64,000 nucleotides of DNA from Gammaproteobacteria bacterium. GTDB taxonomy: Bacteria; Pseudomonadota; Gammaproteobacteria; UBA9214. The notes beneath the pieces were generated by a model. The model was not told where the DNA came from. It ran no database searches and saw only the letters and a list, made by a program, of their open reading frames with translations. A program made the position numbers and the translations under genes. The stretch covers positions 1,026 to 65,025 of the forward strand of contig JAOUBY010000001.1 in assembly GCA_029860045.1 (NCBI GenBank). Direction: 5' to 3'. Below, piece after piece: positions 1 through 64,000 of this stretch (its first letter is position 1; the number at the start of each line of letters is the position of its first letter).

Positions 1-44
1 CCATTGAATTCCGTCCCCACGCCCTCATCTAATCTATAGTAAAG

Positions 45-857
45 ATGAGGTTTTCAATGAGCACTAACCGCCCGCCCGCTGTTGCTGGCATGTTTTATCC
101 AGCTAATCCGGCAGAATTATCCGCCGGGATCTGCGCGCTGCTGGCTGATGCCGATGCGGGTGCCTCCACGCGTTTACCCAAGGCACTGATTGTTCCCCAT
201 GCTGGCTATGTCTACTCGGGCCCGGTCGCGGCGAAAGCGTACGCCAGGCTGGCGCCGCTGGCCGGTCGTATCAAGCGGGTGGTGCTGCTGGGGCCGGTGC
301 ATCATGTGCCGGTGCGTGGTCTGGCATTGCCGCAGGCAGTGGCCTTTACTACGCCGCTGGGCGAGATTCCGCTGGATACCGCGGCCATGGCCGAATTGGC
401 GGGGCTGCCGCAAGTGTCCCGGAGCGATGCGGCCCATGCGCCGGAACATTCCCTGGAAGTGCACCTGCCTTTTCTGCAGACCGTGCTGGGTAGCTTCCGC
501 CTGTTGCCGCTGGCTGTCGGCAACGCCACGGCGGAGGAGGTTGCCGGCGTACTGGAGCGTGTGTGGGGCGGCGAAGAAACACTGATCGTCATCAGTTCCG
601 ACCTCTCGCACTTCCTGTCCTACGACGTGGCACGGCGCGTTGACCGGCAAACCGTGGAGCATATCCTTGCCCTGCAGCCGGACCTTGACCATGAACAGGC
701 CTGTGGCGCCACGCCGGTGAACGGGCTGCTGGCCTTTGCCGGTCGTCATGCCCTGCAGTCCGAGCTGCTGGACTTGCGCAACTCGGGTGACACGGCGGGT
801 GACAAGGCCCGCGTGGTGGGATATGCCGCGATTGCCTTCTATGAGTCAGCACGATGA
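45..857 (+). CDS. amrB: AmmeMemoRadiSam system protein B (MEMO1-family)
   Basis: 270 aa; MEMO1-like motifs (VPHAGYVYSG, SSDLSHF); first gene of 3-gene system, stop overlaps next gene start. Confidence 0.8.
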   Translation: MRFSMSTNRPPAVAGMFYPANPAELSAGICALLADADAGASTRLPKALIVPHAGYVYSGPVAAKAYARLAPLAGRIKRVVLLGPVHHVPVRGLALPQAVAFTTPLGEIPLDTAAMAELAGLPQVSRSDAAHAPEHSLEVHLPFLQTVLGSFRLLPLAVGNATAEEVAGVLERVWGGEETLIVISSDLSHFLSYDVARRVDRQTVEHILALQPDLDHEQACGATPVNGLLAFAGRHALQSELLDLRNSGDTAGDKARVVGYAAIAFYESAR

Positions 858-1432
858 CTGCGGTTAAACATGAACAGGGCGAGACCCTGCTGGCAGTGGC
901 GCGTTGTGCGATTGCGCGGCAGCTGGGTGAACAGGGTATCGATCACGATACGCCATCCTGGTTGCACGAGCCGGGCGCCAGTTTCGTTACCCTGACACAG
1001 CAGGGTGCGCTGCGCGGTTGTATTGGCAGTCTTGAAGCGTACCGTTCACTGGCAGAAGACGTGCATGCCAATGCTATTGCGGCGGCATTGCGCGACCCGC
1101 GTTTTCAGCCACTGGATGCCCGAGAGCTGTCACGAACGCGCATCGAGGTGTCGTTGCTTTCCGGAGCCAGGGATATGCAGTTTGACTCCGAGCAGCATGT
1201 CCTTAAGCAGTTGCGCCCCGGTGTTGACGGCGTGGTGCTGCAATACGGCAGTGCGCGTGGCACCTTCCTGCCGCAGGTGTGGGCGTCGCTGCCAGAGCCG
1301 GCTGACTATCTGGCACAGCTCAAGCGCAAGGCCGGCTTGCCGGCCGATTTCTGGCACGAGGATATCTGCCTGTCACGCTACAGCGTGACGAAGTGGAGAG
1401 AGCCGGTCGAGGCGGACCATGAACAGCCCTGA
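854..1432 (+). CDS. amrA: AmmeMemoRadiSam system protein A (AMMECR1 domain)
   Basis: 192 aa; AMMECR1-like core (GALRGCIGSLEAY...RDPRF); 4-nt overlap with upstream gene. Confidence 0.8.
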   Translation: MTAVKHEQGETLLAVARCAIARQLGEQGIDHDTPSWLHEPGASFVTLTQQGALRGCIGSLEAYRSLAEDVHANAIAAALRDPRFQPLDARELSRTRIEVSLLSGARDMQFDSEQHVLKQLRPGVDGVVLQYGSARGTFLPQVWASLPEPADYLAQLKRKAGLPADFWHEDICLSRYSVTKWREPVEADHEQP

Positions 1433-2510
1433 AGTAACCATGCAGCCGTTCCCTGCGCGCTGGTGGCACCCGTTGCCGGACGGGCGTATTCAGTGTGATC
1501 TGTGTCCGCGCGACTGCAAACTGAAGGAAGGTCAGCGTGGTGCCTGCTTTGTGCGCATGCGTGAAGGTGACCGGATGGTGCTGACGACCTACGGGCGTTC
1601 GTCCGGTTTCTGCATCGACCCCATCGAGAAGAAGCCGTTGAATCACTTCTATCCGGGTTCCTCGGTGCTGTCGTTTGGCACGGCCGGCTGCAACCTGGCC
1701 TGCAAGTTCTGCCAGAACTGGGATATCAGCAAATCCAGGGACATGGACCGGTTGATGGACCAGGCCAGTCCGGAGGCAATCGCGCTGGCGGCGCAAACCT
1801 CGGGCTGCAAGAGCGTTGCCTTCACCTACAACGACCCGGTGATCTTTGCCGAGTATGCCATCGATACGGCAACTGCCTGTCACGCGCAGGGCATCCAGAC
1901 CGTGGCGGTAACAGCGGGTTATATCCATGCTGAACCGGGGCGCGAGTTTTACGCGGCAATGGATGCCGCCAATGTGGACCTGAAGGCATTTACGGACGAG
2001 TTTTATTACAAGCTGACCGGTTCGCACTTGCAGCCGGTACTCGATTCGCTGGTCTACCTGCACCATGAAACGCAGGTGTGGACGGAAATCACCACCTTGC
2101 TGATTCCCGGCTACAACGATTCGGACCAGGAAATCGAGGCCATGAGCAAGTGGATAGTGAAAGAACTGGGTCAGGATGTGCCGCTGCATTTCACGGCCTT
2201 TCATCCGGACTTCAGGTTGCTGGAGGCACAGGGAACGACGCCCGAGGTGCTCTCAAGAGCACGGCATATTGCCCGGGCCGAGGGCGTGCGCTATGTCTAT
2301 ACCGGTAATGTGCATGACCATGAGGGTGGTACCACCTGCTGCCCGGATTGCAGCGAGCCACTCATAATTCGCGACTGGCACCGCATCCTGGACTATCGGT
2401 TAACCAAACACGGACACTGTCCGGATTGTGGTGCTGCGATAGCGGGGCGGTTTGGCAGTTATGAGGGCGGCTTCGGGCAGCGACGCATCCCGGTGCGGAT
2501 TGGCGCCTGA
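1419..2510 (+). CDS. amrS: AmmeMemoRadiSam system radical SAM enzyme
   Basis: 363 aa; CNLACKFCQNW radical-SAM CxxxCxxC motif plus N-terminal CDLCPRDC and C-terminal CCPDC/CPDC Cys clusters; overlaps amrA by 14 nt. Confidence 0.8.
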   Translation: MNSPEVTMQPFPARWWHPLPDGRIQCDLCPRDCKLKEGQRGACFVRMREGDRMVLTTYGRSSGFCIDPIEKKPLNHFYPGSSVLSFGTAGCNLACKFCQNWDISKSRDMDRLMDQASPEAIALAAQTSGCKSVAFTYNDPVIFAEYAIDTATACHAQGIQTVAVTAGYIHAEPGREFYAAMDAANVDLKAFTDEFYYKLTGSHLQPVLDSLVYLHHETQVWTEITTLLIPGYNDSDQEIEAMSKWIVKELGQDVPLHFTAFHPDFRLLEAQGTTPEVLSRARHIARAEGVRYVYTGNVHDHEGGTTCCPDCSEPLIIRDWHRILDYRLTKHGHCPDCGAAIAGRFGSYEGGFGQRRIPVRIGA

Positions 2511-2533
2511 GGCTGGTATCCAGCTGAGTAGCT

Positions 2534-3661
2534 TCACCCGTAGTTATTTTCAACAAACTGTTTCTGTATTTGCTCTACTTCTTCGATATTTTCAATCAGC
2601 GCCTTGACGCAGTCCCTGTCCAGCGTCTCGCCGGCAAGTTCATGCAGGGTTGCAATTGCGTCTTCATTGCTCCACGCATCCTTGTAGGGGCGTTGGCTGG
2701 TCAGCGCATCAAAGACATCGGCGACCGCGACGATACGCGCCTCCAAAGGAATCTGGTCGCCCTGCATCCCGGCGGGATAGCCGCTGCCGTTTACCGCCTC
2801 ATGATGGTGTTCTGCAATATTGCGCAGTACGTTCATGTATTCAACGTTCTCCAGGCCAAAGTTCCTGATAAGATCGTCAATGATTTCACGCCCCTTGTGT
2901 GCATGCGTTCTCATTATGGCTGCTTCTGCATCATCGAGTTGCCCGGGCTTGAGCAGTATTTTGTCGGGGATGCCAATCTTGCCGATATCGTGCAAGGGGG
3001 AAAACATGAAGATATGTTCGATATAACTGTCATCCAGGTCATAGTCTTCTGCCAGGGCGCTGGCAATGAGTCGGCTATAGCGTGACATGCGATCAATGTG
3101 ACTGCCCGTTTCCGGGTCGCGGGTGTGAGTGATATGGCCTGTTGTCTTGACTGCGGCGGTCAGCGTGTGAATCGAGGTTAATTCATTGATCACCATCAGG
3201 GAGATCATGTGGCCATATACATCTATCTGGCTCAGGGCGTTCTCTGAAAATACGTCTTTCTCATACGAATTGAAGAATATAAAGCCAATAAAATTACCGT
3301 CACTAAATATTGGCAGTGTATAGCTGGCGGCATACCCCTGGCGGCCGATCCTTCGGGTATGCTCATGCTCGCTGTCCTCATAAGTCAGCTGGTTATTGAT
3401 GACGCGTGGCAGGCCCTTGTCCAGTATTGCCTTGAGTGATGGGGCGTCTTCCAGCAGCGCCTGGTAATGATCAAGCGGGTTGTCGTCCCCGCTGCTGTGC
3501 ACGAAGGTTTTCAGGAGGGTTGTTTTGGGGTCGTAGATCGCAATAGCAATGCGGGCAATGAACGGGAAAACATCTCTAATTGATTCGTGTGCGGCAGCTA
3601 ATTTATTACGCAGGGGAATATGTTTGTTCAGGTCGTTAAGCGCATCGTGGTGTTTAGTCAT
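2534..3661 (-). CDS. HD-GYP domain c-di-GMP phosphodiesterase with N-terminal GAF-like sensor
   Basis: 375 aa; HD motif (SPLHDIGKIGIPD) and HHE..GSGYP motif; convergent with amrS. Confidence 0.75.
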   Translation of the reverse strand: MTKHHDALNDLNKHIPLRNKLAAAHESIRDVFPFIARIAIAIYDPKTTLLKTFVHSSGDDNPLDHYQALLEDAPSLKAILDKGLPRVINNQLTYEDSEHEHTRRIGRQGYAASYTLPIFSDGNFIGFIFFNSYEKDVFSENALSQIDVYGHMISLMVINELTSIHTLTAAVKTTGHITHTRDPETGSHIDRMSRYSRLIASALAEDYDLDDSYIEHIFMFSPLHDIGKIGIPDKILLKPGQLDDAEAAIMRTHAHKGREIIDDLIRNFGLENVEYMNVLRNIAEHHHEAVNGSGYPAGMQGDQIPLEARIVAVADVFDALTSQRPYKDAWSNEDAIATLHELAGETLDRDCVKALIENIEEVEQIQKQFVENNYG

Positions 3662-3986
3662 GACTGCCCCGGATGGTGGTGCCCAAGAGAGTTAAAGGTA
3701 AATTCGTCTTTCCGCAATTAACACCCTGTGACAGTAGTATACATAACCCGGTTACCGGATCATGTATTTCTGATTAAGGAGACTGTATCCAGCAAACCGG
3801 ACCAGAGGAAGTTTACATCCGGTAAACGGAGCAGGGGTGTGTTCGCATGTTGCAGACGAGCCGGGGAAATGACGTTTCATGCAGATCTTGCCGATCACGT
3901 CAGCTGTCTGGATGCGAGCGCCAGGCGCGTGATGCAAGTCGTGCCGGGCAACCGGCAGGAACCTGTCATGGCACTGTAGCTGCGCG

Positions 3987-4652
3987 TTACTGCTCCCACC
4001 GTTCCAGTTCGATAGACAGGCAAAGACGTACGGTCTGGCTAACCATGAACCGGTGACTGCGCATGTCGAACTCCACCCGGTCAACCTGGCCGGTACCACG
4101 TATGTAAATTTGTTCCGGACGGCCGTCCTGGCCACTATCGAGTACGTCAACCTCGATATCGAATGCCACGGGCTGCTTGACGCCATGCAGGGTCAGGTCC
4201 CCGTAGATGTAGGCGTGTATCGGGTTGTGCCAATGGAACTCCCGGCCTTCGAACAGGATCTCGGGGTAGTGTTCGATATCCATGAAGCCGTGGCCCTGGA
4301 CCAGCGAGTCGAGGTCGGGATTGCTGGATTCCATGCTGGTGGTATGTATCAGCAGCAGCGCCCTTCCAGGGCTACCCACTGCAGGTGGCAGGCTGAGGCC
4401 GCCGACGATGTTGGTAAATTCACCACGGAATTCCTGGCGTGGGAAATGTCGCACACAGAATCCGACCCGTGAGTTGCCGGGAAGGATGCGGTACAGGCGA
4501 CCCTCTGTTGCAGCTTCCCGCATTTCCGCCAGCAGCTTTGCATCGACACGCCCGCCCTCGAAAGGGGTGCAAGGCTCGGAAGCGGCAGCGCCACCAGCCA
4601 TCAGCACCAGCAGAACGGACAGGACAAGATACGGAAAGCCGGAAAGTTGCAT
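3987..4652 (-). CDS. YceI-family periplasmic (polyisoprenoid-binding) protein
   Basis: ORF 3987..4727; likely start at MQLSGFPYLVLSVLLVLMAGGAAAS signal peptide (4652); YceI-like length and beta-barrel pattern. Confidence 0.6.
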   Translation of the reverse strand: MQLSGFPYLVLSVLLVLMAGGAAASEPCTPFEGGRVDAKLLAEMREAATEGRLYRILPGNSRVGFCVRHFPRQEFRGEFTNIVGGLSLPPAVGSPGRALLLIHTTSMESSNPDLDSLVQGHGFMDIEHYPEILFEGREFHWHNPIHAYIYGDLTLHGVKQPVAFDIEVDVLDSGQDGRPEQIYIRGTGQVDRVEFDMRSHRFMVSQTVRLCLSIELERWEQ

Positions 4653-4760
4653 GTTGCGGTAACGGGGTTGATTAATCCGGTTATCAGGATAGATCAGCGG
4701 CTGGTTCTGTAACTTGATCGTGATCAAATAATGTTACGGTAACCGGTGCCGCACCTGGAC

Positions 4761-5393
4761 TTACTGACGTATCAATTCATTCTGGTCGGTATGCTCAAAC
4801 AGCTTTCCATAGATCTCTACAATTGTCGTTTCTGAATATGAAAGCCTGCCATTTCCTGCAGTGACCCGGTGGCGAAACTCTGTAGTACGCGCATTGCGCT
4901 GCATGAAGGGTGATTGAATGATTTGCCAGTCTTTGTCATCAAGTTTTGCAGAGACTTCCAGGATTGCGCTGCCATCCCCTGTTTTCTCACCGTTGTAGGT
5001 TCCTCCGGCAAGTACACTGACTGCCCGGGGTATGGTCAGTGAATGCATGATGATCCCTGCCTCTGCATCCCACATCCAGTAACCGGATTCGTCATGAAAG
5101 ACCCTGTCGTTTGATTTGCGTTGGACGATTTGACGATAGTGGACGGCCGCCAGCACCTGCGACTCCGCGTTGGTGACATCACCAATGGCGCTATAGGTAA
5201 TGGTTTCATAGTAAGGATTGTTCTCAGCGCCGTCCGGTTCAGGAGCAACGTCAAGCCCTTTATCGCCCTTCCAGACACCGATAAGTTCCCCTAGCGGGCC
5301 ATAGCCTGTTTCATTGGTGCCACTCATCTTTTTTCCATGATTGTCTGTTGGAGTCTGATGGCCTGTATTTGTGCTTTCTGTTGCCTGGTGCAA
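4761..5393 (-). CDS. heme-binding beta-barrel (nitrobindin/THAP4-like, DUF1794) protein
   Basis: 210 aa; GVWKGDKG motif typical of nitrobindin-like barrels; start may be an internal Met (MSGTNE..). Confidence 0.55.
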   Translation of the reverse strand: MHQATESTNTGHQTPTDNHGKKMSGTNETGYGPLGELIGVWKGDKGLDVAPEPDGAENNPYYETITYSAIGDVTNAESQVLAAVHYRQIVQRKSNDRVFHDESGYWMWDAEAGIIMHSLTIPRAVSVLAGGTYNGEKTGDGSAILEVSAKLDDKDWQIIQSPFMQRNARTTEFRHRVTAGNGRLSYSETTIVEIYGKLFEHTDQNELIRQ

Positions 5394-5395
5394 GA

Positions 5396-6238
5396 TTAAG
5401 GTTTTGAGCTTTCCCGGGCGGGCAAAAACAGCATTGGGTCCACGCGTGCATCGTTCAGGCTGACGCCCCAGTGCAGGTGCGGGCCGGTGACGCGGCCGGT
5501 CATGCCGATTTTCCCAATCACGTCGCCTGTTTCGACGCGAGCGCCAGGTGCGACGTCAATGGTGTTCATGTGGCAATACATGGTGACCAGTCCCTGGCCG
5601 TGATCGATGAACACGGTGTTGCCGTTGAAGAAGTAGTCGCCGGTATTAATAATGGTACCCGGGGCAGGGGCCATGATCGGCGTGCCTTCCGGGGCGGCAA
5701 TATCGAGGCCACTGTGTGGCTTGCGTGGCTGGTCGTTAAAGAAGCGCCGCAGCCCAAACGGGCTGCTGGTCTCGCCATCAACCGGCCTGCGGAATGTCAC
5801 CACGACGTTGTCCTGGTCCGACCAGTGCTCCAGTGCGGTATTGATTGATTTTTTCTCGCGGATGATACGTTCCATGTCGCGCTTCTCGGGGTTTACCTTG
5901 CGCTTGTCCTTGATGGTGATGCGTTGTTCTTCGTAGTCTTTTGCATTGACACTAAAGGCGATAGTGAGCGGCTTGCCCTGTACGGTTTTTGCGTCCAGAT
6001 GATGGCGGCCCGGTTTGGTGCCCAGTGACAGGCCGATCACGGCTGTGTTCTCACTGTCTTTGTTTGTGATCAGCACTTTGCGATCCCGGTAGCGTGCGCT
6101 GGCAGGGTCGATATCCGCAGGCAGCTTGATAATGGCGATACCGCCGGGGACCGGGGTGGTGTCGGGGGGCAGGGCAAAGATAGGTGAGGTGGTGAGCAGT
6201 AGAACAACAAGCAGGATGTGGGCCGTGATGCGGTGCAT
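5396..6238 (-). CDS. M23 family metallopeptidase (murein endopeptidase-like)
   Basis: 280 aa; signal peptide; HxxxD / HLHWG LytM-type motifs (SGLDIAAPEGTPI, GPHLHWGVS). Confidence 0.8.
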   Translation of the reverse strand: MHRITAHILLVVLLLTTSPIFALPPDTTPVPGGIAIIKLPADIDPASARYRDRKVLITNKDSENTAVIGLSLGTKPGRHHLDAKTVQGKPLTIAFSVNAKDYEEQRITIKDKRKVNPEKRDMERIIREKKSINTALEHWSDQDNVVVTFRRPVDGETSSPFGLRRFFNDQPRKPHSGLDIAAPEGTPIMAPAPGTIINTGDYFFNGNTVFIDHGQGLVTMYCHMNTIDVAPGARVETGDVIGKIGMTGRVTGPHLHWGVSLNDARVDPMLFLPARESSKP

Positions 6239-6283
6239 GATCTGGTTCCTGAGTGATTATGTGTCTGGCAGTTCCAAGGTTAC

Positions 6284-6365
6284 GTCATTGCGAGGAACAA
6301 GGTGACGAAGCAATCTCTTAATGAGGATCCCACGTTATGAGATTGTTGCGCTTCGCTCGCAATGA
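6284..6365. repeat. 82-bp palindromic extragenic repeat (GTCATTGCGAG...CTCGCAATGAC), family 2 copy 1
   Basis: Terminal inverted repeats GTCATTGCGA / TCGCAATGAC and internal GCAATCTC / GAGATTG arms; second copy at 18985-19070. Confidence 0.7.
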
Positions 6366-6384
6366 CAAGGCTAGTGTGTGCATT

Positions 6385-7767
6385 TCAGGACGACTTTACC
6401 TCATCAACCGTACATAAAAGTTTACCGTCGGCAAGTCGTGTCTCGACCTGTTCGCCGGGCTTGATGTCGGCGGCCGTGCGCAGGATTTTGCGTTGCCCCG
6501 GTCGGCTGACAATGGCATAGCCGCGTTGCAGCGTCGCTAGCGGGCTGATGGTATCCAGTGACCGGCAGGCGACTGCAAGCTGGCGTTGCCGGGTCTGCAG
6601 CAACGTGTGTATGGCGGTGTGCAGGCGTTGCTCGAGTGCATGTCTTTGCAGCTCGGTACGATGGATACGATGCGTCGGGGTTTGCTGTTTCAGTGCTGCG
6701 AGTGCTACCTGAAGAGAGGCTCGCAAGTTATTGAAATATGAGCGTGTGGCCAGCCGCATGCGGCCCTCCAGCTCGTCCAGGCGCTGGGCCTGCTGGCGCA
6801 GGTGCTGGCCCGGGTGGCGCAGCTTCAGGCGTTGTTCCAGCCAGGTCATGCGCTGGCGGGCATCGACCGCGCGTTGTTGCATGTGGCGGGTGATGCGCTG
6901 TGCCAGGCCGGTTACCTGCTGCAGCCATTCTCCCTGGTCTGGGCTCAGCAGTTCGGCGGCGGCCGATGGCGTGGGCGCGCGCTGATCAGCGACAAAGTCG
7001 GCGATAGTAAAGTCCACCTCGTGACCGACTGCACTGACGACCGGGATGTGACAGGCATGCAGTGCGCGTGCCACGGTTTCCTCATTGAACGCCCACAGGT
7101 CTTCCAGCGAACCACCGCCACGCGTGACTATCAACACATCACACTCGTTGCGGTTTGCGGCGGTGTGCAACATGGCAGCGATCTCATTGCCGGCGTCCTT
7201 GCCCTGTACAGGAACCGGATAAATCAGTACCGGGATGGCGGGAAAACGCCGCCGCAGTACACTGAGTACATCACGGATAGCTGCGCCGGTTGGCGAGGTG
7301 ATGACGCCAATACGTGTCGGCAGGGCGGGCAGGGTCTTTTTCCCGGCCGCATCAAACAGCCCCTCGGCTTCAAGTTTCTCCTTCAGGGCGTCGAAGGCAC
7401 GTTGCAAGACACCGTCACCGGCCTCCTGCATGCTCTCGGCAATCAGCTGGTAGTCACCACGTGCCTCGTACAGGCTGACCTTTGCCCGCACCAGTACCTG
7501 CATGCCTTCTTCCGGTCGAAAGCGCAGCAACTGGTTACGGCTGCGGAACATGGCGCCACGCACCTGCGCCTGGCTGTCCTTGAGCGTGAAATAGAGGTGG
7601 CCGGAAGAGGGGCGGGCGATGTTAGACAGTTCGCCCTCAATCCAGACGCGCGCCAGGCCCTGCTCCAGCAGGGTGCGTGCTGTCTGGTTGAGCCGGGAGA
7701 CACTGAATACCTCGCGTTCCGGCGGCATCATGCCCTGTTCTGTGGCGGATTCCGACATGGGGGACAA
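6385..7767 (-). CDS. xseA: exodeoxyribonuclease VII large subunit
   Basis: 460 aa; FSVSRLNQTARTLLE N-terminus as in XseA; divergent from guaB as in E. coli; true start may be the internal MMPPER Met. Confidence 0.85.
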   Translation of the reverse strand: MSPMSESATEQGMMPPEREVFSVSRLNQTARTLLEQGLARVWIEGELSNIARPSSGHLYFTLKDSQAQVRGAMFRSRNQLLRFRPEEGMQVLVRAKVSLYEARGDYQLIAESMQEAGDGVLQRAFDALKEKLEAEGLFDAAGKKTLPALPTRIGVITSPTGAAIRDVLSVLRRRFPAIPVLIYPVPVQGKDAGNEIAAMLHTAANRNECDVLIVTRGGGSLEDLWAFNEETVARALHACHIPVVSAVGHEVDFTIADFVADQRAPTPSAAAELLSPDQGEWLQQVTGLAQRITRHMQQRAVDARQRMTWLEQRLKLRHPGQHLRQQAQRLDELEGRMRLATRSYFNNLRASLQVALAALKQQTPTHRIHRTELQRHALEQRLHTAIHTLLQTRQRQLAVACRSLDTISPLATLQRGYAIVSRPGQRKILRTAADIKPGEQVETRLADGKLLCTVDEVKSS

Positions 7768-7845
7768 GGATACCCGAATCCGGACTGCGTTCGCGTCCCG
7801 GGCGGAGAAAATTTAAGCGGATTGGCGCCGAAAAGCAGTACAGTG

Positions 7846-7878
7846 CGGTTTACCGGGGCAGCCCCAGTCCCTATAATC
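7846..7878 (+). promoter_or_regulatory. candidate sigma70 promoter of guaBA (TTTACC-N17-TATAAT)
   Basis: Perfect TATAAT at 7873-7878, weak -35 17 nt upstream, 35 nt before guaB ATG. Confidence 0.35.
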
Positions 7879-7912
7879 AGCGGTCAACTTCAACCGGCGG
7901 AAACCGAACCCT

Positions 7913-9373
7913 ATGCGCATAGTGCAGGAAGCCCTTACCTTTGACGATGTCCTGCTATTGCCTGCGCATTCCACTGTCCTGCCGCGCGACGTCAGCCTGC
8001 ACAGTCAGCTGACCCGCGATATTCGTCTGAACATCCCGGTACTCTCGGCGGCCATGGATACCGTCACCGAGGCACGCCTTGCCATCACACTGGCGCAGGA
8101 AGGCGGCATCGGCATTGTGCACAAAAATCTCAGCATCGAGCAACAGGCTGCCGAGGTGCGTGGCGTCAAGAAGTTCGAGAGCGGTGTCATCAAAGACCCC
8201 ATCACGGTGTCCCCGGATACCAGCATCGAGGATGTGATCGCGTTGACTCGCGCCAACAATATTTCCGGCGTGCCGGTGGTGGATGGTGACGACCTCATTG
8301 GTATCGTCACCAGTCGTGACCGTCGCTTTGAAACCAATCTGAGCAAGCCCGTCACCAGTGTGATGACACCGAAGGATCAACTGGTGACAGTCAGGGAAGG
8401 TGCCTCCCGGGAAGAGGTCATTGCGCTGTTGCACAAGCATCGCATTGAGCGTGTGCTGGTCATCAACGATGACTTCAAGTTGCGCGGCATGATTACCGTG
8501 AAGGACATCCAGAAGTCCACCGATTTTCCCAACGCCTGCAAGGACGAGCACAGTCGCCTGCGTGTCGGGGCAGCAGTCGGTACCGGCGGCGATAGCGAGG
8601 CGCGTATCGATGCGCTGGCACAGGCCGAGGCCGACGTGGTCATCGTCGACACTGCACATGGTCACTCGCAGGGTGTGCTGGACCGGGTGCGCTGGGTGAA
8701 ACAACATTATCCACAGCTGCAGGTGATCGGCGGCAACATCGCCACCGCGGCAGCGGCACGTGCACTGGTTGATGCCGGGGCAGACGCCGTCAAGGTCGGT
8801 ATTGGCCCGGGCTCGATCTGTACCACGCGGATCATTTCCGGTATCGGTGTGCCGCAAATCAGTGCTGTTGCCAATGTCGCGGAAGAGTTGCGCAAGGACG
8901 GTATCCCGCTGATCGCCGATGGTGGTATCCGCTATTCGGGTGACGTGGCCAAGGCGCTGGCGGCCGGGGCCTGGTCGGTGATGATCGGCAGCATGCTTGC
9001 CGGTACCGAGGAGGCGCCGGGCGAGGTCGAGCTTTACCAGGGCCGGTCCTACAAGGCCTACCGTGGCATGGGTTCGCTGGGTGCCATGAAGCAGGGTTCC
9101 AGTGACCGCTACTTCCAGGAAGGCGGTGAACAGGACAAGCTGGTCCCTGAGGGCATCGAGGGTCGGGTCCCGTACAAGGGTTCCATGATTGCGATCCTGC
9201 ATCAGTTGATGGGCGGGGTGCGTTCCAGCATGGGCTATACCGGCTGTGCCAGCATCGAGGAGATGCGCACCCGTCCCGAGTTTATCCGCGTGACCAATGC
9301 CGGCATGCGTGAGAGCCACGTACACGATGTTTCGATTACCAAGGAAGCGCCGAACTACCGAACGGAAAGCTGA
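7913..9373 (+). CDS. guaB: IMP dehydrogenase
   Basis: 486 aa; near-identical N-terminus to GuaB ([19 protein letters not shown]), CBS pair, catalytic [11 protein letters not shown]. Confidence 0.95.
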
Positions 9374-9405
9374 GGCAGCATCGGCGACCCTGTCCGTACA
9401 CTTTC

Positions 9406-10986
9406 ATGACTGACAATATTCATGCCCACCGGATCCTGATACTGGATTTCGGCTCCCAGTACACCCAGCTGATTGCGCGCCGCGTGCGTGAACTGGGTGT
9501 CTATTGCGAGATCTTTCCATGGGATATCGAGCCGGAAAGAATTGAAGAATTTGCCGCGCGCGGCTTCATCCTGTCCGGCGGACCCGAGACGGCCACGGCT
9601 GCCGAGGCCCCGCGTGTACCGGAGGTCGTGTTTTCCAGTGGCATGCCCGTGCTTGGTATTTGCTATGGCATGCAGAGTATGGCGGCACAGCTCGGTGGCC
9701 AGGTGGAGAACGCCGATCACCATGAATACGGTTATGCGCAGGTGCGCGCGCGCGGGCATTCCCGCCTGCTCAAGGATATCGAGGATCACGCCACCGAAGA
9801 TGGTTACGGCCTGCTCGATGTATGGATGAGTCATGGCGATCGCGTCATGCAGTTGCCGGAAGGATTCAAGGTGATTGCCAGCACCGACAGCGCGCCTATC
9901 GCCGGCATGGCGGATGACGCACGCGGTTACTATGGCATCCAGTTCCACCCGGAAGTGACGCACACCCACCAGGGCGGCCGGATCCTGCAGCGTTTCGTGA
10001 TCGAAATCTGCGACTGTGATGCACTGTGGACGTCGGATCATATCGTCGAGAGCAGCATCTATGATATTCGTGCACAGGTTGGTAGCGGCAAGGTGCTGCT
10101 GGGCCTGTCCGGTGGCGTCGACTCTTCGGTGGTTGCCGCCCTGTTGCACAAGGCGATTGGCGACCAGCTGGTGTGTGTGTTTGTCGATAATGGACTGCTG
10201 CGCCATCACGAGGGTGACCAGGTGATGGCCACCTTTGCCGAGCACATGGGCGTGCATGTTATCCGGGTTGATGCCGAACAACGCTTCCTGGCTGCGCTGG
10301 AAGGCGTGGCGGACCCGGAGCAGAAACGCAAGGTCATCGGTAACCTGTTTATCGAGGTGTTCGAGGAAGAGGCCGGCAAGCTGCCTGAGGATACCCGCTG
10401 GCTGGCACAGGGTACGATTTATCCCGACGTGATCGAGTCGGCCGGCGCCAGCACCGGCAAGGCGCACCTGATCAAGTCGCATCACAATGTCGGTGGCCTG
10501 CCCGAGGAGATGAAGCTGGAACTTCTGGAGCCGCTGCGTGAGCTGTTCAAGGACGAGGTGCGCAAGCTCGGCGTTGAACTCGGTCTGCCCTATGACATGG
10601 TCTATCGCCACCCCTTCCCGGGTCCCGGTCTGGGCGTGCGCATCCTCGGCGAGGTGAAAAAGGAATACGCCGACTGCCTGCGCCTGGCCGATCACATCTT
10701 CATCGAGGAACTGCGCAATAATGACCTGTATGACAAGGTCAGCCAGGCCTTCACGGTGTTTCTGCCGGTGCGTTCGGTGGGGGTGACCGGCGACGGGCGT
10801 CGCTATTCCTGGGTGGTGGCATTGCGTGCCGTGGAGACTATCGATTTCATGACGGCCCGCTGGGCGCACTTGCCCTATGAATTCCTGGATACGGTATCGC
10901 GTCGTATCATCAATGAAGTGCCGCACATCTCGCGCGTGGCGTACGATATTTCCGGCAAGCCGCCGGCGACCATCGAGTGGGAATAG
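9406..10986 (+). CDS. guaA: GMP synthase (glutamine-hydrolysing)
   Basis: 526 aa; [26 protein letters not shown] start, ends ...PATIEWE like E. coli GuaA. Confidence 0.95.
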
Positions 10987-10997
10987 GGAAAGTTGCA

Positions 10998-11231
10998 CAA
11001 CATGCGGACTTCTTTCCGCAGCCGCATCAGTTCCTCGCGTTCATCCGCACCCAGCCCCGCACCGGGAGCCGCTTCCTCGAACTCCCGCTTCCAGCGCCGT
11101 ATCAGGTTATCCCCAATACCCAGGCTCCGGGCTGCCTCGGAGGGCTTGTAACCCTGTTCTGTTACCGGCGCCACTGCATCCCTCTTGAATTCTTCCGTGT
11201 AATCCCGTCTCTTTCTCGTCTCTGTTGTCAT
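10998..11231 (-). pseudogene. IS3-family transposase OrfA N-terminal fragment (HTH)
   Basis: MTTETRKRRDYTEEFKRDAVAPVTEQGYKPSEAARSLGIGDNLIRRWKREF...LMRLRKEVRML, then unrelated residues; no orfB downstream. Confidence 0.6.
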
Positions 11232-11294
11232 TCCTCGCCTCGTTATGGCATTTTACAGCCTTAACCTGGTGTCCGAATTAAGTAGGCCACTTCA
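10998..11294 (-). mobile_element. truncated IS3-family (IS3-group) element remnant: left IR plus 5' part of orfA
   Basis: Terminal sequence TGAAGTGGCCTACTTAATTCGGACACCAGGTTAAG resembles the IS3 left IR; orfA reading frame loses similarity about 12 nt past the guaA stop. Confidence 0.6.
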
Positions 11295-11381
11295 AGCATA
11301 CAGGGGTTGCTGAAAATGACTTGCCGCAGGACCTGCCGCGTTCACTGCAGATCGATATCAAGGCATAGAAGGAGTCGTCCT

Positions 11382-13130
11382 GTGAAAGGGCAAGGTAAGT
11401 CTGTGCTACTTATGGCCTTTACAGCATTAGCTTCGGTAATCGGGCTTTTGTTTGGCGGACTACTCGGGATTTGGCCGGCTGATGCATGGGCGGCTATTGA
11501 GTTGGGCACCGGTAATAAATCCGTGGCGGAACTGGGCGCACTGGTTCTCGGGGGGATCGGGATTTTCCTGGTCGGGATTCATTTTGCCGGTGAACATTTT
11601 CAGCAAATGACCGGTAGCGGTTTTCGGGAAAAAGTCACGAATGTCAGCGAGCGTGGGATCGGCGAGTTATTTGCCGGCCTGTTCCTGGGCTTCTTTACCC
11701 AGAGCGGCAAGGCTGTCGCATTCATCCTGGCTGGTTTTGTGCAGGCGAATCTACTGAAAGTCAGGGAAAGCGGGCCGATCATCTTCTGGGGCAATGTTGG
11801 CAGCAGCCTGATCATCTTTTTATCCATGCTGACGATTAAAGTCTTTGCGCTGATCGTGCTTGGCGTGACAGCGCTCGGGCTGACATTTCGCGCTCCCAGG
11901 AAACTGGTGCATGCTCATGGCGCGCTCTTCGGCATCGCCATGATCATGTACGGGCTATTCCTGGTCAAGGAGGGTGCGGGTGGATTCGCGGGAAGTGCCT
12001 GGGTACACACCGTGCTGGAAGGCATGGCCGGTCTTTACCTGCCCGCATTCCTGGCCGGGATGCTGCTGACAGTACTGATCCAGTCCAATATAGCCATGGT
12101 ACTGATTGCAGTCGCGCTGGCTTCCGCCGGATTGTTGAGCCTGGAAGAGGCTGCGATGTCGATCTATGGGGTGCAGGCCGGCACAGGTATACTGACTTAT
12201 ATATTTTCCTCGAACGTGCATGGCCGCGCCAGGCAGGTCGTCATGGGTCAGGTCGCGTTCGATGCGATTACGACCACCGTGTTTTTCCTGATCTTCTTTG
12301 TGGAGAGCTTTTCCGGCCTGCCCCTGGTGTTGACCCTCGCAAGGACTGTCGTCGGAGATCCGGGCGGTCAGGTGATTGTTTTGGCATTGGGGTTTCAACT
12401 GGCGGGTGCGTTGATTCTTCTGACAGTCAGGAAACCTGTGTACGATTTCATCGAGCAGCGCTTTCCGCCATCCACAGCAGAGATACTTTCGGCCACTGAA
12501 TTCCTGCATGACCGGGCGGCAGAGAGCCCCAGTACGGCGTTACTGCTGCTTGAGAAAGAGCAATCCCGGTTGCTGGGAAGGTTGCCGGCGTATATCGATT
12601 TTGCGCGGCCGGAAACCGATCGGGCCGGCTTGCCGAGCCCTGCGGATTACCATGACGCATTCGGGAGTATCAACCAAACGATTAGTGCTACATTCAGCGC
12701 GATGTCGAGGAGGCGCCTGGCAACGGAAGTATCGGAAAGGCTGATACAGGTCGCAAAATCACAGGAGCAGCTTGTCAGCCTGGAGGGTTACGTGTATCAG
12801 CTCGTCAGTCACTTCTCCACCGTTGATCATGGCGGAAAGGCTGAAGAACTCGGGCGAAACATTCTGGAAAGCGTCGACTTCATGATTCTGACTGCAATCG
12901 ATGCAATAGAGTCCAAAGACAGTGGGGAGGTCGAGACGCTGGAACAGCTGACCCAGGATCGTACCGAGATGATGAAGAGGTTACGGCAGAATTATTTCGC
13001 CAGCGAACGGCAAATGACAGAAACTGAACGCAATTTCGTGCTCGATGTCACGATGTTGCTGGAGAATGTGGTCCAGACACTGGCGCGTTATGGCGGATTG
13101 CTTGAGTCTGAGGCAGGCGCTCCGGGTTAG
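11382..13130 (+). CDS. Na+/phosphate cotransporter family protein (NptA/YjbB-like) with C-terminal PhoU-like domain
   Basis: Multi-TM N-terminal half with duplicated Na/Pi-cotransporter repeats; soluble helical C-terminal half. Start taken as GTG 11382 with AAGGAG RBS (alternative ATG 11412); the ORF-track N-extension from 11307 was rejected. Confidence 0.7.
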   Translation: MKGQGKSVLLMAFTALASVIGLLFGGLLGIWPADAWAAIELGTGNKSVAELGALVLGGIGIFLVGIHFAGEHFQQMTGSGFREKVTNVSERGIGELFAGLFLGFFTQSGKAVAFILAGFVQANLLKVRESGPIIFWGNVGSSLIIFLSMLTIKVFALIVLGVTALGLTFRAPRKLVHAHGALFGIAMIMYGLFLVKEGAGGFAGSAWVHTVLEGMAGLYLPAFLAGMLLTVLIQSNIAMVLIAVALASAGLLSLEEAAMSIYGVQAGTGILTYIFSSNVHGRARQVVMGQVAFDAITTTVFFLIFFVESFSGLPLVLTLARTVVGDPGGQVIVLALGFQLAGALILLTVRKPVYDFIEQRFPPSTAEILSATEFLHDRAAESPSTALLLLEKEQSRLLGRLPAYIDFARPETDRAGLPSPADYHDAFGSINQTISATFSAMSRRRLATEVSERLIQVAKSQEQLVSLEGYVYQLVSHFSTVDHGGKAEELGRNILESVDFMILTAIDAIESKDSGEVETLEQLTQDRTEMMKRLRQNYFASERQMTETERNFVLDVTMLLENVVQTLARYGGLLESEAGAPG

Positions 13131-13137
13131 TGTCGTT

Positions 13138-13596
13138 GTGCATTACTCACTTACCCTGAATAACCAACTCACGGATATTGCTCACCTGAATGAGAGCATC
13201 GAGAGTTTTTCGATCCGCGCAGGACTGAATCAACGGCTTTCGCTGCAGATGAAAGTAGTGTTGGATGAAATCGTCGGGAACATTATTAAATACGGTTTTA
13301 CAGACAACCGGAACTCATCTGGCAAAATCAATGTCGAAATAGCGATATCCAGTGACACCCTGATTCTGATCGTCACTGACAATGCTCGATTCTTCAACCC
13401 ACTGACTCAATCCAGGCCTGATTTATCAAGCAATCCCGAAAACAGAGAATTAGGCGGCCTGGGCATCTACATTGTTGGTAAAATCATGGACGAAATGCAG
13501 TATCAGCGAATCGACGGCAAAAATGTGCTGACATTGTCCAAAAGCATCCCGGATGAATCTGTCAGTGGTGATCGACCTGACTCGAAAACCATTTAA
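13138..13596 (+). CDS. anti-sigma regulatory factor / serine-protein kinase (RsbW/SpoIIAB-like HATPase)
   Basis: HATPase_c_2-like (ELGGLGIYIVGKIMDEMQY G-box); likely GTG start 13138 just after the upstream stop (ORF-track ATG 13045 would overlap it by 86 nt). Confidence 0.7.
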   Translation: MHYSLTLNNQLTDIAHLNESIESFSIRAGLNQRLSLQMKVVLDEIVGNIIKYGFTDNRNSSGKINVEIAISSDTLILIVTDNARFFNPLTQSRPDLSSNPENRELGGLGIYIVGKIMDEMQYQRIDGKNVLTLSKSIPDESVSGDRPDSKTI

Positions 13597-13608
13597 CGGA
13601 AAATTTGT

Positions 13609-13950
13609 ATGAAAGTTATTCTGACTTACACGGAAAGTATATTGGTTGCACAATTTAACGGCAGCCTGGACACAGTCACGGCGCCCGAGGCTGAAACACA
13701 ACTGATGAACAAGGTTGATGAGGGTGCAAAATTCATCGTGATTGATTTTGGTATGACAGAATATATTGCCAGCTCCGGCCTGCGGGTGCTGCTGAAGCTT
13801 TCCAGGACATTAAAGAAGCAGGGAGGCCGTGTTTCTCTTTGCCGGGGTAATCAGCAGGTGCAGGAAGTGCTGGAGATCAGCGGTTTCCTGCAAATATTTG
13901 AGCATTTTCCTACTCTGGAAGAGGCGATGAATTCTGTCACTATGGCGTAA
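13609..13950 (+). CDS. STAS-domain anti-sigma-factor antagonist (SpoIIAA/RsbV-like)
   Basis: 113 aa; conserved phosphorylatable Ser in DFGMTEYIASSGLRVLL. Confidence 0.8.
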   Translation: MKVILTYTESILVAQFNGSLDTVTAPEAETQLMNKVDEGAKFIVIDFGMTEYIASSGLRVLLKLSRTLKKQGGRVSLCRGNQQVQEVLEISGFLQIFEHFPTLEEAMNSVTMA

Positions 13951-13965
13951 GCATCCCAGCGACTG

Positions 13966-15552
13966 TTAACACTTGTCATCCAGCCTGGTATGAATCGCCA
14001 TCATCGTAATGTCATCTGCCTGTGGTGCTTCATCCGCAAATCGATCAATATCTTCAATCACAGCTTTTAATATCGTCTCAGGGTTGGCCTTTAACTGCCC
14101 ATTTAAAAGTTCCACAAGGCGCGGCACGGAATATAATTGCCCTTCCATGTCTTTCGCCTCGGTCACGCCATCGGTGTATAAAAACAGGGTGTCACTGCTC
14201 GAAAGTTGATGATTCCCATTTTCGTACACGGCCTTATCCAGTACGCCCAGGGCGATACCCGGCTTGCATTCCAGGTTTGTAACACCATCTGCAGGCGATA
14301 AAACAAACGGCGAATCGTGCCCGGCTGAGCAGTACACCAGTTTGCCAGTCTGTAAATCCAGCACGCCGCAAAATACCGTCACGAACATGCAGGCATCATT
14401 GTTGACACACAGCTCCCTGTTAACCGATTGCAGCAAATCGCCGGGTTGGGAATAATTATTGGCCTTGGTCCTTAGCAAGGTGCAGGTCATTGACATGAAT
14501 AATGCCGCTGGCACGCCTTTACCGGCAACATCACCGATTACAAAAAACAGCTTTCTGCCAAACTCACCGGTTTTTGAATCTGCGCCGTGTTCGCCCAGGT
14601 AAAAACAATCGAAAAGATCTCCGCCCACTTCTTTGGCCGAGCGCACCATGGCATAAACAATTACGTTCTTGTGCAGTTTCTTCAAGGTGGCCTGATCCGG
14701 CAGCATTTTTAGCTGGATTTCCCTGGCTACAGCCAGTTCAGTGTTAATCCGCTCCTGGGCTGCGACATTGCTGGCCAGGGTTTTAACTGATTCTGCGAGG
14801 GCGTCCTCCATGAAAATAAATGATTTGGCCAGCTCGCCAATTTCATCGTGTGAGTGACTGGTCAGTCGCGCAATTTCGTGCTTGAAGCAGTCGATATTTT
14901 CAATATCCACGCTGGCCAGTTTTTCAGCGTGCCGGTTCAGAACAGTTAAGGGCTGCGAGATTTTATCGATCAGAAAGTACGTAATGATGATACTCAGGAT
15001 CATTAATAATAAAACGATGCCCTGCTGCTGCAGGATAATAGACAGAATCTGATCCTTGATCAGGCTTTTATCCATACCCACCAGCACGTAACCCGCCTCA
15101 CCGCCTAAAATGGGTGAAACAATGTTTTGATGACGCTCCATTTCGTGGATGTCATTGTCAAACGTACCGGCCCGGTGGTTTACCAGGTCAAGCTTCAAAT
15201 TGTGCGTGAGTTGCGCAATATCATTCGGGATACCCGGAACAAAAGTGTGTGCAACGATGTCACCCGCCCTGTCGGCTATTAACACATGAGAAACACCCTC
15301 AACTCCCAGGTATTCATCAATCGTGGATTGCAGTGCCGCCGGGTTATCTGCCATCAGGGCCGCAATGCTCGCTTCGGCCAGAATGCTGCCGATAGAATGG
15401 CCTTTGACGTCAAACTCCTGTGTCATGCCGGTGTAGATCGACCAGGCAGATAATATTGAGATGCTGGTCGAGATCAACCCGAACAGCACCACTACAACAA
15501 TGAGAGTTTTTTTAAAGAGGCGGGACACCGGGACTCCAGCCTGACCAATCAT
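13966..15552 (-). CDS. membrane HAMP-PP2C (SpoIIE/RsbU-type) serine phosphatase with periplasmic sensor domain
   Basis: 528 aa; two TM segments flanking a ~130-aa periplasmic region, a HAMP-like linker, then PP2C motifs (GGDLFDCF, VIGDVAGKG, DGVTE); convergent with the STAS gene. Confidence 0.8.
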   Translation of the reverse strand: MIGQAGVPVSRLFKKTLIVVVVLFGLISTSISILSAWSIYTGMTQEFDVKGHSIGSILAEASIAALMADNPAALQSTIDEYLGVEGVSHVLIADRAGDIVAHTFVPGIPNDIAQLTHNLKLDLVNHRAGTFDNDIHEMERHQNIVSPILGGEAGYVLVGMDKSLIKDQILSIILQQQGIVLLLMILSIIITYFLIDKISQPLTVLNRHAEKLASVDIENIDCFKHEIARLTSHSHDEIGELAKSFIFMEDALAESVKTLASNVAAQERINTELAVAREIQLKMLPDQATLKKLHKNVIVYAMVRSAKEVGGDLFDCFYLGEHGADSKTGEFGRKLFFVIGDVAGKGVPAALFMSMTCTLLRTKANNYSQPGDLLQSVNRELCVNNDACMFVTVFCGVLDLQTGKLVYCSAGHDSPFVLSPADGVTNLECKPGIALGVLDKAVYENGNHQLSSSDTLFLYTDGVTEAKDMEGQLYSVPRLVELLNGQLKANPETILKAVIEDIDRFADEAPQADDITMMAIHTRLDDKC

Positions 15553-16744
15553 CGATGCTCACATAATGCCCATCCTGTACGGTGTTGAAATAAACGCTTT
15601 GCAGGCCCTGGTTATTTGCCTCGCTAAAATGCACGCGTTCACCAATCCCGATATCATGGTCAACCAGGGTATTCATGGTGCTTTTAATGTTGGCCCGGTT
15701 TATATCGCCTCCCGTACGCCGTAATATTTCGACCATCAGTTTAGCGTTTAAATAGCCCTCAAAGCTGACAAACCCCAGCTCCTCAAGATCATTTTCCTGC
15801 ATTAACCGGCGATACTCGAGCGCGGCAGGGTAACTATCGTCGTGATAGTTGGGTACCACCTCGGAATTGATCAGGTTGGCGGTGTAGTCCCTGCCGCTTG
15901 ATGATGACTCGGCTACCAGCAACCCGAGCAAACTTTCACTATCGACAAACGAGATATTTGCGATAGGTACAGCCCAATCGGCATTTCTGCTATCCCGGAT
16001 AAATCCGGCCGCGGCGGCGTAGGCGCCTATGGAAATAACCACATCCGGCGTGGATTCCCGCAAAATCTCTACCTGTTGATTAAAACTCTCGTCATAGGGC
16101 GTTCCTCTACGGTAAGTTGCTTCTCCAACAATACTCAAACCATGCTCTTTTAATGCTCTGCGCACGCCATCCCAACCGCTTCTGCCATAGGCGTCTGCCT
16201 GATAAAAAACGGCAATCCTGTCTCTGCCAATGTTGACCAGGTGATCAACCAGGCCCCTGGTTTCCTGGCGGTATGAGGGCCGCAAATTATAGGCGTAAGC
16301 GCTGAATGGCGGCTGACGCTGGGGCTCAGCACCGGTAAAGGGGAAAAACAGCAAAAGATTTTTATTGTCGTAGATATTAAGCAGTGGTAAAACGCGCGTT
16401 ACGGTAGGTGTGCCGATGTAACCGATCAGGGCGGAAACTTTATCTTCCTCAATTAATTTTAAGGTATTTTTTATGGCGGGTTCAGGGTCGTAACCATCAT
16501 CGTATTCTTGCAGACGGATTGACCTGCCGTTGATGCCACCCTGGGCATTAATATGCTCAAAGTAGACGGACATTCCATTGTACAGCGCGCTACCCAGCCT
16601 GGCCGATGTTCCGCTGAATGCCCCGGACATTCCTAGGACAATGTCAGCTTTTTGTGCTGTGGGCTCATTTTGTTTAAGTGGCTTGTCGCTCAAATCATGT
16701 TGGGCAAAACCAACTAGCGGCAGGATCATAAACAAAAGCGCCAT
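15512..16744 (-). CDS. periplasmic substrate-binding protein, type-1 PBP (LivK/branched-chain amino acid-binding-like)
   Basis: Start taken at Met14 (16744), which has an AAGG RBS and a signal peptide MALLFMILPLVGFA; Peripla_BP_6-like pattern; 3' end overlaps the phosphatase start by 41 nt. Confidence 0.7.
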   Translation of the reverse strand: MALLFMILPLVGFAQHDLSDKPLKQNEPTAQKADIVLGMSGAFSGTSARLGSALYNGMSVYFEHINAQGGINGRSIRLQEYDDGYDPEPAIKNTLKLIEEDKVSALIGYIGTPTVTRVLPLLNIYDNKNLLLFFPFTGAEPQRQPPFSAYAYNLRPSYRQETRGLVDHLVNIGRDRIAVFYQADAYGRSGWDGVRRALKEHGLSIVGEATYRRGTPYDESFNQQVEILRESTPDVVISIGAYAAAAGFIRDSRNADWAVPIANISFVDSESLLGLLVAESSSSGRDYTANLINSEVVPNYHDDSYPAALEYRRLMQENDLEELGFVSFEGYLNAKLMVEILRRTGGDINRANIKSTMNTLVDHDIGIGERVHFSEANNQGLQSVYFNTVQDGHYVSIDDWSGWSPGVPPL

Positions 16745-16782
16745 TTTATACCTTGTTGAACGGGTTCTTGCCATGGGCCACA

Positions 16783-17043
16783 TTACTCCAGAAACCCGGG
16801 CATGCGTTTCCTCTCCATCGCGTTGAGTTCGTCAATAATGTATCGGGCTCCCATCAACCTTATTTGAACCGGAAATGATTCCATCACGACGACATTCTCA
16901 TGTATCCCGTCCTCTTCCGACTCCATGACTCGCTCCAAAACGGGATCCGGCGACTCCGCGCTACCCACAATGACAGAGGAAATCATGTCTTTCTTAAAAC
17001 CCGTATCACCGCTATCCGTCATCAAGCATCCTGCGGCAATCAA
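16783..17043 (-). CDS. hypothetical small acidic protein (possible first gene of the SBP-phosphatase operon)
   Basis: 86-aa ORF ending 38 nt upstream of the SBP start; lower-GC; no recognisable motif. Confidence 0.2.
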   Translation of the reverse strand: MIAAGCLMTDSGDTGFKKDMISSVIVGSAESPDPVLERVMESEEDGIHENVVVMESFPVQIRLMGARYIIDELNAMERKRMPGFLE

Positions 17044-17282
17044 GGAATCGGCAGATAGAGCGATTTAGGGTCTGACATGAATTACACCTTGTTACTGTGT
17101 AGTAATGAATGACTGGCGGTTTCGATGCCTTGCCCTCGATGCCACCGGTTATCTCTCATCCGTTTCTTGTACCTGTGCATGACCAGCCCGATGACATCGC
17201 TAACCACGATGTAGCCATAACCGGTAATCGGCTTACGGAAATCCGGATGCGGCATCAGGTCGTTTCGCCCGCTAAATCCCCC

Positions 17283-18482
17283 TCATACGTTGAAGCGGAA
17301 GAGGTGGTAGAAATCCGTCGGGTCGGCGAACACCTGCCGGCCAGAGCCGAAGCCTGCAGCGCGGCCGAGTTCAAGCCACTGATCGGCACCCTCCGGAAAG
17401 TCACAGGTCGACACGTGATCCCACATCTGCTCCCACTCCGGCTTGCTCAGGTAGTCCCATAGCCGGAAGTTTGTCTGCAGGAAGCGTTCCAGGTAAGCCT
17501 CGCGGTCTTCGCCATTGCCACAGGTCGGCTCATAGAGGAGGAAGACACCGCCCCGTCCCAGTGCGTCGTGGATTGCCCTCAGCACGTCGAGTTTGTTGTC
17601 TGTCGCCAGATGGTGGATCGACAGGCTGCACCAGGCAACATCTGCATGCTCGGTGCGGCGTGCCAACGCCTTGAAAAAGTCCCGATGGTCGAGATCGACC
17701 TCGCAAGGCAGTTCAGCCAGGTTGGCCGCAGCCAGCTCCAGCGCCGGCTGTGACAGGTCGATGCCGTGGTAGTGTCGAACCGGGACCCCGTGCAGGGCCT
17801 CCGTCATGATGCTCGCATCGCCGCATGCAATATCGAGAAAGTCAAAGGGCGCAGTGAACCGTTCGGAGAGGGTGGCGTGCAGTATATCTTTTACCTCGCG
17901 GTGTGAGAGCGAGTTGTTCGAGACCAGCTTGCCGTAGGTGGCCCATTGCTGCTGGAACTGGCCGAGAGCCGCGGCATCCAGTACTGCGCCATCCGGTTTG
18001 AACTGATGGATGTGTACATGCCCGCTGTTGATCATTGCCTGCCTCAGTGTGCTGTTGTTACCGGTGCTGGAGACAGCGAACCCCAGGTAAGAGTAAGGGA
18101 TTACCGACTCACAGCTTATCACCCGCTTAATTATGCCCATATCCTGGTGACATTCACCATGCCCTGACGCCAATTTCTCTGCGGCGCCCAAGCGGGAGAG
18201 GGCTATCTGGCAAGGATTCCCGTGCAAAGTCACGGCGCGCTGGGCAAGATTCGTGAATTCATCCTGCGGATCACTGAACGGGTGCTCAAGAGGATCGAGC
18301 GCAGCAGCAACCGGCCCTTGCCGATCGGGATGATCAAGAAGTTGCCCTGCCGTTAGGACGGTGCGGGTTTCCAGGCCCGCGATGTGAACGGCGTCGCTCA
18401 CAGAAAGAGCTCGCGCTGGGCCGGTTGGTTGCGGTGCAGAATGAGTGCCGGCACCGGGTCGGTACACCCGTCGATCAGACAA
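17283..18482 (-). CDS. class I SAM-dependent methyltransferase (start uncertain; possibly at internal Met near 18140)
   Basis: Motif I FLDIACGDASIMTEAL and downstream MTase motifs in the C-terminal ~220 aa; the N-terminal 115 aa is Ala/Pro/Arg-rich and may not be coding. Confidence 0.6.
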   Translation of the reverse strand: MSDRRVYRPGAGTHSAPQPTGPARALSVSDAVHIAGLETRTVLTAGQLLDHPDRQGPVAAALDPLEHPFSDPQDEFTNLAQRAVTLHGNPCQIALSRLGAAEKLASGHGECHQDMGIIKRVISCESVIPYSYLGFAVSSTGNNSTLRQAMINSGHVHIHQFKPDGAVLDAAALGQFQQQWATYGKLVSNNSLSHREVKDILHATLSERFTAPFDFLDIACGDASIMTEALHGVPVRHYHGIDLSQPALELAAANLAELPCEVDLDHRDFFKALARRTEHADVAWCSLSIHHLATDNKLDVLRAIHDALGRGGVFLLYEPTCGNGEDREAYLERFLQTNFRLWDYLSKPEWEQMWDHVSTCDFPEGADQWLELGRAAGFGSGRQVFADPTDFYHLFRFNV

Positions 18483-18607
18483 GTACTGACATCAGTTTCA
18501 GCCGTTGCCGGCATCCGTAGTGTCTGACTGACTGCTAGCCTGAATAGAAACACTCCGTCACAAGGATGTGTCATGCCGCCATTGCCGGCTGGCAGGGAAG
18601 CCGGTGA

Positions 18608-18820
18608 CGTCGATACCGACAAGGCGGTGCTGCGCGACTATATCAACACGACGATCGGGTTCGAAAACTCTCCCGGGGCTTCGACAAGTCGAGCAAGAGT
18701 CTCATGCGTATGTTCGGGCCAAAAGGGAATCCCCAGGCGAGCAACCTGTTTGCGGTGATCAGTTATCTGCAGGTGCAGGAAGGTATACACTTGGAAGTCA
18801 AAGCCCGGAAGGTAGCCTAG
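18608..18820 (+). pseudogene. possible HigA-like addiction-module antidote remnant (C-terminal HTH part, frameshifted)
   Basis: Frame-2 translation ...KSLMRMFGPKGNPQASNLFAVISYLQVQEGIHLEVKA* resembles the C-terminus of TIGR02684-type antidotes; no in-frame start, N-terminal part in another frame. Confidence 0.3.
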
Positions 18821-18984
18821 GGTGCTGTGTGGCAGTGCTCAATCAGCAATTTTTCCGGGCAATTGGCAGAATTTATTGAATATGGTATTTTTCATGGTAT
18901 TACCGCCTAACACAACAAATAAGCCATTGATATTAAATTGTAAAAATGGCTCGTTTACAATCAAGTGGGAATAGCTGACTGGCT

Positions 18985-19070
18985 GTCATTGCGAACCGCG
19001 ATAGCGGCGTGGCAATCTCCTGATCAAACAGCCAGAAATCTGGAGATTGCTTCGCTTTGCTCGCAATGAC
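18985..19070. repeat. 86-bp palindromic extragenic repeat, family 2 copy 2
   Basis: GTCATTGCGAA...GGCAATCTCC...GGAGATTGC...CTCGCAATGAC; same termini as copy at 6284-6365. Confidence 0.7.
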
Positions 19071-19083
19071 GGGAGTATCTTGA

Positions 19084-19557
<474 letters not shown>

Positions 19558-19605
19558 GGCACGCGGCATTTGCCGCTAACGGATACAGGTAGTATTGTTT
19601 ACTTG

Positions 19606-20616
19606 ATGAGTATTTCACAGGAAAAACAGGCTAAAAAGACCTGCCTGGCGCGCACCTTGCTGGCAAGTCTCCTGTTGTGCGTGACTTCCCAGTCATTTGC
19701 AGAGACCGACGAGCAACCGGTTGAATATGCGCCGACGACGGTCGACATGACCCTGAAGCAGGTGTCAGAGCATGTCTATTTCGTTGAAGGCGTGCCCGGC
19801 ATTCCCACGGACAACGAGGGTTTTATCTCCAATGCCGGGGTCGTTGTGACCGGTGCCGGTGTGGTGGTGTTTGATGCGCTGGGCACGCCGTCACTGGCAA
19901 ACAAGCTGCTGGAAAAGATCCGCGAAATTACCGATCAGCCAGTGGTGCGTGTGGTTGTCAGTCATTATCACGCCGACCACATCTATGGCCTGCAGGTATT
20001 TGCCGATCTCGATGCCGAAATCCTTGCGCCGGTTGGGTCCGACCTCTATCTCGCCTCGGAAAATGCGCGGGAACGCCTGGAGGATCGGCGTTTTACACTG
20101 GATCCGTGGGTCAACGACGATACCCGGCTGGTGTATCCGGACCAGATGCTGAAGCACGGCACGCGTTTCCGGCTGGGCGATGTTGATTTCACGGTTACTG
20201 TGGTAGGTAACGCCCACTCGGATGGCGACATGACCCTGTATGTCGAACCGGATCGTGTGCTGTTTTCCGGCGATATTATTTTCGAGGGGCGGGTGCCGTT
20301 CCTGGGCGATTCGAACACCAAACACTGGGTGCAGGTGCTGGAACGCATGGAGCATGAAAAACTGGTTGCGCTGGTGCCCGGACATGGCGGTGTGGCGGAG
20401 AAGCCTAACGAGACGATTCGCCTGACACGACGCTACCTTGCCTTTTTGCGCGAGCAGATGAAACAGGCGGTGGATGAAATGCTACCGTTTGACGAGGTAT
20501 ACGCGGGGATCGACTGGAGTGAATTCGAGGCGCTGCCGGCGTTCGCCGAGGCCAACCGCCGCAATGCCTACCAGGTCTATCTCTCGCTCGAAGAAGAGTT
20601 GCTCGGTACCCCGTAG
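19606..20616 (+). CDS. secreted MBL-fold metallo-hydrolase
   Basis: HYHADH motif; signal peptide from internal Met (MSISQEK...SQSFAE); inserted between tadA and mltF. Confidence 0.7.
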   Translation: MSISQEKQAKKTCLARTLLASLLLCVTSQSFAETDEQPVEYAPTTVDMTLKQVSEHVYFVEGVPGIPTDNEGFISNAGVVVTGAGVVVFDALGTPSLANKLLEKIREITDQPVVRVVVSHYHADHIYGLQVFADLDAEILAPVGSDLYLASENARERLEDRRFTLDPWVNDDTRLVYPDQMLKHGTRFRLGDVDFTVTVVGNAHSDGDMTLYVEPDRVLFSGDIIFEGRVPFLGDSNTKHWVQVLERMEHEKLVALVPGHGGVAEKPNETIRLTRRYLAFLREQMKQAVDEMLPFDEVYAGIDWSEFEALPAFAEANRRNAYQVYLSLEEELLGTP

Positions 20617-20625
20617 TTTCCGTGC

Positions 20626-22020
20626 TTACAATGCCGGAGAATCGAACCGTAATGGTTCAGGCGGCTGGCCGTTTTCGGCCACTTTCTGCTCCGTAAGCCA
20701 TACCAGGATGTCATAGTAGGTGCGGATATTCTGCACATAGCGCACCGGCTCGCGGCCACGCGCATAGCCATAGCGGGTTTGCTGGAACCATTTTTTCTTG
20801 CTGAGCAGGGGCAGGTTCTTTTTGACGTCCACCCACCTGTCCGGGTCACCCTTGTTCTTGATGGTCAGCTTGCGGGCATCTTCCAGGTGTCCCAGCCCGA
20901 CATTGTAGGCGGCCAGCGCCATCCAGGTGCGATCCGGTTCTGGAATATGCTCCGGCAGGCGTTTCGCCATACGCGCAAGATATTCGGCGCCGCCCATGAT
21001 GCTTTGCACCGGGTCGCTGCGGTTCTCTATACCCAGGTCCTTTGCGGCGTTGCGTGTCAGCATCATCAATCCGCGCACCCCGGTGGGTGAGACCGCGCCC
21101 GGGTCCCAGTGGGATTCCTGGTAACCAATCGCGGCCAGCAGTCGCCAGTCCATTCCAATTCCGCTGGCTGCCTCGGTAAACAGCTCCAGGTACTGCGGGA
21201 GCCGTTGTTCGACATGGGCCTGGTAGCGTCGCGTGCCTACATAATCGAATGTCTCGATATGTCCGAAGTAGCGTTCGATCAATTGTTCCAGCGTCCCGTC
21301 GTGCATGATCTGTTTAAAGAACGCGCCTGCCGCCAGGAACAGGCTGTTGTCCTCACTATTGGGGAAAGCCCATGCCAGGGGCTGGGGTTCATCCAGGTCA
21401 AAGGCGGGTTTGAGCTCCGGGTAATAGTGTCGGTTTACCGCAAGCTCGTGTGAATCCGCCACGGTATAGTCGATCAATTGCTGCCAAACCAGGGTCAGCA
21501 GTTCTTCGCTGCTTTGCTCCGGCTGGGCTTCCCAGCTCAGTTCCGTAAATTCCTGCTTGAGTTCTTCCAGCCGCTCCTCGTGACTGCTGCCGGCAACGAC
21601 TTCGAGTGTGCCCTGCAGGTCGCCCGCTGACCTGGGCCGTTTTGAGCCGCTGCGATAAACCAGTTGCGGGGTAATCTGGTGGTAATTCGGGCCGAAGCGT
21701 ACCTTCTCCCGGCGTTTCTCGGTGGCGGTAAGGCCGGCCGCTGCCAGGTGTGCGTCACCGAGTGCGACCAGTGGCAGGATGTCATTGAAGTTGGGCGGGA
21801 TAACGATGTGCAGCTCCACGCCCAGGTAATCGGCAAAGCGTTTCGCCAGTTCGTACTCAAAGCCGGTTGGTCCGTTGGGACCCTCATAGTAGGTCGTTGC
21901 ACTGTTGCGGGAAATGACGATCAGCTCATTTTTCTGCTGAACCTGTTCCAGCATGGAGGGCGCAGGTCCACAGGCCATCAGTCCGAGACAGAGTATGCAG
22001 CCCAGTAGAAACACAGGCAT
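20626..22020 (-). CDS. mltF: membrane-bound lytic murein transglycosylase F
   Basis: N-terminal SBP_bac_3-like domain plus C-terminal SLT domain (AIGYQESHWDP); start at MPVFLLGCILCLGLMACG lipoprotein signal. Confidence 0.85.
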   Translation of the reverse strand: MPVFLLGCILCLGLMACGPAPSMLEQVQQKNELIVISRNSATTYYEGPNGPTGFEYELAKRFADYLGVELHIVIPPNFNDILPLVALGDAHLAAAGLTATEKRREKVRFGPNYHQITPQLVYRSGSKRPRSAGDLQGTLEVVAGSSHEERLEELKQEFTELSWEAQPEQSSEELLTLVWQQLIDYTVADSHELAVNRHYYPELKPAFDLDEPQPLAWAFPNSEDNSLFLAAGAFFKQIMHDGTLEQLIERYFGHIETFDYVGTRRYQAHVEQRLPQYLELFTEAASGIGMDWRLLAAIGYQESHWDPGAVSPTGVRGLMMLTRNAAKDLGIENRSDPVQSIMGGAEYLARMAKRLPEHIPEPDRTWMALAAYNVGLGHLEDARKLTIKNKGDPDRWVDVKKNLPLLSKKKWFQQTRYGYARGREPVRYVQNIRTYYDILVWLTEQKVAENGQPPEPLRFDSPAL

Positions 22021-22211
22021 GGCAGTTGCCACTGTGCATGCGCTAGAATGTGCAGCCGCAACAGCTTGCTGGAATCGCGCCGTGTTCGGTACTGCTTGTG
22101 TAGACTGCCTGGTCATTCCTGCACAGATGATATTCCTGATTGATTGTGGGGTTATAATACCCTAATTGGGTGCTAAATATTTCAGATATATACCCGTTAT
22201 TCCAGTTTTCT

Positions 22212-22302
22212 GGAGAGGTACCGAAGCGGTCATACCGGCACCGACTCGAAATCGGTTGGTCCTTAACTGGGCACAAGGGTTCGAATCCCTTCCTCTCCGC
22301 CA
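22212..22302 (+). tRNA. tRNA-Ser (anticodon CGA)
   Basis: GGAGAGG acceptor stem, anticodon stem ACCGA/TCGGT with loop CTCGAAA, long variable arm, TTCGAATCC T-loop, encoded CCA. Confidence 0.85.
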
Positions 22303-22308
22303 AACAAT

Positions 22309-22335
22309 AAAGGCCCCATCCGGGGCCTTTTGTAT
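22309..22335 (+). terminator. rho-independent terminator after tRNA-Ser(CGA)
   Basis: AGGCCCCatcCGGGGCCT hairpin followed by TTTTGTATTTG. Confidence 0.7.
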
Positions 22336-22461
22336 TTGTGGTGGGGAAGACTTTTTTAGGTAAGGAGACGGCCGGGTCGGCAGTACCTGCAGGGCTTCGA
22401 CTGATTTGCCGGGAACCCATAGTATCCGGCGCAGGGAGTGCTGGACAAACTCGGGCTTTAT

Positions 22462-24486
22462 TTACTTGTTCGCGGTCGCGCGTTGTTGTACGCCAGATAA
22501 CGGCACAAACTGGTCCAGCGGTTTCGGTGTGTCGATGCCGAAGCCTTGGGCATAATCAACGCCGATGTCGTGCAGTTTTTCCAGGATCTGGTCATTTTCG
22601 ACAAATTCAGCGATCGTTTCCTTGCCCATAACGTGACCGATTTCATTAATGGAGCGGACCATCGCCTCATCGATCGGGTCGTCTACAATGTCCTTGACGA
22701 AGCTGCCGTCGATCTTGAGATAATCTACCGGCAGGTTCTTTAAATAGGCAAATGATGAGAGGCCGCTGCCGAAATCGTCAAGCGCAAACGAACAACCGAT
22801 TTCTTTCAACCGCGAAATGAATTCCGTTGCTTCGCTGAGGTTGGTAATCGCCGCTGTCTCGGTGATTTCAAAACAGATCTTTCCTGCGGGGACTGCGGAT
22901 TCAGTGAGTAAGTCCAGCAAGTAATCCAGGAACCGGGCATCACTGATCGACTGGCCTGACAGGTTGATCGAGCACTTGCCCAGTTGGTCGGTTATGTGTG
23001 AATTCCTGTCTAACCACTCAAAGGTCGTTTTCACTACCCAGCGGTCCAGGGATGTCATGAGATTGTATCGTTCCGCCGCGGGGATAAATGCCCCTGGCGG
23101 GATCAGTTTACCTTTCTCGTCTTTCATGCGAACCAGGATTTCGATCAAACCCAGCGGGCATGCACCGGTACTGCCGACCGAAATTATTTGCTGACAGAAT
23201 AGCTGGAACCTGTTGTTTTCAAGGGCCTCGTTGATTCGCGCTACCCACTGCATTTCCCCGTAGCGATCAACAATCATTGCGTCGTTCTTCCCGAAAACAT
23301 GAATGCGGTTCCGGCCGGCATCCTTGGCGCTGTAACAGGCGGCATCGGCGGCACTCATGATGTTGGCAATGCCCCCGCTGTCCTTGTCGACCAGTACGAC
23401 ACCTATACTGGCGCCTATTACGAAGCTTTTATCTTCCCATACAAAACGGAATTCCTGGACGGTACTCAACAGGGAATTTGCCACGCTGATGGTGTGTTCA
23501 GGCGTACAGTGCTCCAGTAACACGCCGAATTCATCACCCCCGAGGCGCACCAGGATATCGCTATTGCGTATTTTCTGTTGCAATACCGTCGACAATTGCC
23601 GCAACAGTTCGTCACCTGCAACATGACCACAGGTATCGTTGACTATCTTGAACTGATCCAGATCGATATACAGCATCGCATGTGTTGCTTGCTCAGTGAC
23701 AACGCTTTCCAGTGCCCGCTCCAGGTGGTTCTCGAATTCAAACCGGTTGATCAAGCCGGTAAGGGCGTCGTGACTGGCCTGGTAGGATAACTGTTTCTGG
23801 AGTTTCCGTTCCTGGATGATCTGTTTGAACAGCACATCCTCAGTCTGGCTGGTGCGACGCATGACGAAGAACGCGACAACAATGCCGACAGCGATCGCTA
23901 TGGCCAGCAGGATGCCGATAAATACGACTGTTTCGCGATAAGCTTCCCTGGACTCGTCCATTGCGCGCCTGGCGGCGACCTGCTGATACTCCAGCATCTG
24001 GCCTAGTTGCACCAGGACTCTGTCCTGTGCAGGGATTGCATGGTCGAACAGCAACCGGGTGGCACGCTCCGCTTCTTCGTCTACCAGTAACTGTACAACC
24101 TGCTCTTGCAGGGGAACTGACTTGGCCGTCAGTCTTCCCTGCTCATTGTGTAAGGTCAACTCCTCTGGCCCCAGGCCTTTCTTGCTGAGTGCGATGCGGG
24201 CCAGGGCAAACTCCGTTGCCAGCCCGTTCATGCGCATATATTCTTCGTCCCGATCGAAGGGGTCCTTCTGGTTCACCATTCTCAACAGGCTGATGGACCG
24301 CTCGCGGGCGGCATTGTACATGTCGATAATGTGATCAGTTTTTACGTTGTACTGGTCAACGATTGTCTCCATTCTTTGTTTGTTTTCAGCCATCCGGGTG
24401 AGGCCAACCGCCGCCACCATGACCACCAGCGCCATGACGGCTGCAAAACTCACCAGGATGCGGAATTTAGAAGAGATGGTCGACAT
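22462..24486 (-). CDS. membrane sensor GGDEF-EAL protein (diguanylate cyclase / phosphodiesterase)
   Basis: Two TM segments flanking a periplasmic helical domain, then GGDEF (RLGGDEFGVLL) and EAL (EITET...DDFGSG) domains; start at MSTISSKFRIL. Confidence 0.8.
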   Translation of the reverse strand: MSTISSKFRILVSFAAVMALVVMVAAVGLTRMAENKQRMETIVDQYNVKTDHIIDMYNAARERSISLLRMVNQKDPFDRDEEYMRMNGLATEFALARIALSKKGLGPEELTLHNEQGRLTAKSVPLQEQVVQLLVDEEAERATRLLFDHAIPAQDRVLVQLGQMLEYQQVAARRAMDESREAYRETVVFIGILLAIAIAVGIVVAFFVMRRTSQTEDVLFKQIIQERKLQKQLSYQASHDALTGLINRFEFENHLERALESVVTEQATHAMLYIDLDQFKIVNDTCGHVAGDELLRQLSTVLQQKIRNSDILVRLGGDEFGVLLEHCTPEHTISVANSLLSTVQEFRFVWEDKSFVIGASIGVVLVDKDSGGIANIMSAADAACYSAKDAGRNRIHVFGKNDAMIVDRYGEMQWVARINEALENNRFQLFCQQIISVGSTGACPLGLIEILVRMKDEKGKLIPPGAFIPAAERYNLMTSLDRWVVKTTFEWLDRNSHITDQLGKCSINLSGQSISDARFLDYLLDLLTESAVPAGKICFEITETAAITNLSEATEFISRLKEIGCSFALDDFGSGLSSFAYLKNLPVDYLKIDGSFVKDIVDDPIDEAMVRSINEIGHVMGKETIAEFVENDQILEKLHDIGVDYAQGFGIDTPKPLDQFVPLSGVQQRATANK

Positions 24487-24991
24487 CGTCTGATTTAATT
24501 TAACCGGTACCCGCGCCGGGGGCAGCCGCATTGAGGCGGCCAGGTGCGACGCATTCAAGTATAAGTTCCTGTTTTTCAATATCTCCCATAGCAATAGCCC
24601 CGACGGCGATGGGTAGCCAGTTCGCATCACTAGTTGAGGGATTGGTTCTTCGTTATAGGCTAGCGGTCAACATTTGGATTTCATTAGTTTCTTATCCGGG
24701 AGTGATTTACTGATTTCTTGTCGGAATCACACGGCACACAGGACCCCGACCATTGCAGAATGACTGCAAAGTCTCGAATTACGGCCGATACTGTTTTACC
24801 GGTTCTGGATTAGTGGGGCTGAGATAACTAACTGATTGCCCGGCCCGGTTATACTCATCACGCGCTTGATTTAAGCGGTGTGCTCAATACACATACTAAA
24901 AAGAGGGCGATGTGCCGAATCAGGGAAGGGATATATCGGGGGCCGGCGCGCCACTTGCATTTGTTATCCTGATGCGTTGGCTGCGTAATTA

Positions 24992-27838
24992 ATGAAAATC
25001 AAGGGCAAACTTGTTGTGACTTTTGTGTCATTGGCGCTTGCTACGCTGATGGTGCTGGGCGCGATTGCCTATTACAGCGCAGAAAACGCACTCTCTGACC
25101 AGGTTCTCGATAACCTGGAGAGTGTTGCCACGACACAAAAACACAGAATTGAAAGCATTATCGAGCAAAACCTGGAAAGGCTTGCCCTGGTCTCTTCAAG
25201 AACCCAGCTACGGATCAGCCTGAAGGAATACATCGCAGAGCCCAATCAGCAGTCGCGCGATAAAATGAACCGTATCCTGGGCGATGCCGCTGTTTCGATC
25301 AGCGACTTGCGCGGGCTTTTCATCCAGACACTTGACGGCCGGATCGTGGCATCTACAGACCCGGCCTTGATCGGCCAGGTATACGCAGATGAGGACTTTT
25401 TCCTCGCCGGCCTGCACGACAGTCGCGCAGACCTGTTTCATCGGGACGAGGCTCATGCTCACCGGCACGGACCCGGGCACCTGGGAATATATCTTTCGGG
25501 GCCGCTGTCCCTGGAGGAGCAGCGGCTGGGCGTGCTGGTCATTGATACTGATGCATCCAACATCATTGAATCGATCACGGACTACCACGGGCTTGGGAAA
25601 ACCGGAGAGACCTTGCTGGTACGTCGCAATAATGCCGGTGATGCCCTGTTCCTTACGCCTGCCAGGTTCGAGCCGGATTCCGCATTGAGCCGAACGGTGC
25701 AAGCGGGCAATTTGCAATCCCCGTTTACCCGGGCCCTGCTGAAACAGGAGCAATTGCTCACTGATGCGGTGGATTATACAGGCAGGGCCGTTATTGCGGT
25801 TACGCGTTACATTGAGAACGCCGGCTGGGGCCTCATTGTTCAGAGACGTAAGGACGATGCGTATGCGCCGATTGTTGCGTTGCGTCACTCCTTGTTGTTG
25901 CTGATCGGATTATCCGCAGTCGCGGTAGTTCTGGCGTCACTGTATATAGCCGGCACCATCACACGTCCAATCATCCGCCTCACGGAGGTTGCAACCCGGA
26001 TCAGTGGCGGGGCACTTGGGGAACGTGCCGAGGTGAGCACGGGTGATGAAGTCGGCATCCTGGCCAGGGCCTTCAACCAGATGACTGAAGACCTGGTTGA
26101 CGATATCAATGAGCGGCGACAGGCTGAGGAAAAATTTCAGGCGCTGCTGAAGTCTGCGCCTGATGCGATTGTGATTGTCGATCACACGGGCCAGATTATT
26201 CTCGCCAACCTGCGCGCAGAGCTGTTGTTCGGCTATAAAAGCGCAGAATTGATTGGTAAGCCGGTCGAGATGCTGGTGTCAAAGCGCCATCGTCATGAGA
26301 CTGTCTCCATGTGGCAAGCCTTCGTTGATGAGCCACACCATCAGCCGATGGAGGATAGTCATGATCAGTACGGGCTGCACAAGGATGGAACGGAGATTCC
26401 AATCGAGATCAGTCTTGCACCTATAGAAACGCGCGAGGGCCTGCTGGTCGCAAGCGCAATTCGTGATATTACCGACCGCAAGGAGGCGGAAACCCGTCTT
26501 GTGCAGCAGGCCAACTTCGATACCCTGACCGGCTTGCCCAACCGGTCACTGGCTGCAGACCGCCTGTCTCAGGCAATGGCACATGCCCGCAGGGCGCGGG
26601 AGTGCGTGGCTGTTATGTTTCTGGATGTTGATCACTTCAAGAATGTCAACGATACGCTCGGACACGCAGCCGGCGACAAACTGCTTACAGAGGTGGCACA
26701 CCGTCTGAGTCGTTGTGCGCGTACTGAAGATACGGTGGCACGTCTGGGCGGTGACGAGTTCCTGATCATACTTTCCGGGCTGAATACAATCACCTCGGCC
26801 AAGGGCGTGGCCGAGAAACTACTCGAAGCATTAAGTATTCCCTTTGCCCTGGACGGACGTGAACTGTTCCTCGGTGCCAGCATAGGTATAACCGGTTACC
26901 CTGAGGATGGTGACGAATCCGATGTCTTGCTGCGCAATGCTGACGCAGCCATGTACCGGGCGAAAGAGGCCGGGAGAAATACCTACCGGTTCTTTACGCC
27001 CGAGATGAATATTCAGTTGCTCCAACGCCTGGAAATGGAGTCTCACCTGCGTTATGCCGTCAGCAAGAAAGAACTGTCACTCCATTTCCAACCACAGGTT
27101 GACATAAAAAGCGGCGAGCTGGTTGGCGCCGAAGCATTGTTGCGCTGGCACAATCCCGAGCTCGGCCATATTGCACCGGATGACTTCATCCCGCTTGCCG
27201 AAGAGACCGGGCTTATTAATGAAATTGGCGAATGGGTGTTGATGCAGACCTGCCAGACGGCCAGGACCTGGCAGGGCAGGGATACTGCTGTTCGTGTATC
27301 GGTCAATATTTCACCCGTACAGTTCAGGGGCGGTGATCTCGTCGAAACAGTGTCCCGAGCACTTCAGGAGAGCGGTTTGCCCGCGTCACTGCTGGATCTC
27401 GAGATCACCGAACGGGTGCTGGTTGAGGACAATCCCAATACAAGCCGTATCCTGAATGACCTCAAGCGGATGGGTATCCGGCTCACACTGGACGACTTTG
27501 GCAAAGGCTATTCGTCGCTAAGTTACCTCAAACGCTTTCCGTTCGACGTACTCAAGATTGATCGGGCATTTGTGTCGAGCGTGACGGTGGACCCCGAGGA
27601 CGCTGCCCTGTGCAAGGCGATTACCGCGATGGCAAGCAGCCTGAGTCTGCTGGTGGTGGCAGAGGGAGTGGAGACGCTGGATCAGTGGGAGTACCTCCAT
27701 ACGCTCGGTGTCGACCTGGCCCAGGGTTACTACATCAGCAGGCCGCTGGGTAATGAGGCATTTATCAGCTTCATAACAGACGCAGAAAGGTTTCTGCTGG
27801 GTCGTGCCGAGATGAACTGGGACCGTCGCGGCATCTGA
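24992..27838 (+). CDS. Cache-like sensor / HAMP / PAS / GGDEF / EAL signalling protein
   Basis: 948 aa; periplasmic domain between 2 TMs, HAMP, PAS (PDAIVIVDHTGQI), GGDEF (RLGGDEFLIIL), EAL (EITERVL...DDFGKGYSS). Confidence 0.85.
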   Translation: MKIKGKLVVTFVSLALATLMVLGAIAYYSAENALSDQVLDNLESVATTQKHRIESIIEQNLERLALVSSRTQLRISLKEYIAEPNQQSRDKMNRILGDAAVSISDLRGLFIQTLDGRIVASTDPALIGQVYADEDFFLAGLHDSRADLFHRDEAHAHRHGPGHLGIYLSGPLSLEEQRLGVLVIDTDASNIIESITDYHGLGKTGETLLVRRNNAGDALFLTPARFEPDSALSRTVQAGNLQSPFTRALLKQEQLLTDAVDYTGRAVIAVTRYIENAGWGLIVQRRKDDAYAPIVALRHSLLLLIGLSAVAVVLASLYIAGTITRPIIRLTEVATRISGGALGERAEVSTGDEVGILARAFNQMTEDLVDDINERRQAEEKFQALLKSAPDAIVIVDHTGQIILANLRAELLFGYKSAELIGKPVEMLVSKRHRHETVSMWQAFVDEPHHQPMEDSHDQYGLHKDGTEIPIEISLAPIETREGLLVASAIRDITDRKEAETRLVQQANFDTLTGLPNRSLAADRLSQAMAHARRARECVAVMFLDVDHFKNVNDTLGHAAGDKLLTEVAHRLSRCARTEDTVARLGGDEFLIILSGLNTITSAKGVAEKLLEALSIPFALDGRELFLGASIGITGYPEDGDESDVLLRNADAAMYRAKEAGRNTYRFFTPEMNIQLLQRLEMESHLRYAVSKKELSLHFQPQVDIKSGELVGAEALLRWHNPELGHIAPDDFIPLAEETGLINEIGEWVLMQTCQTARTWQGRDTAVRVSVNISPVQFRGGDLVETVSRALQESGLPASLLDLEITERVLVEDNPNTSRILNDLKRMGIRLTLDDFGKGYSSLSYLKRFPFDVLKIDRAFVSSVTVDPEDAALCKAITAMASSLSLLVVAEGVETLDQWEYLHTLGVDLAQGYYISRPLGNEAFISFITDAERFLLGRAEMNWDRRGI

Positions 27839-27871
27839 TCCATATTCTTTCAGGGCAGAGGCTGCTGCTGA

Positions 27872-28477
27872 TTATTCCAGGTCGGCGATCATTGCCAGTC
27901 TGACCAGTTCGGTAGACGAGATTGCCTCCATCTTTGTCATGAGATTGGCTCGGTGTAGTTCCACGGTCTTGACGCTGATACCAAGTGCCTGGGCAATGAC
28001 CTTGTTTTGCGACGAGCGGATGACATGTCCCATGACTTCCCGCTCACGCGGCGTGAGCAGTTGCGAGCGCTGCCTGATTTCGTCGACCCGCTCCTGGTTG
28101 CGTCGGTTGTCACGGTCATAGGCAATGGCGCCCTGAACCCGTTCGAGCATGAGTGCATCGTTGTAGGGCTTCTCGATGAAATCCCAGGCGCTGGCCTTCA
28201 TCGCGCGCACGGCCATGGCGACATCCGCGTGTCCGGTAACAATAATGACGGGGATGTCGGCGCCGCATTCGCGGAGTTTTGCGTGCAACTCCATGCCGTT
28301 GATATCGGGCATGCGCACATCAAGCACGACACAACCGGGGTCTCCAATCTTGTAGTGGTCAAGAAATGCCATGCCATTCTCGAATACGCGCACTGCCTGG
28401 CCTGCGGACTCGATGAGCCACTGGAGCGATTCCCGGGCCAGGCGATCATCATCGATGATGTAGACGATGGGTTGCAT
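27872..28477 (-). CDS. FixJ/LuxR-family two-component response regulator (TtrR-like)
   Basis: REC domain (DDD...VLDVRMP...K) plus LuxR-type HTH; 3-nt gap from the histidine-kinase gene. Confidence 0.85.
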   Translation of the reverse strand: MQPIVYIIDDDRLARESLQWLIESAGQAVRVFENGMAFLDHYKIGDPGCVVLDVRMPDINGMELHAKLRECGADIPVIIVTGHADVAMAVRAMKASAWDFIEKPYNDALMLERVQGAIAYDRDNRRNQERVDEIRQRSQLLTPREREVMGHVIRSSQNKVIAQALGISVKTVELHRANLMTKMEAISSTELVRLAMIADLE

Positions 28478-28480
28478 GGT

Positions 28481-30889
28481 TCAGGCGGCCTCGTGTATTG
28501 GCAGTTCGAAGGAGAATTCCGCGCCACCGCCGGCCAGCGTCCTGGCAAAGATGTTGCCGGCGTGGGACTCGACTATGGAACGACTGATCGATAGCCCGAT
28601 CCCCATGCCGTCCGGCTTGGTCGAATAAAATGCATCGAATATTTTCGGTAGTGCTTCCTTGGATACGCCTTGTCCGGTATCAGAAGCGATGAGCTGTACG
28701 GTCTCCCCGTTACTGCGCGTGGTAATCTTTAGCTGGCGGCTTCCTGTCTCGGTCATATCCATGGCGTCAATGCTGTTGCGGATGAAGTTCAGTATCACCT
28801 GTTCGAGCTGGATCATGTTGCCCAGTACGGGCGGCAGTTCCTTGTCCAGGTCGAGTTCGATACCGACATCATGCCTGCGCGCTTCCATCATGACCAGCGC
28901 GGTAATGTTGCTGGCCGCCTTGTTCAGGTCCACCAGAGTACGTTCAGCGCTTTCTTTTTGCACAAATTCACGGATATTGCGGATGATATTGGCCGCCAGT
29001 GTGGCGCCTTCAATAGCCCGCTCCATGCCCTCGACGATCTTGTCAGTATCACTCGTGCCATCGCGCAAAAGACGCAGGCAGCCGCTGCTGTAGTTGATAG
29101 CGCCAGTCAGCGGCTGGTTGAGTTCATGGGCGAGGCTGGCCGCCATCTCGCCGATCGTGCTCATGCGCGAGACGCGCGCCAGTTCCGACTGGTGCCGCTG
29201 CTGTGATTCAGAGGCTAGTTGTCGTTCCATTTCGTCACCGATCCACTGGGCCATGACCTTGAGCAACTCGAGGTCCCATTTGCTGAGGTGCTTTTCGCGA
29301 ATCCCTGTACCGGCGAACTCCAGTGTGCAATGGACGCGTCCTTCCACCAGCACTGCGGTGCCGAGGTAGCTCTGCAAGCCCTGTACCTCGCAGTCCGGGC
29401 AGGACACCCTGGCCGCGGAGAGGTCCGGTACATCGAGCGGTTCGCCATGCAATGCGATCAGTTTACTTGCGCCCTTTGCATTCAGGGGGCCCGGGTTTTC
29501 AGGTATCAGGCCTGCCTCGCCGGAGGTCTTGCAGTGGCAAACACCCTGCTCGTTACGCTCGGCACTGGACAGTACCGCAACGGGAAGATCGAAATACGCG
29601 CGACCCGTCTCCAGCAGACGGGACATCCGCTCGTCGTGTGAGAGTTCCGGGGCACTGGTAATGCGCACCAGTTCGCGTAGCGCCACCCGGCTTTTCTCCA
29701 GCCCCTCGTTGGTGGTCTTCAGGTCTTCGGTACGCGTCGCGACCTGTTCTTCCAGCGTGTCGCGGTAGCGAGCCAGTTTCGCCTGTGATTTTTCGCGTTC
29801 CTTGATTTCCCGGCGCAGGTTACGCTCGGTATCCTTGAGCCTGCGGTTGGTGTTGGATATATAGCCGTTCAGCAGCACCAGGAAGCCCAGCAGCAGCCCA
29901 ATCCCGACAAACCACCAGGCGTAGCGCTTGAGCATCCCGAGAAAGGAAGCCTGGCGCAGTACTTCGTAGGGGCCAATCTGCAGTGCCTGCATCAGATCAT
30001 GCACAGGGGAGTAGTCCAGCGGTACCGTCCATCCGGCCATGCGCGCCGCCTGTGTGGCGGGGTGGTTGGCCGGCATCGATAGCAGTGCCTGGGCCACGCG
30101 GGTGGCGAGTTCCCTGGGGGCATTCTTTGTCATTGCGAATGGCCACTCGGGGTATAAGCGAGTACTCAGCGGGAAGGGCGTGTTGTCCAGGCTCTGCGGA
30201 TTGAGGATGCAAAACTCGCCCTCGGCCACCTTGCCGCTTTCAATCATCCGCACCAGTGTTTCGGCCCGCACTGTCGCCGCATCGATCTCGCCCTTGTGTA
30301 CGGCCATGATGATCTTGTCCTGGGGAAAACCGGCAAAGTGCAGTTCGCGGATGTCGCTGAAGGGATCAATGCCATGCTCATTCAGTTCCCGCCAGGCCAT
30401 CTGGAAACCGCCAAAGGCTTTTTGGCTGACGGCCATAAAGGATTTGCCTTTCAGGTCAGCAAGCGTAGTGATGTCGGGTCGGTCGGCGCGCGCGATGATC
30501 ACGGCGCCATAGCGAACGCGGGTTTGCTCGCCCTCGCGGGTCTGCATGGTGGCGATACGTGAAACACCGTGGCTTGTTTCCAGGCTGACATAGTTGCCCG
30601 GATTGGTGAGTGTAAAGTGGATGTATCCTTCCTGAATGGCCCGGGGCATTTCCTCGAGGTTGACGGGCACAATCTCGAAGTGATGGGTGGTTATTCTTTC
30701 AGACAGATAGTCTGCGGTCGGTGACCAGCGCTCCACCGCCTCTTGCTTGCCACGGTGGGCCAGCACACCGATGCGTACGACCGTGACCTGATCAGTGGGC
30801 GAGGCCGGGGTCGCAGGCGTGCTCACCAGCAGCATGGGCAGCAGCAGTGGCACCAGCAAGTGCCAGCGTGGTTTGATTGACCGGAACAT
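28481..30889 (-). CDS. sensor histidine kinase with periplasmic PhnD/SsuA-like binding domain (TtrS-like)
   Basis: Signal peptide, ~300-aa periplasmic PBP-like domain, TM, coiled coil, GAF-like region, HisKA (HELNQPL) and HATPase (GMGIGLSISRSIV). Confidence 0.8.
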   Translation of the reverse strand: MFRSIKPRWHLLVPLLLPMLLVSTPATPASPTDQVTVVRIGVLAHRGKQEAVERWSPTADYLSERITTHHFEIVPVNLEEMPRAIQEGYIHFTLTNPGNYVSLETSHGVSRIATMQTREGEQTRVRYGAVIIARADRPDITTLADLKGKSFMAVSQKAFGGFQMAWRELNEHGIDPFSDIRELHFAGFPQDKIIMAVHKGEIDAATVRAETLVRMIESGKVAEGEFCILNPQSLDNTPFPLSTRLYPEWPFAMTKNAPRELATRVAQALLSMPANHPATQAARMAGWTVPLDYSPVHDLMQALQIGPYEVLRQASFLGMLKRYAWWFVGIGLLLGFLVLLNGYISNTNRRLKDTERNLRREIKEREKSQAKLARYRDTLEEQVATRTEDLKTTNEGLEKSRVALRELVRITSAPELSHDERMSRLLETGRAYFDLPVAVLSSAERNEQGVCHCKTSGEAGLIPENPGPLNAKGASKLIALHGEPLDVPDLSAARVSCPDCEVQGLQSYLGTAVLVEGRVHCTLEFAGTGIREKHLSKWDLELLKVMAQWIGDEMERQLASESQQRHQSELARVSRMSTIGEMAASLAHELNQPLTGAINYSSGCLRLLRDGTSDTDKIVEGMERAIEGATLAANIIRNIREFVQKESAERTLVDLNKAASNITALVMMEARRHDVGIELDLDKELPPVLGNMIQLEQVILNFIRNSIDAMDMTETGSRQLKITTRSNGETVQLIASDTGQGVSKEALPKIFDAFYSTKPDGMGIGLSISRSIVESHAGNIFARTLAGGGAEFSFELPIHEAA

Positions 30890-31336
30890 GGTGCACAGGC
30901 AGGACTGACTTGTCTCTACTCCCCCTTTTTTTGTTTATTTATTTGTTATTGAGACCACCGCCGCACTGGAATACTGCATCTACCGTTTGGCGTTTAGACC
31001 TTTAATATAAGTAATCTCAATGGAGAGTCAAAATATTATTGCTGATGCAGGGTGCCAGAACACATCATTTTGGTCAGCTTGCACGATGCTGAGCGGTGCA
31101 GACGGTGACCGTGAAATATCTGCAGGTATACGCTTCAAATGTCTGATATATATACTATATATAAGTCAGTCATCTATCGGTGGTATAGGTCGTGATGGCT
31201 TGCCTGGGCATCACGTGGCAGGTGGCCGTTAATTGTATTCATTTAACGCGAGGGGTTCATTTGAACCACTGCAGGTTCTGGTTTACCCTTGCGCGTCCCG
31301 CGAAAGAGGGGTTGTCCGGAAGACGGCAAAAAATCC

Positions 31337-31426
31337 GGAGAGGTGTCCGAGTGGTTGAAGGAGCACGCCTGGAAAGTGTGTATACGTGCAAACGTATCGA
31401 GGGTTCGAATCCCTCTCTCTCCGCCA
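31337..31426 (+). tRNA. tRNA-Ser (anticodon GGA)
   Basis: GGAGAGG...anticodon stem CACGC/GTGTG with loop CTGGAAA, long variable arm, GAGGG-TTCGAAT-CCCTC, TCTCTCC-G-CCA. Confidence 0.85.
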
Positions 31427-31796
31427 AGCAGTCTGGTCTCTGTCCCGCGTCTCTGCGGGGCAGGGCCAATCCAACAAGAATTCAGCTGCTTACGCGGTAT
31501 TAGTGGCTACATTAAGACCCTCAAACCGAACTGCTTCGCGTGATATTTCCAAGAAATCCCGAATCGTCTCAAACGCGAATTTTGCGAGTTCGGTTTCGTG
31601 TTTTTTCTTGGCAATTAAAGCATTAGGTAATGTGTATTTGCTTGAATTGAAAAACACGAAAATAGACGATTTGAAATAGGCATTCCGGCAGCTGCGAACT
31701 CGAGGTACGGTTTGGGTGTTGAAGCAAAATGCTGGCCTGACAGAATGGTGTTAGATGTGTTCGATTTACGTATGACCGTTATGGCCATGTCCGGAG
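31408..31796 (+). repeat. direct repeat copy 1: tRNA-Ser(GGA) 3' end plus ~370 bp downstream flank
   Basis: Matches 33934-34170 and 36643-36850; copy 2 lacks the 31586-31708 block (CGGTTT microhomology at the deletion edges). Confidence 0.8.
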
Positions 31797-31892
31797 GCTT
31801 AAATATAAAAAATAATGACTCCTGGTGGAGCCGTTATCGATGCTGGCAGAGGGGATAACTTTTTGTCGTTAATCCAAGTATCGTTTCTCAAA

Positions 31893-32171
31893 TCAGAATT
31901 TATCAATCATGTCACGCAAACGCTTCTGTAACGATTCGGGGGTATGCTTTGTAGCCGCGTTTTTTATGCGGGCCGATAATGCACTTTCAACCTGTGAACG
32001 CGTGAAACAACTATGGCAGTGCTCCAGATGATACTCTAGCTTGCCGATTGAATCGGCATCATCGACCTCGCCATCGAGATAGGCGTAGAGCTTGTCGATC
32101 GCTTCTGTGCAGTTAATATCTTCTATATTTTCACTGTCTTTATCAGTCGTCATTTGATTTTCCTTCCGCAC
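31893..32171 (-). CDS. zinc-binding (ZAS, zf-HC2) anti-sigma factor
   Basis: 92 aa; HLEHCHSC = HxxxCxxC; overlaps upstream ECF sigma gene by 29 nt. Confidence 0.75.
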   Translation of the reverse strand: MRKENQMTTDKDSENIEDINCTEAIDKLYAYLDGEVDDADSIGKLEYHLEHCHSCFTRSQVESALSARIKNAATKHTPESLQKRLRDMIDKF

Positions 32172-32766
32172 ATTTACACTCGATCAAACCTTCGTCACTG
32201 GCCTGTTGCCAGAGCGCTTTTTGCAACAGCGTACGTCCGCGCTTCATGCGGGAATGAACTGTGCCGGGCGGCACACCAAGCACCACTGCCGTTTCATCGT
32301 AAGATAAACCCTCGACGTTAACCAGCAATATGGTCGTCCTGAATGCATCAGGCAGGCTGTCGATGGCCATCATGATGTCCTCGCCGAGCAGGCTGTTTAC
32401 AAACGCCTTTTCCGGATTGGCCCACCAGTACATAAACTCGTTTGACTGCTGGATTACCAGGTCGCCGATTTCATCCTTGCCTTCCGCAACTGACAACTCA
32501 TCGTAGCTGGACTCACAGGGGCGCGCCGACTTTTTCCGATAGTCACTGATAAAGCAGTTGTGCAGGATACGAAACAGCCAAGGCCGAAACCGGCTTCGAT
32601 CCTCCAGCTTCCCAACCGCCGCCCATGCCTTTGCCACGGACTCAGCTACAAGGTCTTCAGCTTCTGCATTGTTGCGCGTCAGGCGAAAAGCTACGCTGAA
32701 CAATGAACCCATGTTTTCCTCAATACCCTGGCTGAACCAGGCTTTGAGAATTTCCCTATCCGACAT
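32143..32766 (-). CDS. ECF (sigma-70 family, group IV) RNA polymerase sigma factor
   Basis: 207 aa; region 2 (FRPWLFRILHNCFISDYRK) and region 4 (LSYDETAVVLGVPPGTVHSRMKRGR) signatures. Confidence 0.8.
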   Translation of the reverse strand: MSDREILKAWFSQGIEENMGSLFSVAFRLTRNNAEAEDLVAESVAKAWAAVGKLEDRSRFRPWLFRILHNCFISDYRKKSARPCESSYDELSVAEGKDEIGDLVIQQSNEFMYWWANPEKAFVNSLLGEDIMMAIDSLPDAFRTTILLVNVEGLSYDETAVVLGVPPGTVHSRMKRGRTLLQKALWQQASDEGLIECKCAEGKSNDD

Positions 32767-32945
32767 TAATCCTTATTCCTCGTCATTTTCGGCACTCCGG
32801 CCCTGTTTCTGTGCCTCATTATATTCCCTCCGGTCCTGTGTCTCCTTCTTGTGCTTCGGTCGAGCGCATGGATCATGAGGCATACCAACTTATGTGACAG
32901 GCCCCGAAACTGGTAACAATTTCAGGGCCTGCATGAATATGTTCA

Positions 32946-33314
32946 TCAGAAACTCAACGTGGTCGCACCCTGTCTGACCTTCTCCAGCATCGCCACAGAA
33001 CCAGCAAACTGCACACCGTCAATAAAGTCTTCCTGGTCGTAACCGCGAACTTTCGCACAGGGCGGACAGCACATGATGGTACCGCCATTGTTAATAATGC
33101 CATCAATCATTTCCCTGGCCGGCGGGTCTAGTGGGTTCAATCGGGCTGCATCGGCGGCCCCTTTACGAACCCAGTCCACACCAGAGCTGACCAGGAACAT
33201 CGTTACTTCAAAGTCTGAAGCAATTCCGCCATTCGCTACGCTCCAGGCGACTGATGACCTTTCGTTATCGAGACCATTTGTTACCACAACAACCAGTTTT
33301 TTCTTGTCCGACAT
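32946..33314 (-). CDS. DsrE/DsrF/YchN-like family protein
   Basis: 122 aa; strand order and C-terminus resemble YchN (KLVVVVTNG..., ...GVQFAGSVAMLEKVRQGATTLSF); Cys pair CCPPC. Confidence 0.55.
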   Translation of the reverse strand: MSDKKKLVVVVTNGLDNERSSVAWSVANGGIASDFEVTMFLVSSGVDWVRKGAADAARLNPLDPPAREMIDGIINNGGTIMCCPPCAKVRGYDQEDFIDGVQFAGSVAMLEKVRQGATTLSF

Positions 33315-33636
33315 AACTATCTCCTTTGCGTGTATATTCTTAACAAGCTGATTTCCTCAGCAGTTGGCACGAATAATTGCGTGCTTACCAGTTAAGACGC
33401 AAAAGAAAGCTGTTCAGGTCCCGGAATCCAGAGATTTTCTGAAATAATTAAATATCGCTCTAGCAAGGGCGTATCACCAAACGCTAAATAACCGTTTCGG
33501 GTCGAACACCGTCGTTTAGCAATCATTCATATAAGGCGATGGCGTGAGTCGTCTAGTAGGGCTTGTTGCTCTAGATCTGATACTGTTAATCAGCATAGAT
33601 AACGACAAATACAGCCTGGGGAAACCGAACTGGCAA

Positions 33637-33720
33637 GTATTTCGACTCCCAGTGAAACGGCCAGAAATATGGTCCTTGTCTCTTCCAGCGAATTCGGGCT
33701 TTTTCGAGGGTATTACTCGC
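33637..33720 (+). repeat. degenerate partial copy of the tRNA-Ser(GGA) flank (AAACCGAACTG...GCGAATT)
   Basis: Shares AAACCGAACTG, ATTTC, CAGAAAT, GTCTC, GCGAATT blocks in the same order as 31513-31580. Confidence 0.35.
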
Positions 33721-33754
33721 CAAGTTTCAGGAGGTTGCAATTCGTAGCAGTACC

Positions 33755-33817
33755 GAGGTTTCGAATCCATATCTCTCCGCCAATAATCAAAAAGGCTCCA
33801 AATGGAGCCTTTTTGAT
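33755..33817 (+). repeat. degenerate tRNA-Ser 3'-end remnant (T-loop and acceptor: GGTTTCGAATCCATATCTCTCCGCCA) followed by terminator-like hairpin
   Basis: 21/24 identity to the tRNA-Ser(GGA) 3' end; followed by AAAAAGGCTCCaaatGGAGCCTTTTT, like the terminator after tRNA-Ser(CGA). Confidence 0.5.
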
Positions 33818-33933
33818 TATCAGTAAAGGGGTTCGAACCTTCAATGATCAATTGGCGGTTCGACAAAATCGCCGGGAGCGATTCTGAGTGAGCGATGCGA
33901 ACCTGAAGGGCAGGGCACAGGGAAGTGCCCTGC

Positions 33934-34170
33934 AATCCCTCTCTCTCCGCCAAGCAGTCTGGTCTCTGTCCCGCCTCTCTGCGGGGCAGGGCCAATCCAA
34001 TAAGAATTCAGCTGCAAGACCCTCAAACCGAACTGCTTCACGTGACATTTCCAAGAAATCCCGAATCGTCTCAAACGCGAATCTTGCGAATTCGGTTTGG
34101 GTGCTTTAGAAAATGTTGCCCTGACAGAATAGTGTCAGATGTGATTGACTCGCGAATGACCGTTTACGGT
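33934..34170 (+). repeat. direct repeat copy 2: last 19 nt of tRNA-Ser(GGA) plus flank
   Basis: AATCCCTCTCTCTCCGCCAAGCAGTCTGGTCTCTGTCCCGC... collinear with copy 1, with internal deletion. Confidence 0.8.
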
Positions 34171-34284
34171 GGCGGTCTCAATGGGTCGACGCAACACCCG
34201 CACGAGACCGCGCTCCCAGGTCTCGGCCATCAAAGTCAATTTAGAGCTATCCAGAGCACTGGCACGATAAGGGCTTGCCTGTGA

Positions 34285-34502
34285 TCGAGCGAATACCTCG
34301 AACAACAGTTAAGCGCCGAAAAACGCTGTCTGAATAGGCGTTCGCCGCTGGGCATTACCGATCTGACCACAGAAGATGGCCGCGTCACCATCATGATGCC
34401 GCATCCGGAGCGCGTGTCCGTACGTACACCAACTCTTGGCATCCGGCAGAGTGGGGCCAGGATGGCCCGTGGCTGCGCATGTTCCGCAATGCGCGTGCGT
34501 AG
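34285..34502 (+). pseudogene. purL: 3'-terminal fragment of purL (phosphoribosylformylglycinamidine synthase), frameshifted
   Basis: Translation ...[28 protein letters not shown] then -1 shift ...[23 protein letters not shown] matches the last ~55 residues of single-chain PurL; in-frame stop immediately upstream. Confidence 0.65.
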
Positions 34503-34538
34503 GTGAATTAGAGGGAAGCTGGCTGTTTTTCCCTGGTT

Positions 34539-35117
34539 TTAAAGAACGCAGCTTGGGGAAGTCAGCGAAGAGGCCACCGTGGATCCGGACGGCATAACTT
34601 TTATTTCCCGCCCGTAACTGGTACCGCGATCATCGCAGATGGACATGACAGCAGTACCTCCATTCCCGTCAGCGTTTCCTGAGTAGCCAAATCTGATATT
34701 GCTGTCCCACGCGGTGTTTGTATGTATTACCACATCCTGCGCGGCTGCCTGGCTGCGGCGAAGTAAAATATCAGTTCCTGCATCATAGATAGTGTTCGTT
34801 TTTTTACCGTCATCTGCAAAGATAAGGTACCCACCAGTCCATACCTGCTGGGTTCCGCCGCAGCTTGGGCTGGTTGCGTCGGGGTTGGCGCTCCGGCACA
34901 TGATTACAGTCGTGCTGCGCTTGACAGCCTCGTTACGGGCAAAATGGATGTCAGTGATAATACTGTTCGTCTGGGTTGCGAGCCGGCTGCTTTTTATCAT
35001 GGCGCTGAATGATGGGACTGCAGCAGACAGAAGAATTGCAACAACCACCAGTGTGATCATCATCTCAACGAGGGTGAAGCCGCCGCTGTATTTGATAGCC
35101 CTTGGTCCGGTTTTCAT
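34539..35117 (-). CDS. type IV pilus minor pseudopilin, GspH/FimT family (orphan)
   Basis: Prepilin N-terminus KYSGGFTLVEMMITLVVVAILL (G-F-T-L-V-E cleavage/methylation motif); no neighbouring pilus genes. Confidence 0.7.
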   Translation of the reverse strand: MKTGPRAIKYSGGFTLVEMMITLVVVAILLSAAVPSFSAMIKSSRLATQTNSIITDIHFARNEAVKRSTTVIMCRSANPDATSPSCGGTQQVWTGGYLIFADDGKKTNTIYDAGTDILLRRSQAAAQDVVIHTNTAWDSNIRFGYSGNADGNGGTAVMSICDDRGTSYGREIKVMPSGSTVASSLTSPSCVL

Positions 35118-35404
35118 AGTTCGTCCACCGTATTGCTAGTGTATGTTTACTATTATTTTGCAGGTACACGTATATCCTATATATAAAAACACCATCAATA
35201 TATTGGACTAAAGTGCAGGCAGTAGAAGGATTCATCCTCTGCCGCTTCATTCCTCGATTAAGAAATGCATTTGCGACATCTGGTGCTCAATAACTCATGG
35301 AATCTTTAACAGAAGAATGGAAAAGAGTTGGGCTATAATTGTGTGTATTCAAACATCACTCAATGAGTAGAAATACGGTGAGGGCCTCCCCAAAACTGGA
35401 GCAC

Positions 35405-36172
35405 TCATAAGTCGAGATTTCCGGCTTCAAGGTGCCGATCCCTGAATTCGATCGGCGTTAAATCTTTCAGCGATGAGTGTGGGCGAAAGGTATTGTATTC
35501 CTCCCGCCACGACTCGATCTTCTCACGCGCATCATCCAGCGACAAGAACCAGTGACTGTTCAGACATTCATCCCGAAAGCTGCCGTTAAATGATTCGATA
35601 AACGGGTTATCCGTTGGTTTCCCCGGCCTGGAGAAGTCCAATGTCACACCGTTCTCGTAGGCCCACTTATCCAGAACCTTCGAAATAAACTCGCTGCCGT
35701 TGTCCACCTGAATGCGATCAGGGCATCGGTCATGGCATCGCTGCATGTGTGCCATGATACCCACAACATGCTCTCCTCGGATGCTGCGATCAACATGGAT
35801 AAGCATGCATTCTCGACTAAAATTATCGACCACAGTTAACGCCCGAATGCGCGAGCCGTCAAACAGATTGTCGGCTACAAAATCCATGCTCCAGCACTGA
35901 TCGATTGTAGACAGCTCGGGGCGCTCCATCCGGTGTGCTGCCGCAACATGGCGCCTTGGCCGCTTGCTCCTTAGATTTAACCCTTCCTCTTTGTATATGC
36001 GGTGAACTTTCTTATGGTTGACCTGCCAGCCTTCTCGCCGAAGCAACACGTGGATGCGCTGATAACCATAACGCATCCGCGTGGCTGCAATCTCCTTGAT
36101 CCGTTGACGCAGTACCGTATCGGGGCTGCGCCGTGACTTGTAGTGATAGACTGACTCCGATATCGCTACCAC
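35405..36172 (-). CDS. IS3-family transposase OrfB (DDE integrase core), expressed by -1 frameshift from OrfA
   Basis: rve-domain pattern (DNGSEF..., HSSLKDLTPIEF). Confidence 0.85.
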   Translation of the reverse strand: MVAISESVYHYKSRRSPDTVLRQRIKEIAATRMRYGYQRIHVLLRREGWQVNHKKVHRIYKEEGLNLRSKRPRRHVAAAHRMERPELSTIDQCWSMDFVADNLFDGSRIRALTVVDNFSRECMLIHVDRSIRGEHVVGIMAHMQRCHDRCPDRIQVDNGSEFISKVLDKWAYENGVTLDFSRPGKPTDNPFIESFNGSFRDECLNSHWFLSLDDAREKIESWREEYNTFRPHSSLKDLTPIEFRDRHLEAGNLDL

Positions 36173-36246
36173 CTTGCAGGCCCGACGTATTGATGCTCGA
36201 TACGCATCGCGCAGGAAATCAACGAGCTCCCGACGCTTGGCTGGCT

Positions 36247-36513
36247 TCAGAGCTTTTTTTGCAGCACATCCTGAAGCATTTGTTTATCCAGGCTTAAATC
36301 CGCCACCATACGCTTCAATCGGTAGTTCTCGTCTTCCAACTGTTTTAGGCGCCTGACCTCTGAGACCCCAAGCCCACCGTACTTCTTCTTCCAGTTGTAA
36401 AACGTGGCCTCTGATATCCCCATCTTGCGACAGACCTCGTTAACCCGTGCACCTGTCTCAGCTTGGCGCAATGCAAAAGCGATCTGTTGATCTGTGAACT
36501 TTGTTCTCTTCAT
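36247..36513 (-). CDS. IS3-family transposase OrfA (HTH)
   Basis: MKRTKFTDQQIAFALRQAETGARVNEVCRKMGISEATFYNWKKKYGG... leucine-zipper tail; slippery AAAAAAG near its 3' end. Confidence 0.85.
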   Translation of the reverse strand: MKRTKFTDQQIAFALRQAETGARVNEVCRKMGISEATFYNWKKKYGGLGVSEVRRLKQLEDENYRLKRMVADLSLDKQMLQDVLQKKL

Positions 36514-36642
36514 GGCAAATGACTCCTCCTGCTCGTCAATTTTGCCAGAATCCTCTAGTTTTGGATGCTCCAGTTTTCAGGGGGGAGGCCCTCAAGCGCA
36601 GGGAAACTCTAAAAGTATGTGGCACTAAAGTGGGGAGGTTTA

Positions 36643-36850
36643 CCAAGCAGTCTGGTCTCTGTCCCGAGTCTCTGCGGGACAGAGCCAATCCAACAGGAAT
36701 TCAGCAGCTTAGGCTTAAGAAGAGGGTAGATACAGGCCCTGAAACCGAACTGCTTCGCGCGGAATTTCCGCAAATTCCCGAATCGTCTCAAATGCCGAAT
36801 TTGCCAGTTCGGTTTTGTGTTTCTTTTTGGCGATTAATGCCTTAGTTCCT
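36643..36850 (+). repeat. direct repeat copy 3 of the tRNA-Ser(GGA) downstream flank (retains only CCA of the tRNA)
   Basis: CCAAGCAGTCTGGTCTCTGTCCCGAGTCTCTGCGGGAC... collinear with copy 1 to ~31629; compensatory change keeps the GTCCCG/CGGGAC hairpin. Confidence 0.75.
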
Positions 36851-36941
36851 GGAATCCAGCTTAGTGTAGGAGATTCAAATTAGGCCCCGCATCCTTTGGG
36901 GATGGTGAACATGGCGTGTCCTGCCTCGGACAGCATCATGA

Positions 36942-36969
36942 GGAACCTGGACTCTATTGGCTGGTCTAT
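36942..36969 (+). promoter_or_regulatory. candidate ECF-sigma-type promoter GGAACCT-N15-GTCTAT upstream of bufA
   Basis: GGAAC (36942-46), 17-nt spacer, GTC (36964-66); about 68 nt upstream of the bufA ATG. Confidence 0.45.
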
Positions 36970-37036
36970 ATCCGTGCTGACAGTGGCTCGGGCGGTTTTG
37001 CCCGGCACGCTGTTCCTAGTTAGGAGGGAATCTCTT

Positions 37037-37327
37037 ATGAAGAGTAAAAGCACTGTTGTAAATGCAGCTATTGCCGGTGTTCTGGCCATGGGCAGTGGTC
37101 TTGCTACTGTGGCTCATGCGGTTCCGGATCAACCGGCGGAATGGGAAAAGTGTGCAGGTATTGCCAGGGCCGGCATGAATGATTGTGGCGCCCTGGATGG
37201 CAAGCATTCCTGTGCGGGACAGGCCGCTGTTGATAATGACGCAAACGAATGGGTCTACGTTCCCAAAGGTACCTGCACAAAGATCACCGGTGGCGTAGTG
37301 GCTGCGGTGAAACCAGCCAAGAAGTAG
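37037..37327 (+). CDS. bufA: bufferin-type RiPP precursor, BufA1/DUF2282 family
   Basis: 96 aa; AGGAGGG RBS 8 nt upstream; Sec signal MKSKSTVVNAAIAGVLAMGSGLATVAHA; core with 4 Cys in EKCAG..NDCG..HSCAGQ..GTC pattern. Confidence 0.75.
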   Translation: MKSKSTVVNAAIAGVLAMGSGLATVAHAVPDQPAEWEKCAGIARAGMNDCGALDGKHSCAGQAAVDNDANEWVYVPKGTCTKITGGVVAAVKPAKK

Positions 37328-37330
37328 AGT

Positions 37331-38209
37331 TTGTCTACTCAACCTTTGAACACCCTCCGCCCGGGTAACCGGGCGGAGGGTCGCATCACAGGTACTGGCA
37401 TCGGGCTGCGCAGCCCACATATCCGCGAAGTGCTGGATACGCAGCCTGACGTCCCGTGGTTTGAGATACTTACGGACAACCATACCGCGGCTGGTGGGCG
37501 TACTGCAGCGGAACTCATGGCAATCCGTGAATGCTATCCGATAACCTTTCATTGTGTCGGCCTCTCACTTGGCAGCAGCGATCCTTTGGATCAGGGGTAC
37601 CTGGACACGTTGAAGACCATGCATGCACGCTATGAGCCGGCATGGATTTCCGATCATCTGTGCTTCAGCAGCCTCGATGGCACCCATTACCATGATTTAT
37701 TACCATTACCTTTCACCGAAGAGGCGGTAGAGCATGTGGCCAGGCGCATTGGTTTCGTACAGGAATTCCTGGGCCAGCGCATTCTTGTCGAAAATGTCTC
37801 CAGCTATATGGCCTATACCCACTCAGTCCTTTCGGAAGCCGAATTTCTGGCGGCCGTATCCGAGACTGCAGATTGCGACCTGCTACTGGACATCAATAAT
37901 ATCTATGTCAACGAATTCAATCATGGCCTGTCCGGCATCGACTATCTGGATGCCATCCCGTTGCGGCGGGTACGTGAAATCCACCTGGGAGGTTTTGAAG
38001 ACAAGGGAGCCTTTTTGCTGGACGCCCACAATCATGCTGTCAGCAAACCCGTATGGGCCTTGTACCGGGAATGTATAAAGCGTATTCCGGGTACCCCCAC
38101 CTTGATCGAATGGGACAACGATATCCCCGGATTTTCTATATTACAACAGGAAGCTGAAACCGCGCGGCGCATCGCTGCGGAGCAGTCAGCGGCGCAAAAC
38201 GGAGCCTGA
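37331..38209 (+). CDS. bufB: MNIO family (DUF692) multinuclear non-heme iron oxidative enzyme
   Basis: 292 aa; GIGLRSPH...VPWFEILTDNH N-terminal signature of DUF692/MbnB-like TIM barrel; 3-nt gap from bufA. Confidence 0.75.
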   Translation: MSTQPLNTLRPGNRAEGRITGTGIGLRSPHIREVLDTQPDVPWFEILTDNHTAAGGRTAAELMAIRECYPITFHCVGLSLGSSDPLDQGYLDTLKTMHARYEPAWISDHLCFSSLDGTHYHDLLPLPFTEEAVEHVARRIGFVQEFLGQRILVENVSSYMAYTHSVLSEAEFLAAVSETADCDLLLDINNIYVNEFNHGLSGIDYLDAIPLRRVREIHLGGFEDKGAFLLDAHNHAVSKPVWALYRECIKRIPGTPTLIEWDNDIPGFSILQQEAETARRIAAEQSAAQNGA

Positions 38210-38213
38210 CAGA

Positions 38214-38996
38214 ATGCAACTGGCCGACTTCGAGCGCCGTATTATGCAGGGTATCACCCCAGTAGCTGCTACCCAGGACCGGCAAGCCACGGAACAGATG
38301 CTGAAGCCTGGTGGGGAGTTGACGGCCAAAGAGTGTCTGGCTGTTTACCGTAACAACATCACGAGTACCCGGGTGCGTGCGCTGCAAGCCATTTACCCCG
38401 TGTGCGAAACTATTCTGGGCAGTGATTGTTTTCGTGTCCTGGCGAGGGAGTTTGCCTGGCAGGCGGCCGATGCCTGTGCGGACCTCAATGTCTATGGCGG
38501 GCAGCTTGCAGAATACCTGGGCGCACAGCAGCGGAGTAATTTTTCACTGCTACCCTACCTGAAAGAACTGGCCCGGCTGGAATGGAATTGGCACACTGCC
38601 TACTATGCCGCGGATACTGCGCCTTTCGCTTACCAATCATTTTCTAGCGCTGCGGCTCACCCTGAACGATTGCGCTTTACCCTTGCTGACGGTCTTGCTT
38701 TGCTGGAAACAAAATATCCAGTGAGGGAAATCTGGCAACGGCATCGTGCGCGGGAAAATCCGGATAGCATCCCTGCGCTTGAAGCCTGCGAATACCTGTG
38801 CATCCACCGTCCTGATTATGGACCCCAGGTTACATCTCTGGGTAAAACAACATATGTCTTGCTTACACGTATCCAAAAGGGCAGTACGCTGGAACAACTC
38901 GGGGATACAGCAGAGCTAAGCGAAAATCTGGCTGAACTACTACCGGTTCTGATCCAGCGGGGCTGGGTGTCAGGATTCCAGTTGTTGTCGGTATAG
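38214..38996 (+). CDS. bufC: DUF2063 partner protein of MNIO enzyme
   Basis: 260 aa; N-terminal AVYRNNITSTRVRALQAIYPV signature of DUF2063. Confidence 0.7.
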   Translation: MQLADFERRIMQGITPVAATQDRQATEQMLKPGGELTAKECLAVYRNNITSTRVRALQAIYPVCETILGSDCFRVLAREFAWQAADACADLNVYGGQLAEYLGAQQRSNFSLLPYLKELARLEWNWHTAYYAADTAPFAYQSFSSAAAHPERLRFTLADGLALLETKYPVREIWQRHRARENPDSIPALEACEYLCIHRPDYGPQVTSLGKTTYVLLTRIQKGSTLEQLGDTAELSENLAELLPVLIQRGWVSGFQLLSV

Positions 38997-39249
38997 ACTG
39001 GAAGTCCGGCAACAGTCCCGATATGCCGTAATCTGCCATTAATCTCAGTTCGAACTCCAGTGCATCGAATGTCTGCTGGGCAAATACCTTACTTATGATA
39101 TTGCACCAAAGTGCAGTCTGCGCCTGTCTGTATGCGCCAGGACTTTGGTACAAGAGAAGTTCTTGTAATGCTTTGGGGAATGGGCAGAAAGGCGGCAGCT
39201 GGAGCGGGCATCCTGCCTGTAGGCAGCTGGGGATGGTGGCGGGGATGCT

Positions 39250-42200
39250 CTAGTCGAGCGGTTCGAGCTCTTTTTCCAGTTGGCGTGCGACGCGATGCGG
39301 GGAGCCGGTGTGGCGCGCCATCAGGTCATAGGCCACCGGTACCACGAACAGGGTGAAGAAGGTTGCGGACAGGATGCCGGCCAGGATGACGGTGCCGATC
39401 ACGGTTCGTGTCTCGGTGCCGGCGCCGGAGGATAACAGCAACGGGATGGAGCCAGCTGCCGTGGTGATGCCGGTCATGACAATCGGCCGCAGGCGAATCA
39501 CAGAAGCTTCGACCAGCGCTTCCCGGAAGGAATGGCCGGCATCACGCAGTTGATTGGTGAACTCGACGATCAGGATGCCGTTCTTTGCGGACAGGCCGAC
39601 CAGCATGATCAGGCCAATCTGGCTGTAGATATTCAGGGTCTGGTCAGACATGTACAGACCGAGCAGGGCACCGGCCATGGCCAGTGGCACGGTCAGCATG
39701 ATCACGAACGGATGTATCCAGCTTTCAAACTGCGCAGCCAGCACCAGGAAGACGACCACGATGCCAAGCAGGAAGGTAAACATGATCGCACTGCCGCTGG
39801 ACTGGTAATCGCGTGACAGACCTTTGTAATCAATGATTACGTCACCGGTCAGGTGCTCGCTGACCAGCTGGTTGAGGCTGTCCAGTGCATCGCCTAGCGA
39901 AACCCCCTCGGCAAGGTTGGCCGACAGCGTGATCGAGCGCACACGGTTGTAGCGATTGAGCCTGATGGAGTCCGCGAATTCCTCCAGCCTGATCAGGTTG
40001 GAAAGCGGAATCAGTTGTTGGGTGCGGTCCGATCGTACGTAGATGTTTTCCATGTTGGTCGGTGTGCGCTGGGTGCTGCGTTCGCCTTCCAGGATGACAT
40101 CGTACTCCTCGCCGGCATCTATATAGGTAGTGACGCGCCGCGAGCCCAGCAGGGTTTCCAGGGTACGGCCAATAGTGCTGATGGTGACACCCAGTTCCGC
40201 GGCGCGGTCGTAATCGATGGCCACGCGCAGTTGTGGCTTGGTTTCCTTGTAATCCCAGTCCAGTCCGACCAGGCCGGGGTTGTTCTGTTCGATTTTCTCG
40301 ACCAGGATGTCGCGCCATTGCGCCAGTTCAGCATAGGTGCCGCCGCCGATGACATACTGCACCGGCTTTTGTACGCGTGCGCCAAAGCCCTTGCGCATAA
40401 TCGGAAAGACGCGCACACCGGGCAAGTCCTTGAGTCGGTCTCGCACTTCATCCATGATGACCCACGCCGAGCGACGGTTGGCCCAGTCGTCCAGTACGTT
40501 GATAACGATGCCGGTATTGAAGATTTCAAAGTTCCCGAAGGCGCGCGGCGCACGAACCAGCAGGCGGCTGATCTCGCCACTTTCCACCAGCGGCATCATG
40601 CGCTGTTCAATTTCCGTCATATAGGCGGCGATGTACTGGTAAGACGAGCCCTCCGGCCCGGTTACCATCAGGTAGAACACGCCGCGGTCTTCCTTGGGCG
40701 AGTATTCGTTGGGGAGCTGCTCGAGCAGCCAGAGTGAACCGCCGAGCAGGCCGGCAAACACCACCCCCACCAGCCAGGCCTTGCTGAGTGCGTGCCGCAG
40801 TACCACGTGGTAGCCCTCGCGCACCCTGCCGAAGGCCCCGTCGACCAGCCTCGACAGGCGTGACCGGCTGGCGCCCTGTGGCAGGATTTTCGACGCCAGC
40901 ATGGGAGACAGGGACAAAGCGACAAAACTGGAGAACGCCACGGCGGCGGCCATGGTCAGTGCAAACTCTGAGAACAGGCGGCCGATATCACCCTGCAGGA
41001 AGGCGATCGGCACAAAGACTGCGACCAGTGCCACGGTCGTGGCGATAACCGCAAACCCGACCTGGCGGGTACCCCGGAATGCGGCGACCAGGCGTGTCTC
41101 GCCATGGGTCTCCATGCGCCGGTGGATGTTTTCCAGTACCACGATGGCGTCATCCACGACCAGGCCGATGGCCAGCACCAGGGCGAGCAGGGTAAGGATG
41201 TTGAGCGAGAAATTCAGGCCCAGTAGTACCATCGAGGTGGCCACCAGCGATACCGGTACCGTGATTGCGGGTACCAGCATGGCGCGGACGCTGCCGAGAA
41301 ACAGGTAAATCACACCAATCACCATGATGATGGCGATAAACAGGGTCTTGTATACCTCGCGGATGGCCCCCTCGACAAACACTGAACTGTCATAACTTTG
41401 CTTGATGGCCATACCCTCTGGGAGGGTGGCATTGATACGGTCCCTTTCGGCCTTGGCGGCCTTGGCGACAGCCAGCGTGTTTGCGGTTGATTGCTTGGTG
41501 ATGCCGATGCCAACCATGGGGATGCCATTGCCACGAAAGAACAGCCGGTCTTCCGCAGTGCCACGCTCCACGCGCGCCACGTCGCCCAGCCTGACCAGGT
41601 AGCCATCTTCGCCCCGTGCCAGCACCAGTCGGGAGAAATCATCGGCATTGGTAAAAGTGCGTTCGGTGCGCACCGTGAACTGGCGACCCTCGGAGTCGAT
41701 ACTGCCGGCCGGTAACTCCAGGTTCTCTGCGCGCAGTGCTGCTTCCACATCGGCCACGGTCAGGTTGCGTGCGGCCAGCTCGCTACGGTTCAGCCAGATG
41801 CGCATGGCGTAGACCTGGCCACCACCGACACGGACCCGGGCCACGCCATCGAGCACTGAAAACCGGTCGACAAGGTAGCGCCGTGCATAATCGGTCAGTT
41901 CCGGGATGCTCATGCCCGTACCTTGCAGGTTGAGCCACATCACTACATCCTCGTCGCTGTCCTCCTTGCGAATGTCCGGCGGATCGGCCTCGGCCGGCAG
42001 GTTATCGAGAATGGCCGCGACGCGGTCGCGGATATCATTGGCAGCGGCATCGACGTCACGGTCAACATCGAACTCGATGGTGATCCGGGAACGGCCGTCC
42101 TCGCTGACCGAGGAAATAAAGCGAATGCCTTCCACGCCCGAGATGCGGTCCTCGATCAGTTCGGTGATGCGGTTCTCAACAACGCTGGCAGCAGCTCCGG

Positions 42201-42354
42201 GGTAGGAGGTGGAGACGGTCACCAGCGGCGGGTCGATGTCCGGGTATTCGCGCAGCGGCAGGCGGTCAAACGAGATCAGGCCAAAGGCGATCAGCAGCAG
42301 TGACATGACCGCCGCAAACACCGGGCGTTTGACCGAGAGGTCGGAAAGAATCAT
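39250..42354 (-). CDS. RND efflux transporter permease, AcrB/HAE-1 type
   Basis: 1034 aa, 12-TM topology; LVVDDAIVVLENI motif typical of AcrB-like pumps rather than heavy-metal (HME) RND pumps. Confidence 0.9.
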   Translation of the reverse strand: MILSDLSVKRPVFAAVMSLLLIAFGLISFDRLPLREYPDIDPPLVTVSTSYPGAAASVVENRITELIEDRISGVEGIRFISSVSEDGRSRITIEFDVDRDVDAAANDIRDRVAAILDNLPAEADPPDIRKEDSDEDVVMWLNLQGTGMSIPELTDYARRYLVDRFSVLDGVARVRVGGGQVYAMRIWLNRSELAARNLTVADVEAALRAENLELPAGSIDSEGRQFTVRTERTFTNADDFSRLVLARGEDGYLVRLGDVARVERGTAEDRLFFRGNGIPMVGIGITKQSTANTLAVAKAAKAERDRINATLPEGMAIKQSYDSSVFVEGAIREVYKTLFIAIIMVIGVIYLFLGSVRAMLVPAITVPVSLVATSMVLLGLNFSLNILTLLALVLAIGLVVDDAIVVLENIHRRMETHGETRLVAAFRGTRQVGFAVIATTVALVAVFVPIAFLQGDIGRLFSEFALTMAAAVAFSSFVALSLSPMLASKILPQGASRSRLSRLVDGAFGRVREGYHVVLRHALSKAWLVGVVFAGLLGGSLWLLEQLPNEYSPKEDRGVFYLMVTGPEGSSYQYIAAYMTEIEQRMMPLVESGEISRLLVRAPRAFGNFEIFNTGIVINVLDDWANRRSAWVIMDEVRDRLKDLPGVRVFPIMRKGFGARVQKPVQYVIGGGTYAELAQWRDILVEKIEQNNPGLVGLDWDYKETKPQLRVAIDYDRAAELGVTISTIGRTLETLLGSRRVTTYIDAGEEYDVILEGERSTQRTPTNMENIYVRSDRTQQLIPLSNLIRLEEFADSIRLNRYNRVRSITLSANLAEGVSLGDALDSLNQLVSEHLTGDVIIDYKGLSRDYQSSGSAIMFTFLLGIVVVFLVLAAQFESWIHPFVIMLTVPLAMAGALLGLYMSDQTLNIYSQIGLIMLVGLSAKNGILIVEFTNQLRDAGHSFREALVEASVIRLRPIVMTGITTAAGSIPLLLSSGAGTETRTVIGTVILAGILSATFFTLFVVPVAYDLMARHTGSPHRVARQLEKELEPLD

Positions 42355-43496
42355 TTGGCTTTACTGTTACCTGGCAGGGACCGGAGTATTTCCGCCAGTG
42401 ACTGTGTGCCGTCGTCTACAGCGCTGATGGTCACCTGCTGGCCGGGGCGCACCTTGAGGGTGCCGTGGCTGATGACCTGTTCACCGGCCTGCAGGCCTTC
42501 CAGTACCTCCACTTCGCCGGGACGGCGACTGCCGATGCGTATCTCGCGTTTCATGGCCTTGTTGCCGTCTGTTGTATCGACCGTGTAGACGATTTGCCGG
42601 GTGCCCTGCGGGATCAGCGCCTCTTCCGGAATGACCAGTGTCTCGCGCGGGTTGTTCAGTAGCACTACCTGCATCAGCATGCCGGGTTTCAGTATCCGCT
42701 TCGGGTTGGGCAGGATGGCGCGTACCCGGATGGAGCGGGTAATCGGGTCGATGCGGCTGTTGACGGATTTGACGCTGCCTTCAAAGCTTTTCCCGGGGAA
42801 TCCGCGCGCCGTGGCAATCACTTCAAGGTCGGGGCGAACGGCATCCAGGTAGGTGCCGGGTACCTGGAATTCCAGCTTCATGACGCTGTCATCGTCCAGC
42901 GTGGTGATCAGGTCGCCTGGCTGCACCAGCGCACCAACGCTAAGGTCACGTAACCCCAGTACACCGGAGAACGGTGCCTTGATGAGACGATCGGCAAGTC
43001 GTGATTCGATTGCGGCCAGGCGTGCGCGCGCGGTTTCCCATTCGCGTTGACGCTGGTCGAGCAGCGACTTCGCTGCCGTGCCCTGCGCCTCGAGTGACTT
43101 GATGCGCTGGTATTGCCGTTTCGCCTCGTTGACGGTTGCGCGCGCCTCCTCAAGCTGGGCATGTTCTTCGCGGCTGGTCATTTCAACGAGGACCTGGCCC
43201 TGCTCGACACGTTCGCCATCGTCGAAATGGATTGCGCTGACGGTTTCGGAGACGGTCGCGGTCAGTTCCACGGACTCGTTGGCCATCAGTGTGCCCAACG
43301 CCTCCATGCGGTCAGCAAAGTGGTTGACGCGGACCTCGGACACAATCACGCCAGGCGCAGGGCGGTCGGCGGCCTGTGTCCATCCGGCCAGCGAGGCGAG
43401 GCCGACTAATAGCAACAGGCGTGGTTTACAGCAGCTGGCGATCATGTTTCTCCAGAGTATCGAATTGCCGGTTAAGTCCATGATGTGGTTGATCAT
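42351..43496 (-). CDS. RND efflux periplasmic adaptor (membrane fusion protein)
   Basis: 381 aa; coiled-coil/lipoyl/beta-barrel pattern; 4-nt overlap with permease gene; alternative start at Met18 (43445). Confidence 0.85.
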   Translation of the reverse strand: MINHIMDLTGNSILWRNMIASCCKPRLLLLVGLASLAGWTQAADRPAPGVIVSEVRVNHFADRMEALGTLMANESVELTATVSETVSAIHFDDGERVEQGQVLVEMTSREEHAQLEEARATVNEAKRQYQRIKSLEAQGTAAKSLLDQRQREWETARARLAAIESRLADRLIKAPFSGVLGLRDLSVGALVQPGDLITTLDDDSVMKLEFQVPGTYLDAVRPDLEVIATARGFPGKSFEGSVKSVNSRIDPITRSIRVRAILPNPKRILKPGMLMQVVLLNNPRETLVIPEEALIPQGTRQIVYTVDTTDGNKAMKREIRIGSRRPGEVEVLEGLQAGEQVISHGTLKVRPGQQVTISAVDDGTQSLAEILRSLPGNSKAK

Positions 43497-43634
43497 ATCC
43501 TATTGATACAGATCATGACATCTATTTGGTGGCAAGGTTCTGCATGGTTGTTGCGCCGCTTTATCTGCATCCGGCAGCGTCATGGAATCATCCGGCTTTT
43601 CTATAAGTTATGAACAGGTGCAGAAAAAAAGCGC

Positions 43635-43663
43635 AAAAAAAACCCGCAACGCAGGTTGCGGGT
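43635..43663 (-). terminator. rho-independent terminator (minus strand) after the actP operon
   Basis: ACCCGCAACgcagGTTGCGGGT hairpin followed (minus strand) by an 8-T run. Confidence 0.75.
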
Positions 43664-43687
43664 CTTGTGTTTGCGCGGTCTTTTTAT

Positions 43688-43906
43688 TTACTGCAGCTTC
43701 TGCGCCGGTTGGGCTTCTGTCAGTGTAAATTCCTCGACATATATTTCATTCAGGACGTAGTTGTTCATGCGTCGTTCCGGCTGACGGCTACGGTTGAACG
43801 GGACTACACAGCCACTACGGTCGGTAAGGGGGAAACTGGCAGGTTTCCCGAGCTGGCGGCGTTCTTTTGCGGTTCTTGTTTTCATTTTGTTGATTCTCTG
43901 CTCCAA
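43688..43906 (-). CDS. small basic hypothetical protein (last gene of actP operon)
   Basis: 72-aa ORF (possibly 66 aa from MKTRTAKERR), Arg-rich, single Cys; followed by a strong terminator. Confidence 0.4.
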   Translation of the reverse strand: MEQRINKMKTRTAKERRQLGKPASFPLTDRSGCVVPFNRSRQPERRMNNYVLNEIYVEEFTLTEAQPAQKLQ

Positions 43907-44082
43907 CTATACAGTTCCCTCTGGTAGGGCCGCGGCGCTTCCCTGCCTGCCGGGGCGCTTGATAAAGGTTAGTGGCTTTTTCTTGTTATGGTTGCCACTT
44001 GCAAACAGGATAGGAAACCCGCCCCGGACTGTATATTGGTCTTTGGTACATTGCTCCCTGGTACAGGGCGTGTGGAGCCGTA

Positions 44083-45894
44083 TCAGGCCTGTCGTGGTAT
44101 GCGGATATGCTCAACCAGTTGCTGGATATGCGCCGGGGGCGGGGCCGTATTACGTGCCACCGCGGTGGCAACGGCGAAATTGATTACCATGCCAATCACG
44201 CCGGCACCTTCGGGTGAAATACCCAGGATCCAGTTCTCCGGTACGTTGGCGGCCATGGGCTCGATAAACACGCCCTTGAAGTAAATGATGTATCCCAGCG
44301 TGAAGCTGAGACCTGCGAGCATGCCGCTGATCGCGCCCCATTTGTTCATGCGTTTGTTGAAGATACCCATCAGGATGACCGGGAACAGCGAGGCAGCTGC
44401 GAGTCCGAATGCAAACGCCACCACCTGGGCAACGAACGCGGGTGGATGCAGGCCCAGGTAACCGGCAACACCGATGGCCGCGGCCGCGGCCATGCGTCCG
44501 GCCATCAGCTCGTTTTTCTCGCTGATGTTCTTCATGAACGTCCCCTTGAGCAGGTCATGCGAGATGCTTGAGGAAATTACCAGCAGCAGGCCGGCCGCGG
44601 TGGACAGTGCGGCGGCAATGCCGCCGGCGGCAACCAGCGCGATGATCCAGTTGGGCAGGCCGGCGATCTCCGGGTTGGCCAGTACCATGATGTCGCGGTC
44701 GACGTAGATTTCATTGGCATGCGGTGCACCGCCCTGGATCTCGCCGTCACCGGGGTTGCTGGTGGCGCGCTCGCCCTGGCTGCCGCGTTGATCGCCGTCA
44801 AAGACCGGCTTGCCGTTGCCGGCAAAGGCCTTGCCGGCGGCGTATTGCACCTTGCCGTCCTGGTTGTGGTCATACCAGGCCAGTAGCCCGGAGTTTTCCC
44901 AGGTCTTGAACCAGTCGGGCATGGCGGCATAGTGCGTGCCGCTGCCCTCGGTACCATTAACGGTTTCCACCAGGTTCATGCGTGCCAGCGCCCCGACGGC
45001 GGGCGCCGTGGTATATAGAATGGTAATGAACAGCAACGCCCAGCCGGCCGATATGCGGGCGTCGCGCACCCGGGGTACCGTGAAGAAACGCACGATCACG
45101 TGTGGCAGGCCGGCGGTACCGACCATCAGTGCCAGCGTAATCGCACACACATCGATCATCGACTTGTCATTGAATGGCTCGGTGTAGGAACCAAAGCCAA
45201 GGTCAACCAGGGTCTGGTCGAGTTTTCCCAGCAGCGAGGCGGAGCCATCCACCAGTTCACTACCCAGTGCCAGCTGCGGCAACGGGTTGCCGGTGGCGTT
45301 AATGGCTATGAACACGGCCGGTACGGTGTAGGCAAAGATCAGTACGCAATACTGGGCGACCTGGGTGTAGGTGATGCCCTTCATGCCGCCGAGTACGGCA
45401 TAGATGAACACGACGCCCATACCTACAAACAGGCCGGTCTCGACCGGGACCTCCAGAAAGCGCGAGAACACGATACCGACGCCGCGCATCTGGCCCGCGA
45501 CATAGGTAAACGAGATAAATATCAGGCAGATGACCGCGACCACGCGTGCCAGCTGCGAGTAATAGCGGTCGCCGATGAATTCCGGGACAGTGAACTTGCC
45601 GAATTTGCGCAGGTAGGGCGCCAGCAGCATCGCCAGCAGCACGTAGCCACCGGTCCAGCCCATCAGGTACATGCCGCCTTCATAGCCGAGAAAGCTGATC
45701 AGTCCGGCCATGGAGATGAACGAGGCCGCCGACATCCAGTCGGCCGCGGTGGCCATGCCGTTGGCAACCGGGTGCACGTGTTTCCCGGCGACATAGAAAT
45801 CGCCGGTGCTGGTTGCGCGCGAGCCGATGGCAATAGCGATATACAGGGCAAAGCTCAGACCCACGGTGAGGAACGTCAGTGTTTGCAGTTCCAT
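44083..45894 (-). CDS. actP: cation/acetate symporter (solute:sodium symporter family)
   Basis: 603 aa; SSS-family TM pattern and ActP-like N-terminus (GDFYVAGK..., AADWMSAASFISMAGL); ~50-aa longer loop than E. coli ActP. Confidence 0.85.
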   Translation of the reverse strand: MELQTLTFLTVGLSFALYIAIAIGSRATSTGDFYVAGKHVHPVANGMATAADWMSAASFISMAGLISFLGYEGGMYLMGWTGGYVLLAMLLAPYLRKFGKFTVPEFIGDRYYSQLARVVAVICLIFISFTYVAGQMRGVGIVFSRFLEVPVETGLFVGMGVVFIYAVLGGMKGITYTQVAQYCVLIFAYTVPAVFIAINATGNPLPQLALGSELVDGSASLLGKLDQTLVDLGFGSYTEPFNDKSMIDVCAITLALMVGTAGLPHVIVRFFTVPRVRDARISAGWALLFITILYTTAPAVGALARMNLVETVNGTEGSGTHYAAMPDWFKTWENSGLLAWYDHNQDGKVQYAAGKAFAGNGKPVFDGDQRGSQGERATSNPGDGEIQGGAPHANEIYVDRDIMVLANPEIAGLPNWIIALVAAGGIAAALSTAAGLLLVISSSISHDLLKGTFMKNISEKNELMAGRMAAAAAIGVAGYLGLHPPAFVAQVVAFAFGLAAASLFPVILMGIFNKRMNKWGAISGMLAGLSFTLGYIIYFKGVFIEPMAANVPENWILGISPEGAGVIGMVINFAVATAVARNTAPPPAHIQQLVEHIRIPRQA

Positions 45895-45898
45895 GTCA

Positions 45899-46153
45899 TC
45901 AGTCCTCGTTTACGCCGTAGTGGCGGTCCAGCCGGTTCATGCGGATGGCGTAGTAAAAGATCAGTACCAGGAAGGTGATCAGAGAGCCCTGTTGCGCGAA
46001 CCAGAAACCGAGCGGGTATCCGCCGATGTGGAACTGGTTGAAGAAATCGACCAGCAGGATGCCGGCGCCGAACGAAACCGTCCCCCAGACCACCAGGCAA
46101 CTGATAACGAGTTTGATGTTGGCCTTCCAGTAGGCCTGGTGCTGCTGGTCCAT
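45899..46153 (-). CDS. DUF4212-type small membrane subunit associated with the SSS symporter
   Basis: Start at MDQQHQAYWKANIKL (AAGGGGGA RBS); two TMs; 4-nt gap to actP. Confidence 0.6.
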   Translation of the reverse strand: MDQQHQAYWKANIKLVISCLVVWGTVSFGAGILLVDFFNQFHIGGYPLGFWFAQQGSLITFLVLIFYYAIRMNRLDRHYGVNED

Positions 46154-46404
46154 GGTGCTCCCCCTTGTTGATTGTGCACCCTGAATAACAGCGATTGTGA
46201 GGTAAATCAAGCCGCTTAAAAAACTGTGCGACACCCTCTATAATGGGCCCGGTTATGGTGGCTTGTGCCGGTCCCCCCGCGACGATAAGCTGTGAACCCC
46301 GTCAGGCCCGGAAGGGAGCAGCGGCAGCAGTGGACTCGGGCGCCGGGGTGTGGCTGGTGCAGGTCGCCTCCATTATTTTGCAAAATACCAAAACAAGGCC
46401 ATAA

Positions 46405-48045
46405 ATGAGTTATCAGGTCCTGGCACGCAAGTGGCGTCCCCGCAATTTTTCCGAGCTGGTTGGCCAGGAGCATGTGCAACGTGCCCTGGTGAACGCACTG
46501 GACAATGACCGCCTGCACCACGCCTACCTGTTTACCGGTACGCGCGGGGTCGGCAAGACCACCATTGCACGTATCTTTGCAAAATCACTGAATTGCGAGG
46601 CCGGTGTCAGTTCCAGCCCGTGCGGGCAGTGCGCTGCCTGCCAGGAGATCAGCGAGGGTCGCTTCGTCGACCTGGTCGAGGTCGATGCCGCTTCGCGCAC
46701 CAAGGTGGAAGACACCCGCGAACTGCTCGAGAATGTGCAGTACGCGCCAACGCGTGGGCGTTACAAGGTCTACCTCATCGACGAGGTACACATGCTCTCC
46801 GGGCACAGCTTCAATGCGTTGTTGAAGACACTGGAAGAGCCGCCACCACACGTGAAATTCCTGCTTGCGACCACCGACCCGCAACGCCTGCCGGTCACGG
46901 TGCTGTCGCGCTGCCTGCAGTTCAATCTCAAGAGCCTGACGATGGCGCAGATCACCGGGCAGCTGGAAACGATACTCGGTCAGGAAGGCATCCAGGCCGA
47001 TGCCGGCGCGCTGCGCGAGCTGGCACTGGCCGCCAGTGGCAGTATGCGCGATGCGCTCAGTCTGCTGGACCAGGCGATTGCCTTTTGTGCGGGCAACCTG
47101 GTTGAGACGGAGGTGCGCAGTATGCTGGGCACCATCGACCGTGACGTCATCTACCGCCTGCTGGATGCGCTGGCGGCAAACGATGCGGCCCGGTTACTTG
47201 CGGAAATAGCCACGGCGGACGACTTTGCGCCGGATTACGCGGCATTGCTGGGGGAGACCGTGTCGCTGCTGCAGCGCGTAGCAGTGGCGCAGACCCTGCC
47301 GGATGCCATTGATGACAATTGCGGCGACCGGCAGGCGGTGCTGGAACTGGTGGACAAGCTGAGTCCGGAAGACGTTCAACTGTATTACCAGATCGGCCTG
47401 ATCGGGCGGCGCGACCTGTCGCTGTCGCCCGAACCGCGCGGCGGTTTTGAAATGGTCATGTTGCGCATGCTGGCGTTTCGTCCGGCTGAAGCCGGACAGG
47501 CTGTTGGTAAGCCACGCCAGGCGGGTACGCCGGCCCGTCCGGCAGCGGCTAAGCCGCCGGCCAAGCAGTCAAAGGCGAATCCGGCAAATCCGCCAGCCGG
47601 TCATTCGCCGGGCACACAGCCAAAGGTGAGTGCCACAAGCCAGGCGACGCGGGTTGAGACTGAAAGCGTGGAGTGGTCAACGATTATTGGGCGTCTCAAT
47701 CTCACGGGCATGGTGCGGGAGATGGCGCTGAACTGCGTGTTTCATGGACTGGAGGGCGATATCGTGCGGTTGTCGATGGAGCAGGTCCATGCCCATCTGC
47801 ACAGCCCGACACGTATGAAGCAGATGGAAGCCGCGCTGTGCGAGCATTTCGGACGTACGGTTACCGTCAACCTGGCACGTGAGCGCCAGCTCGAAAAGGA
47901 AACTCCGGCGCGCCGCCAGTCACGCGAACAGCAGGAACGTCAGCAAAGCGCGGTTGCGGCAATCGCTGGCGATGTCAACATCAAGGCTATCCAGGAAACG
48001 TTTGGTGCCACGGTCAACGAAGAGTCGATTCGGCCCAAGGACTGA
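46405..48045 (+). CDS. dnaX: DNA polymerase III subunit gamma/tau
   Basis: MSYQVLARKWRPRNFSELVGQEHV...GTRGVGKTT. Confidence 0.95.
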   Translation: MSYQVLARKWRPRNFSELVGQEHVQRALVNALDNDRLHHAYLFTGTRGVGKTTIARIFAKSLNCEAGVSSSPCGQCAACQEISEGRFVDLVEVDAASRTKVEDTRELLENVQYAPTRGRYKVYLIDEVHMLSGHSFNALLKTLEEPPPHVKFLLATTDPQRLPVTVLSRCLQFNLKSLTMAQITGQLETILGQEGIQADAGALRELALAASGSMRDALSLLDQAIAFCAGNLVETEVRSMLGTIDRDVIYRLLDALAANDAARLLAEIATADDFAPDYAALLGETVSLLQRVAVAQTLPDAIDDNCGDRQAVLELVDKLSPEDVQLYYQIGLIGRRDLSLSPEPRGGFEMVMLRMLAFRPAEAGQAVGKPRQAGTPARPAAAKPPAKQSKANPANPPAGHSPGTQPKVSATSQATRVETESVEWSTIIGRLNLTGMVREMALNCVFHGLEGDIVRLSMEQVHAHLHSPTRMKQMEAALCEHFGRTVTVNLARERQLEKETPARRQSREQQERQQSAVAAIAGDVNIKAIQETFGATVNEESIRPKD

Positions 48046-48091
48046 CATGTGGCATGCGCAGGCATGCTACTCACTACATTGAAAGACAGAG

Positions 48092-48424
48092 GTGACGATT
48101 ATGAAAGGCGGATTGGGAAACCTGATGAAGCAGGCACAGGAGATGCAGGCCAGCATGCAGCGTGCGCAGGAAGAGCTGGCCGGTCTCGAGGTGACCGGTG
48201 AATCAGGCGGCGGACTGGTCAAGGTGACCATGAGCGGTCGTCACGAGGTGCGTCGCATCAGTATCGATGACAGCCTGGTCGGAGATGACAAGGATATGCT
48301 GGAAGACCTCGTTGCGGCGGCCGTTAATGATGCCGTGCACAAGGTCGAGTCCACTACCAAGGAACGCATGAGCGGGTTGACTGCGGGCATGAACCTGCCG
48401 CCCGGCATGAAACTGCCGTTCTGA
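48092..48424 (+). CDS. ybaB: nucleoid-associated protein YbaB/EbfC
   Basis: 110 aa; [13 protein letters not shown]... Confidence 0.9.
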
Positions 48425-48434
48425 ACCGGCGCCT

Positions 48435-49031
48435 GTGTCCACCTCACGCCTGATCGGGCAGCTGATTGAGAACCTGCGTTGTCTGCCGGGCGTTGGTCCG
48501 AAGTCTGCGCAGCGCATGGCATTTCATTTGCTGGAGCACAATCGTGACGGCGGCCGCCAGCTGGCCGAGGCGCTGAATCTGTCCATGGACCGGGTTGGCA
48601 ATTGCAGTGTATGTCGCACCCTAAGCGAGGAAACAGTGTGTGCCCTGTGTGCCAGCGAGCGGCGCGACAAGAGCCTGCTGTGCGTGGTCGAGACGCCCGC
48701 CGACGTGCAGGCACTGGAACAGTCGACCGGCTACCAGGGGCGCTATTTTGTACTCATGGGGCACCTGTCACCGCTGGACGGCATTGGTCCTGAACAACTC
48801 GGGCTGGAGCTGCTGGAAGCCCGGCTGGCCAGTGGCGAGGTGAAGGAACTGATCCTGGCCACCAATCCCACCGTGGAAGGCGAGGCCACGGCGCACTTCA
48901 TCAGTGAGCTGGCACGGGCGCACGCTGTGCGTCCGACGCGTATTGCGCACGGTGTGCCAATGGGTGGAGAGCTGGAATATATTGATGGCGGGACATTGTC
49001 GCATGCGTTTGCCGGACGCCAGGAAATCTAG
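48435..49031 (+). CDS. recR: recombination protein RecR
   Basis: 198 aa; CxxC zinc finger (CSVCRT...CALC), Toprim. Confidence 0.95.
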
Positions 49032-49056
49032 AAGGCTTTTTACGGGTAAATTTACA

Positions 49057-49122
49057 GTAGGAGCGGATCTCATCCGCGACCATACGACCTGAAGTGCTGG
49101 CGCGCATGAGATGCGCTCCTAC
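49057..49122. repeat. REP-like palindromic pair, family 1 (GTAGGAGCGGATCTCATCCGCG / CGCGCATGAGATGCGCTCCTAC)
   Basis: Two 22-nt arms in inverted orientation 22 nt apart, between recR and the HIT gene. Confidence 0.8.
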
Positions 49123-49169
49123 AGGTAATTGATGGTCTGCAGGCAGGGTTCCGCTACGGAGATATCCAA

Positions 49170-49514
49170 ATGTCTGACTGCCTGTTTTGCAAAATGGTGG
49201 CCGGTGAAATCAAGCCGGACGTGGTGTATGAAGACGATGATGTGCTGGCGTTCCGCGACGTGAATCCACAGGCGCCGACGCATGTTCTGGTGATCCCGAA
49301 GCAGCACATTGCGACCACTAACGACCTCGATGCCGCTACGGCGCCCCTGCTTGGTAAATTGTTTCTTGCCGCGAAACAGATTGCCGGGGACGCCGGGATC
49401 GCCGAGTCCGGGTACCGTTCCGTGATGAACTGCAATCCCGGGGCCGGGCAGTCGGTGTATCACATCCACCTGCATGTGCTCGGTGGGCGGCCGATGGGCT
49501 GGCCGCCGGGGTAA
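49170..49514 (+). CDS. HIT-family (HinT-like) nucleotide hydrolase
   Basis: 114 aa; HIHLHVLGG histidine triad. Confidence 0.9.
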   Translation: MSDCLFCKMVAGEIKPDVVYEDDDVLAFRDVNPQAPTHVLVIPKQHIATTNDLDAATAPLLGKLFLAAKQIAGDAGIAESGYRSVMNCNPGAGQSVYHIHLHVLGGRPMGWPPG

Positions 49515-49518
49515 TGAA

Positions 49519-49715
49519 GCGCGGATGAGCTCCGCTCCTGTAACCAAATTCTCCGTCATCCCCGCGAAAGCGGGGATCCAGCCAGAAATTGATCGCCAAC
49601 TCTATCGCGCCTGCAAGGCGCTCCTACAGGCGTATCTGACTGTTGCAGGAGCGCCTTGCAAGCGCGATGGTTTTTTTGCAAGAAAAGATCGCGGGCGCGG
49701 TCCGCTCCTGCTAGC
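49519..49715. repeat. cluster of REP family-1 half-sites and small hairpins (BIME-like)
   Basis: GCGCGGATGAGCTCCGCTCCTG, GGATCCCCGCgaaaGCGGGGATCC hairpin, ATCGCGCCTGCAAGGCGCTCCTAC, GCAGGAGCGCCTTGCAAGCGCGAT, GCGGTCCGCTCCTGC. Confidence 0.75.
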
Positions 49716-50655
49716 ACAACTCCAGCAGCCGGTGATAACTCTGCATGCGCCGTTTACTGATCTTCCCCTGATCGACTGCATCTGCAATGGCACAGCCGGG
49801 TTCGCCCTGATGCAGGCAGTCGTTGAAGCGGCACTGCCCAAGCCAGTCATGAAATTCCCGGAACCCGCTGCCCAGTCTGACGGACTCAACAGTGCCGAGC
49901 TTGAAATCGCGCACCCCGGGTGAATCGATCAGTGCCCCGCCATCGGGCAAGTGATAGAGCATGGTGGCGGTGGTGGTGTGCTTGCCCTGGCCGGAGGCGG
50001 CGGAGAGCTTGCCGGTGGTGATGTCGAGGTCCGGCAACAGGCGTTTTACCAGGGAGGACTTGCCGACGCCGGACTGGCCAACCAGGATGCTGGTCTTGCT
50101 GGCCAATTGATCACGGAATGCCTCGATGCCGGTATTTTTCAGTGCACTGGTATACAGGCAGGGATAGCCAATGACGCGGAATTCCTCCAGTAGTGTGTCG
50201 ATAGCGTGTCGATCCTGCGCTGACAGCAGGTCAGCCTTGTTAATGACGATCAGTGCGCTGCTATGCGCCAGTTCGGCGGCAACGGTGTATTTGTCGATCA
50301 GGAAACTGTCCAGTGTCGGTTCGGTAGCGGCTTCAATGACCAGTTGGTCGATGTTCGCTGCCAGCGGTCGTTGCGTATGGCTGCCCGTGTCGCGCTGCAA
50401 TACCGAGTCGCGCGGCTGGACGGATACGATGACACCTGCATTTTCACCGTTTTCCTGCCAGCTCACCTGGTCGCCGCAGACGACTGCGCCAATATTGCGC
50501 CGGGCCACGCAGTTGACCAGTTGGCCGGTTTCACTCTCGACCAGCATGTGCTTGCCGTAGTTGACGATGACCAGGCCCGGCAGGCCGGATTCTACGGCGT
50601 TGTCGGGGTGCTTGGTTGTGCGTTTGTGTTGCGGCGGAACCTGTTGTGCGCACAT
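49711..50655 (-). CDS. rsgA: ribosome small-subunit biogenesis GTPase RsgA
   Basis: GQSGVGKSSL P-loop; CRFNDCLHQGEPGCA zinc finger. Confidence 0.9.
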   Translation of the reverse strand: MCAQQVPPQHKRTTKHPDNAVESGLPGLVIVNYGKHMLVESETGQLVNCVARRNIGAVVCGDQVSWQENGENAGVIVSVQPRDSVLQRDTGSHTQRPLAANIDQLVIEAATEPTLDSFLIDKYTVAAELAHSSALIVINKADLLSAQDRHAIDTLLEEFRVIGYPCLYTSALKNTGIEAFRDQLASKTSILVGQSGVGKSSLVKRLLPDLDITTGKLSAASGQGKHTTTATMLYHLPDGGALIDSPGVRDFKLGTVESVRLGSGFREFHDWLGQCRFNDCLHQGEPGCAIADAVDQGKISKRRMQSYHRLLELC

Positions 50656-50666
50656 GCCGGAAAGGG

Positions 50667-51017
50667 TTAGGCGGCTGCCGGGAGCAGTGCGTCGATTTTT
50701 GCGGCACAGATGAAATCGTTATTCGACAGGCCGCCGATCATGTGCGTGCTGTAGCGAACATGGCAGCGTTTATAGCTGACCTCAATGTCGGGGTGGTGGT
50801 CTTCACTATGCGCTATCCAGGCCAGCGCATTGACGAAGGCCATGGTCTGATAATAGTTTTTGAATTCATACGTGCGGCTGATTTCCCTGTCATCCGCTGA
50901 CAGCATCCAGTCACTGTGCAGTTGCTCTAACAGGGTGCTGGCCTGTTCCCGATCCAGTGGCCTGGTATCATTTGCGCACGGCTGGCAGTGGGATTCAGAC
51001 AGTGCGTTGGCAGACAT
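50667..51017 (-). CDS. phhB: pterin-4a-carbinolamine dehydratase
   Basis: 116 aa; EDHHPDIEV...Y motif. Confidence 0.85.
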   Translation of the reverse strand: MSANALSESHCQPCANDTRPLDREQASTLLEQLHSDWMLSADDREISRTYEFKNYYQTMAFVNALAWIAHSEDHHPDIEVSYKRCHVRYSTHMIGGLSNNDFICAAKIDALLPAAA

Positions 51018-51020
51018 GAA

Positions 51021-51296
51021 CTATTTGAACTTGTAAAAGGTGTCGTTGAGATAGTCGGACACGGCGTCGATATCCTCGTCGAACCACTGCAGGCCAAGCG
51101 TCTGTTCGCAGCGGCGTACCTGTTTTTGCAGACCGTCCGGCGTGGTGACCTTGCGATTCTCGCGGGTATACATGCCGTCATCATGGCAACTCATGCAGTT
51201 TTCCTGCTGCAGCTTCTTGCCATGACTGATATCTTCCGCAAAGACGGGGTTTGCTCCAACAGCCAGCACAAGGAGGGTTGTGTACTGTGTTTTCAT
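51021..51296 (-). CDS. small c-type cytochrome
   Basis: 91 aa; signal peptide; CMSCH haem-binding motif. Confidence 0.7.
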   Translation of the reverse strand: MKTQYTTLLVLAVGANPVFAEDISHGKKLQQENCMSCHDDGMYTRENRKVTTPDGLQKQVRRCEQTLGLQWFDEDIDAVSDYLNDTFYKFK

Positions 51297-51312
51297 TGAC
51301 AGGTCTCCGAAT

Positions 51313-52560
51313 TCAGGTGCTCATGTTAGCGTAAATGTGTGCAATCCGCACCGGCGCCGGTGGGTGCGAGTCATGGTATGCCGAGTACAGGGGGTCCGGT
51401 GTCAGTGTGCTGGCATTTTCGCGGTACATCTTGACCAGTGCGTGCACCAGGTCCGCGCCACTGGACTGTTGTACTGCGTATGCATCGGCCTCGAACTCAT
51501 GTTTGCGTGACAGTCGCGACAGTAGCGGCTGCAGGAAGAAGGAAAACACCGGTAGCACCATCATGAACAGCAGCAGGGCCATCCAGTCAGAAGGCTGGCT
51601 CACGCCCAGGCCCTGGTAGAACCAGCCCTGGTCGACCAGCCAGCCGAGCAGGGCGAGTGCAGCAAGACTCAGTGCCATGGTCGAGAACAGGCGTTTCTGG
51701 ATGTGTTTAAGGCGGAAATGACCGAGCTCGTGTGCCAGCACGGCCTCGATCTCGATCGGCTCCAGCGATTCGAGCAGGGTATCGAAAAATACGATGCGCT
51801 TGTTGTTGCCAAAGCCGGTGAAGTAGGCATTGCCGTGACCGGAACGCTTTGAGCCGTCCATGACGAAGATGCCGTTGCTGTGAAAACCGCACTTGTCCAT
51901 CAAAGCCTGGATGCGCTGTTTCAGGTCTTCATCCTGCAAAGGCGAGAATTTGTTGAACAGTGGTGCGATCACGGTAGGCCAGGCCCAGAACATCACCAGT
52001 GTGAACGTCATCCAGACGAGCCAGACGTATAGCCACCACAGGCCGCCGGAGGCGTCCATGATCCACAGTGCCAGTGCGATCAGCGGGGCACCGATCACTG
52101 CCAGTAGTGCGCCCTGCTTGAGGAGATCGGAAATGAACAAACCGGGTGTCGAGCGATTGAAGCCAAAACGCTCTTCTACCACGAAGGTGTGATAGAGGCT
52201 GAACGGCAGGTCCAGCAGTGTCATCAATACCATGGCGCTGAGCATGACCAGTGTCCCGGTAAGTACCGGGCTGTAGCCGGCGCTGCTCCAGCTGCCGTCC
52301 AGCCAGTCCAGTCCGCCGCCCAGTGTCCAGCCCAGCAACAGCAGTGCGTCATATCCCAGCGCCAGCATGCCTGTATGTGTGTTGGTGATTGTGTAGTCAG
52401 CGGCCTTGCGGTGATCTTCATCTGTGATCCGGCCGGTGAACGATTCGGGTATGCTGCCGCGGTGCCTGCGGATATGCGCCACATGCCGGTTGGCCAGCCA
52501 CAGGCGCAGCAGTATCGAAGCGGCGAGTGCGGCAATGAAAAGCCAGGTAAACGAATTCAT
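51313..52560 (-). CDS. M48-family (Ste24-like) integral membrane zinc metallopeptidase
   Basis: 415 aa; multi-TM; HELGH...E zinc motif ([13 protein letters not shown]). Confidence 0.85.
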
Positions 52561-52641
52561 GGATGTCCTCTATTAATGACTAAACAGCAGATTAGCCTCT
52601 GCTACAATGCGACTCAACCATTATATTTGAAAGGAAGAAGC

Positions 52642-53184
52642 ATGGCCCAAGATGCAAACAACCTGATCTGGATCGATCTGGAGATGACCGGCCTGGATAC
52701 AGCCAAGGACGCAATTATCGAGATTGCCACCATTGTTACCGACAGCCAGCTGAACATACTGGCGGAAGGCCCGGTGCTGGCTATACATCAGCCGAACGAG
52801 GCACTGAATGGCATGGATGAATGGAATACCCGCCAGCATGGCGGTTCCGGTCTGACCGAACGGGTGCGCAAGAGTGCGCTGAACGAGCAGCAGGCCGAAC
52901 AGCAGACTATCGCTTTTCTGAGTGAATACGTGCCGGCCAATGCCTCGCCGATGTGCGGCAACAGTATTTGCCAGGACCGTCGCTTCATGGCGCGCTGCAT
53001 GCCGGAGCTGGAGCGTTATTTTCACTACCGCAACCTCGATGTCAGTTCCATCAAGGAGCTGGCAGTGCGCTGGTCACCCACGGTCGCAAAGGGCTTCAAG
53101 AAGGGCAGTACCCACCTCGCGCTGGATGACACGCGCGATTCCATCCGTGAACTGAAATATTACCGCGAGTACTTCTTCAAGTAG
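52642..53184 (+). CDS. orn: oligoribonuclease
   Basis: Start at [19 protein letters not shown] (ORF-track N-extension rejected); DEDDh exonuclease motifs. Confidence 0.9.
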
Positions 53185-53332
53185 GAGCGCCTTGCAGGCG
53201 CGATCTGCTCAAATCTGAATTTTATCGCGCCTGCAAGGCGCTCCTGCAACAATCAGATACCCCTGCAGGAGCGCATCTCATCCGCGAACGGGATTAACGA
53301 TCATGCATGTCGCGCATGAGATGTGCTCCTAC
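53182..53332. repeat. REP family-1 cluster: two inverted pairs (type GTAGGAGCGCCTTGCAGGCGCGAT and type GTAGGAGCGCATCTCATCCGCG)
   Basis: Four arms at 53182-205, 53224-247, 53264-287, 53310-332; first arm contains the orn stop codon, last arm overlaps the 3' end of the rhodanese gene. Confidence 0.8.
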
Positions 53333-54144
53333 TCTACGGGTAGTGAGGGATCATTCCCCCAGTCTGACCAGGAACCCGGGTAGCCCTTGATATCCGGGTA
53401 ACCCAGCTGCTTCAGTACCAGGTAGGTGTGCGCAGAGCGGTGATGAGTCTGGCAATAGCAGATTACCTGCTTGTCCGGTGTGGCACCGACACTGTCGAGC
53501 AGGGCGGTTAGTTCGGTGTCCGGTTTAAAACGCAGGTTGCGTCCCGCGTCAATTGCCTGCGTCCATTCCATGTTGACGGCGCCGGGGATGTGGCCGGCGC
53601 GCTCGGCATATTTTTTCACCCCAAGGTATTCATCCGGGCTGCGCACATCGAGCAGGCAACAGGTACTGTCACCCAGGTGTTCCCGGATGTAGTCGCTGCG
53701 TGCGATAGGGGTATCCCGGTGCTGTACGACAAACGACTTTGCGACCGGGGTGACAACCGTGTTGTCGTAGCGATGCCCCTCGTTGGCCCAGGCATGCAGG
53801 CCGCCGTTTAGCAAAGAGAAACGTTCGTGGCCGGCGGTCTCCAGTGTCCACAACAGGCGCGCGGCACGGCCACCGCCCTCGTCGTCGTAGGCCACGACAT
53901 GGGTATCGGTATCGATGCCGAGCGCGGAGAATTGTTTTTCCAGTGTGTCGTCGTCCGGTAGCAGGCCCATGACCGGTTTCCGCATGGCAACGATTTGCGC
54001 GTAATCAAGGTGTACCGCGCCAGGTACGTGCAGTTTGCGGTAGTTGTCGGGCTTACTCAGGTCAACAATCAGGAGGTTGTCGTAACCCAAAGATTCTTCG
54101 AGAATGTCCGGCTCGATCAGTAGCGGCAGATTGTCGGTGCTCAT
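53329..54144 (-). CDS. two-domain rhodanese-family sulfurtransferase
   Basis: 271 aa; tandem rhodanese domains; active-site Cys in CYCQTHHRS. Confidence 0.8.
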   Translation of the reverse strand: MSTDNLPLLIEPDILEESLGYDNLLIVDLSKPDNYRKLHVPGAVHLDYAQIVAMRKPVMGLLPDDDTLEKQFSALGIDTDTHVVAYDDEGGGRAARLLWTLETAGHERFSLLNGGLHAWANEGHRYDNTVVTPVAKSFVVQHRDTPIARSDYIREHLGDSTCCLLDVRSPDEYLGVKKYAERAGHIPGAVNMEWTQAIDAGRNLRFKPDTELTALLDSVGATPDKQVICYCQTHHRSAHTYLVLKQLGYPDIKGYPGSWSDWGNDPSLPVE

Positions 54145-55373
54145 TATGTTTCCTGGTGATTCAGCGCAGAGAGTAATTCAACCCAGTGCACGACCGGTAC
54201 CCTGGCCTGTCCGGCCATATGCGCAAGACAGCCGATGTTGGCCGTGGCAATCAGTTCCGGGTCCTCGGCCTGCAATGCAGCGAGCTTGTTATCGCGCAGC
54301 GGGGTTGCCAGCTTGTCCTGCAGGATGGAATAGGTGCCGGCCGAGCCGCAACACAGGTGCGCATTGGCAACCGGCACCAGCTGGTAGCCGAGCCGCGTGA
54401 GCATGTCCTCGACCACGCCGACAATGCGCTGACCGTGCTGCAGGGTGCAGGGGGCATGAAAGGCGATGCGCCTGGCGGATGCGGCAGGCAGCGTCTGCCA
54501 GGGTTGTTCGGCAGCAATGACCTCGCTGATGTCTTTTGCAAGTTCACTGACCTGTGCGGCTTTGCGCGCATAGCGAAAATCGTCCGCCAGCAGTCGCCCG
54601 TAATCCTTGACCATGGGTGCACAGCCGCTGGCCGTCACCACGATGGCCTCGGCACCACGTTCAATATGCGGCCACCAGGCATCGATGTTGTGGCGCATGA
54701 AGTCCTTTGCTTCCGCGCTTGCGTTGAGGTGGAAACTCAGCGCGCCGCAGCAGCCATCACCGTTCTCCTTTACCACGTTGATACCAAGTGCATACAGGAC
54801 CTGCTGTGCGGCATGATTGATCTGTGGTGCCATTCCTGGCTGTACGCAGCCGTTCAGCATCAGTACCGAGCGCCTGTGCCTGGGGCCAGGTGAGGCTGCC
54901 TTGATGTTGCGGTAGGCCGGAATGCGCTGCTTCAGCCGTCCCGGTAACAGTGGCCGCAACAGCTGTCCGCTACGCAACAGCAGGGTAAAACGCGAGCGGT
55001 GCGCCAGCAGCTTGCGCAGTGCAAGACGCAGTAGCCGCTCCGTCAGCGGACGCCGGGTCGCCTGTTCCGTGAGTTCGCGCCCGGTATCCAGCAGTCGGTG
55101 GTAGTCGACACCGGACGGGCAGGTCGTCTCGCAGGCGCGGCAGGTCAGGCAGCGGTCCAGGTGCAGCCGGGTTTTGCTTGTCGGTGGCGTGCCTTCCAGT
55201 ACCTGCTTGATGAGGTAGATGCGCCCGCGTGGTCCGTCCAGTTCGTCGCCGGTCAGCTGGTAGGTCGGGCAGGTCGCATTGCAGAAGCCGCAGTGCACAC
55301 AGTTACGCAAAATCTCGTCTGCCTCACGGCCGGTGTCCGTCTGCAGCAGCTTGTCGGGTAGCGCGGTCTGCAT
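54144..55373 (-). CDS. glcF: glycolate oxidase iron-sulfur subunit
   Basis: 409 aa; two 4Fe-4S CxxCxxCxxxCP motifs and CCG domains. Confidence 0.9.
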   Translation of the reverse strand: MQTALPDKLLQTDTGREADEILRNCVHCGFCNATCPTYQLTGDELDGPRGRIYLIKQVLEGTPPTSKTRLHLDRCLTCRACETTCPSGVDYHRLLDTGRELTEQATRRPLTERLLRLALRKLLAHRSRFTLLLRSGQLLRPLLPGRLKQRIPAYRNIKAASPGPRHRRSVLMLNGCVQPGMAPQINHAAQQVLYALGINVVKENGDGCCGALSFHLNASAEAKDFMRHNIDAWWPHIERGAEAIVVTASGCAPMVKDYGRLLADDFRYARKAAQVSELAKDISEVIAAEQPWQTLPAASARRIAFHAPCTLQHGQRIVGVVEDMLTRLGYQLVPVANAHLCCGSAGTYSILQDKLATPLRDNKLAALQAEDPELIATANIGCLAHMAGQARVPVVHWVELLSALNHQET

Positions 55374-55375
55374 GC

Positions 55376-56431
55376 TCAGAACTCCCGGTACAGGCGTCCC
55401 GGATTCAGGATGCCGGCCGGGTCAAAAGTCTGCTTGATGCGCTGATGCAGTGCCAGCAACGCAGGTGGCAGGGGGTGAAAGATCTCGCTGTCACGCTCGC
55501 CGCCACGGAACAGCGTGGCATGGCCTCCGGCTGCAGCTGCAGCAAGGCGGATGTCTCGTGCTGGCAAGTCACTCGCCAGCCAGCGCTGTGCGCCGCCCCA
55601 GTCCAGCAGCCAGTGGCCGTCAAGGTCCAGTGGCGCGCTGGCCGGTGGCACCGAGAGGCGCCAGAGAGTGCTTGCCGAGGTGAAGAACGCCAGTTGCTGT
55701 TCTCGTAATTGCTGCCAGAAGGTGTTGCTCTCATCCAGTTGCTCGCCGCCCAGTGTCCGGGCAGCGGCGCTGACACTGCGGGCACTGCCGGAGAGCCGGA
55801 TCATCAGTTGATTCTCGTCGTGGCTGGCGCCACTCAGTGGCAACGCCTGCCCGGCCCAGCGGTTGCAGCGCTGGATTGCCTCGTCAGCAGAACAGTCCTG
55901 GTAGAGCGTGATTTCCTGTTGCGGTTTTGGCAACACCTTGAGATGCACGTCGAGCAGCACCGCCAGCGTTCCCAACGAGCCGGTCAGTGTGCGTGACAGG
56001 TCGTAACCGGCGACATTTTTCATTACCTGCCCACCCAGGCGCAGTTGCTCGCCGCGGCCATTGATGCAGTTAACGCCCAGCACAAAATCACGCGCCGCGC
56101 CGGCATACGGTCGTCTCGGTCCGGACAGGCCGCAGGCGATAGTGCCGCCCAGTGTTGCGCTGGCAGCAAAGCGCGGGGGTTCGAATGCCAGCATCTGGCC
56201 TTCTGCTGCGAGGGTGTTTTCCAGTTCAGACAGTGTGGTACCGGCGCGAGCCGAGACCACCAGCTCTGACGGTGTGTAATCGATGATGCCGCTGTATTGT
56301 GCAACCGGGAGCGGTGAGCCATTTACAGCGCGCCCGTAAAACGCCTTGCTGTTGCCGCCCTGGATCGCGAGCGCGGTGCCGCTGGCTGCGGCCTCGCGCA
56401 CCTGTTCGCTCAGAGTCTGTACATCTTGCAT
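55376..56431 (-). CDS. glcE: glycolate oxidase FAD-binding subunit
   Basis: 351 aa; FAD_binding_4 pattern; between glcD and glcF. Confidence 0.85.
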   Translation of the reverse strand: MQDVQTLSEQVREAAASGTALAIQGGNSKAFYGRAVNGSPLPVAQYSGIIDYTPSELVVSARAGTTLSELENTLAAEGQMLAFEPPRFAASATLGGTIACGLSGPRRPYAGAARDFVLGVNCINGRGEQLRLGGQVMKNVAGYDLSRTLTGSLGTLAVLLDVHLKVLPKPQQEITLYQDCSADEAIQRCNRWAGQALPLSGASHDENQLMIRLSGSARSVSAAARTLGGEQLDESNTFWQQLREQQLAFFTSASTLWRLSVPPASAPLDLDGHWLLDWGGAQRWLASDLPARDIRLAAAAAGGHATLFRGGERDSEIFHPLPPALLALHQRIKQTFDPAGILNPGRLYREF

Positions 56432-56442
56432 GGGCAGGGAGA

Positions 56443-57897
56443 TCAGAATCGTTCCAGTTCGGGGTGCGGGAGCTGCCCATGGTGGACATGCATGGCACCG
56501 AATTCCGCACAGCGGTGCAGGGTGGGGATGGCCTTGCCGGGATTGAGCAGCCCGTGTGGATCAAAAGCGGCCTTGACGGCGTGAAACTGCTGCAGTTCGG
56601 CATTGTTGAATTGCACACACATCTGATTGATTTTTTCCAGGCCAACACCGTGCTCGCCGGTAATGGTGCCGCCCACGGCAACGCAGAGTTCCAGAATTTT
56701 TCCGCCCAGTTCTTCGGTGCGTTCCAGTTCGCCGGGCTTGTTGGCATCGTACAGGATCAGCGGGTGCAGGTTGCCGTCGCCGGCGTGGAACACATTGCAG
56801 ATCGGCAGGTTGTATTCCTGTGACAGGCGTTCGATCTCGTTCAGTACCTGTGCCAGGTGCTTGCGGGGAATGGTGCCGTCCATGCAGTAGTAGTCCGGCG
56901 ACAGTCGACCCATGGCGGGAAACGCGGCCTTGCGACCGGCCCAGAAGCGCATGCGTTCGGCCTCGTTGTGCGAGACCTGCAGCGAGCTACAGCCGGCTTC
57001 ATGAAATACGCTGCTGACCTGTTCGACCTGTGCCACGACATCATCCGCGTCGCCATCCAGTTCGCACAGCAGGATGGCAGCGGCATCGGTCGGATAACCG
57101 GTCGACATGAACTTGTCCACCGCCCGGATGGCGGGGTTGTCGAGCAGTTCCAGGCCGGCCGGGATGATGCCGCTGGCAATGGTCGCAGTCACCGCGGCAC
57201 CGGCAGCGTCGACCGAGTCAAATGCCGCCAGCACCACCTGTGCTGCTTGTGGGCATGGCAGCAGCTTGACGGTGATCTCGGTGATCACGCCAAGCAGGCC
57301 CTCCGAGCCGGTCAGCAATGCCAGCAGGTCAAAGCCGGGGGCATCGAGTGCCTGGCTGCCCAGGGTGAGTTGTTCGCCGTCAATGGTGAGCAGTTCGAGC
57401 GACTGGATGTTGTGTGTGGTCAGTCCGTATTTAAGACAGTGCACGCCGCCGGCATTTTCCGCCACATTGCCGCCGATGGAGCAGGCGATCTGGGATGACG
57501 GGTCCGGTGCGTAGTAAAGTCCGTAGGGTTCGGCTGCCCTGGAGATGGCCAGGTTGGTTACGCCTGGCTGCACCCTGGCTACGCGGTTATCACGGTCGAT
57601 GGCAATGATACGGTTGAATTTTGCCAGGCTGAGTATCACGCCATCGGCCAGCGGCATGGCGCCGCCGGACAGTCCCGTGCCGGAGCCGCGCGCCACCACG
57701 GGTACCCTGTGCTCCGTGCAGAGGGCCAGCGTGGTACGCAACTGTTGCTCCGTTGCCGGGATGACCACCGCCATGGGTAACTGGCGGTAGGCGGACAGCG
57801 CGTCGCATTCGTACGGGCGCAGGTCCTCCGGGTCGAACAGCACGCACTCGGCAGGCAGTTGCCCGCGCAGTCGGGAAATGATCGTTTTGTCAGACAT
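56443..57897 (-). CDS. glcD: glycolate oxidase subunit GlcD (FAD-linked oxidase)
   Basis: 484 aa; FAD-linked oxidase N- and C-terminal domains. Confidence 0.9.
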   Translation of the reverse strand: MSDKTIISRLRGQLPAECVLFDPEDLRPYECDALSAYRQLPMAVVIPATEQQLRTTLALCTEHRVPVVARGSGTGLSGGAMPLADGVILSLAKFNRIIAIDRDNRVARVQPGVTNLAISRAAEPYGLYYAPDPSSQIACSIGGNVAENAGGVHCLKYGLTTHNIQSLELLTIDGEQLTLGSQALDAPGFDLLALLTGSEGLLGVITEITVKLLPCPQAAQVVLAAFDSVDAAGAAVTATIASGIIPAGLELLDNPAIRAVDKFMSTGYPTDAAAILLCELDGDADDVVAQVEQVSSVFHEAGCSSLQVSHNEAERMRFWAGRKAAFPAMGRLSPDYYCMDGTIPRKHLAQVLNEIERLSQEYNLPICNVFHAGDGNLHPLILYDANKPGELERTEELGGKILELCVAVGGTITGEHGVGLEKINQMCVQFNNAELQQFHAVKAAFDPHGLLNPGKAIPTLHRCAEFGAMHVHHGQLPHPELERF

Positions 57898-58029
57898 GAG
57901 TGGCCTATTATGTCAAGCATTGACGGCTTATCAAGTAATGTTGATTATCGCCGATAGTGCTTGAAATACCAGCAGGCAGTGAATGTCTGCATAAGCGGTA
58001 CCGTATTTTGACCATGTTATGATTCGACT

Positions 58030-58551
58030 ATGCAATGCACCGTCAGACATTTTCTTCATCACGGCATCCCCGCGAAAAATTTCGCCGGGTTGATGGAACT
58101 GTACGAGTGTAATTACATACGCCTGCGTAACCTGGTGCCGGATGCCGATGACATTCCGGACAACGTGATCTCGCGAATTGAGGGTGTACTGGATCTGCAC
58201 CTGCGCGTGGTGGAGCGTTGCAAATTCACTACCACGCTCAATCTCACCTATTACTTTCACGATCGCGAGGGCGAGTTTCCCGCACCGGACATGCAGGTAC
58301 GCCTGTACCACGATGCCCAGGTGGGCGAGGTGATCTCCTGCGGTCGTCGGCGCGGACAGCGTCATGCAGTCTACAATCGCATGTTCCATACCTATACGCT
58401 GGCCGAGAAATGGCGCATGAACCGTTTTCTGCAGAAATGGCTGGGTTACTGTCTGATGCAGGGTCACCGTTTCATTCCCGGTCGTGTGCTGGTGCCGGAA
58501 CAGGCCGCACCCGATGCCCAGACGCACAGCGTGGCCAGCGTCGAAACCTGA
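58030..58551 (+). CDS. DUF1249 (YqiB-like) protein
   Basis: VRLYHDAQVGEV and FLQKWLGYCL match E. coli YqiB blocks. Confidence 0.7.
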   Translation: MQCTVRHFLHHGIPAKNFAGLMELYECNYIRLRNLVPDADDIPDNVISRIEGVLDLHLRVVERCKFTTTLNLTYYFHDREGEFPAPDMQVRLYHDAQVGEVISCGRRRGQRHAVYNRMFHTYTLAEKWRMNRFLQKWLGYCLMQGHRFIPGRVLVPEQAAPDAQTHSVASVET

Positions 58552-58624
58552 GCAGAATTTCCCCCGGTATATCTCTATTGTGATAGTGCCCGGCGCTTGC
58601 ATGCATCGCGCCGCGCCCTCATAA

Positions 58625-58655
58625 TATTTCCTGACTATTTTACTTGGTTATTATC
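58625..58655 (+). promoter_or_regulatory. candidate IscR type-1 box / promoter region upstream of iscR
   Basis: TCCTGACTATTTTACTTGG resembles CCCGACTAAATCAGTCAAG type-1 IscR sites; CTCATAATA -10-like element just upstream. Confidence 0.3.
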
Positions 58656-58700
58656 CCGTGAGCGCCAATTCCACGGCTTTCTTGCGGGAATTTCATACCT

Positions 58701-59177
58701 ATGCGGCTATCGACAAAAGGACGTTATGCAGTAACCGCCATGCTGGACCTGGCCATTCATCATGGCGAGGGTGCTGTGACGCTTGCTGACATCTCCGAGG
58801 CGCAGGGCATTTCCCTGTCCTACCTCGAACAACTGTTCGCGCGACTGCGCAAGAACGGGCTGGTCGAGGGTATTCGGGGTCCCGGCGGGGGTTACCAGCT
58901 GTCGCGTCCGCCGACCGAGATATCGGTTGCACACGTAATCGATGCCATTGGTGAGGGTGTCGATGTGACCCTGTGTGGCGGCAAGACGGATTGCCAGGAA
59001 GGCGAGCGCTGCCTGACCCACGAGCTCTGGCAGCAACTCGGTGGCAGGATCCACGAGTTCCTTGAAGGTATTACCCTGGACAGCTTCCTGAAACGGAAGA
59101 ACGTCAACGCGGTAGTGCGTCGGCAGCAGAACGATCTCGCCGTCGAGACGCCCCGTCTGCGCAAGACGGTGGCCTGA
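58701..59177 (+). CDS. iscR: Fe-S cluster assembly transcriptional regulator IscR (Rrf2 family)
   Basis: [18 protein letters not shown]...; three cluster-ligand Cys ([13 protein letters not shown]). Confidence 0.9.
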
Positions 59178-59225
59178 GGCCAAGTGTTTACGAATCTGGA
59201 TTAACCTGTAGAGAAGGCAGATTGC

Positions 59226-60446
59226 ATGAACATCAGCATACCAATTTACATGGACTATTCAGCAACCACGCCGGTTGATGAGCGCGTTGCTGAAAAAATG
59301 ATGAGCTACCTGACACGTCAGGGCAAGTTTGGTAATCCTGCGTCACGTTCCCATTCCTTTGGCTGGGCGGCGGACGAGGCCGTGGTGCAGGCGCGCCAGG
59401 ACGTTGCGCAACTGGTCAATGCCGACCCGCGCGAGATTGTCTGGACCTCCGGTGCGACCGAGTCCGATAACCTGGCTATCAAGGGTGCGGCTCATTTCTA
59501 CAAGAAGGGCGGCAAGCACATCGTTACCCTGAAGACGGAACACAAGGCGGTGCTGGACTCCTGTCGTCAGCTGGAACGCGAAGGTTATGAAGTGACTTAC
59601 CTGGAGCCGGAGTCCAACGGGTTGCTTGATCTGAAAAAGCTGGAGGCGGCCCTGCGCGATGACACCATCCTGGTCAGTGTCATGCACGTCAACAACGAGA
59701 TCGGTGTTATCCAGGATATCGAGGCAATCGGCGAACTCTGTCGTGCCCGCAAGATCGTGTTTCATGTCGATGCTGCCCAGAGCGCAGGCAAGATTCCGAT
59801 CGACCTGGGTACACTCAAGGTCGACCTGATGTCGTTCTCGGCACACAAGATTTATGGCCCCAAGGGGATTGGTGCGCTGTATGTGCGCCGTAAGCCGCGT
59901 GTGCGCCTGGAGGCGCAGATGCACGGTGGCGGGCACGAACGTGGCCTGCGTTCCGGTACGCTGGCGACACACCAGATCGCCGGCATGGGTGAGGCGTTCC
60001 GCATAGCGCGCGAAGAGATGGCCGAGGAGGGCAAACGCATCCAGGCATTGCGCGATCGTCTCTGGAACGGACTGAACGAGATGGAAGAGGTCTACCTGAA
60101 TGGCGATATGGAACATCGTATACCGGGCAACCTGAACGTCAGTTTCAACTACGTGGAAGGTGAAAGCCTGATTATGGCGCTGAAGGACATGGCTGTTTCT
60201 TCCGGCTCGGCCTGTACCAGTTCCAGCCTGGAGCCGTCCTATGTACTGCGCGCCATCGGCCGCAATGACGAATTGGCACACAGCTCCATCCGCTTTACCA
60301 TTGGTCGTTTCACCACGGAAGAGGAAGTCGACTACATAATCGACCGGGTCAGGGAAAAGGTCGACAAGCTACGCGAGCTGTCACCGCTCTGGGATATGTA
60401 CAAGGACGGCATCGATCTGGATTCAGTCCAGTGGGCGGCACACTAG
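59226..60446 (+). CDS. iscS: cysteine desulfurase IscS
   Basis: 406 aa; PLP Lys ([12 protein letters not shown]), SSGSACTS active-site loop, C-terminus ...[22 protein letters not shown]. Confidence 0.95.
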
Positions 60447-60454
60447 GAAAAATT

Positions 60455-60778
60455 ATGGCGATAACCCTGACTGAAAACGCGGCGGAGCGCATCAGGAGCT
60501 TCATGGAGCAGCGGGGCGAGTGTGTCGCGCTGCGTCTTGCGGTCAAGACCACCGGCTGCTCGGGCATGGCCTACGTGATGGAATACGCCGATGTGATCGA
60601 GGATGACGACGTGCTGTTCGAGGATCATGGCGTCAAGCTGGTGGTCAATCCCAAGAGCCTGGTCTACCTTGACGGCACCGAGCTGGATTTCGCGCGGGAG
60701 GGTCTGAACGAGGGCTTCAAATTCAACAACCCGAACGTCAAGGACATGTGCGGTTGCGGCGAGAGCTTCAACGTTTAA
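60455..60778 (+). CDS. iscA: iron-sulfur cluster insertion protein IscA
   Basis: 107 aa; C-x-G...CGCGESF; starts 9 nt after the iscS stop, leaving no room for iscU. Confidence 0.9.
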
Positions 60779-60821
60779 TGTCAGTCGGTCACTGACGTCG
60801 CTGATTCAGCGTTCTACCCTT

Positions 60822-61373
60822 ATGGCTGTGGAGTCTTCCTCATCCCACTTTGAGTTGTTCGGTCTGCCCCGTTCGTTCGGTGTGGACCGGCAGTTGCTGG
60901 ATGCGCATTACAGGGAGCTGCAACGCACGGTACACCCGGATCGCTTCGTTAATGCCACGGATACCGAGCGCAGGTTGTCCGCGCAGCAGGCGACGCGTAT
61001 CAACGAGGGCTACCAGACGCTGAAAGACCCGCTGCTACGCGGACGCTACCTGCTGGAACTGGCGGGTATCGACCATAATGATGAGCATCGCACCACCCGG
61101 GACGCACGTTTCCTGATGGAACAGATGGATTTGCGCGAGACCCTGTCCGGGGTGCGCGATGCAGCGAACGTGTTTGCTGCGCTGGAGGAGATCATGGACC
61201 GTATCGGTACGGAACTGGATAATCTTACCGCCGAGGTCTCGGATCTGCTGGAGCGTGGCGATGCAGACAGCCTGGCCGGGGCCGGCGAGGCATTGATGAA
61301 GATGCAGTTCTACCGGCGACTGCAGGACGAGGCGGTGGAGCTGGAAGTGGAACTGGAAGACGAACTGGCCTGA
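60822..61373 (+). CDS. hscB: co-chaperone HscB
   Basis: J-domain HPD motif (TVHPDRF), three-helix C-terminal domain. Confidence 0.9.
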   Translation: MAVESSSSHFELFGLPRSFGVDRQLLDAHYRELQRTVHPDRFVNATDTERRLSAQQATRINEGYQTLKDPLLRGRYLLELAGIDHNDEHRTTRDARFLMEQMDLRETLSGVRDAANVFAALEEIMDRIGTELDNLTAEVSDLLERGDADSLAGAGEALMKMQFYRRLQDEAVELEVELEDELA

Positions 61374-61416
61374 ACCCGCATTCGACTGTTATTGACAACC
61401 TTGTTAGCTGACTCAA

Positions 61417-63294
61417 ATGGCACTGCTGCAAATCTCTGAACCCGGTCAGTCGACCGCGCCGCACCAGCACCGGCTGGCCGCTGGTATCGATCTGGGCACC
61501 ACCAATTCACTGGTGGCGAGCGTGCGCAGTGGCGTGGCCGATACCCTGCCGGATATGGACGGTCGCCACCTGTTGCCATCGGTGGTGCGTTACGGTGCAG
61601 AAGCCGCGCCTGTTGTTGGCCATGTCGCGCTGGATGCTGCGGTGGAAGATCCACTCAATACCATTGCCTCGGTGAAACGCCTGATGGGGCGTGGCATTGC
61701 CGACGTCAAGCACATTGGTTCGCAGCTGCCTTATGAGTTTGTCAGTGGTTCGAGCGGCATGCCGCTGCTGCACACCGCGGCGGGCGATGTCAGTCCGGTC
61801 GAGGTGTCGGCGCAGATCCTGCGCAGCCTGAAGGCGCGCGCCGAGCAAACCCTGGGTGGCGATTTGCAGGGCGTGGTTATTACCGTGCCGGCGTATTTCG
61901 ATGAGGCACAGCGCCAGGCGACCAAGGATGCCGGCCGGCTGGCCGGGCTGAACGTACTGCGCCTGCTGAACGAACCCACGGCCGCGGCCGTTGCCTACGG
62001 GCTCGATCAGGGTGCCGAGGGTGTCATCGCAATCTATGATCTCGGTGGGGGTACCTTTGATATTTCCATTCTGCGTCTCAACAAGGGCGTGTTCGAAGTG
62101 TTGTCCACGTCCGGGGACACGGCACTCGGTGGTGATGACCTGGACCGCGCTGTTGCGGGCTGGATCATGCAGCAGGCCGGCATAGCGGATGATGCCGGGC
62201 ACAGTGCCATGCGTCACCTGCTGCAACTGGCCTGTCATGCCAAGGAAACGTTGACCAGCCAGGACAGCGCTGAGCTCAGCATCACGCGGGCTGACGGCAG
62301 TGAGTGGCAGGGTATCCTGTCACGCGAGACATTCAACGCGCTGATAACGCCGCTGGTGGAAAAGACGCTGGGACCGTGCCGGCGTGCCTTGCGCGATGCC
62401 GGTGTGCGCGCACACGAGATACAGTCCGTGGTGATGGTCGGTGGCTCCACGCGGGTACCGCTGGTGCGTGAACGGGTTGCTGATCATTTCAGGACCGAAC
62501 CCATGGTCGATATCGACCCGGACAAGGTGGTTGCGGTGGGCGCTGCCATCCAGGCCGATATCCTTGCCGGCAACAAGCCGGATGAGGAAATGCTGTTGCT
62601 GGACGTGATCCCGCTGTCACTGGGGCTGGAGACCATGGGTGGACTGACGGAAAAGATTATTACACGCAATACCACCATCCCGGCGGCACGCGCGCAGGAA
62701 TTTACTACCTTCAAGGACGGCCAGACGGCCATGTCGCTGCACGTGGTGCAGGGCGAGCGTGAACTGGTTGACGACTGTCGTTCGCTGGCGAAGTTCGAAT
62801 TGCGCGAGATCCCGCCGCTGGTGGCCGGTGCCGCGCGCATCCGCGTTACCTTCCAGGTCGATGCCGATGGCTTGCTGAACGTGACCGCCGAAGAGCAGAC
62901 CACGGGGGTAAAGAGCAGTATCGAGATCAAGCCGTCATACGGCTTGAGTGATCGCGAGATTGAGACCATGCTGAAGGATTCCATGGAGTTTGCCGCCGAT
63001 GACCGCGATGCGCGGCGCCTGCGCGAGGAACAGGTCGAGGCCGACCGCGTGCTGGAGGCGGTGCATGCGGCGCTGGCAGTCGACGGTGATGTGTTGCTTG
63101 ATGAGCAGGAGCGGGCCCGCATTGATACGGCTGTTGCTGTGCTGACGGAACAACGCAACGGCAGCGACTATCGCGCCATCAGGCAGGCAATCGAGGCCGT
63201 CGAGCAGGCCAGCAGTGCCTGGGTTGAGCGGCGCATGAACAACAGTATCCGCGCAGCCATGGCCGGGCACAGCGTGGACGAATTCAAATCCTGA
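61417..63294 (+). CDS. hscA: Fe-S assembly chaperone HscA (Hsp70 family)
   Basis: 625 aa; IDLGTTNS..., DLGGGTFD Hsp70 signatures. Confidence 0.95.
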
Positions 63295-63331
63295 AATTTA
63301 TAAACCGTTTTACCATGAGATCCTGAATACC

Positions 63332-63670
63332 ATGCCGCAAATTATTTTCCTGCCCCACGAAGAGATCTGTCCGGAGGGGGCTGTCATCCAGGTAGAACCG
63401 GGTACCACCATTTGTGATGCCGCCCTGAAACAGGGTATCGAGATCGAGCACGCTTGCGAAAAGTCCTGTGCGTGCACGACCTGCCACGTGTATATCCGCG
63501 AGGGTGGAGAATCCCTCGATGAGACGACCGAAGACGAGGATGACCTGCTTGACAAGGCCTGGGGGCTGGACCCGGATTCGCGGCTCAGTTGCCAGGCCGT
63601 GGTGGGTGATGTCGACCTGGTAATCGAGATACCGAAATACACCATCAACATGGTGTCGGAGAATCATTAA
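63332..63670 (+). CDS. fdx: ISC-system [2Fe-2S] ferredoxin
   Basis: 112 aa; CEKSCACTTCHV...C cluster ligands. Confidence 0.9.
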   Translation: MPQIIFLPHEEICPEGAVIQVEPGTTICDAALKQGIEIEHACEKSCACTTCHVYIREGGESLDETTEDEDDLLDKAWGLDPDSRLSCQAVVGDVDLVIEIPKYTINMVSENH

Positions 63671-63685
63671 GGTTTATTACGGGTG

Positions 63686-63752
63686 TAGGAGCGCCTTGCA
63701 GGCGCGATTCAATTCCAGTGGTATTTCTATCGCGCCTGCAAGGCGCTCCTAC
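63686..63752. repeat. REP family-1 inverted pair (GTAGGAGCGCCTTGCAGGCGCGAT ... ATCGCGCCTGCAAGGCGCTCCTAC)
   Basis: Perfect 24-nt arms separated by 19 nt between fdx and iscX. Confidence 0.85.
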
Positions 63753-63784
63753 AGGTCTCAAATTTGCATGTCAGGAGAGCAAAC

Positions 63785-63985
63785 ATGTCACTGAAATGGA
63801 CAGATAGCCTCGATATCGCCATCGAACTGGAGGAGGCGCGCCCGGATGCCGATCCGCTCAAGGTCAATTTCGTCGACCTGCGCAACTGGGTCATGGAACT
63901 GGAATCATTCGACGATGATTCAGAACACTGTGGCGAACGCATCCTCGAGGCAATCCAGATGGCCTGGATAGAGGAACGTGATTAA
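63785..63985 (+). CDS. iscX: Fe-S assembly protein IscX (YfhJ)
   Basis: Start at MSLKWTDSLDIAIEL; acidic 66-aa protein. Confidence 0.8.
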   Translation: MSLKWTDSLDIAIELEEARPDADPLKVNFVDLRNWVMELESFDDDSEHCGERILEAIQMAWIEERD

Positions 63986-64000
63986 CGCTGCCGCATGCTT

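Follow-up and report, generated by a model that had tools for sequence, protein, structure and literature searches.

Five adjacent genes within the 64,000-nucleotide stretch of DNA analysed here (the window) may well make up a unit for signalling and transport whose partner-switching module is tied to a secondary transporter and not to a sigma factor. Control or sensing of transport, not of transcription, is the probable role of the switch, because the same linkage occurs in many bacteria and no sigma gene lies beside the unit. The functional coupling of the module and the transporter is well supported.

Gene content of the unit

Positions 11382-13950 of the window encode, tightly packed on one strand, a Na/Pi-family transporter, an RsbW-like kinase and a STAS protein (Table 1). 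The transporter ORF starts with GTG at 11382, preceded by an AAGGAG Shine-Dalgarno sequence 7 nt upstream, and ends with a TAG stop at 13128-13130. If the kinase starts at GTG 13138, the gap between transporter and kinase is 7 nt, and the STAS gene begins 12 nt past the kinase stop, the ORFs matching in this the coordinates of the original prediction. This kinase start agrees with the beginning of homologous kinase domains; the public gene call uses ATG 13090, resulting in a protein of 168 aa and a 41 nt overlap with the transporter gene. Transporter and kinase genes are tightly coupled under both starts. The tight packing of the three genes, described earlier as one operon, is thereby retained, but the unit is larger: it extends past 13950, and the phosphatase and Peripla_BP_6 genes left out of that description are convergent on the transporter, kinase and STAS genes and belong to the unit, which thus comprises five genes. 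The binding-protein gene, for which the gene caller sets the start at 16744, overlaps the phosphatase gene. Promoter and terminator scans of the locus performed no better than on shuffled sequence.

Table 1. Features of the unit and its upstream flank in window coordinates.
Feature	Position	Strand	Length	Description
IS3-family transposase OrfA remnant	10990..11294	-		HTH_Tnp_1 only, without OrfB; between guaA and transporter gene
Transporter	11382..13130	+	582 aa	Na/Pi-cotransporter family (PF02690), membrane protein
Transporter cytoplasmic C-terminal domain	12432..13127	+	residues 351-582	six-helix PhoU fold
Kinase	13138..13596	+	152 aa	RsbW/SpoIIAB-like serine kinase (HATPase_c_2)
STAS protein	13609..13950	+	113 aa	single-domain, anti-sigma-antagonist family
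PP2C phosphatase	13966..15552	-		TM / periplasmic sCache_3-like domain / TM / HAMP / PP2C (SpoIIE)
Periplasmic binding protein	15512..16783	-		Peripla_BP_6, Leu/Ile/Val or urea-binding type

The transporter matches Pfam Na_Pi_cotrans (E 2.3e-29) in two stretches corresponding to the two repeats of the family, and NCBIfam NF037997 with a score of 64.6 (cutoff 50) across residues 59-356 only. The SLC34/NptA signature consists of QSSS in each of two re-entrant hairpins; the window transporter has the divergent motifs QSGK (residues 107-110) and QSNI (residues 234-237) instead. In a motif census, QSGK/QSN[LIV] was present in 120/120 members of the transporter clade, the PhoU-positive relatives showing QSSS or QSSA. 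With QSGK and QSN in the place of QSSS, the substrate may not be phosphate. YjbB/NptA-type Na/Pi-PhoU proteins (PF02690 + PF01895) share with the window type the Na_Pi_cotrans membrane domain and a PhoU-fold tail, but sampled members of the two types share only 18% identity on average, the window type lacks both the Pfam PhoU match and the QSSS/QSSS pair, and classic YjbB/NptA-type members are found in phosphate contexts, e.g. with pstS and ppk2.

The cytoplasmic tail has the PhoU fold, i.e. six helices in two three-helix bundles. At the sequence level the PhoU domain that had been assigned to the transporter was not recovered, the PF01895 profile giving no match at E<=10 in the tails of the window protein and of its relatives in loci L097, L127 and L003. 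PhoU proteins are established adaptors between transporters and kinases (PMC9239213, PMC13577022), and we propose that the kinase or the STAS protein docks on the PhoU fold of the tail.

The kinase matches HATPase_c_2 (PF13581) with E 3.4e-18 and 66 bits (cutoff 27.4), its best relatives of solved structure in the PDB being RsbW (6m36) and SpoIIAB, and it scores far under the cutoffs of the NCBIfam RsbW and SpoIIAB equivalogs. The N box (DEIVGN, retaining Glu and Asn) and the G2 box (GGLGIY, retaining GGLG) are conserved. Instead of DDGxPF, the G1 box has DNARFF, devoid of Gly, as in the cassette relative L043, and with these glycines missing the kinase activity is uncertain. The STAS protein matches Pfam STAS (PF01740; E 2.4e-21) and TIGR00377 (69.2, cutoff 53.45). 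Its predicted phospho-acceptor is Ser55 (codon 13771-13773) within ASSGL, which aligns to DSSGL of SpoIIAA, and this Ser is invariant in 18/18 module STAS proteins compared.

The phosphatase matches SpoIIE (PF07228; E 3.7e-53) and gives a weak HAMP match; homologues with 54-57% identity contain sCache_3_2, HAMP and SpoIIE domains. The Asp motifs of PP2C enzymes (GGD..D, GDVxGKG, TDG and SDD) are invariant in our alignment A2, and the protein is presumed to be the phosphatase of the phosphorylated STAS protein. SiaA is its top NCBIfam name match, at a score far under the cutoff of that family. A metagenome scan built on the phosphatase alignment relied on generic PP2C motifs and returned mostly distant phosphatases, which served as background; it also yielded the loci L097 and L109. 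The binding protein (Peripla_BP_6, E 2e-48) has no ABC permease genes near its gene and is presumed to be the ligand sensor for the phosphatase; the succession of binding protein and phosphatase recurs in L042-L044, L048 and L097. That the cassette relatives pair with a SulP permease devoid of STAS was rejected, the neighbour in L043 being an NCS2-family fragment.

Linkage of transporter and switch in relatives

A neighbourhood survey for Na/Pi transporter, HATPase_c_2 and STAS genes, proposed along with the original prediction, gave a positive result. A kinase domain and/or STAS gene is present in the same cluster in 17/17 assessable loci (about 13 distinct; flank of at least 1.9 kb upstream of the transporter) of the clade to which the window's transporter belongs (46-79% identity), versus 0/18 loci of distantly related members of the family (24-37% identity), an association far exceeding chance. 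One of the distant control loci adjoins pstS, CHAD and ppk2, and plasmid searches recovered distant relatives only (26% identity, pstS/ppk2 context) or none.

The assessable clade loci show the gene order REC-PP2C-HATPase_c_2 protein, STAS protein, cyclic-nucleotide-gated channel and transporter, the channel and transporter genes overlapping by 4 nt; in the longer loci a hybrid histidine kinase gene lies upstream of these and, where the DNA reaches, a gene for a binding protein, of UrtA-like type in these canonical operons, before that. The single REC-PP2C-HATPase_c_2 polypeptide followed by STAS was found in L001 and L003 by a Pfam scan and in L035-L041 from precomputed Pfam annotation. This HsbR/CrsR-type polypeptide is absent from the window, which has a separate kinase and a HAMP-PP2C protein without REC. 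The window's layout is reproduced in L097, where genes for a binding protein and a sensor-PP2C protein, here with a TorS_sensor_domain, are convergent on those for a transporter of 32% identity, a kinase and a STAS protein, the transporter stop and kinase start overlapping in ATGA. In a sister clade, 37% identical to the transporter of L097, the single distinct locus examined has no such module. Rhizobium sp. LjRoot30 carries a minimal trio of kinase, STAS and transporter genes, its transporter being WP_435995385.1.

Across the four gene layouts compared, the constant core consists of the kinase domain, the STAS protein and the window-type transporter, showing that the linkage recurs independently of layout. 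Regulation of the transporter by the kinase/antagonist pair, as first suggested, predicts just this core, but found no support in gene fusions or in confident domain packing. No genuine transporter-kinase fusion was present among 1.84 billion representative proteins (phmmer with P0324, both halves). Three database entries that join the transporter tail to HATPase_c_2 were rejected as fusions and counted as adjacency evidence only, P0246 and P0340 being frameshifted read-throughs across overlapping genes and P0324 being in frame with a truncated N terminus; P0363 is a tandem kinase instead. The AlphaFold2 model of the P0324 tail-plus-kinase read-through has a pTM of 0.65 with each domain above pLDDT 90 and inter-domain packing that is not confident, its alignment being noisy with PP2C segments misaligned onto the tail. 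In most relatives the channel gene separates the STAS gene from the transporter gene, and the channel could be the real target there. Our literature searches found no paper connecting Na/Pi transporters with partner switching.

Model, known systems and competing explanations

We infer that the kinase or the STAS protein binds the transporter directly and thereby regulates it physically. In our model the binding protein would take up its putative ligand and dock on the periplasmic domain of the phosphatase, whose activity toward phosphorylated Ser55 would be set by relay through HAMP, while the RsbW-like kinase would use ATP to phosphorylate Ser55 again. The phosphorylation state of the STAS protein would then decide binding to the PhoU-fold tail, switching transport on or off. 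The tail binder may be the kinase, the tail taking the place of sigma in RsbW, or the STAS protein itself, as in HsbA, SiaC and MlaB. Non-sigma outputs have precedents in HsbA (PMC5085249), SiaC acting on SiaD (PMC8457831) and MlaB acting on the transporter ATPase MlaF (PMC7367683).

More broadly, we tentatively suggest that the loci represent a widespread, undescribed class of partner switches gating ion transport post-translationally, in which the kinase or STAS protein docks on the QSGK-type transporter tail dependent on STAS phosphorylation. The translationally coupled cyclic-nucleotide-gated channel would also be acted on in most lineages, and input would come from periplasmic binding proteins via a phosphorelay or a membrane PP2C. 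If true, this would be the first partner switch with a transporter as the exchanged partner. Gram-negative genomes are rich in partner-switching modules, most of which lack known targets, and the comparative genomics indicates a testable target class, i.e. secondary transporters with a PhoU-fold tail. Confirmation would place the direct regulation of ion flux beside transcription and c-di-GMP among the outputs of partner switching, assign a role to a large branch of the Na/Pi family that is so far uncharacterised, and add a second example of transporter-kinase communication by a PhoU fold beside PhoU-PhoR. The three-gene version in Rhizobium sp. LjRoot30, which is cultured, opens the idea to experiment.

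The module shares PP2C, HATPase_c_2 and STAS families, the latter with a conserved Ser, with RsbU-RsbV-RsbW (Bacillus sigma-B) and SpoIIE-SpoIIAA-SpoIIAB (sigma-F). It differs from these in having no sigma gene, the transporter tail being the proposed third partner, and in that its phosphatase is membrane-bound, bears a periplasmic sensor domain and has a binding protein of its own. SiaABCD of P. aeruginosa likewise combines a membrane HAMP-PP2C phosphatase, a kinase and a small phospho-switch protein, SiaC, which is said not to be a canonical STAS protein and to be phosphorylated on Thr. The SiaABCD output is a co-encoded non-sigma protein that is bound directly (PMC7647112, PMC8457831), but it is a diguanylate cyclase and the system has no transporter. 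A periplasmic binding protein is also encoded beside a membrane sensor in TorT-TorS, whereas the window sensor drives a PP2C phosphatase and not a histidine kinase. MlaB of the E. coli Mla lipid transporter, in contrast to the window STAS protein, is a constitutive ABC transporter subunit and has, to our knowledge, no dedicated kinase/phosphatase pair. As a single-domain STAS protein it binds and regulates a transport protein, MlaF (PMC7367683).

In PhoU-PstSCAB-PhoR, too, a PhoU fold lies on the cytoplasmic side of a transporter of the phosphate family, and the PhoU module communicates with a GHKL-type kinase (PMC9239213, PMC13577022). The window differs in that its PhoU fold forms part of a secondary transporter and is too divergent for Pfam, and its kinase is an RsbW-type Ser kinase without PAS. 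The transporter might be the input rather than the output, its PhoU-fold tail reporting transport or substrate status to the kinase and STAS protein, and the output protein being encoded elsewhere. We consider this unlikely, although it explains the conserved linkage equally well, draws on the bridging of transporter and kinase by PhoU (PMC9239213, PMC13577022, PMC4423584) and on the analogy with PhoU reporting PstSCAB status to PhoR, and in the Rhizobium trio, which lacks a phosphatase or other sensor, leaves the transporter as the sole candidate sensor. RsbW-like kinases have no PAS domain, which is the contact for PhoU on PhoR; most loci have dedicated sensors in the form of a binding protein and a Cache/HAMP histidine kinase or phosphatase; and no conserved output gene lies alongside.

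A conventional switch whose target is a distantly encoded sigma factor (e.g. RpoS) or anti-sigma factor (e.g. FlgM), with the transporter and channel genes merely co-transcribed, is similarly improbable. Kinases of the RsbW/SpoIIAB type bind and inhibit a cognate sigma factor that is usually encoded next to them, and the kinase gene of the window has no such neighbour. The ECF sigma gene (32146-32766, minus strand) is confirmed by TIGR02937 (82.8 bits, cutoff 42.9) and lies distant from the unit as originally described; no sigma family was found between about 1400 and 32100 of the window, based on the gene table of L033, a contig identical to the window's, and on Pfam for 22.4-35.1 kb. A Pfam scan of 44 flanking ORFs gave the best 25 of 53 families. 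Tblastn returned no match to sigma region-2 peptides or to the ECF sigma of the window, neither from the module loci nor from 742 kb of background, and is insensitive. No sigma family was present in any annotated module locus, so that sigma genes standing consistently next to the kinase, which would have argued against the original prediction, were not seen. The RpoS gene is said to lie far from the HsbR and CrsR genes in those genomes, and the targets RpoS and FlgM are reportedly not adjacent to the HsbR/HsbA and CrsR/CrsA switch genes. An absent nearby sigma gene is therefore by itself weak evidence, since HsbR and CrsR bind RpoS (PMC6482189), and by analogy the target here may be a distant sigma factor.

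HptB-HsbR-HsbA (Pseudomonas aeruginosa) and CrsR-CrsA (Shewanella oneidensis), whose HsbR/HsbA and CrsR/CrsA pairs have RpoS and FlgM as targets (PMC6482189), resemble the canonical relatives in their REC-PP2C-HATPase_c_2 plus STAS architecture, which in those relatives receives its input from a hybrid, Hpt-containing kinase, and the best solved relatives of the window kinase are true anti-sigma factors. HsbA moreover has partners other than its kinase (PMC6482189, PMC5085249). In contrast to these systems, which target RpoS, FlgM and HsbD without linkage to a transporter or channel, the window module is split and has no REC. Mere co-transcription leaves unexplained why one transporter type is found with three non-orthologous modules (fused HsbR-type, split sCache-PP2C type and a phosphatase-less pair), and why a different cassette was recruited beside the window transporter.

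Origin of the window's junction

The transporter of the window groups with the canonical-operon clade, and all its close relatives have the channel gene where the window has the IS3 remnant. The ORF at 10875-11231 (minus strand) matches HTH_Tnp_1 with E 2e-15, and the end of the remnant is presumably marked by an IS911-like terminal repeat, from which we set its coordinate. The remnant is likely the scar of a rearrangement by which the upstream genes typical of the clade were lost. The binding protein, phosphatase and STAS protein are 51-62% identical to a cassette lineage found elsewhere without the transporter, and GC content, at 55-57% along the transporter gene, drops at about 13.0 kb, the transporter/kinase boundary, to the cassette's 47-50%. 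The junction, found in one MAG lineage only, is a recent mosaic. With the cassette resembling a transporter-free lineage and the transporter grouping with the canonical-operon clade, the adjacency of transporter and module was assembled independently in the window, consistent with the GC step and the IS3 remnant.

That an IS-mediated rearrangement placed an orphaned transporter gene accidentally beside an unrelated cassette with no functional link is very improbable: the IS3 remnant directly upstream, the GC step, the closest transporter relatives (66-79% identity) having no downstream kinase and the cassette relatives adjoining unrelated genes speak for it, but the transporter now stands beside a module of the type that invariably accompanies its relatives, the locus has exactly the gene order of L097, the spacing is operon-like (7 nt or overlap) and the locus is identical in three independent public assemblies, the transporter protein being 100% identical across them. 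The recent mosaic nature of the junction had escaped the original prediction.

Gene content and conserved residues of the locus

The original prediction described an island of three genes for a transporter, a kinase and a STAS protein; these genes and their coordinates are borne out, but the unit comprises five genes and includes a phosphatase and a binding protein. An identical locus is found in two further assemblies and in a MAG (MDH3978888.1, MDH3978891.1) that NCBI labels Gammaproteobacteria bacterium. The transporter is annotated with 535 aa at NCBI (MDH3978888.1) versus 582 aa elsewhere, the longer form being favoured because AAGGAG stands 7 nt upstream of GTG 11382. For the kinase, the public gene call uses ATG 13090, resulting in a 41-nt overlap with the transporter gene.

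Features of the transporter locus and its surroundings
Feature	Coordinates	Strand	Remarks
IS3-family OrfA (HTH_Tnp_1) remnant	10875-11294	-	no OrfB; between guaA and transporter
Na_Pi_cotrans protein	GTG 11382 to TAG 13128-13130	+	582 aa
HATPase_c_2 kinase	start GTG 13138 or ATG 13090	+	GTG 7 nt past transporter stop
STAS protein	13609-13950	+	113 aa; start 12 nt past kinase stop
TM-HAMP-PP2C phosphatase	13966-15552	-	528 aa; lies 15 bases past STAS stop
Peripla_BP_6 binding protein	15512-16783	-	overlaps phosphatase gene start
ORF without Pfam match	16783-17043	-	86 aa (79 aa per gene caller); directly upstream of binding-protein gene
Signalling gene cluster	22465-30889		includes two GGDEF-EAL proteins (4HB_MCP type; dCache-HAMP-PAS type), a histidine kinase fused to a phosphonate-type binding domain and GAF, and a LuxR-type response regulator
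ECF sigma factor	32146-32766	-	

STAS Ser55 (ASSGL) aligns at the phospho-Ser position of SpoIIAA and is invariant among 18 STAS proteins from loci with the module, i.e. partner-switch kinase domain and STAS with or without a PP2C phosphatase. In the kinase, Glu and Asn of the N box are retained, as is the G2 box (GGLG), the G1 box reading DNARFF versus DDGxPF; the Asp motifs of the PP2C domain are intact, phosphatase homologues at 54-57% identity showing sCache_3_2, HAMP and SpoIIE domains. In relatives of the binding-protein-phosphatase cassette, gene calls contain no counterpart of the 86-aa ORF ahead of the binding-protein gene, and we found no evidence linking the signalling cluster to the module.

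QSSS hairpin motifs are known from SLC34, and both hairpin signatures are QSSS in PhoU-positive relatives. In the window clade of the transporter (P0001-P0120) these are replaced by QSGK, in 120/120 members, and QSN[LIV], so that phosphate is not assured as substrate; the Lys in hairpin 1 suggests that ion or substrate specificity may be altered.

Linkage of partner-switch genes to the transporter

We surveyed transporter relatives of 46-79% identity fetched from genomes and metagenomes, 17 loci (~13 distinct lineages after merging near-duplicates) being assessable as reaching at least 1.9 kb upstream. The transporter is the final gene of one operon in all 17, the canonical order being binding protein, hybrid histidine kinase (dCache-HAMP-PAS-HisKA-HATPase-REC-REC-Hpt), REC-PP2C-HATPase_c_2 protein, STAS, cyclic-nucleotide-gated channel (Ion_trans and cNMP_binding) and transporter, with a 4-nt overlap between the last two genes. 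One locus (L012) has the canonical genes but in a divergent arrangement, and on shorter contigs the channel gene is seen wherever upstream DNA is present. The REC-PP2C-HATPase_c_2 protein shares its architecture with HsbR and CrsR. The binding protein is present in loci extending far enough and UrtA-like where tested: in L036 (915-2204) it scores 465.5 bits against TIGR03407 (cutoff 492.75), and UrtA-like genes likewise lie upstream in L001, L004 and L011, yet ABC permease genes are absent. This combination suggests that the hybrid kinase senses a ligand of the urea or amide type. Ammonium transporter genes occur in two canonical-operon flanks. For the four genes compared, L002 (JAACFF010000382.1, labelled Chloroflexota) and L001 (a Gammaproteobacteria MAG) agree exactly in tblastn identity and in alignment length, and the L002 contig is probably mis-binned, the two MAGs being assigned to different phyla.

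The window's five genes recur in matching order and orientation on a metagenomic contig (L097) whose transporter is only 32% identical to the window's; its phosphatase bears a TorS-like sensor domain, and the stop codon of the transporter gene overlaps the kinase start codon in the sequence ATGA. The L097 clade comprises ~60 protein clusters, cultured Hyphomicrobiales among them, with the Rhizobium sp. LjRoot30 locus reduced to the kinase-STAS-transporter trio and three further contigs showing transporter-kinase adjacency via read-through gene calls. Apparent tail-HATPase_c_2 fusions in this clade (P0246, P0324, P0340) are frameshift or read-through artefacts at overlapping genes, a caution for domain-architecture mining.

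This neighbourhood survey, proposed with the original prediction, reveals kinase domain, STAS and transporter type as the constant elements over four layouts. No kinase, STAS or PP2C gene lies within 12 kb at 18 loci that encode distant members of the family (24-37% identity), one of which adjoins pstS, a CHAD-domain gene and ppk2. In a rough NJ tree the window and L097 clades are not sisters. The clade nearest L097, with transporters sharing 37% identity with that of L097, has no module at the single distinct locus inspected. It follows that the linkage either is ancestral and has disappeared from some lineages, or arose at least twice.

Origin of the window layout

Among the transporters nearest to that of the window (66-79% identity), the channel gene lies upstream and none shows a downstream kinase, the downstream gene in L046 encoding an ArfB-like GGQ protein. 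Binding protein, phosphatase and STAS of the window share 51-62% identity with a separate cassette lineage (L042-L044), in which PBP and sCache-HAMP-PP2C genes converge on kinase and STAS and the transporter is absent, versus only 35-41% with the canonical-operon counterparts. GC content changes stepwise over 12600-17200, from 55-57% in the transporter to 47-50% in the kinase, STAS, PP2C and PBP genes with flanks of ~60%, a mosaic which points to two pieces having been acquired separately. Cassette identity and GC steps therefore indicate that, in this lineage, the window transporter was joined to a different partner-switch cassette; the transporter had lost its usual upstream genes, whose position is now taken by an IS3 scar. 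The mechanical OrfA ORF of this scar runs over the guaA 3' end, and what we take to be an IS911-like terminal repeat ends ~85 nt ahead of the transporter start. The window layout is derived, though L097 shows that it is not unique.

The transporter-less cassettes adjoin other transport genes, i.e. for a Cation_efflux protein (L042, 5835-6728), an NCS2-type permease fragment (L043, 5538-6761) and an MscS-type channel (L044, 4919-6673), which may hint at a wider theme, three loci being anecdotal.

Candidate outputs of the switch

We give about even chances to the most likely model, according to which binding protein and membrane phosphatase would oppose the kinase over Ser55 phosphorylation of STAS, and the free partner, either kinase or STAS, would dock on the PhoU-fold cytoplasmic tail (residues 351-582) and thereby gate transport. 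Precedents exist for PhoU adapting a transporter to a kinase (PMC9239213, PMC13577022), and for non-sigma targets bound by STAS-type switch proteins, namely HsbA (PMC5085249, PMC6482189), SiaC (PMC8457831) and MlaB on MlaF (PMC7367683). Neither the component families nor partner switches with non-sigma outputs are new. Full-text searches yielded no paper tying Na/Pi-family transporters or cyclic-nucleotide-gated channels to partner switching, and a switch coupled to a secondary transporter that has a PhoU-fold tail seems not to have been described before.

The same linkage could have the transporter as sensor input, which we consider unlikely. An output through a distal sigma factor, the transporter being merely co-expressed, is given similarly low odds. 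The ECF sigma gene named in the original prediction is real, and the absence of sigma genes near the island holds, nothing sigma-like occurring from about 1.4 kb to 32.1 kb; gene tables and Pfam scans likewise contain no sigma family in the annotated module loci L003, L033-L041 (L033 being a contig with the identical locus), L042-L044, L097 and L127. A peptide-based tblastn sigma screen was insensitive and carries no weight. In genomes with HsbR or CrsR, the RpoS gene sits away from theirs. Because both proteins bind RpoS (PMC6482189), the absence of a nearby sigma gene is not decisive. Accidental gene juxtaposition in this MAG is very improbable.

For docking on the transporter tail, our in-silico search for interaction evidence found no genuine transporter-kinase fusion proteins, and a structure model of the tail-plus-kinase read-through gave a pTM of 0.65, short of a confident arrangement of tail and kinase.

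Follow-up and report, generated by a model that had tools for sequence, protein, structure and literature searches.

A periplasmic binding protein encoded together with a membrane PP2C phosphatase: a probable two-protein sensor feeding a partner switch in a gammaproteobacterial genome

In the stretch of DNA analysed here (64,000 nucleotides of a Gammaproteobacteria MAG, hereafter the window), the minus strand carries a small ORF of 79–86 aa, the gene of a secreted type-I periplasmic binding protein (PBP) and the gene of a membrane HAMP-PP2C phosphatase, and the genes of an RsbW-like kinase and a STAS protein run convergently towards the phosphatase gene. No ABC permease or ATPase genes (BPD_transp_2, ABC_tran) were found within the 64-kb window. 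The locus raises the question of what a binding protein of the LivJ fold does beside a phosphatase. The explanation favoured here, to which a probability of about 70% is given, is that the two gene products form a two-protein periplasmic sensor.

All three minus-strand ORFs were found at the positions given for them by an earlier sequence-only reading of this DNA, and the same gene calls are present in the public records of this contig; the phosphatase, the PBP and, probably, the small ORF are genuine genes rather than chance ORFs. The earlier reading had also noted a 41-nt overlap between the phosphatase start and the 3′ end of the PBP gene, and this is the distance from the ATG at 15552 to the PBP stop codon (TAA, 15512–15514). 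NCBI places the phosphatase start at a GTG (15528) preceded by GGAG, which gives an overlap of 17 nt, and the overlap is thus retained with either start codon.

The phosphatase gene (13966–15552, minus strand) encodes 528 aa from the ATG or 520 aa from the GTG (MDH3978891.1). TM1, an sCache-like domain, TM2, a HAMP-like linker and a PP2C/SpoIIE domain follow one another in that order, which bears out the layout proposed earlier. The cytoplasmic catalytic domain (13969–14655, minus strand) matches PF07228 SpoIIE over residues 333–522 with 180.8 bits (E 3.7e-53, cutoff 25); on reading of the sequence its metal-binding motifs (EVGGDLFD, GDVAGKG, TDGVTEA, and ADDIT) are complete, they are invariant in the alignment designated A4, and its sequence matches in the PDB are Rv1364c, an RssB-type PP2C and SpoIIE. 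Hydrophobic segments at residues ~16–38 and ~173–195 bound a segment of ~130 aa, which in the AlphaFold2 (AF2) model (pLDDT 83.7) appears as a helix with a five-stranded module of the PAS/Cache type; two HAMP-like helices (217–233 and 237–264) come after it.

The periplasmic domain (residues ~39–172; 15037–15438, minus strand) and the HAMP-like linker (residues ~196–264, with an insertion in the connector; 14761–14967, minus strand) score below the Pfam cutoffs in the window protein itself, with 20.3 bits against 28.4 for sCache_3_2 (PF17203) and 19.5–21.2 bits against 25 for HAMP (PF00672), and both tentative assignments come only through the homologues and the AF2 model. In an alignment of the window sequence with 46 homologous sensor regions (A2), PF17203 is matched by 46 of the 47 sequences, and HAMP is matched at E ≤ 1e-3 by 26 of the 47, the window sequence included; relatives score 38.8–55.3 bits on PF17203. 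The HAMP proline (P201) and a DEIGxLA motif are conserved, with D236-E237-x-G239 invariant or nearly so in the homologues. A Foldseek search with the AF2 model returned the sensor domains of WalK, CitA (1p0z, 2j80) and DctB, that of WalK being the best match. The invariant residues of this domain are E46, Q75, D79, H102-T103-F104, P106, P109, G151, G154, and G159, and no invariant Arg or Lys was found in the alignment of homologues, a pattern that weakly suggests a surface for docking and not a carboxylate pocket of the classical kind.

On the plus strand, the presumed substrate of the phosphatase is a STAS protein of the anti-sigma-antagonist type (13609–13950; Pfam STAS 75.9 bits, NCBIfam ant_ant_sig 69.2 bits against a cutoff of 53.45), which has the conserved Ser in the phospho-acceptor context IASSGL. 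Next to it is encoded an RsbW-like serine kinase of 168 aa (13090–13596, plus strand; HATPase_c_2, Pfam 65.6 bits), and the PP2C, STAS and kinase genes together constitute an RsbU/V/W-type gene set. The start of the kinase gene is overlapped by 41 nt by the 3′ end of a gene for a Na/Pi-cotransporter-family membrane protein (11382–13130, plus strand, supported by the gene call; Pfam Na_Pi_cotrans 102 bits, NCBIfam NF037997 64.5 bits against a cutoff of 50), which may be a target or partner of the switch; no relative of this protein was found in a metagenome scan.

The same combination of PP2C, single-domain STAS protein and HATPase_c_2 kinase is known from RsbU–RsbV–RsbW of Bacillus sigma-B and from SpoIIE–SpoIIAA–SpoIIAB. 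In contrast to RsbU/V/W, however, the phosphatase described here spans the membrane, has its input domain in the periplasm and comes with a PBP of its own, the kinase gene overlaps and is predicted to be co-transcribed with the Na/Pi-family gene, and there is no sigma factor gene within about 10 kb, no Sigma70 domain having been found among the called genes within ±10 kb. A membrane-anchored partner-switch PP2C with a periplasmic sensor domain also occurs in Chlamydia trachomatis, where the sensor domain of the transmembrane RsbU is said to bind metabolites directly. We know of no binding protein reported for the chlamydial enzyme, whereas at the present locus a conserved PBP gene overlaps that of the phosphatase. 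Another membrane HAMP-PP2C that acts on a small partner protein is SiaA of the Pseudomonas aeruginosa SiaABCD switch, and SiaA (NF038263) was the best NCBIfam match of the phosphatase. This match covers only the HAMP-PP2C part and its 58.4 bits lie far under the equivalog cutoff of 700, so that the protein was rejected as a SiaA equivalog; it differs from SiaA in its input domain, and the locus has no SiaB, SiaC or SiaD genes.

The PBP gene (15512–16783, minus strand) encodes 423 aa from its longest start; it could also start at 16774 or at 16744, and the second of these corresponds to the 410-aa public call. The N-terminus, MARTRSTRYKMALLFMILPLVGFA/QH, reads directly as a Sec signal peptide. 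The protein matches PF13458 Peripla_BP_6 with 166.1 bits (cutoff 31.7) over profile positions 2–342 of 343, and its AF2 model (pLDDT 90.7) has the two-lobe alpha/beta fold of type-I PBPs, in keeping with the class first assigned to it. The nearest solved structures found by Foldseek were 4kv7, 3lop, and 4m88 (E 1e-26 to 1e-32, TM 0.78–0.90), and the titles of these three entries (4KV7, 3LOP, and 4M88) name no ligand. At E ≤ 1e-10 there were 3010 homologues, the best 120 with 51–100% identity, and the genome collection, with one genome per species, contained at least 575 matches. The subfamily is tight, with 55–63% identity over more than 10 phyla, and includes members from Gamma- and Alphaproteobacteria, Thermodesulfobacteriota, Nitrospirota, Planctomycetota, Binatia, Latescibacterota, Acidobacteriota, and Cyanobacteria; in the PBP alignment (A1) the mean column identity is 57% and the loops GTPTV, FPFTGA, NLRxSY, and DAYGRSGW are invariant. 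By its sequence the PBP is a member of a distinct, highly conserved ‘orphan’ subfamily.

The small acidic ORF (16783–17043, minus strand), with its public start at ATG 17022 giving 79 aa, had been proposed as a possible leading gene of the operon. Its stop and the longest PBP start share 1 nt (TAATG); relative to the called PBP start at 16744 the stop is 38 nt upstream. A check for homologues returned 45 at E ≤ 1e-3, and it is probably a real small-protein gene, although neither Pfam nor NCBIfam gave a match. As part of the module it did not hold up: a homologue was found in none of the more than 80 related cassette loci, and two homologues that were examined both lie in unrelated gene contexts. 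The small ORF is not a conserved member of the cassette.

The association of the PBP gene with its membrane partner, by contrast, is retained in other genomes. In 76 of 80 sampled genome loci the PBP gene adjoins a gene for a membrane protein that has this periplasmic domain (sCache_3_2), and in 72 of them that protein is encoded directly downstream on the same strand. The N-terminal 200 aa of these partner proteins are homologous to the window phosphatase (phmmer E 1e-26 to 1e-60), and the homology begins within −35 to +25 nt of the PBP stop in 69 of the 72 loci; two of the four loci without such a neighbour are contig ends. What follows the periplasmic domain varies, with SpoIIE/PP2C outputs in 8 of the 80 loci, HAMP-PAS-histidine kinases in 26, MCPs in 2, and HAMP-only proteins accompanied by an MFS transporter in 39, so that the PP2C form is a minority of the cassettes; further SpoIIE outputs were found in loci L003, L004, L007, L008, and L091–L093. 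The coupling is near-obligate and independent of the output domain, and it is therefore the periplasmic domain that travels with the PBP. This supports the central point of the earlier proposal, a single input unit made up of the PBP and the HAMP-PP2C phosphatase. The sequence distances of PBP and sCache domain are correlated (overall r = 0.95, and 0.75–0.91 within classes), which is suggestive only as a sign of coupling or docking, being confounded by the shared descent of neighbours.

The PP2C/STAS/kinase trio is also present in L003/L010, L004/L011, L008, L073, L092, and L093. A STAS and/or RsbW-like kinase gene is adjacent in 8 of 11 SpoIIE-class loci (the PP2C-class loci L012, L036, and L048 have neither beside them), and in L091 and L093 a single fusion protein combines the kinase with sCache-HAMP-SpoIIE. 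The PBP and the sCache-type membrane protein probably form a widespread and apparently hitherto undescribed two-protein sensing cassette, of which the present locus is one copy.

The PBP shares its fold and its Peripla_BP_6 family with LivJ/LivK and other HAAT substrate-binding proteins (Foldseek TM 0.5–0.8, E ~1e-20), and phmmer aligns it to LivJ over the N-lobe only, at E 2e-12 and ~20% identity. No LivHMGF genes accompany the PBP gene. As a LivJ/LivK orthologue the PBP was rejected, scoring 55.2 bits on NCBIfam PRK15404 against a cutoff of 477, with ~20% identity. The sequence-only reading had expected an amino-acid-like ligand, and this expectation fared less well. In LivJ we take the alpha-ammonium and carboxylate groups to be held by Ser79, Ala100–Thr102, Tyr202, and Glu226, with Tyr18 also listed among the contacts. 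In the HMMER alignment, which at ~20% identity is indicative only, Tyr18 aligns to Leu50 of the PBP, Ser79 to Thr112, Ala100–Thr102 to Phe136-Thr137-Gly138, and Glu226 to a deletion. Relatives are linked to an MFS transporter of the monocarboxylate/oxalate-formate type. The ligand is unlikely to be an ordinary amino acid; a metabolite that is small and polar or anionic is a better candidate than an alpha-amino acid, and the ligand is very probably common to all members of the subfamily.

In the mechanism that we propose, the exported PBP would bind a small ligand in the periplasm and, either loaded or empty, would dock on the sCache_3_2-type periplasmic domain of the phosphatase. A signal passing through TM2 and the HAMP linker would then alter the activity of the cytoplasmic PP2C domain, which would dephosphorylate the STAS protein encoded opposite, the adjacent RsbW-like kinase would phosphorylate it, and the state of this partner switch would control a target other than a neighbouring sigma factor. 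Binding proteins that dock on a receptor encoded by a neighbouring gene are known from LuxP–LuxQ, TorT–TorS, ChvE–VirA, BctC–BctE, AioX–AioS, and BasB–BasT, among which the receptor AioS carries a domain of the sCache type and the binding protein BasB belongs to Peripla_BP_6; the reviewed outputs of such systems are chemoreceptors, sensor kinases, c-di-GMP enzymes and Ser/Thr kinases, PP2C phosphatases not being among them (PMC8050422). The conserved gene linkage reported here resembles that of LuxPQ, TorTS, and AioXS, but in contrast to these one and the same PBP–sCache_3_2 cassette serves four different outputs. In the literature searched, no published PP2C dependent on a substrate-binding protein was found, nor any publication joining Peripla_BP_6 and SpoIIE.

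Several other explanations have to be weighed against a two-protein sensor. Were the PBP the orphan substrate-binding protein of a distant Liv-type (HAAT) ABC importer, its adjacency to the phosphatase would be meaningless. The LivJ fold is in keeping with this, as are the annotation of relatives as ‘ABC-type branched-chain amino acid transport system substrate-binding protein’ and the presence of a BPD_transp_2 and ABC_tran pair within about 2 kb of the PBP gene at L008 and L058. However, neither domain is encoded beside the PBP in 78 of the 80 loci, the ABC cluster of L008 has its own PF04392 binding-protein gene about 2 kb upstream, the window is without ABC genes, the LivJ/K model is missed by a wide margin, and the PBP gene remains beside that of its sCache partner in 76 of 80 genomes, which span more than 10 phyla. 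The outcome named by the earlier reading as refuting its proposal, a Liv-type PBP with adjacent ABC genes in relatives, did not emerge, and this explanation is strongly disfavoured. A different objection comes from the Cache domain. Such domains usually bind small ligands themselves, and the PBP could for this reason be an accessory (a co-sensor, a buffer or scavenger, or an inhibitor restraining the sensor) with the sCache domain as the primary receptor. CitA and DcuS, which sense carboxylates directly, belong to the sCache_3_2 family; relatives of the domain described here share this Pfam family with them (46 of the 47 A2 sequences), and its modelled fold matched CitA and DctB; WalK, the best structural match, is a kinase under accessory membrane proteins, which would suit an accessory PBP. 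Carboxylate binding by CitA and DcuS, however, relies on Arg, His and Lys, and the present domain has neither the conserved basic triad nor any invariant Arg or Lys, is always accompanied by a PBP, and is joined to a PP2C output instead of a histidine kinase. All pocket-forming loops of the PBP are, moreover, invariant across phyla, and this speaks for specificity residing in the PBP. Direct sensing by the sCache domain is judged unlikely, and since the pair would remain a functional unit even with an accessory PBP, it would be a variant of the main explanation and not its opposite.

The cassette might also be mainly a transport device, in which the PBP passes its ligand on to a secondary transporter and the sCache/HAMP protein serves as a coupling or regulatory subunit; in most genomes the transporter would be the MCT-like MFS protein, at the present locus it would be the Na/Pi-family protein, and the PP2C, kinase and MCP forms would be derived reporters. 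In the HAMP-only class (39 of 80 loci) the PBP and the sCache protein are indeed joined by a highly conserved MFS protein, often through 4-nt gene overlaps, and this transporter reaches 330.7 bits with the SfMCT L-lactate model (cutoff 320). The overlap of the Na/Pi-family and kinase genes in the window also fits, as do an NCS2 permease gene that overlaps the PBP start at L003/L010 and an NCS2 permease fused to HATPase_c_2 at L008. Against this, no transporter gene is adjacent in 26 kinase-class and 2 MCP-class loci or in the PP2C-class loci L004/L011, L073, L012, and L048, and the transporters belong to unrelated families (MFS, NCS2, and Na/Pi), which fit poorly to a single shared substrate path; a transport device is accordingly considered very unlikely. 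A tentative and rather unlikely reading is that the PBP and sCache_3_2 domain are an ancient portable front end that mainly controls secondary transporters, so that the switch at this locus would gate transport and not a sigma factor. About half of the genomes would be wired through the HAMP-only membrane protein to an SLC16/MCT-like MFS carrier, and the present locus through the PP2C/STAS/kinase switch, the kinase of which is predicted to be co-translated with the Na/Pi-family transporter.

If the PBP and the membrane phosphatase do act together as a periplasmic sensor, the locus would add PP2C partner-switch phosphatases to the classes of binding-protein-mediated signalling (cf. PMC8050422) and would provide a concrete extracellular input for a Gram-negative partner switch, such inputs being mostly unknown. 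If the cassette mainly controls transporters, it would represent a novel type of secondary transporter, one that depends on or is gated by a binding protein. The binding protein itself is a conserved LivJ-fold ‘orphan’ of hundreds of species in more than 10 phyla, which databases label as a branched-chain amino-acid ABC component. As it travels with one Cache domain and four outputs, identification of a single ligand would annotate hundreds of inputs, those of kinases, chemoreceptors, phosphatases and MCT-like transporters together.

In this contig of an uncultured gammaproteobacterium, three consecutive open reading frames occupy the minus strand across positions 13966-17043. One of these (13966-15552, -) encodes a membrane phosphatase of 528 aa whose C-terminal part matches Pfam SpoIIE/PP2C (180.8 bits), with HAMP matching weakly, and in which hydrophobic segments at approximately residues 16-38 and 173-195 flank about 130 residues, the periplasmic domain being placed at ~39-172. 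The phosphatase carries all of the PP2C metal-binding motifs (EVGGDLFD, GDVAGKG, TDGVTEA, and ADDIT), and these show no variation among its closest relatives. The adjoining ORF (15512-16783, -) encodes a periplasmic binding protein (PBP) of 423 aa with a Sec-type signal sequence and a Peripla_BP_6 match of 166 bits; the mature protein is taken to begin near residue 28. With ATG 15552 as the phosphatase start, as chosen by metagenome gene callers (528 aa), the two ORFs overlap by 41 nt, counted to the end of the PBP stop codon. An alternative start, GTG 15528, is used by NCBI (520 aa, MDH3978891.1) and gives an overlap of 17 nt; it possesses the better Shine-Dalgarno of the two (GGAG, 5 nt upstream) and is nearer to the 'M-x-x-S-K-L-F' with which most homologs open. 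With either start, the layout described in the sequence-only reading, that of a PBP gene overlapping a HAMP-PP2C phosphatase gene with an inter-TM segment of about 130 residues, was confirmed.

On the plus strand, a gene of the Na/Pi-cotransporter family (11382-13130, +, 582 aa) is followed by an RsbW-like HATPase_c_2 kinase gene (13090-13596, +), whose start overlaps it by 41 nt, and then by a STAS protein gene (13609-13950, +). These genes converge on the phosphatase gene, with 15 nt separating the stop codons. IASSGL provides the conserved Ser context in the STAS protein, and N-box and G2 motifs are present in the kinase. The region 11382-13950 looks like a transporter-kinase-STAS operon and no sigma factor gene occurs within 10 kb of the locus, suggesting that a transporter may be what the partner switch acts on. 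A metagenome scan found no relatives of the Na/Pi-family protein. A scan for promoters and terminators gave results not above shuffled expectation, and no Rfam match was found across 11-19 kb of the window; no riboswitch or leader is proposed. The GC content across the module (12000-16000) is 0.49-0.51 vs. ~0.60 in the guaB/guaA region just upstream, and guaA is separated from the Na/Pi gene by an ORF with an HTH_Tnp_1 transposase domain (10875-11231). An acquired segment may carry the module. Two large membrane proteins (4HB_MCP-GGDEF-EAL and dCache-HAMP-PAS-GGDEF-EAL) are encoded at 22462-27838, less than 10 kb from the module, which makes periplasmic sensing proteins abundant in this region.

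The PBP falls within a sharply bounded subfamily, with 3010 matches at E ≤ 1e-10, the best 120 of which are 51-100% identical despite coming from very different phyla. Mean column identity in the alignment is 57%, and nearly all of the cleft-forming loops are invariant in the family (GMSxAFSG, Y-x-GTPTV-x-R, FPFTGA, NLRxSY, YQxDAYGRSGWxGV, and ANxSF). A scan of one genome per species gave at least 575 PBP matches, from which 80 loci were kept for neighborhood counts. In 76 of these 80, the PBP gene is adjoined by a gene for a membrane protein that over its first ~200 residues shares homology with the window phosphatase (phmmer E 1e-26 to 1e-60). This partner is the next same-strand gene after the PBP in 72 of the 80 loci, and in 69 of those 72 the distance from the PBP stop to the start of the homology lies between -35 and +25 nt. 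Four loci have no such partner, two of them being cut by contig ends. Gene contexts taken from precomputed Pfam annotation agree with the neighborhood results.

What follows the shared sensor domain is variable. It is HAMP-SpoIIE in 8 of the 80 loci, a methyl-accepting chemotaxis domain in two, and a HAMP-PAS-histidine kinase, to which receiver and Hpt domains may be added, in 26, where a single-domain response regulator is usually next. This regulator is nearly always a lone receiver of ~121-131 aa with no DNA-binding domain (L014, L005, and other kinase-class loci), so the kinase versions are also unlikely to act directly on transcription. In the remaining class (40/80), HAMP alone follows the sensor domain and a highly conserved MFS transporter gene is next in 39 of the 40. 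Since the outputs vary while the PBP and the periplasmic domain stay together, it is these two that form the co-inherited unit, and linkage independent of output is the pattern expected if both proteins cooperate in the periplasm. The pairing of PBP and phosphatase put forward from sequence alone is therefore supported. Pairwise distances of PBPs and those of sCache domains also correlate strongly (r = 0.95 overall, 0.75-0.91 within classes), although this is only supportive as neighboring genes share history.

The window PBP was modeled as a confident type-I PBP (AlphaFold2, 34-sequence alignment, pLDDT 90.7). Its nearest solved relatives are the structural-genomics entries 4KV7, 3LOP, and 4M88, whose titles name no ligand, followed by LivJ/LivK and hydroxybenzoate, fatty-acid, and urea binders at 15-20% identity. 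The model of the N-terminal 265 residues of the phosphatase (pLDDT 83.7) opens with a long helix that forms TM1 and a stalk; after a short helix comes a five-stranded sheet of PAS/Cache type into which one helix is inserted, then a TM2 helix and two HAMP-like helices. Foldseek matched it to a full-length WalK model (E 2.7e-8) and also to the sensor domains of CitA, WalK, and DctB. Pfam sCache_3_2 scores 20.3 bits on the window phosphatase itself, under the cutoff of 28.4; among the window protein and 46 homologous sensor regions aligned with it, 46 of the 47 sequences match this family. At least 1000 homologs of the sensor region were found, which together with the PBP homologs provide more than 1000 gene-neighbor pairs.

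From these features, it is proposed that the exported PBP would bind its ligand and dock on the sCache domain of the phosphatase, with TM2 and HAMP relaying the change to the PP2C domain. The PP2C domain and the RsbW-like kinase would then act in opposition to set the phosphorylation state of the STAS protein, and unphosphorylated STAS protein would sequester the kinase from a putative further partner. A different reading takes the PBP for an orphan ABC component whose position here is fortuitous. The 64 kb window as a whole contains no Liv-type permease or ATPase genes, nor do 78 of the 80 loci, and the PBP reaches 55 bits on the LivJ/K NCBIfam model against a cutoff of 477, so that Liv orthology was rejected. 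The sequence-only reading had named grouping of the PBP with genuine Liv proteins, together with ABC genes beside its relatives, as what would refute the pairing; neither was seen. The two exceptions among the 80 loci are L008 and L058, where a BPD_transp_2/ABC_tran pair is found within ~2 kb; upstream of the L008 pair, at a distance of ~2 kb, is a PF04392 binding-protein gene. Chance placement is accordingly considered very improbable.

It could also be argued that ligand reception is the task of the sCache domain, with the PBP as an accessory, as the sensor domain is a member of the CitA/DcuS family. The periplasmic domain has an invariant HTFxPxxP loop but no invariant Arg or Lys. The lack of an invariant Arg or Lys hints weakly at a docking role rather than a CitA-like carboxylate pocket; we regard this alternative as unlikely, albeit the least unlikely of the three. 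Less likely again is that the cassette is primarily a transport accessory. This would suit the 39 HAMP-only genome loci with an MFS gene, among them L024 and L041, where three conserved genes, in many cases overlapping by 4 nt, encode a subfamily PBP, a membrane protein of ~245 aa limited to sCache_3_2 and HAMP, and an MFS transporter (as at L041:7962-11324). Found in Binatia, Bryobacterales, Latescibacterota, and Alpha- and Gammaproteobacteria, this three-gene unit may be a binding-protein-linked secondary transporter. Sensing by the PBP through its proposed docking on the sCache domain remains the preferred reading.

The PP2C class is represented by 11 distinct loci in genomes, with sources including Lysobacterales, Thermodesulfobacteriota, Dadabacteria, Scalindua, and cyanobacteria, and by three from metagenomes. 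A STAS gene adjoins in 8 of the 11 genome loci, six of which also have an RsbW-like kinase gene, and L004/L011 and L073 have their genes arranged as STAS-PBP-phosphatase-kinase, all in one direction. A metagenome scan with the PP2C-class alignment recovered three true full-length relatives (L091-L093); its other 77 loci were rejected as generic HAMP-SpoIIE proteins with neither sCache domain nor PBP. Two of the three encode sCache-HAMP-SpoIIE with an RsbW-like kinase fused at the C-terminus as a single ORF (L091:94-2124 and L093:2363-4306), directly linking the phosphatase to the partner switch, and in L093 the PBP lies upstream of the fusion and a STAS gene downstream. Further transporter links to the PP2C-class cassette are present (L008:3927-6919 and 11314-13068; L058:10864-13856; L003:6836-8059). 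L008 has an NCS2 (xanthine/uracil-type) permease fused to a HATPase_c_2 kinase domain, an NCS2 permease gene overlaps the PBP start in L003/L010, and in L008 and L058 a soluble protein of 415 aa bearing a STAS domain at its N-terminus is encoded with a BPD_transp_2 permease and ABC ATPase. A separate cluster occurs close to the subfamily PBP at L051:11405-16671 and L080:3261-8332. Its products are a SpoIIE phosphatase with a receiver domain, an RsbW-like kinase, a STAS protein, a kinase-like protein of ~725-746 aa, and a further PBP that is less closely related to that of the window (E ~1e-48 to 1e-52).

Other parts of the sequence-only reading fared less well, leaving it partly supported. An amino-acid-like ligand, suggested from the Pfam class alone, found no support in an HMMER alignment to LivJ, which at about 20% identity is indicative only. 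In the LivJ/LivK structures, the bound amino acid is contacted by Tyr18, Ser79, Ala100-Ala101-Thr102, and Glu226, the last being the counter-charge of the ligand ammonium group. The first of these residues align with Leu50, Thr112, and Phe136-Thr137-Gly138 of the PBP, and the Glu226 position is deleted. In the cleft loops, the side chains kept throughout the family are hydroxyl-bearing, aromatic, or arginine. The MFS transporter, which goes with the cassette in half of the genomes, scores in L041 330.7 bits (cutoff 320) on the NCBIfam model SfMCT, an SLC16-like L-lactate carrier, with an oxalate/formate family match too. Jointly and loosely, these and the CitA/DcuS-family sensor hint by association at a ligand that is a small metabolite of polar or anionic character, for example a short (hydroxy)carboxylate; we would put the odds of this at roughly a third at most.

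Nor was the small ORF (16783-17043, -; called in public records for this contig as 79 aa, with ATG 17022 as its start) upheld as a leading member of the module. An exhaustive HMMER search gave 45 homologs, 19 of them at E ≤ 1e-10 (~50-60% identity, 65-140 aa, unnamed), so it is probably a real small-protein gene. No homolog was found in any of the more than 80 related loci, and the two with readable surroundings sit among unrelated genes. It may be co-transcribed here yet lies outside the cassette, as does the upstream methyltransferase (17283-18482, -). A 117-aa ORF with no family match (17109-17462, +), antisense to the 3' end of the methyltransferase gene, is probably a spurious gene-finder call.

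By analogy, the input side of the locus resembles LuxPQ, TorTS, and AioXS, and its output side RsbU/V/W. It is neither a Liv system nor a SiaA ortholog, the latter having been rejected by NCBIfam comparison. According to a 2021 review (PMC8050422), the receptors stimulated by binding proteins comprise chemoreceptors, sensor kinases, c-di-GMP enzymes, and Ser/Thr kinases; no PP2C phosphatase is among them, and archaeal BasB/BasT is the sole Peripla_BP_6 case. The literature searched gave no description of Peripla_BP_6 with SpoIIE, or of PP2C with a solute binding protein in partner switching, and nothing relevant for sCache_3_2 with a binding protein or for PDB code 4KV7. The Nostoc hcyA-D switch is unrelated and has no PBP (PMC9127174). 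The general principle of binding-protein-dependent sensing is already established. What is described here is one PBP/Cache front end used with four outputs in hundreds of species and mislabeled as an amino-acid ABC component, a reuse that would be of interest to specialists.

Follow-up and report, generated by a model that had tools for sequence, protein, structure and literature searches.

A structured repeat block downstream of tRNA-Ser(GGA) marks an array of accessory-gene modules in a gammaproteobacterium

How an intact tRNA-Ser(GGA) gene came to be followed by three direct copies of its own 3' flank is the question raised by the 64,000-nt stretch of gammaproteobacterial DNA analysed here (the window). 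The first-pass annotation read the locus as an integration hotspot at which related elements inserted repeatedly and later lost their integrases. A tRNA-anchored hotspot with serial insertions was borne out: the segments between the copies are mutually unrelated (non-duplicative), the GC profile gives 0.42–0.55 over 30.8–39.2 kb against about 0.58–0.64 in the flanks, and occupancy varies in relatives. By contrast, the lost integrases, the arbitrary flank and the plain tRNA scars of that interpretation were not retained. The repeated block, here termed F, is ~195 bases long and normally lies just 3' of a serine tRNA; its three copies are a marker of piled-up accessory-gene packets.

The array comprises, in order, the tRNA, F1, cargo B (sigma factor, anti-sigma factor and DsrE), a right end, a terminator, an RtT-type unit with its 19-nt tRNA end, F2, cargo D (a purL scrap, a pseudopilin and an IS3 element), F3 and, 3' of F3 and within the low-GC tract, the bufferin operon (Table 1). 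All cargo calls made earlier (ECF sigma/anti-sigma and DsrE; pseudopilin and IS; bufferin operon) were backed by Pfam, and the translated purL fragment corresponded to GATase_5 positions 205–257 of 260 (E 3.6e-17).

Table 1 Features of the tRNA-Ser-anchored array, in window coordinates.
Feature	Position	Strand	Evidence
tRNA-Ser(GGA), intact, array anchor	31337–31426	+	ARAGORN; Rfam tRNA 52.2 bits
F copy 1 (F-core)	31427–31622	+	CM R2 195 bits; repeats D1–D3; H and stem covariation
Hairpin H of F copy 1	31438–31465		
Long-range stem arms of F copy 1	31523–31533 and 31586–31596		
T-run of F copy 1	~31601–31609		
Fd backbone segment	31597–31712	+	96% identity to L001, 89% to L004
Fe, ~85 nt, present at the beginning of both cargo B and cargo D	31708–31796	+	Repeats D5, D10, 81–82%
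Cargo B, overall	31893–33314	-	Absent at equivalent Fd/F-ext junction in L001
zf-HC2 anti-sigma (cargo B)	31893–32171	-	Pfam
ECF sigma (cargo B)	32143–32766	-	Pfam
DsrE (cargo B)	32946–33314	-	Pfam
Right-end module: F-ext (33616–33749) and pseudo-tRNA-Ser 3' half ending CCGCCA (33750–33783)	33616–33783	+	
Intrinsic terminator, perfect 18-bp hairpin and T-run	33783–33820	+	Inverted repeat I5
Divergent RtT-type unit	33821–33952	+	Own CM R1: 47 bits, E~3e-13, full length
F copy 2, then Fe segment	33953–34170	+	CM R2 136 bits over 33953–34124; alignment
purL (FGAM synthase) 3' fragment, frameshifted (cargo D)	34330–34502	+	Conceptual translation
GspH/FimT-type pseudopilin (cargo D)	34539–35117	-	Pfam GspH and N_methyl
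IS3-family IS (orfA 36247–36513, orfB 35405–36172)	35385–36584	-	Pfam HTH_Tnp_1 and rve; terminal inverted repeats (I1)
F copy 3, intact F-core, most divergent (78–82%)	36646–36841	+	CM R2 200 bits; 82% over 203 nt
Bufferin operon: BufA1/DUF2282, MNIO MbnB_TglH_ChrH, DUF2063/HvfC_N	37037–38996	+	Pfam

Self-comparison showed that the three flank copies are collinear and 78–98% identical, above the 70% below which the first-pass annotation would have given up its reading. With copy 1 as reference, 31408–31489 recurs at 33934–34015 and 36627–36708 (98% and 78% identity), and 31514–31596 recurs at 34016–34098 and 36733–36815 (95% and 82%). Direct repeats also link 31424–31626 with 36643–36845 (82% over 203 nt) and 31726–31780 with 34110–34164 (82%). 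A covariance model derived from relatives found exactly three F copies in the 64-kb window (195, 136 and 200 bits). The 17-mer CAGTCTGGTCTCTGTCC occurs there three times exactly and four times with up to three mismatches (0.11 expected), while AAACCGAACTG has seven matches (0.8 expected). Copy 2 is degraded relative to copy 1 by two deletions of ~24 nt and ~112 nt. Copy 3 does keep the CCA ascribed to it, but this amounts to 3 nt beside the IS3, and its left flank has no tRNA or right-end similarity above shuffled controls. The inverted repeat described as preserved in all copies has a right arm with one mismatch in copy 1 and two in copy 2.

F was found in about 35 loci, all from uncultured Gammaproteobacteria. 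Its left junction is invariably CCA plus 2 nt after a tRNA-Ser-like 3' end, whether the upstream context is tRNA-Ser(GGA), tRNA-Ser(GCU), an RtT unit, a pseudo-tRNA or a module ending ...ACCACCGCCA, and on its right the sequences split into separate groups just past the right stem arm. Hairpin H and the long-range stem were paired in 92.8% of cells, versus 30–52% with slid partners, and both sides changed at seven pairs; in 500 shuffles, the values observed for covariation score, paired-cell percentage and number of double-change cells were never reached. True compensatory changes (C-G to U-A) occur across related loci only. The one attributed to the copy 3 hairpin proved to be two one-sided G.U to A-U changes and one C to A beside the loop, so that structural selection on the hairpin is upheld by covariation across loci but not by copy 3. 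F is a discrete structured block of ~195 nt across many genomes and two tRNA-Ser isoacceptors (GGA and GCU), not an arbitrary chromosomal flank.

These properties bear on the possibility that F is primarily an RNA gene or tRNA 3'-trailer element, giving a small RNA released from the tRNA-Ser transcript, with the extra copies as by-products of local rearrangement and without a role as ends of mobile modules. The rtT RNA is released from the tyrT transcript in this manner. The covarying structure, G.U pairs compatible with the tRNA strand only, the start of copy 1 at 2 nt past CCA with no intervening terminator, the T-run after its closing stem and the terminator-like hairpin called in copy 3 (36794–36813) are consistent with such an RNA, as are the absence of an Rfam match and of any coding signal in F. 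As the primary explanation it is nevertheless very improbable, because it leaves unexplained the two- and three-fold recurrence of F with unrelated cargo in several genomes, its position behind two tRNA-Ser isoacceptors and pseudo-tRNAs, and the conserved right ends. It is compatible with an array of modules and does not exclude one.

The right ends of the window, L001, L007, L029 and L014 are mutually homologous (window versus L001: 73% identity over 164 nt) and share GGTTGCAAATC and CCGTACCGA, both of which the resident tRNAs lack. The resident tRNA of L029 is the GCU isoacceptor, so the pseudo-tRNA travels with the module. The degenerate tRNA end noted earlier near 33755 is real and accompanied by a terminator hairpin, with 88% identity to the tRNA, but it is part of a conserved, element-borne right end rather than a decayed resident tRNA. 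The 18-bp terminator hairpin sits directly 3' of an intact tRNA-Ser in L004, L007 and L011, and window positions 33750–33848 are 85% identical to L004 1425–1523. The RtT-type unit beyond it was recognised by a covariance model (R1) built from units of the clade plus E. coli rtT units, and consists of an inverted T-arm-like piece, GGTTCGA, a GC-rich multi-hairpin module (M) and the last 19 nt of tRNA-Ser. These 19 nt (33934–33952) match the tRNA exactly, as had been reported for copy 2, but they form the terminal part of the RtT-type unit and not a plain att scar.

Comparison of related loci showed polymorphic occupancy: relatives have one or two F copies, accompanied by TOTE plus AbiE, by a HigBA-like pair or by no cargo at all. 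L001 is cargo-free and reads tRNA, F, right end and then F hairpin H; its Fd continues directly into the right-end module, as in L004, and the gap from Fd to F-ext is 6 nt versus about 1.9 kb of cargo in the window. L007 holds a single 1.1-kb module with a HigBA-like pair, and the flank beyond its right end is not F. In L029, TOTE AEP-helicase, AbiEii and AbiEi are flanked by two F copies, whereas L005 has one F copy including its inverted repeat and L008 hairpin H only. HigBA-like cargo adjoins F or the right end in at least eight loci.

The proposal that integrases had been lost found no support. No integrase or remnant was detected in the 64-kb window, no integrase pseudogene fragment in any inter-F segment, and none among the 90 ORFs that lie near F in 27 related loci, as far as the 25 commonest of their 102 families show; viral, plasmid and phage collections yielded no recombinase specific for the module ends. 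Modules at four independent loci (window module 1, L001, L007 and L029) have both ends intact and no integrase, and such modules look non-autonomous as a family rather than individually decayed.

The succession of three related integrase-encoding islands envisaged by the first-pass annotation, each losing its integrase by deletion, is accordingly improbable. It would account for the tRNA 3' remnants at internal boundaries and for gene scraps (the purL fragment, IS3) as ongoing decay, and other elements are documented to have passed through the three steps of integration, decay and accretion (PMC5704250). It is hard to reconcile with integrase-less modules intact at both ends in different genomes and with inter-F segments free of integrase debris. 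A minus-strand frame in F resembling a C-terminal peptide offers no remnant either, as it lacks codon periodicity and its sole homologue is a spurious metagenome ORF (P0001, from the F region of L001). Large serine recombinases do occur near F, but they belong to unrelated elements: one lies in a promiscuous LSR-ParB-RepB trio also seen in contexts without F or tRNA, and the other in a prophage whose insertion point is about 290 nt 3' of an F start.

The directly observed repeat architecture, structural conservation of F, conserved left and right ends, variable cargo and polymorphic occupancy lead us, with roughly even confidence, to read the locus as a tRNA-Ser-anchored array in which small CIME-like modules, themselves non-autonomous, have accrued in tandem at the tRNA-Ser CCA end, with a recombinase supplied in trans. 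That insertion is site-specific and targets CCGCCA, that the recombinase acts in trans and that F is transcribed together with the tRNA are inferences. In this reading a module starts with F, which folds on the tRNA strand and begins 2 nt past a tRNA-Ser-type ...CCGCCA, where it replaces the tRNA 3' trailer and terminator; an intact module finishes with F-ext and the pseudo-tRNA-Ser 3' half, likewise ...CCGCCA. The site-specific recombinase would insert a module behind a tRNA-Ser-like CCA, which may belong to the tRNA gene itself, to an RtT unit (its 19-nt end) or to the pseudo-tRNA half of a module already in place. The newest module would shift older ones downstream, and the terminator, RtT unit and 19-nt tRNA end would represent an older, displaced tRNA trailer. 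Precedent comes from cis-mobilizable elements and from elements that accrete in tandem at tRNA 3' ends (PMC5704250), and also from the tandem ssrA islands of Dehalococcoides (PMC3146451).

Counting against this reading, no recombinase specific for the module ends emerged from the window, the related loci (25 commonest of 102 ORF families listed) or the viral, plasmid and phage collections, neither empty sites nor circular junctions were seen, nothing recognisable as a right end precedes F copy 3, and F homology extends over 200–370 nt, far beyond a typical att core, so that homologous recombination could suffice. The main rival, possible but unlikely, is Campbell-type accretion in which F serves as 200–400 nt of portable homology. 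In a donor array, crossing over between F copies would release a circle or fragment of F plus cargo, to be taken up by transformation or transduction. By a single RecA-dependent crossover it would then join an F already in place, leaving the cargo between two F copies with no dedicated integrase involved. The lack of an integrase in the window and of any reported among the ORFs near F (25 commonest of 102 families listed) agrees with this route, and repeats of 203–370 nt at 78–98% identity exceed the needs of site-specific cores. The 95–98% identity of F1 and F2 fits recent exchange or gene conversion, but F3 and F1, only 78–82% identical, would make a poor RecA substrate. Both assemblies found for the window's strain break at F copies, as long repeats would predict. 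Homologous crossover is less easily squared with a left boundary equally sharp (CCA plus 2 nt) in five unrelated upstream contexts, with a conserved pseudo-tRNA right end that likewise stops at CCGCCA, and with the non-F flank of L007, which provides no second F as homology on that side.

Two sub-structures are left unexplained by a simple insertion model. One is the shared Fe, whose second copy lies at 34093–34170; it follows CGGTTT both times, yet at differing positions in F1 and F2, and has no match in any related locus. The other is that F is often cut short directly behind H in related loci.

Among known systems, CIMEs associated with ICEs/IMEs (Streptococcus ICESt1/ICESt3 family; PMC5704250) likewise form tandem arrays at a tRNA gene 3' end, with att-like tRNA-end repeats at internal junctions, no integration or transfer genes in members, and growth by insertion beside the target gene. 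Here, no autonomous partner or integrase was seen in about 35 loci (25 commonest of 102 ORF families listed), the conserved left arm is a long structured block of ~195 nt, half of a pseudo-tRNA forms the right arm, and the modules are very small (0.4–4.4 kb). Any derivation of the modules from an ICE or IME would be hypothetical. In Dehalococcoides, several tandem islands with variable cargo lie 3' of the tRNA-like gene ssrA, bounded by a ~20-bp repeat copied from the gene's 3' end with a conserved motif just upstream of each repeat; 15 lack an integration module and were proposed to be cis-mobilizable (PMC3146451). Those islands usually have a CcrB-like serine recombinase module beside attL and insert in the tmRNA T-loop (PMC3146451), whereas here no recombinase is linked, the joint would be the CCA end, and homology runs about 200–370 nt past the gene.

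Integron attC arrays and CALINs resemble the locus in having short cassettes between structured imperfect palindromes that fold on one strand and, for CALINs, no recombinase adjoining the array. The F stem arms ACCGAAC and GTTCGGT resemble R''/R' boxes, but each has a single position at odds with RYYYAAC or GTTRRRY, respectively. The block conserved here is 195 nt, reaching about 100 nt 5' of the stem to a tRNA end; cargo comprises one to three genes, which are often reversed and have signals of their own, and no IntI was found.

The E. coli tyrT/rtT locus (Rfam RF00391, RtT) is composed of 178-bp units that all close with the final 19 nt of tRNA-Tyr. The window unit is laid out alike, with GGTTCGA, a GC-rich multi-hairpin module and, from A58 onward, precisely the final 19 nt of the neighbouring tRNA. 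It differs in being a single unit rather than 3.14 tandem copies, in having no tpr-like ORF, in its non-enterobacterial host, and in its linkage to tRNA-Ser (tRNA-Arg in L023) instead of tRNA-Tyr. The window copy scores 15.4 bits with the Rfam RtT model, under the gathering score of 45; relatives score 47.5 (L004), 38.6 (L007) and 30.3 bits (L003), and only L004 reaches that score.

Repeat finding recovered the three collinear copies of the 3' flank of tRNA-Ser(GGA) that the first-pass annotation had claimed, at 78–98% identity. One repeat family (31408–31489, 33934–34015 and 36627–36708) had 98% and 78% identity to copy 1, and a second (31514–31596, 34016–34098 and 36733–36815) had 95% and 82%; in addition, 31424–31626 and 36643–36845 were 82% identical over 203 nt, as were 31726–31780 and 34110–34164 (82%). 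A covariance model (CM) built from relatives found the same three copies of a block of about 195 nt, termed F, and exactly three in the 64-kb window. No copy fell below 70% identity, none departed from collinearity, and the triplication was not universally conserved. The 17-mer CAGTCTGGTCTCTGTCC occurred exactly three times in the window, and four matches were obtained with up to three mismatches versus 0.11 expected. F1 abuts the 3' end of the tRNA, starting 1–2 nt past CCA, and F2 is degraded. The CCA reported ahead of copy 3 is present, but it comprises 3 nt only: in local alignments the left flank of this copy was no more similar to the tRNA or to the right end than shuffled sequences were. 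Whatever stood there was probably lost through the adjoining IS3 element.

Features of the tRNA-Ser(GGA) array and its surroundings (window positions)
Feature	Position	Remarks
MltF gene	20626–22116	
tRNA-Gly(GCC) call	29108–29201	94 nt, ARAGORN; most likely a false positive
Histidine-kinase ORF	28481–30889	minus strand, 802 aa
Low-GC tract	30800–39200	
tRNA-Ser(GGA), intact	31337–31426	ARAGORN and Rfam agree
F1	31427–31622	195 bits (CM)
Hairpin H in F1	31438–31465	
Long-range stem in F1, two arms	31523–31533, 31586–31596	
GTCTC(T/A) motifs in F1	31436–31442, 31449–31455, 31571–31577	one orientation
Fe, two copies	31708–31796, 34093–34170	about 85 nt, 82% identity
F-ext	33616–33749	134 nt ahead of the degenerate tRNA end; with 33750–33783 the right-end module
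Degenerate tRNA 3' end	33750–33783	88% identical to the tRNA
Terminator-like hairpin	33783–33820	perfect 18-bp stem
RtT-type unit	33821–33952	
19-nt tRNA end of the unit	33934–33952	tRNA positions 58–76, 19/19
F2	33953–34124	136 bits (CM); two internal deletions
purL C-terminal fragment	34330–34502	plus strand, frameshifted; GATase_5 positions 205–257 of 260
IS3 family insertion sequence	35385–36584	orfA (HTH_Tnp_1) and orfB (rve), overlapping frames; Pfam
F3	36646–36841	200 bits (CM)
Alternative pairing of the right arm in F3	36794–36815	same place in other F copies
RND pump gene	39250	end of the low-GC tract

The closest relative (L001), a metagenome contig, was reached through a spurious protein match to a minus-strand frame of F, and hairpin-pattern scans of the genome collection and metagenomes yielded 31 further loci from uncultured Gammaproteobacteria, Ectothiorhodospiraceae MAGs and sediment metagenomes. 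In all related loci CCA was positioned 2 nt ahead of the F start, with a variable upstream context: an intact tRNA-Ser(GGA), a unit resembling the RtT repeats of E. coli tyrT with its 19-nt tRNA end, a degenerate pseudo-tRNA, or a module ending ...ACCACCGCCA; tRNA-Ser(GCU) was found there in three loci (L010, L025 and L029). The right boundary of F was as sharp as the left, with several unrelated continuations beginning a few bases past the right arm of the inverted repeat. Many relatives kept only the first ~60 nt (H plus CAAGAATTC).

Across 21 distinct F copies, pairing in hairpin H and the long-range stem was kept by compensatory changes, for example a C-G pair of H replaced by U-A, and CCGAAC/GTTCGG of the stem by CCGGAC/GTCCGG. 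Paired cells made up 92.8% of H and the stem versus 30–52% with the partners slid, and both-side changes were observed in 7 pairs and 31 cells; the observed covariation score, percentage of paired cells and number of double-change cells were reached in 0 of 500 shuffles. The compensatory change previously ascribed to the copy 3 hairpin was not borne out, the changes there being one-sided G.U to A-U changes and a C to A beside the loop. G.U pairs are frequent and would turn into C.A mismatches on the opposite strand; F therefore folds on the tRNA strand, as RNA or single-stranded DNA. F had no match in Rfam and represents, on the strength of its covariation, a candidate RNA/DNA structural motif absent from that database.

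F has three GTCTC(T/A) motifs, located in its most conserved stretches (GGTCTCTG, CGTCTCTG and CGTCTCAAAC); these repeats are candidates for protein binding. The right arm of the long-range stem has two possible partners, the distant left arm or a nearby GCCGAA that gives a compact hairpin followed by a T-run; these alternative pairings may act in a terminator/anti-terminator-like manner. A role for H as intrinsic terminator of the tRNA was rejected, as no T-run follows it; terminator-like hairpins were found behind the degenerate tRNA end and, in weaker form, at the end of F. A minus-strand frame of F (...ALIAKKKHETELAKFAFETIRDFLEISREAVRFEGL*) resembles a conserved peptide and was considered as the 3' end of a gene, possibly encoding an integrase C-terminus; this reading was rejected too. 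Protein searches with this frame returned a single spurious metagenome ORF and Pfam nothing, the frame is interrupted in most relatives, and column entropy by codon position was flat (0.79, 0.90 and 0.94), indicating no codon periodicity. Identification of F as an integron attC site, or of the array as a CALIN, was likewise rejected: the arms ACCGAAC and GTTCGGT are each one position off the R'' (RYYYAAC) and R' (GTTRRRY) boxes, attC sites span 55–140 nt whereas the conserved F block spans 195 nt, and integrons have IntI whereas no integrase was found here among the window ORFs examined or the families listed for related loci.

A module of about 90 nt, consisting of a TTCCCTG..CAGGGAA hairpin followed by GAGACGAGTTCGCAGCAGACTGCnACCACCGCCA, lies directly upstream of F in L002, L009, L012, L013, L017 (twice), L018, L019, L021, L023, L027 and L028, and it contains a stretch complementary to F positions 1–14. 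In L003 (7500–7575 of that locus) it precedes a terminator and an RtT unit, not F. This module may serve as an alternative right end or a secondary target, or may be a tRNA-Ser end that has decayed. For the upstream module ending ...ACCACCGCCA, a resemblance to 6S RNA (ssrS) was rejected; Rfam gave no support, its 6S models having no match at E≤1 in 10 loci and the window.

Both tRNA remnants described between copies 1 and 2, the last 19 nt ahead of copy 2 and the degenerate 3' end with its hairpin, were recovered. In L004, L007 and L011 the terminator hairpin that stands behind the degenerate end in the window follows an intact tRNA-Ser, and the order after that terminator in relatives is an RtT unit, its 19-nt tRNA end and F. 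The Rfam RtT model (RF00391, gathering score 45 bits) gave 47.5 bits in L004, 38.6 in L007, 30.3 in L003 and 15.4 for window positions 33810–33952, so that of these only L004 reaches the gathering score. Our own CM, built from clade and E. coli units, matched the window unit over its full length with 47 bits (E about 3e-13), a score due in part to the tRNA-derived ends, the middle module being divergent. The unit is located downstream of the tRNA on the same strand, ends with its last 19 nt and agrees in layout with E. coli tyrT. In tyrT, as in the relatives, the parts are GGTTCGA, a conserved GC-rich multi-hairpin module and the last 19 nt of the tRNA; the window unit may keep the first two in divergent form. 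By this order of parts, 33750–34170 appears to be a 5'-truncated copy of a whole locus of tRNA-Ser, terminator, RtT unit and F, and the 19-nt remnant appears to be the hallmark of an RtT-type unit rather than a plain att scar.

Tandem repeats of 169–172 nt were found upstream of intact tRNA-Ser in L007 (2906–3580, four repeats) and L004 (1192–1366), each comprising a copy of the promoter region, the first 22 nt of the tRNA and an ~80-nt GC-rich RtT module, here at the D-loop position after GGTTGA. Because the module is found both in these repeats and in RtT units, it follows GGTT(C)GA in D-loop and T-loop contexts alike, resembling a small insertion element. In L023 (4238–4311 and 5627–5769), an RtT-type unit (Rfam, 35.1 bits) carries the 3' two-thirds of tRNA-Arg(ACG) with the module in the T-loop, 1.3 kb downstream of an intact tRNA-Arg; RtT-type units are therefore not specific to tRNA-Tyr or tRNA-Ser. 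Judged from sequence, units of this type appear to occur beyond E. coli tyrT, at tRNA-Ser and tRNA-Arg genes of distant Gammaproteobacteria.

The right-end module, F-ext plus the degenerate tRNA end, has homologues in L001, L007, L029 and L014. The right ends have derived features in common that are absent from the resident tRNAs, GCU isoacceptors included, indicating that the module travels with the inserted DNA. The remnants had been interpreted as an integration footprint; they do repeat the tRNA end at distal boundaries, but neither is a plain scar, one being part of the right end and the other the end of an RtT unit.

Cargo and occupancy varied among the loci. L001 consists of tRNA, F, Fd (a segment past the F core), F-ext and pseudo-tRNA, then H, with only 6 nt in place of the 1.9-kb sigma/anti-sigma/DsrE cargo of the window. 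L007 has a single 1.1-kb module of F, a HigBA-like pair and the right end, and the next flank is non-F. In L029 a TOTE AEP-helicase, AbiEii and AbiEi lie between two F copies 4.4 kb apart; in L017 two copies are 2 kb apart. HigBA-like cargo was located beside F or the right end in at least eight loci, and L005 and L008, like L001, L007 and L029, differ from the window in presence or absence. The sole other assemblies with identical proteins (ERZ27296429 and SRR7134660) have the same arrangement as the window, their contigs breaking at F copies. Modules with F on the left, a pseudo-tRNA end on the right and no recombinase comprise the first window module (31427–33783), L001, L007 and L029. Pfam confirmed all the cargo identities proposed earlier, and the IS3 element has a terminal inverted repeat of 41 nt (73% complementary). 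GC content is lowered across the array; the tract runs past F3 over the whole bufferin operon, and this operon, too, may have been acquired, as cargo of the oldest module.

Among the window ORFs examined, the IS3 transposase was the sole recombinase found; no tyrosine integrase appeared among the 25 commonest of 102 families listed for 90 ORFs of related loci. The hotspot interpretation of the first-pass annotation is partly supported, as a tRNA-anchored array with variable cargo and occupancy, but its integrases "later lost" are unsupported. Two large serine recombinases near F, in L018 and L032, were rejected as the missing enzyme. That of L018 occurs in two other contexts without F or tRNA-Ser; it forms a trio with two ParB/RepB-like genes (L018, 332–3671; L044, 10001–13340), and among its best 120 matches homologues had 81–97% amino-acid identity in Alpha-, Beta- and Gammaproteobacteria, which suggests a promiscuous element that spread very recently. 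That of L032 belongs to a prophage whose insertion site is a small ORF, about 290 nt from where F starts. In the viral collection the 17-mer had two chance matches inside coding regions, BLAST of F against plasmids and phages returned nothing, and no autonomous relative was found in the genome, metagenome, viral, plasmid or phage searches.

The locus has a modular architecture with conserved ends and variable cargo, and no integrase in the ORFs covered. It shares with tRNA-targeting islands the position at a tRNA 3' end, the distal direct repeat of the tRNA 3' part and variable occupancy, but not the integrase beside the att site. Like cis-mobilizable elements (CIMEs), it has kept attL- and attR-like ends while integration and transfer genes are absent, and CIMEs in accretion arrays are the corresponding known system (PMC5704250). 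The Dehalococcoides ssrA island arrays, with 15 islands without an integration module (PMC3146451), also resemble the tandem array proposed here.

The best-supported explanation is that small non-autonomous modules accrete in tandem at tRNA-Ser. Each module would be limited by F on the left and by a pseudo-tRNA-Ser 3' half ending CCGCCA on the right. Insertion at any tRNA-Ser-like CCGCCA end, be it that of the tRNA, of an RtT unit or of a pseudo-tRNA already resident, would add a module beside the anchor and shift older modules downstream; since F lands directly after CCA, it would provide a new 3' trailer and terminator for the tRNA. We infer that insertion is site-specific and that the recombinase works in trans. 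The main rival, Campbell-type homologous recombination through F, needs no integrase and suits the long homology, yet is a poorer fit to the invariant CCA-end junction and to the L007 module with its non-F right flank.

Foreign DNA classically lands at tRNA genes, and the mobile units there are usually recognised by their integrases. Under tandem accretion, the module family described here is recognisable by its ends only, a folded block serving as tRNA trailer and a pseudo-tRNA half. If such ends suffice for mobilisation in trans, many "integrase-less" tRNA-side hotspots could be explained likewise, including defence-gene hotspots such as those with TOTE/AbiE and HigBA-like cargo in the relatives. 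A tRNA-anchored accretion array is known as such; what merits follow-up is the structured block outside Rfam and the RtT-type units outside enterobacterial tyrT, which hint that the tyrT repeats, so far unexplained, may have been left behind by an insertion process of this kind. A bolder proposal, which we regard as unlikely, is that F, either as a recombination site of a new class that folds as a single strand or as an RNA linked to the tRNA, forms with the pseudo-tRNA right end an integron-like cassette system at tRNA-Ser. In such a system an unlinked recombinase would insert integrase-less defence, toxin-antitoxin or regulatory cassettes at a CCA end, and RtT units of the E. coli type would be minimal, cargo-less relatives.

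Further features were observed in and around the array. The tRNA-Gly(GCC) called within the histidine-kinase ORF was not predicted as a tRNA by Rfam. The purL fragment lies inside the array, and no full purL was found in the window; the window also encodes MltF, a neighbour of purL in E. coli, and the fragment may be a relic of an ancestral gene order downstream of tRNA-Ser genes. Fe, a second segment past the F core, was absent from all related loci. It contains a CTGACAG...GT(C/T)AG hairpin and opens both unrelated cargo blocks, sigma/anti-sigma/DsrE and purL fragment/pseudopilin/IS3; it is preceded by CGGTTT both times, yet joined at different positions in F1 and F2, which hints at a second insertion layer; Fe may be where a second type of inserted unit ends.
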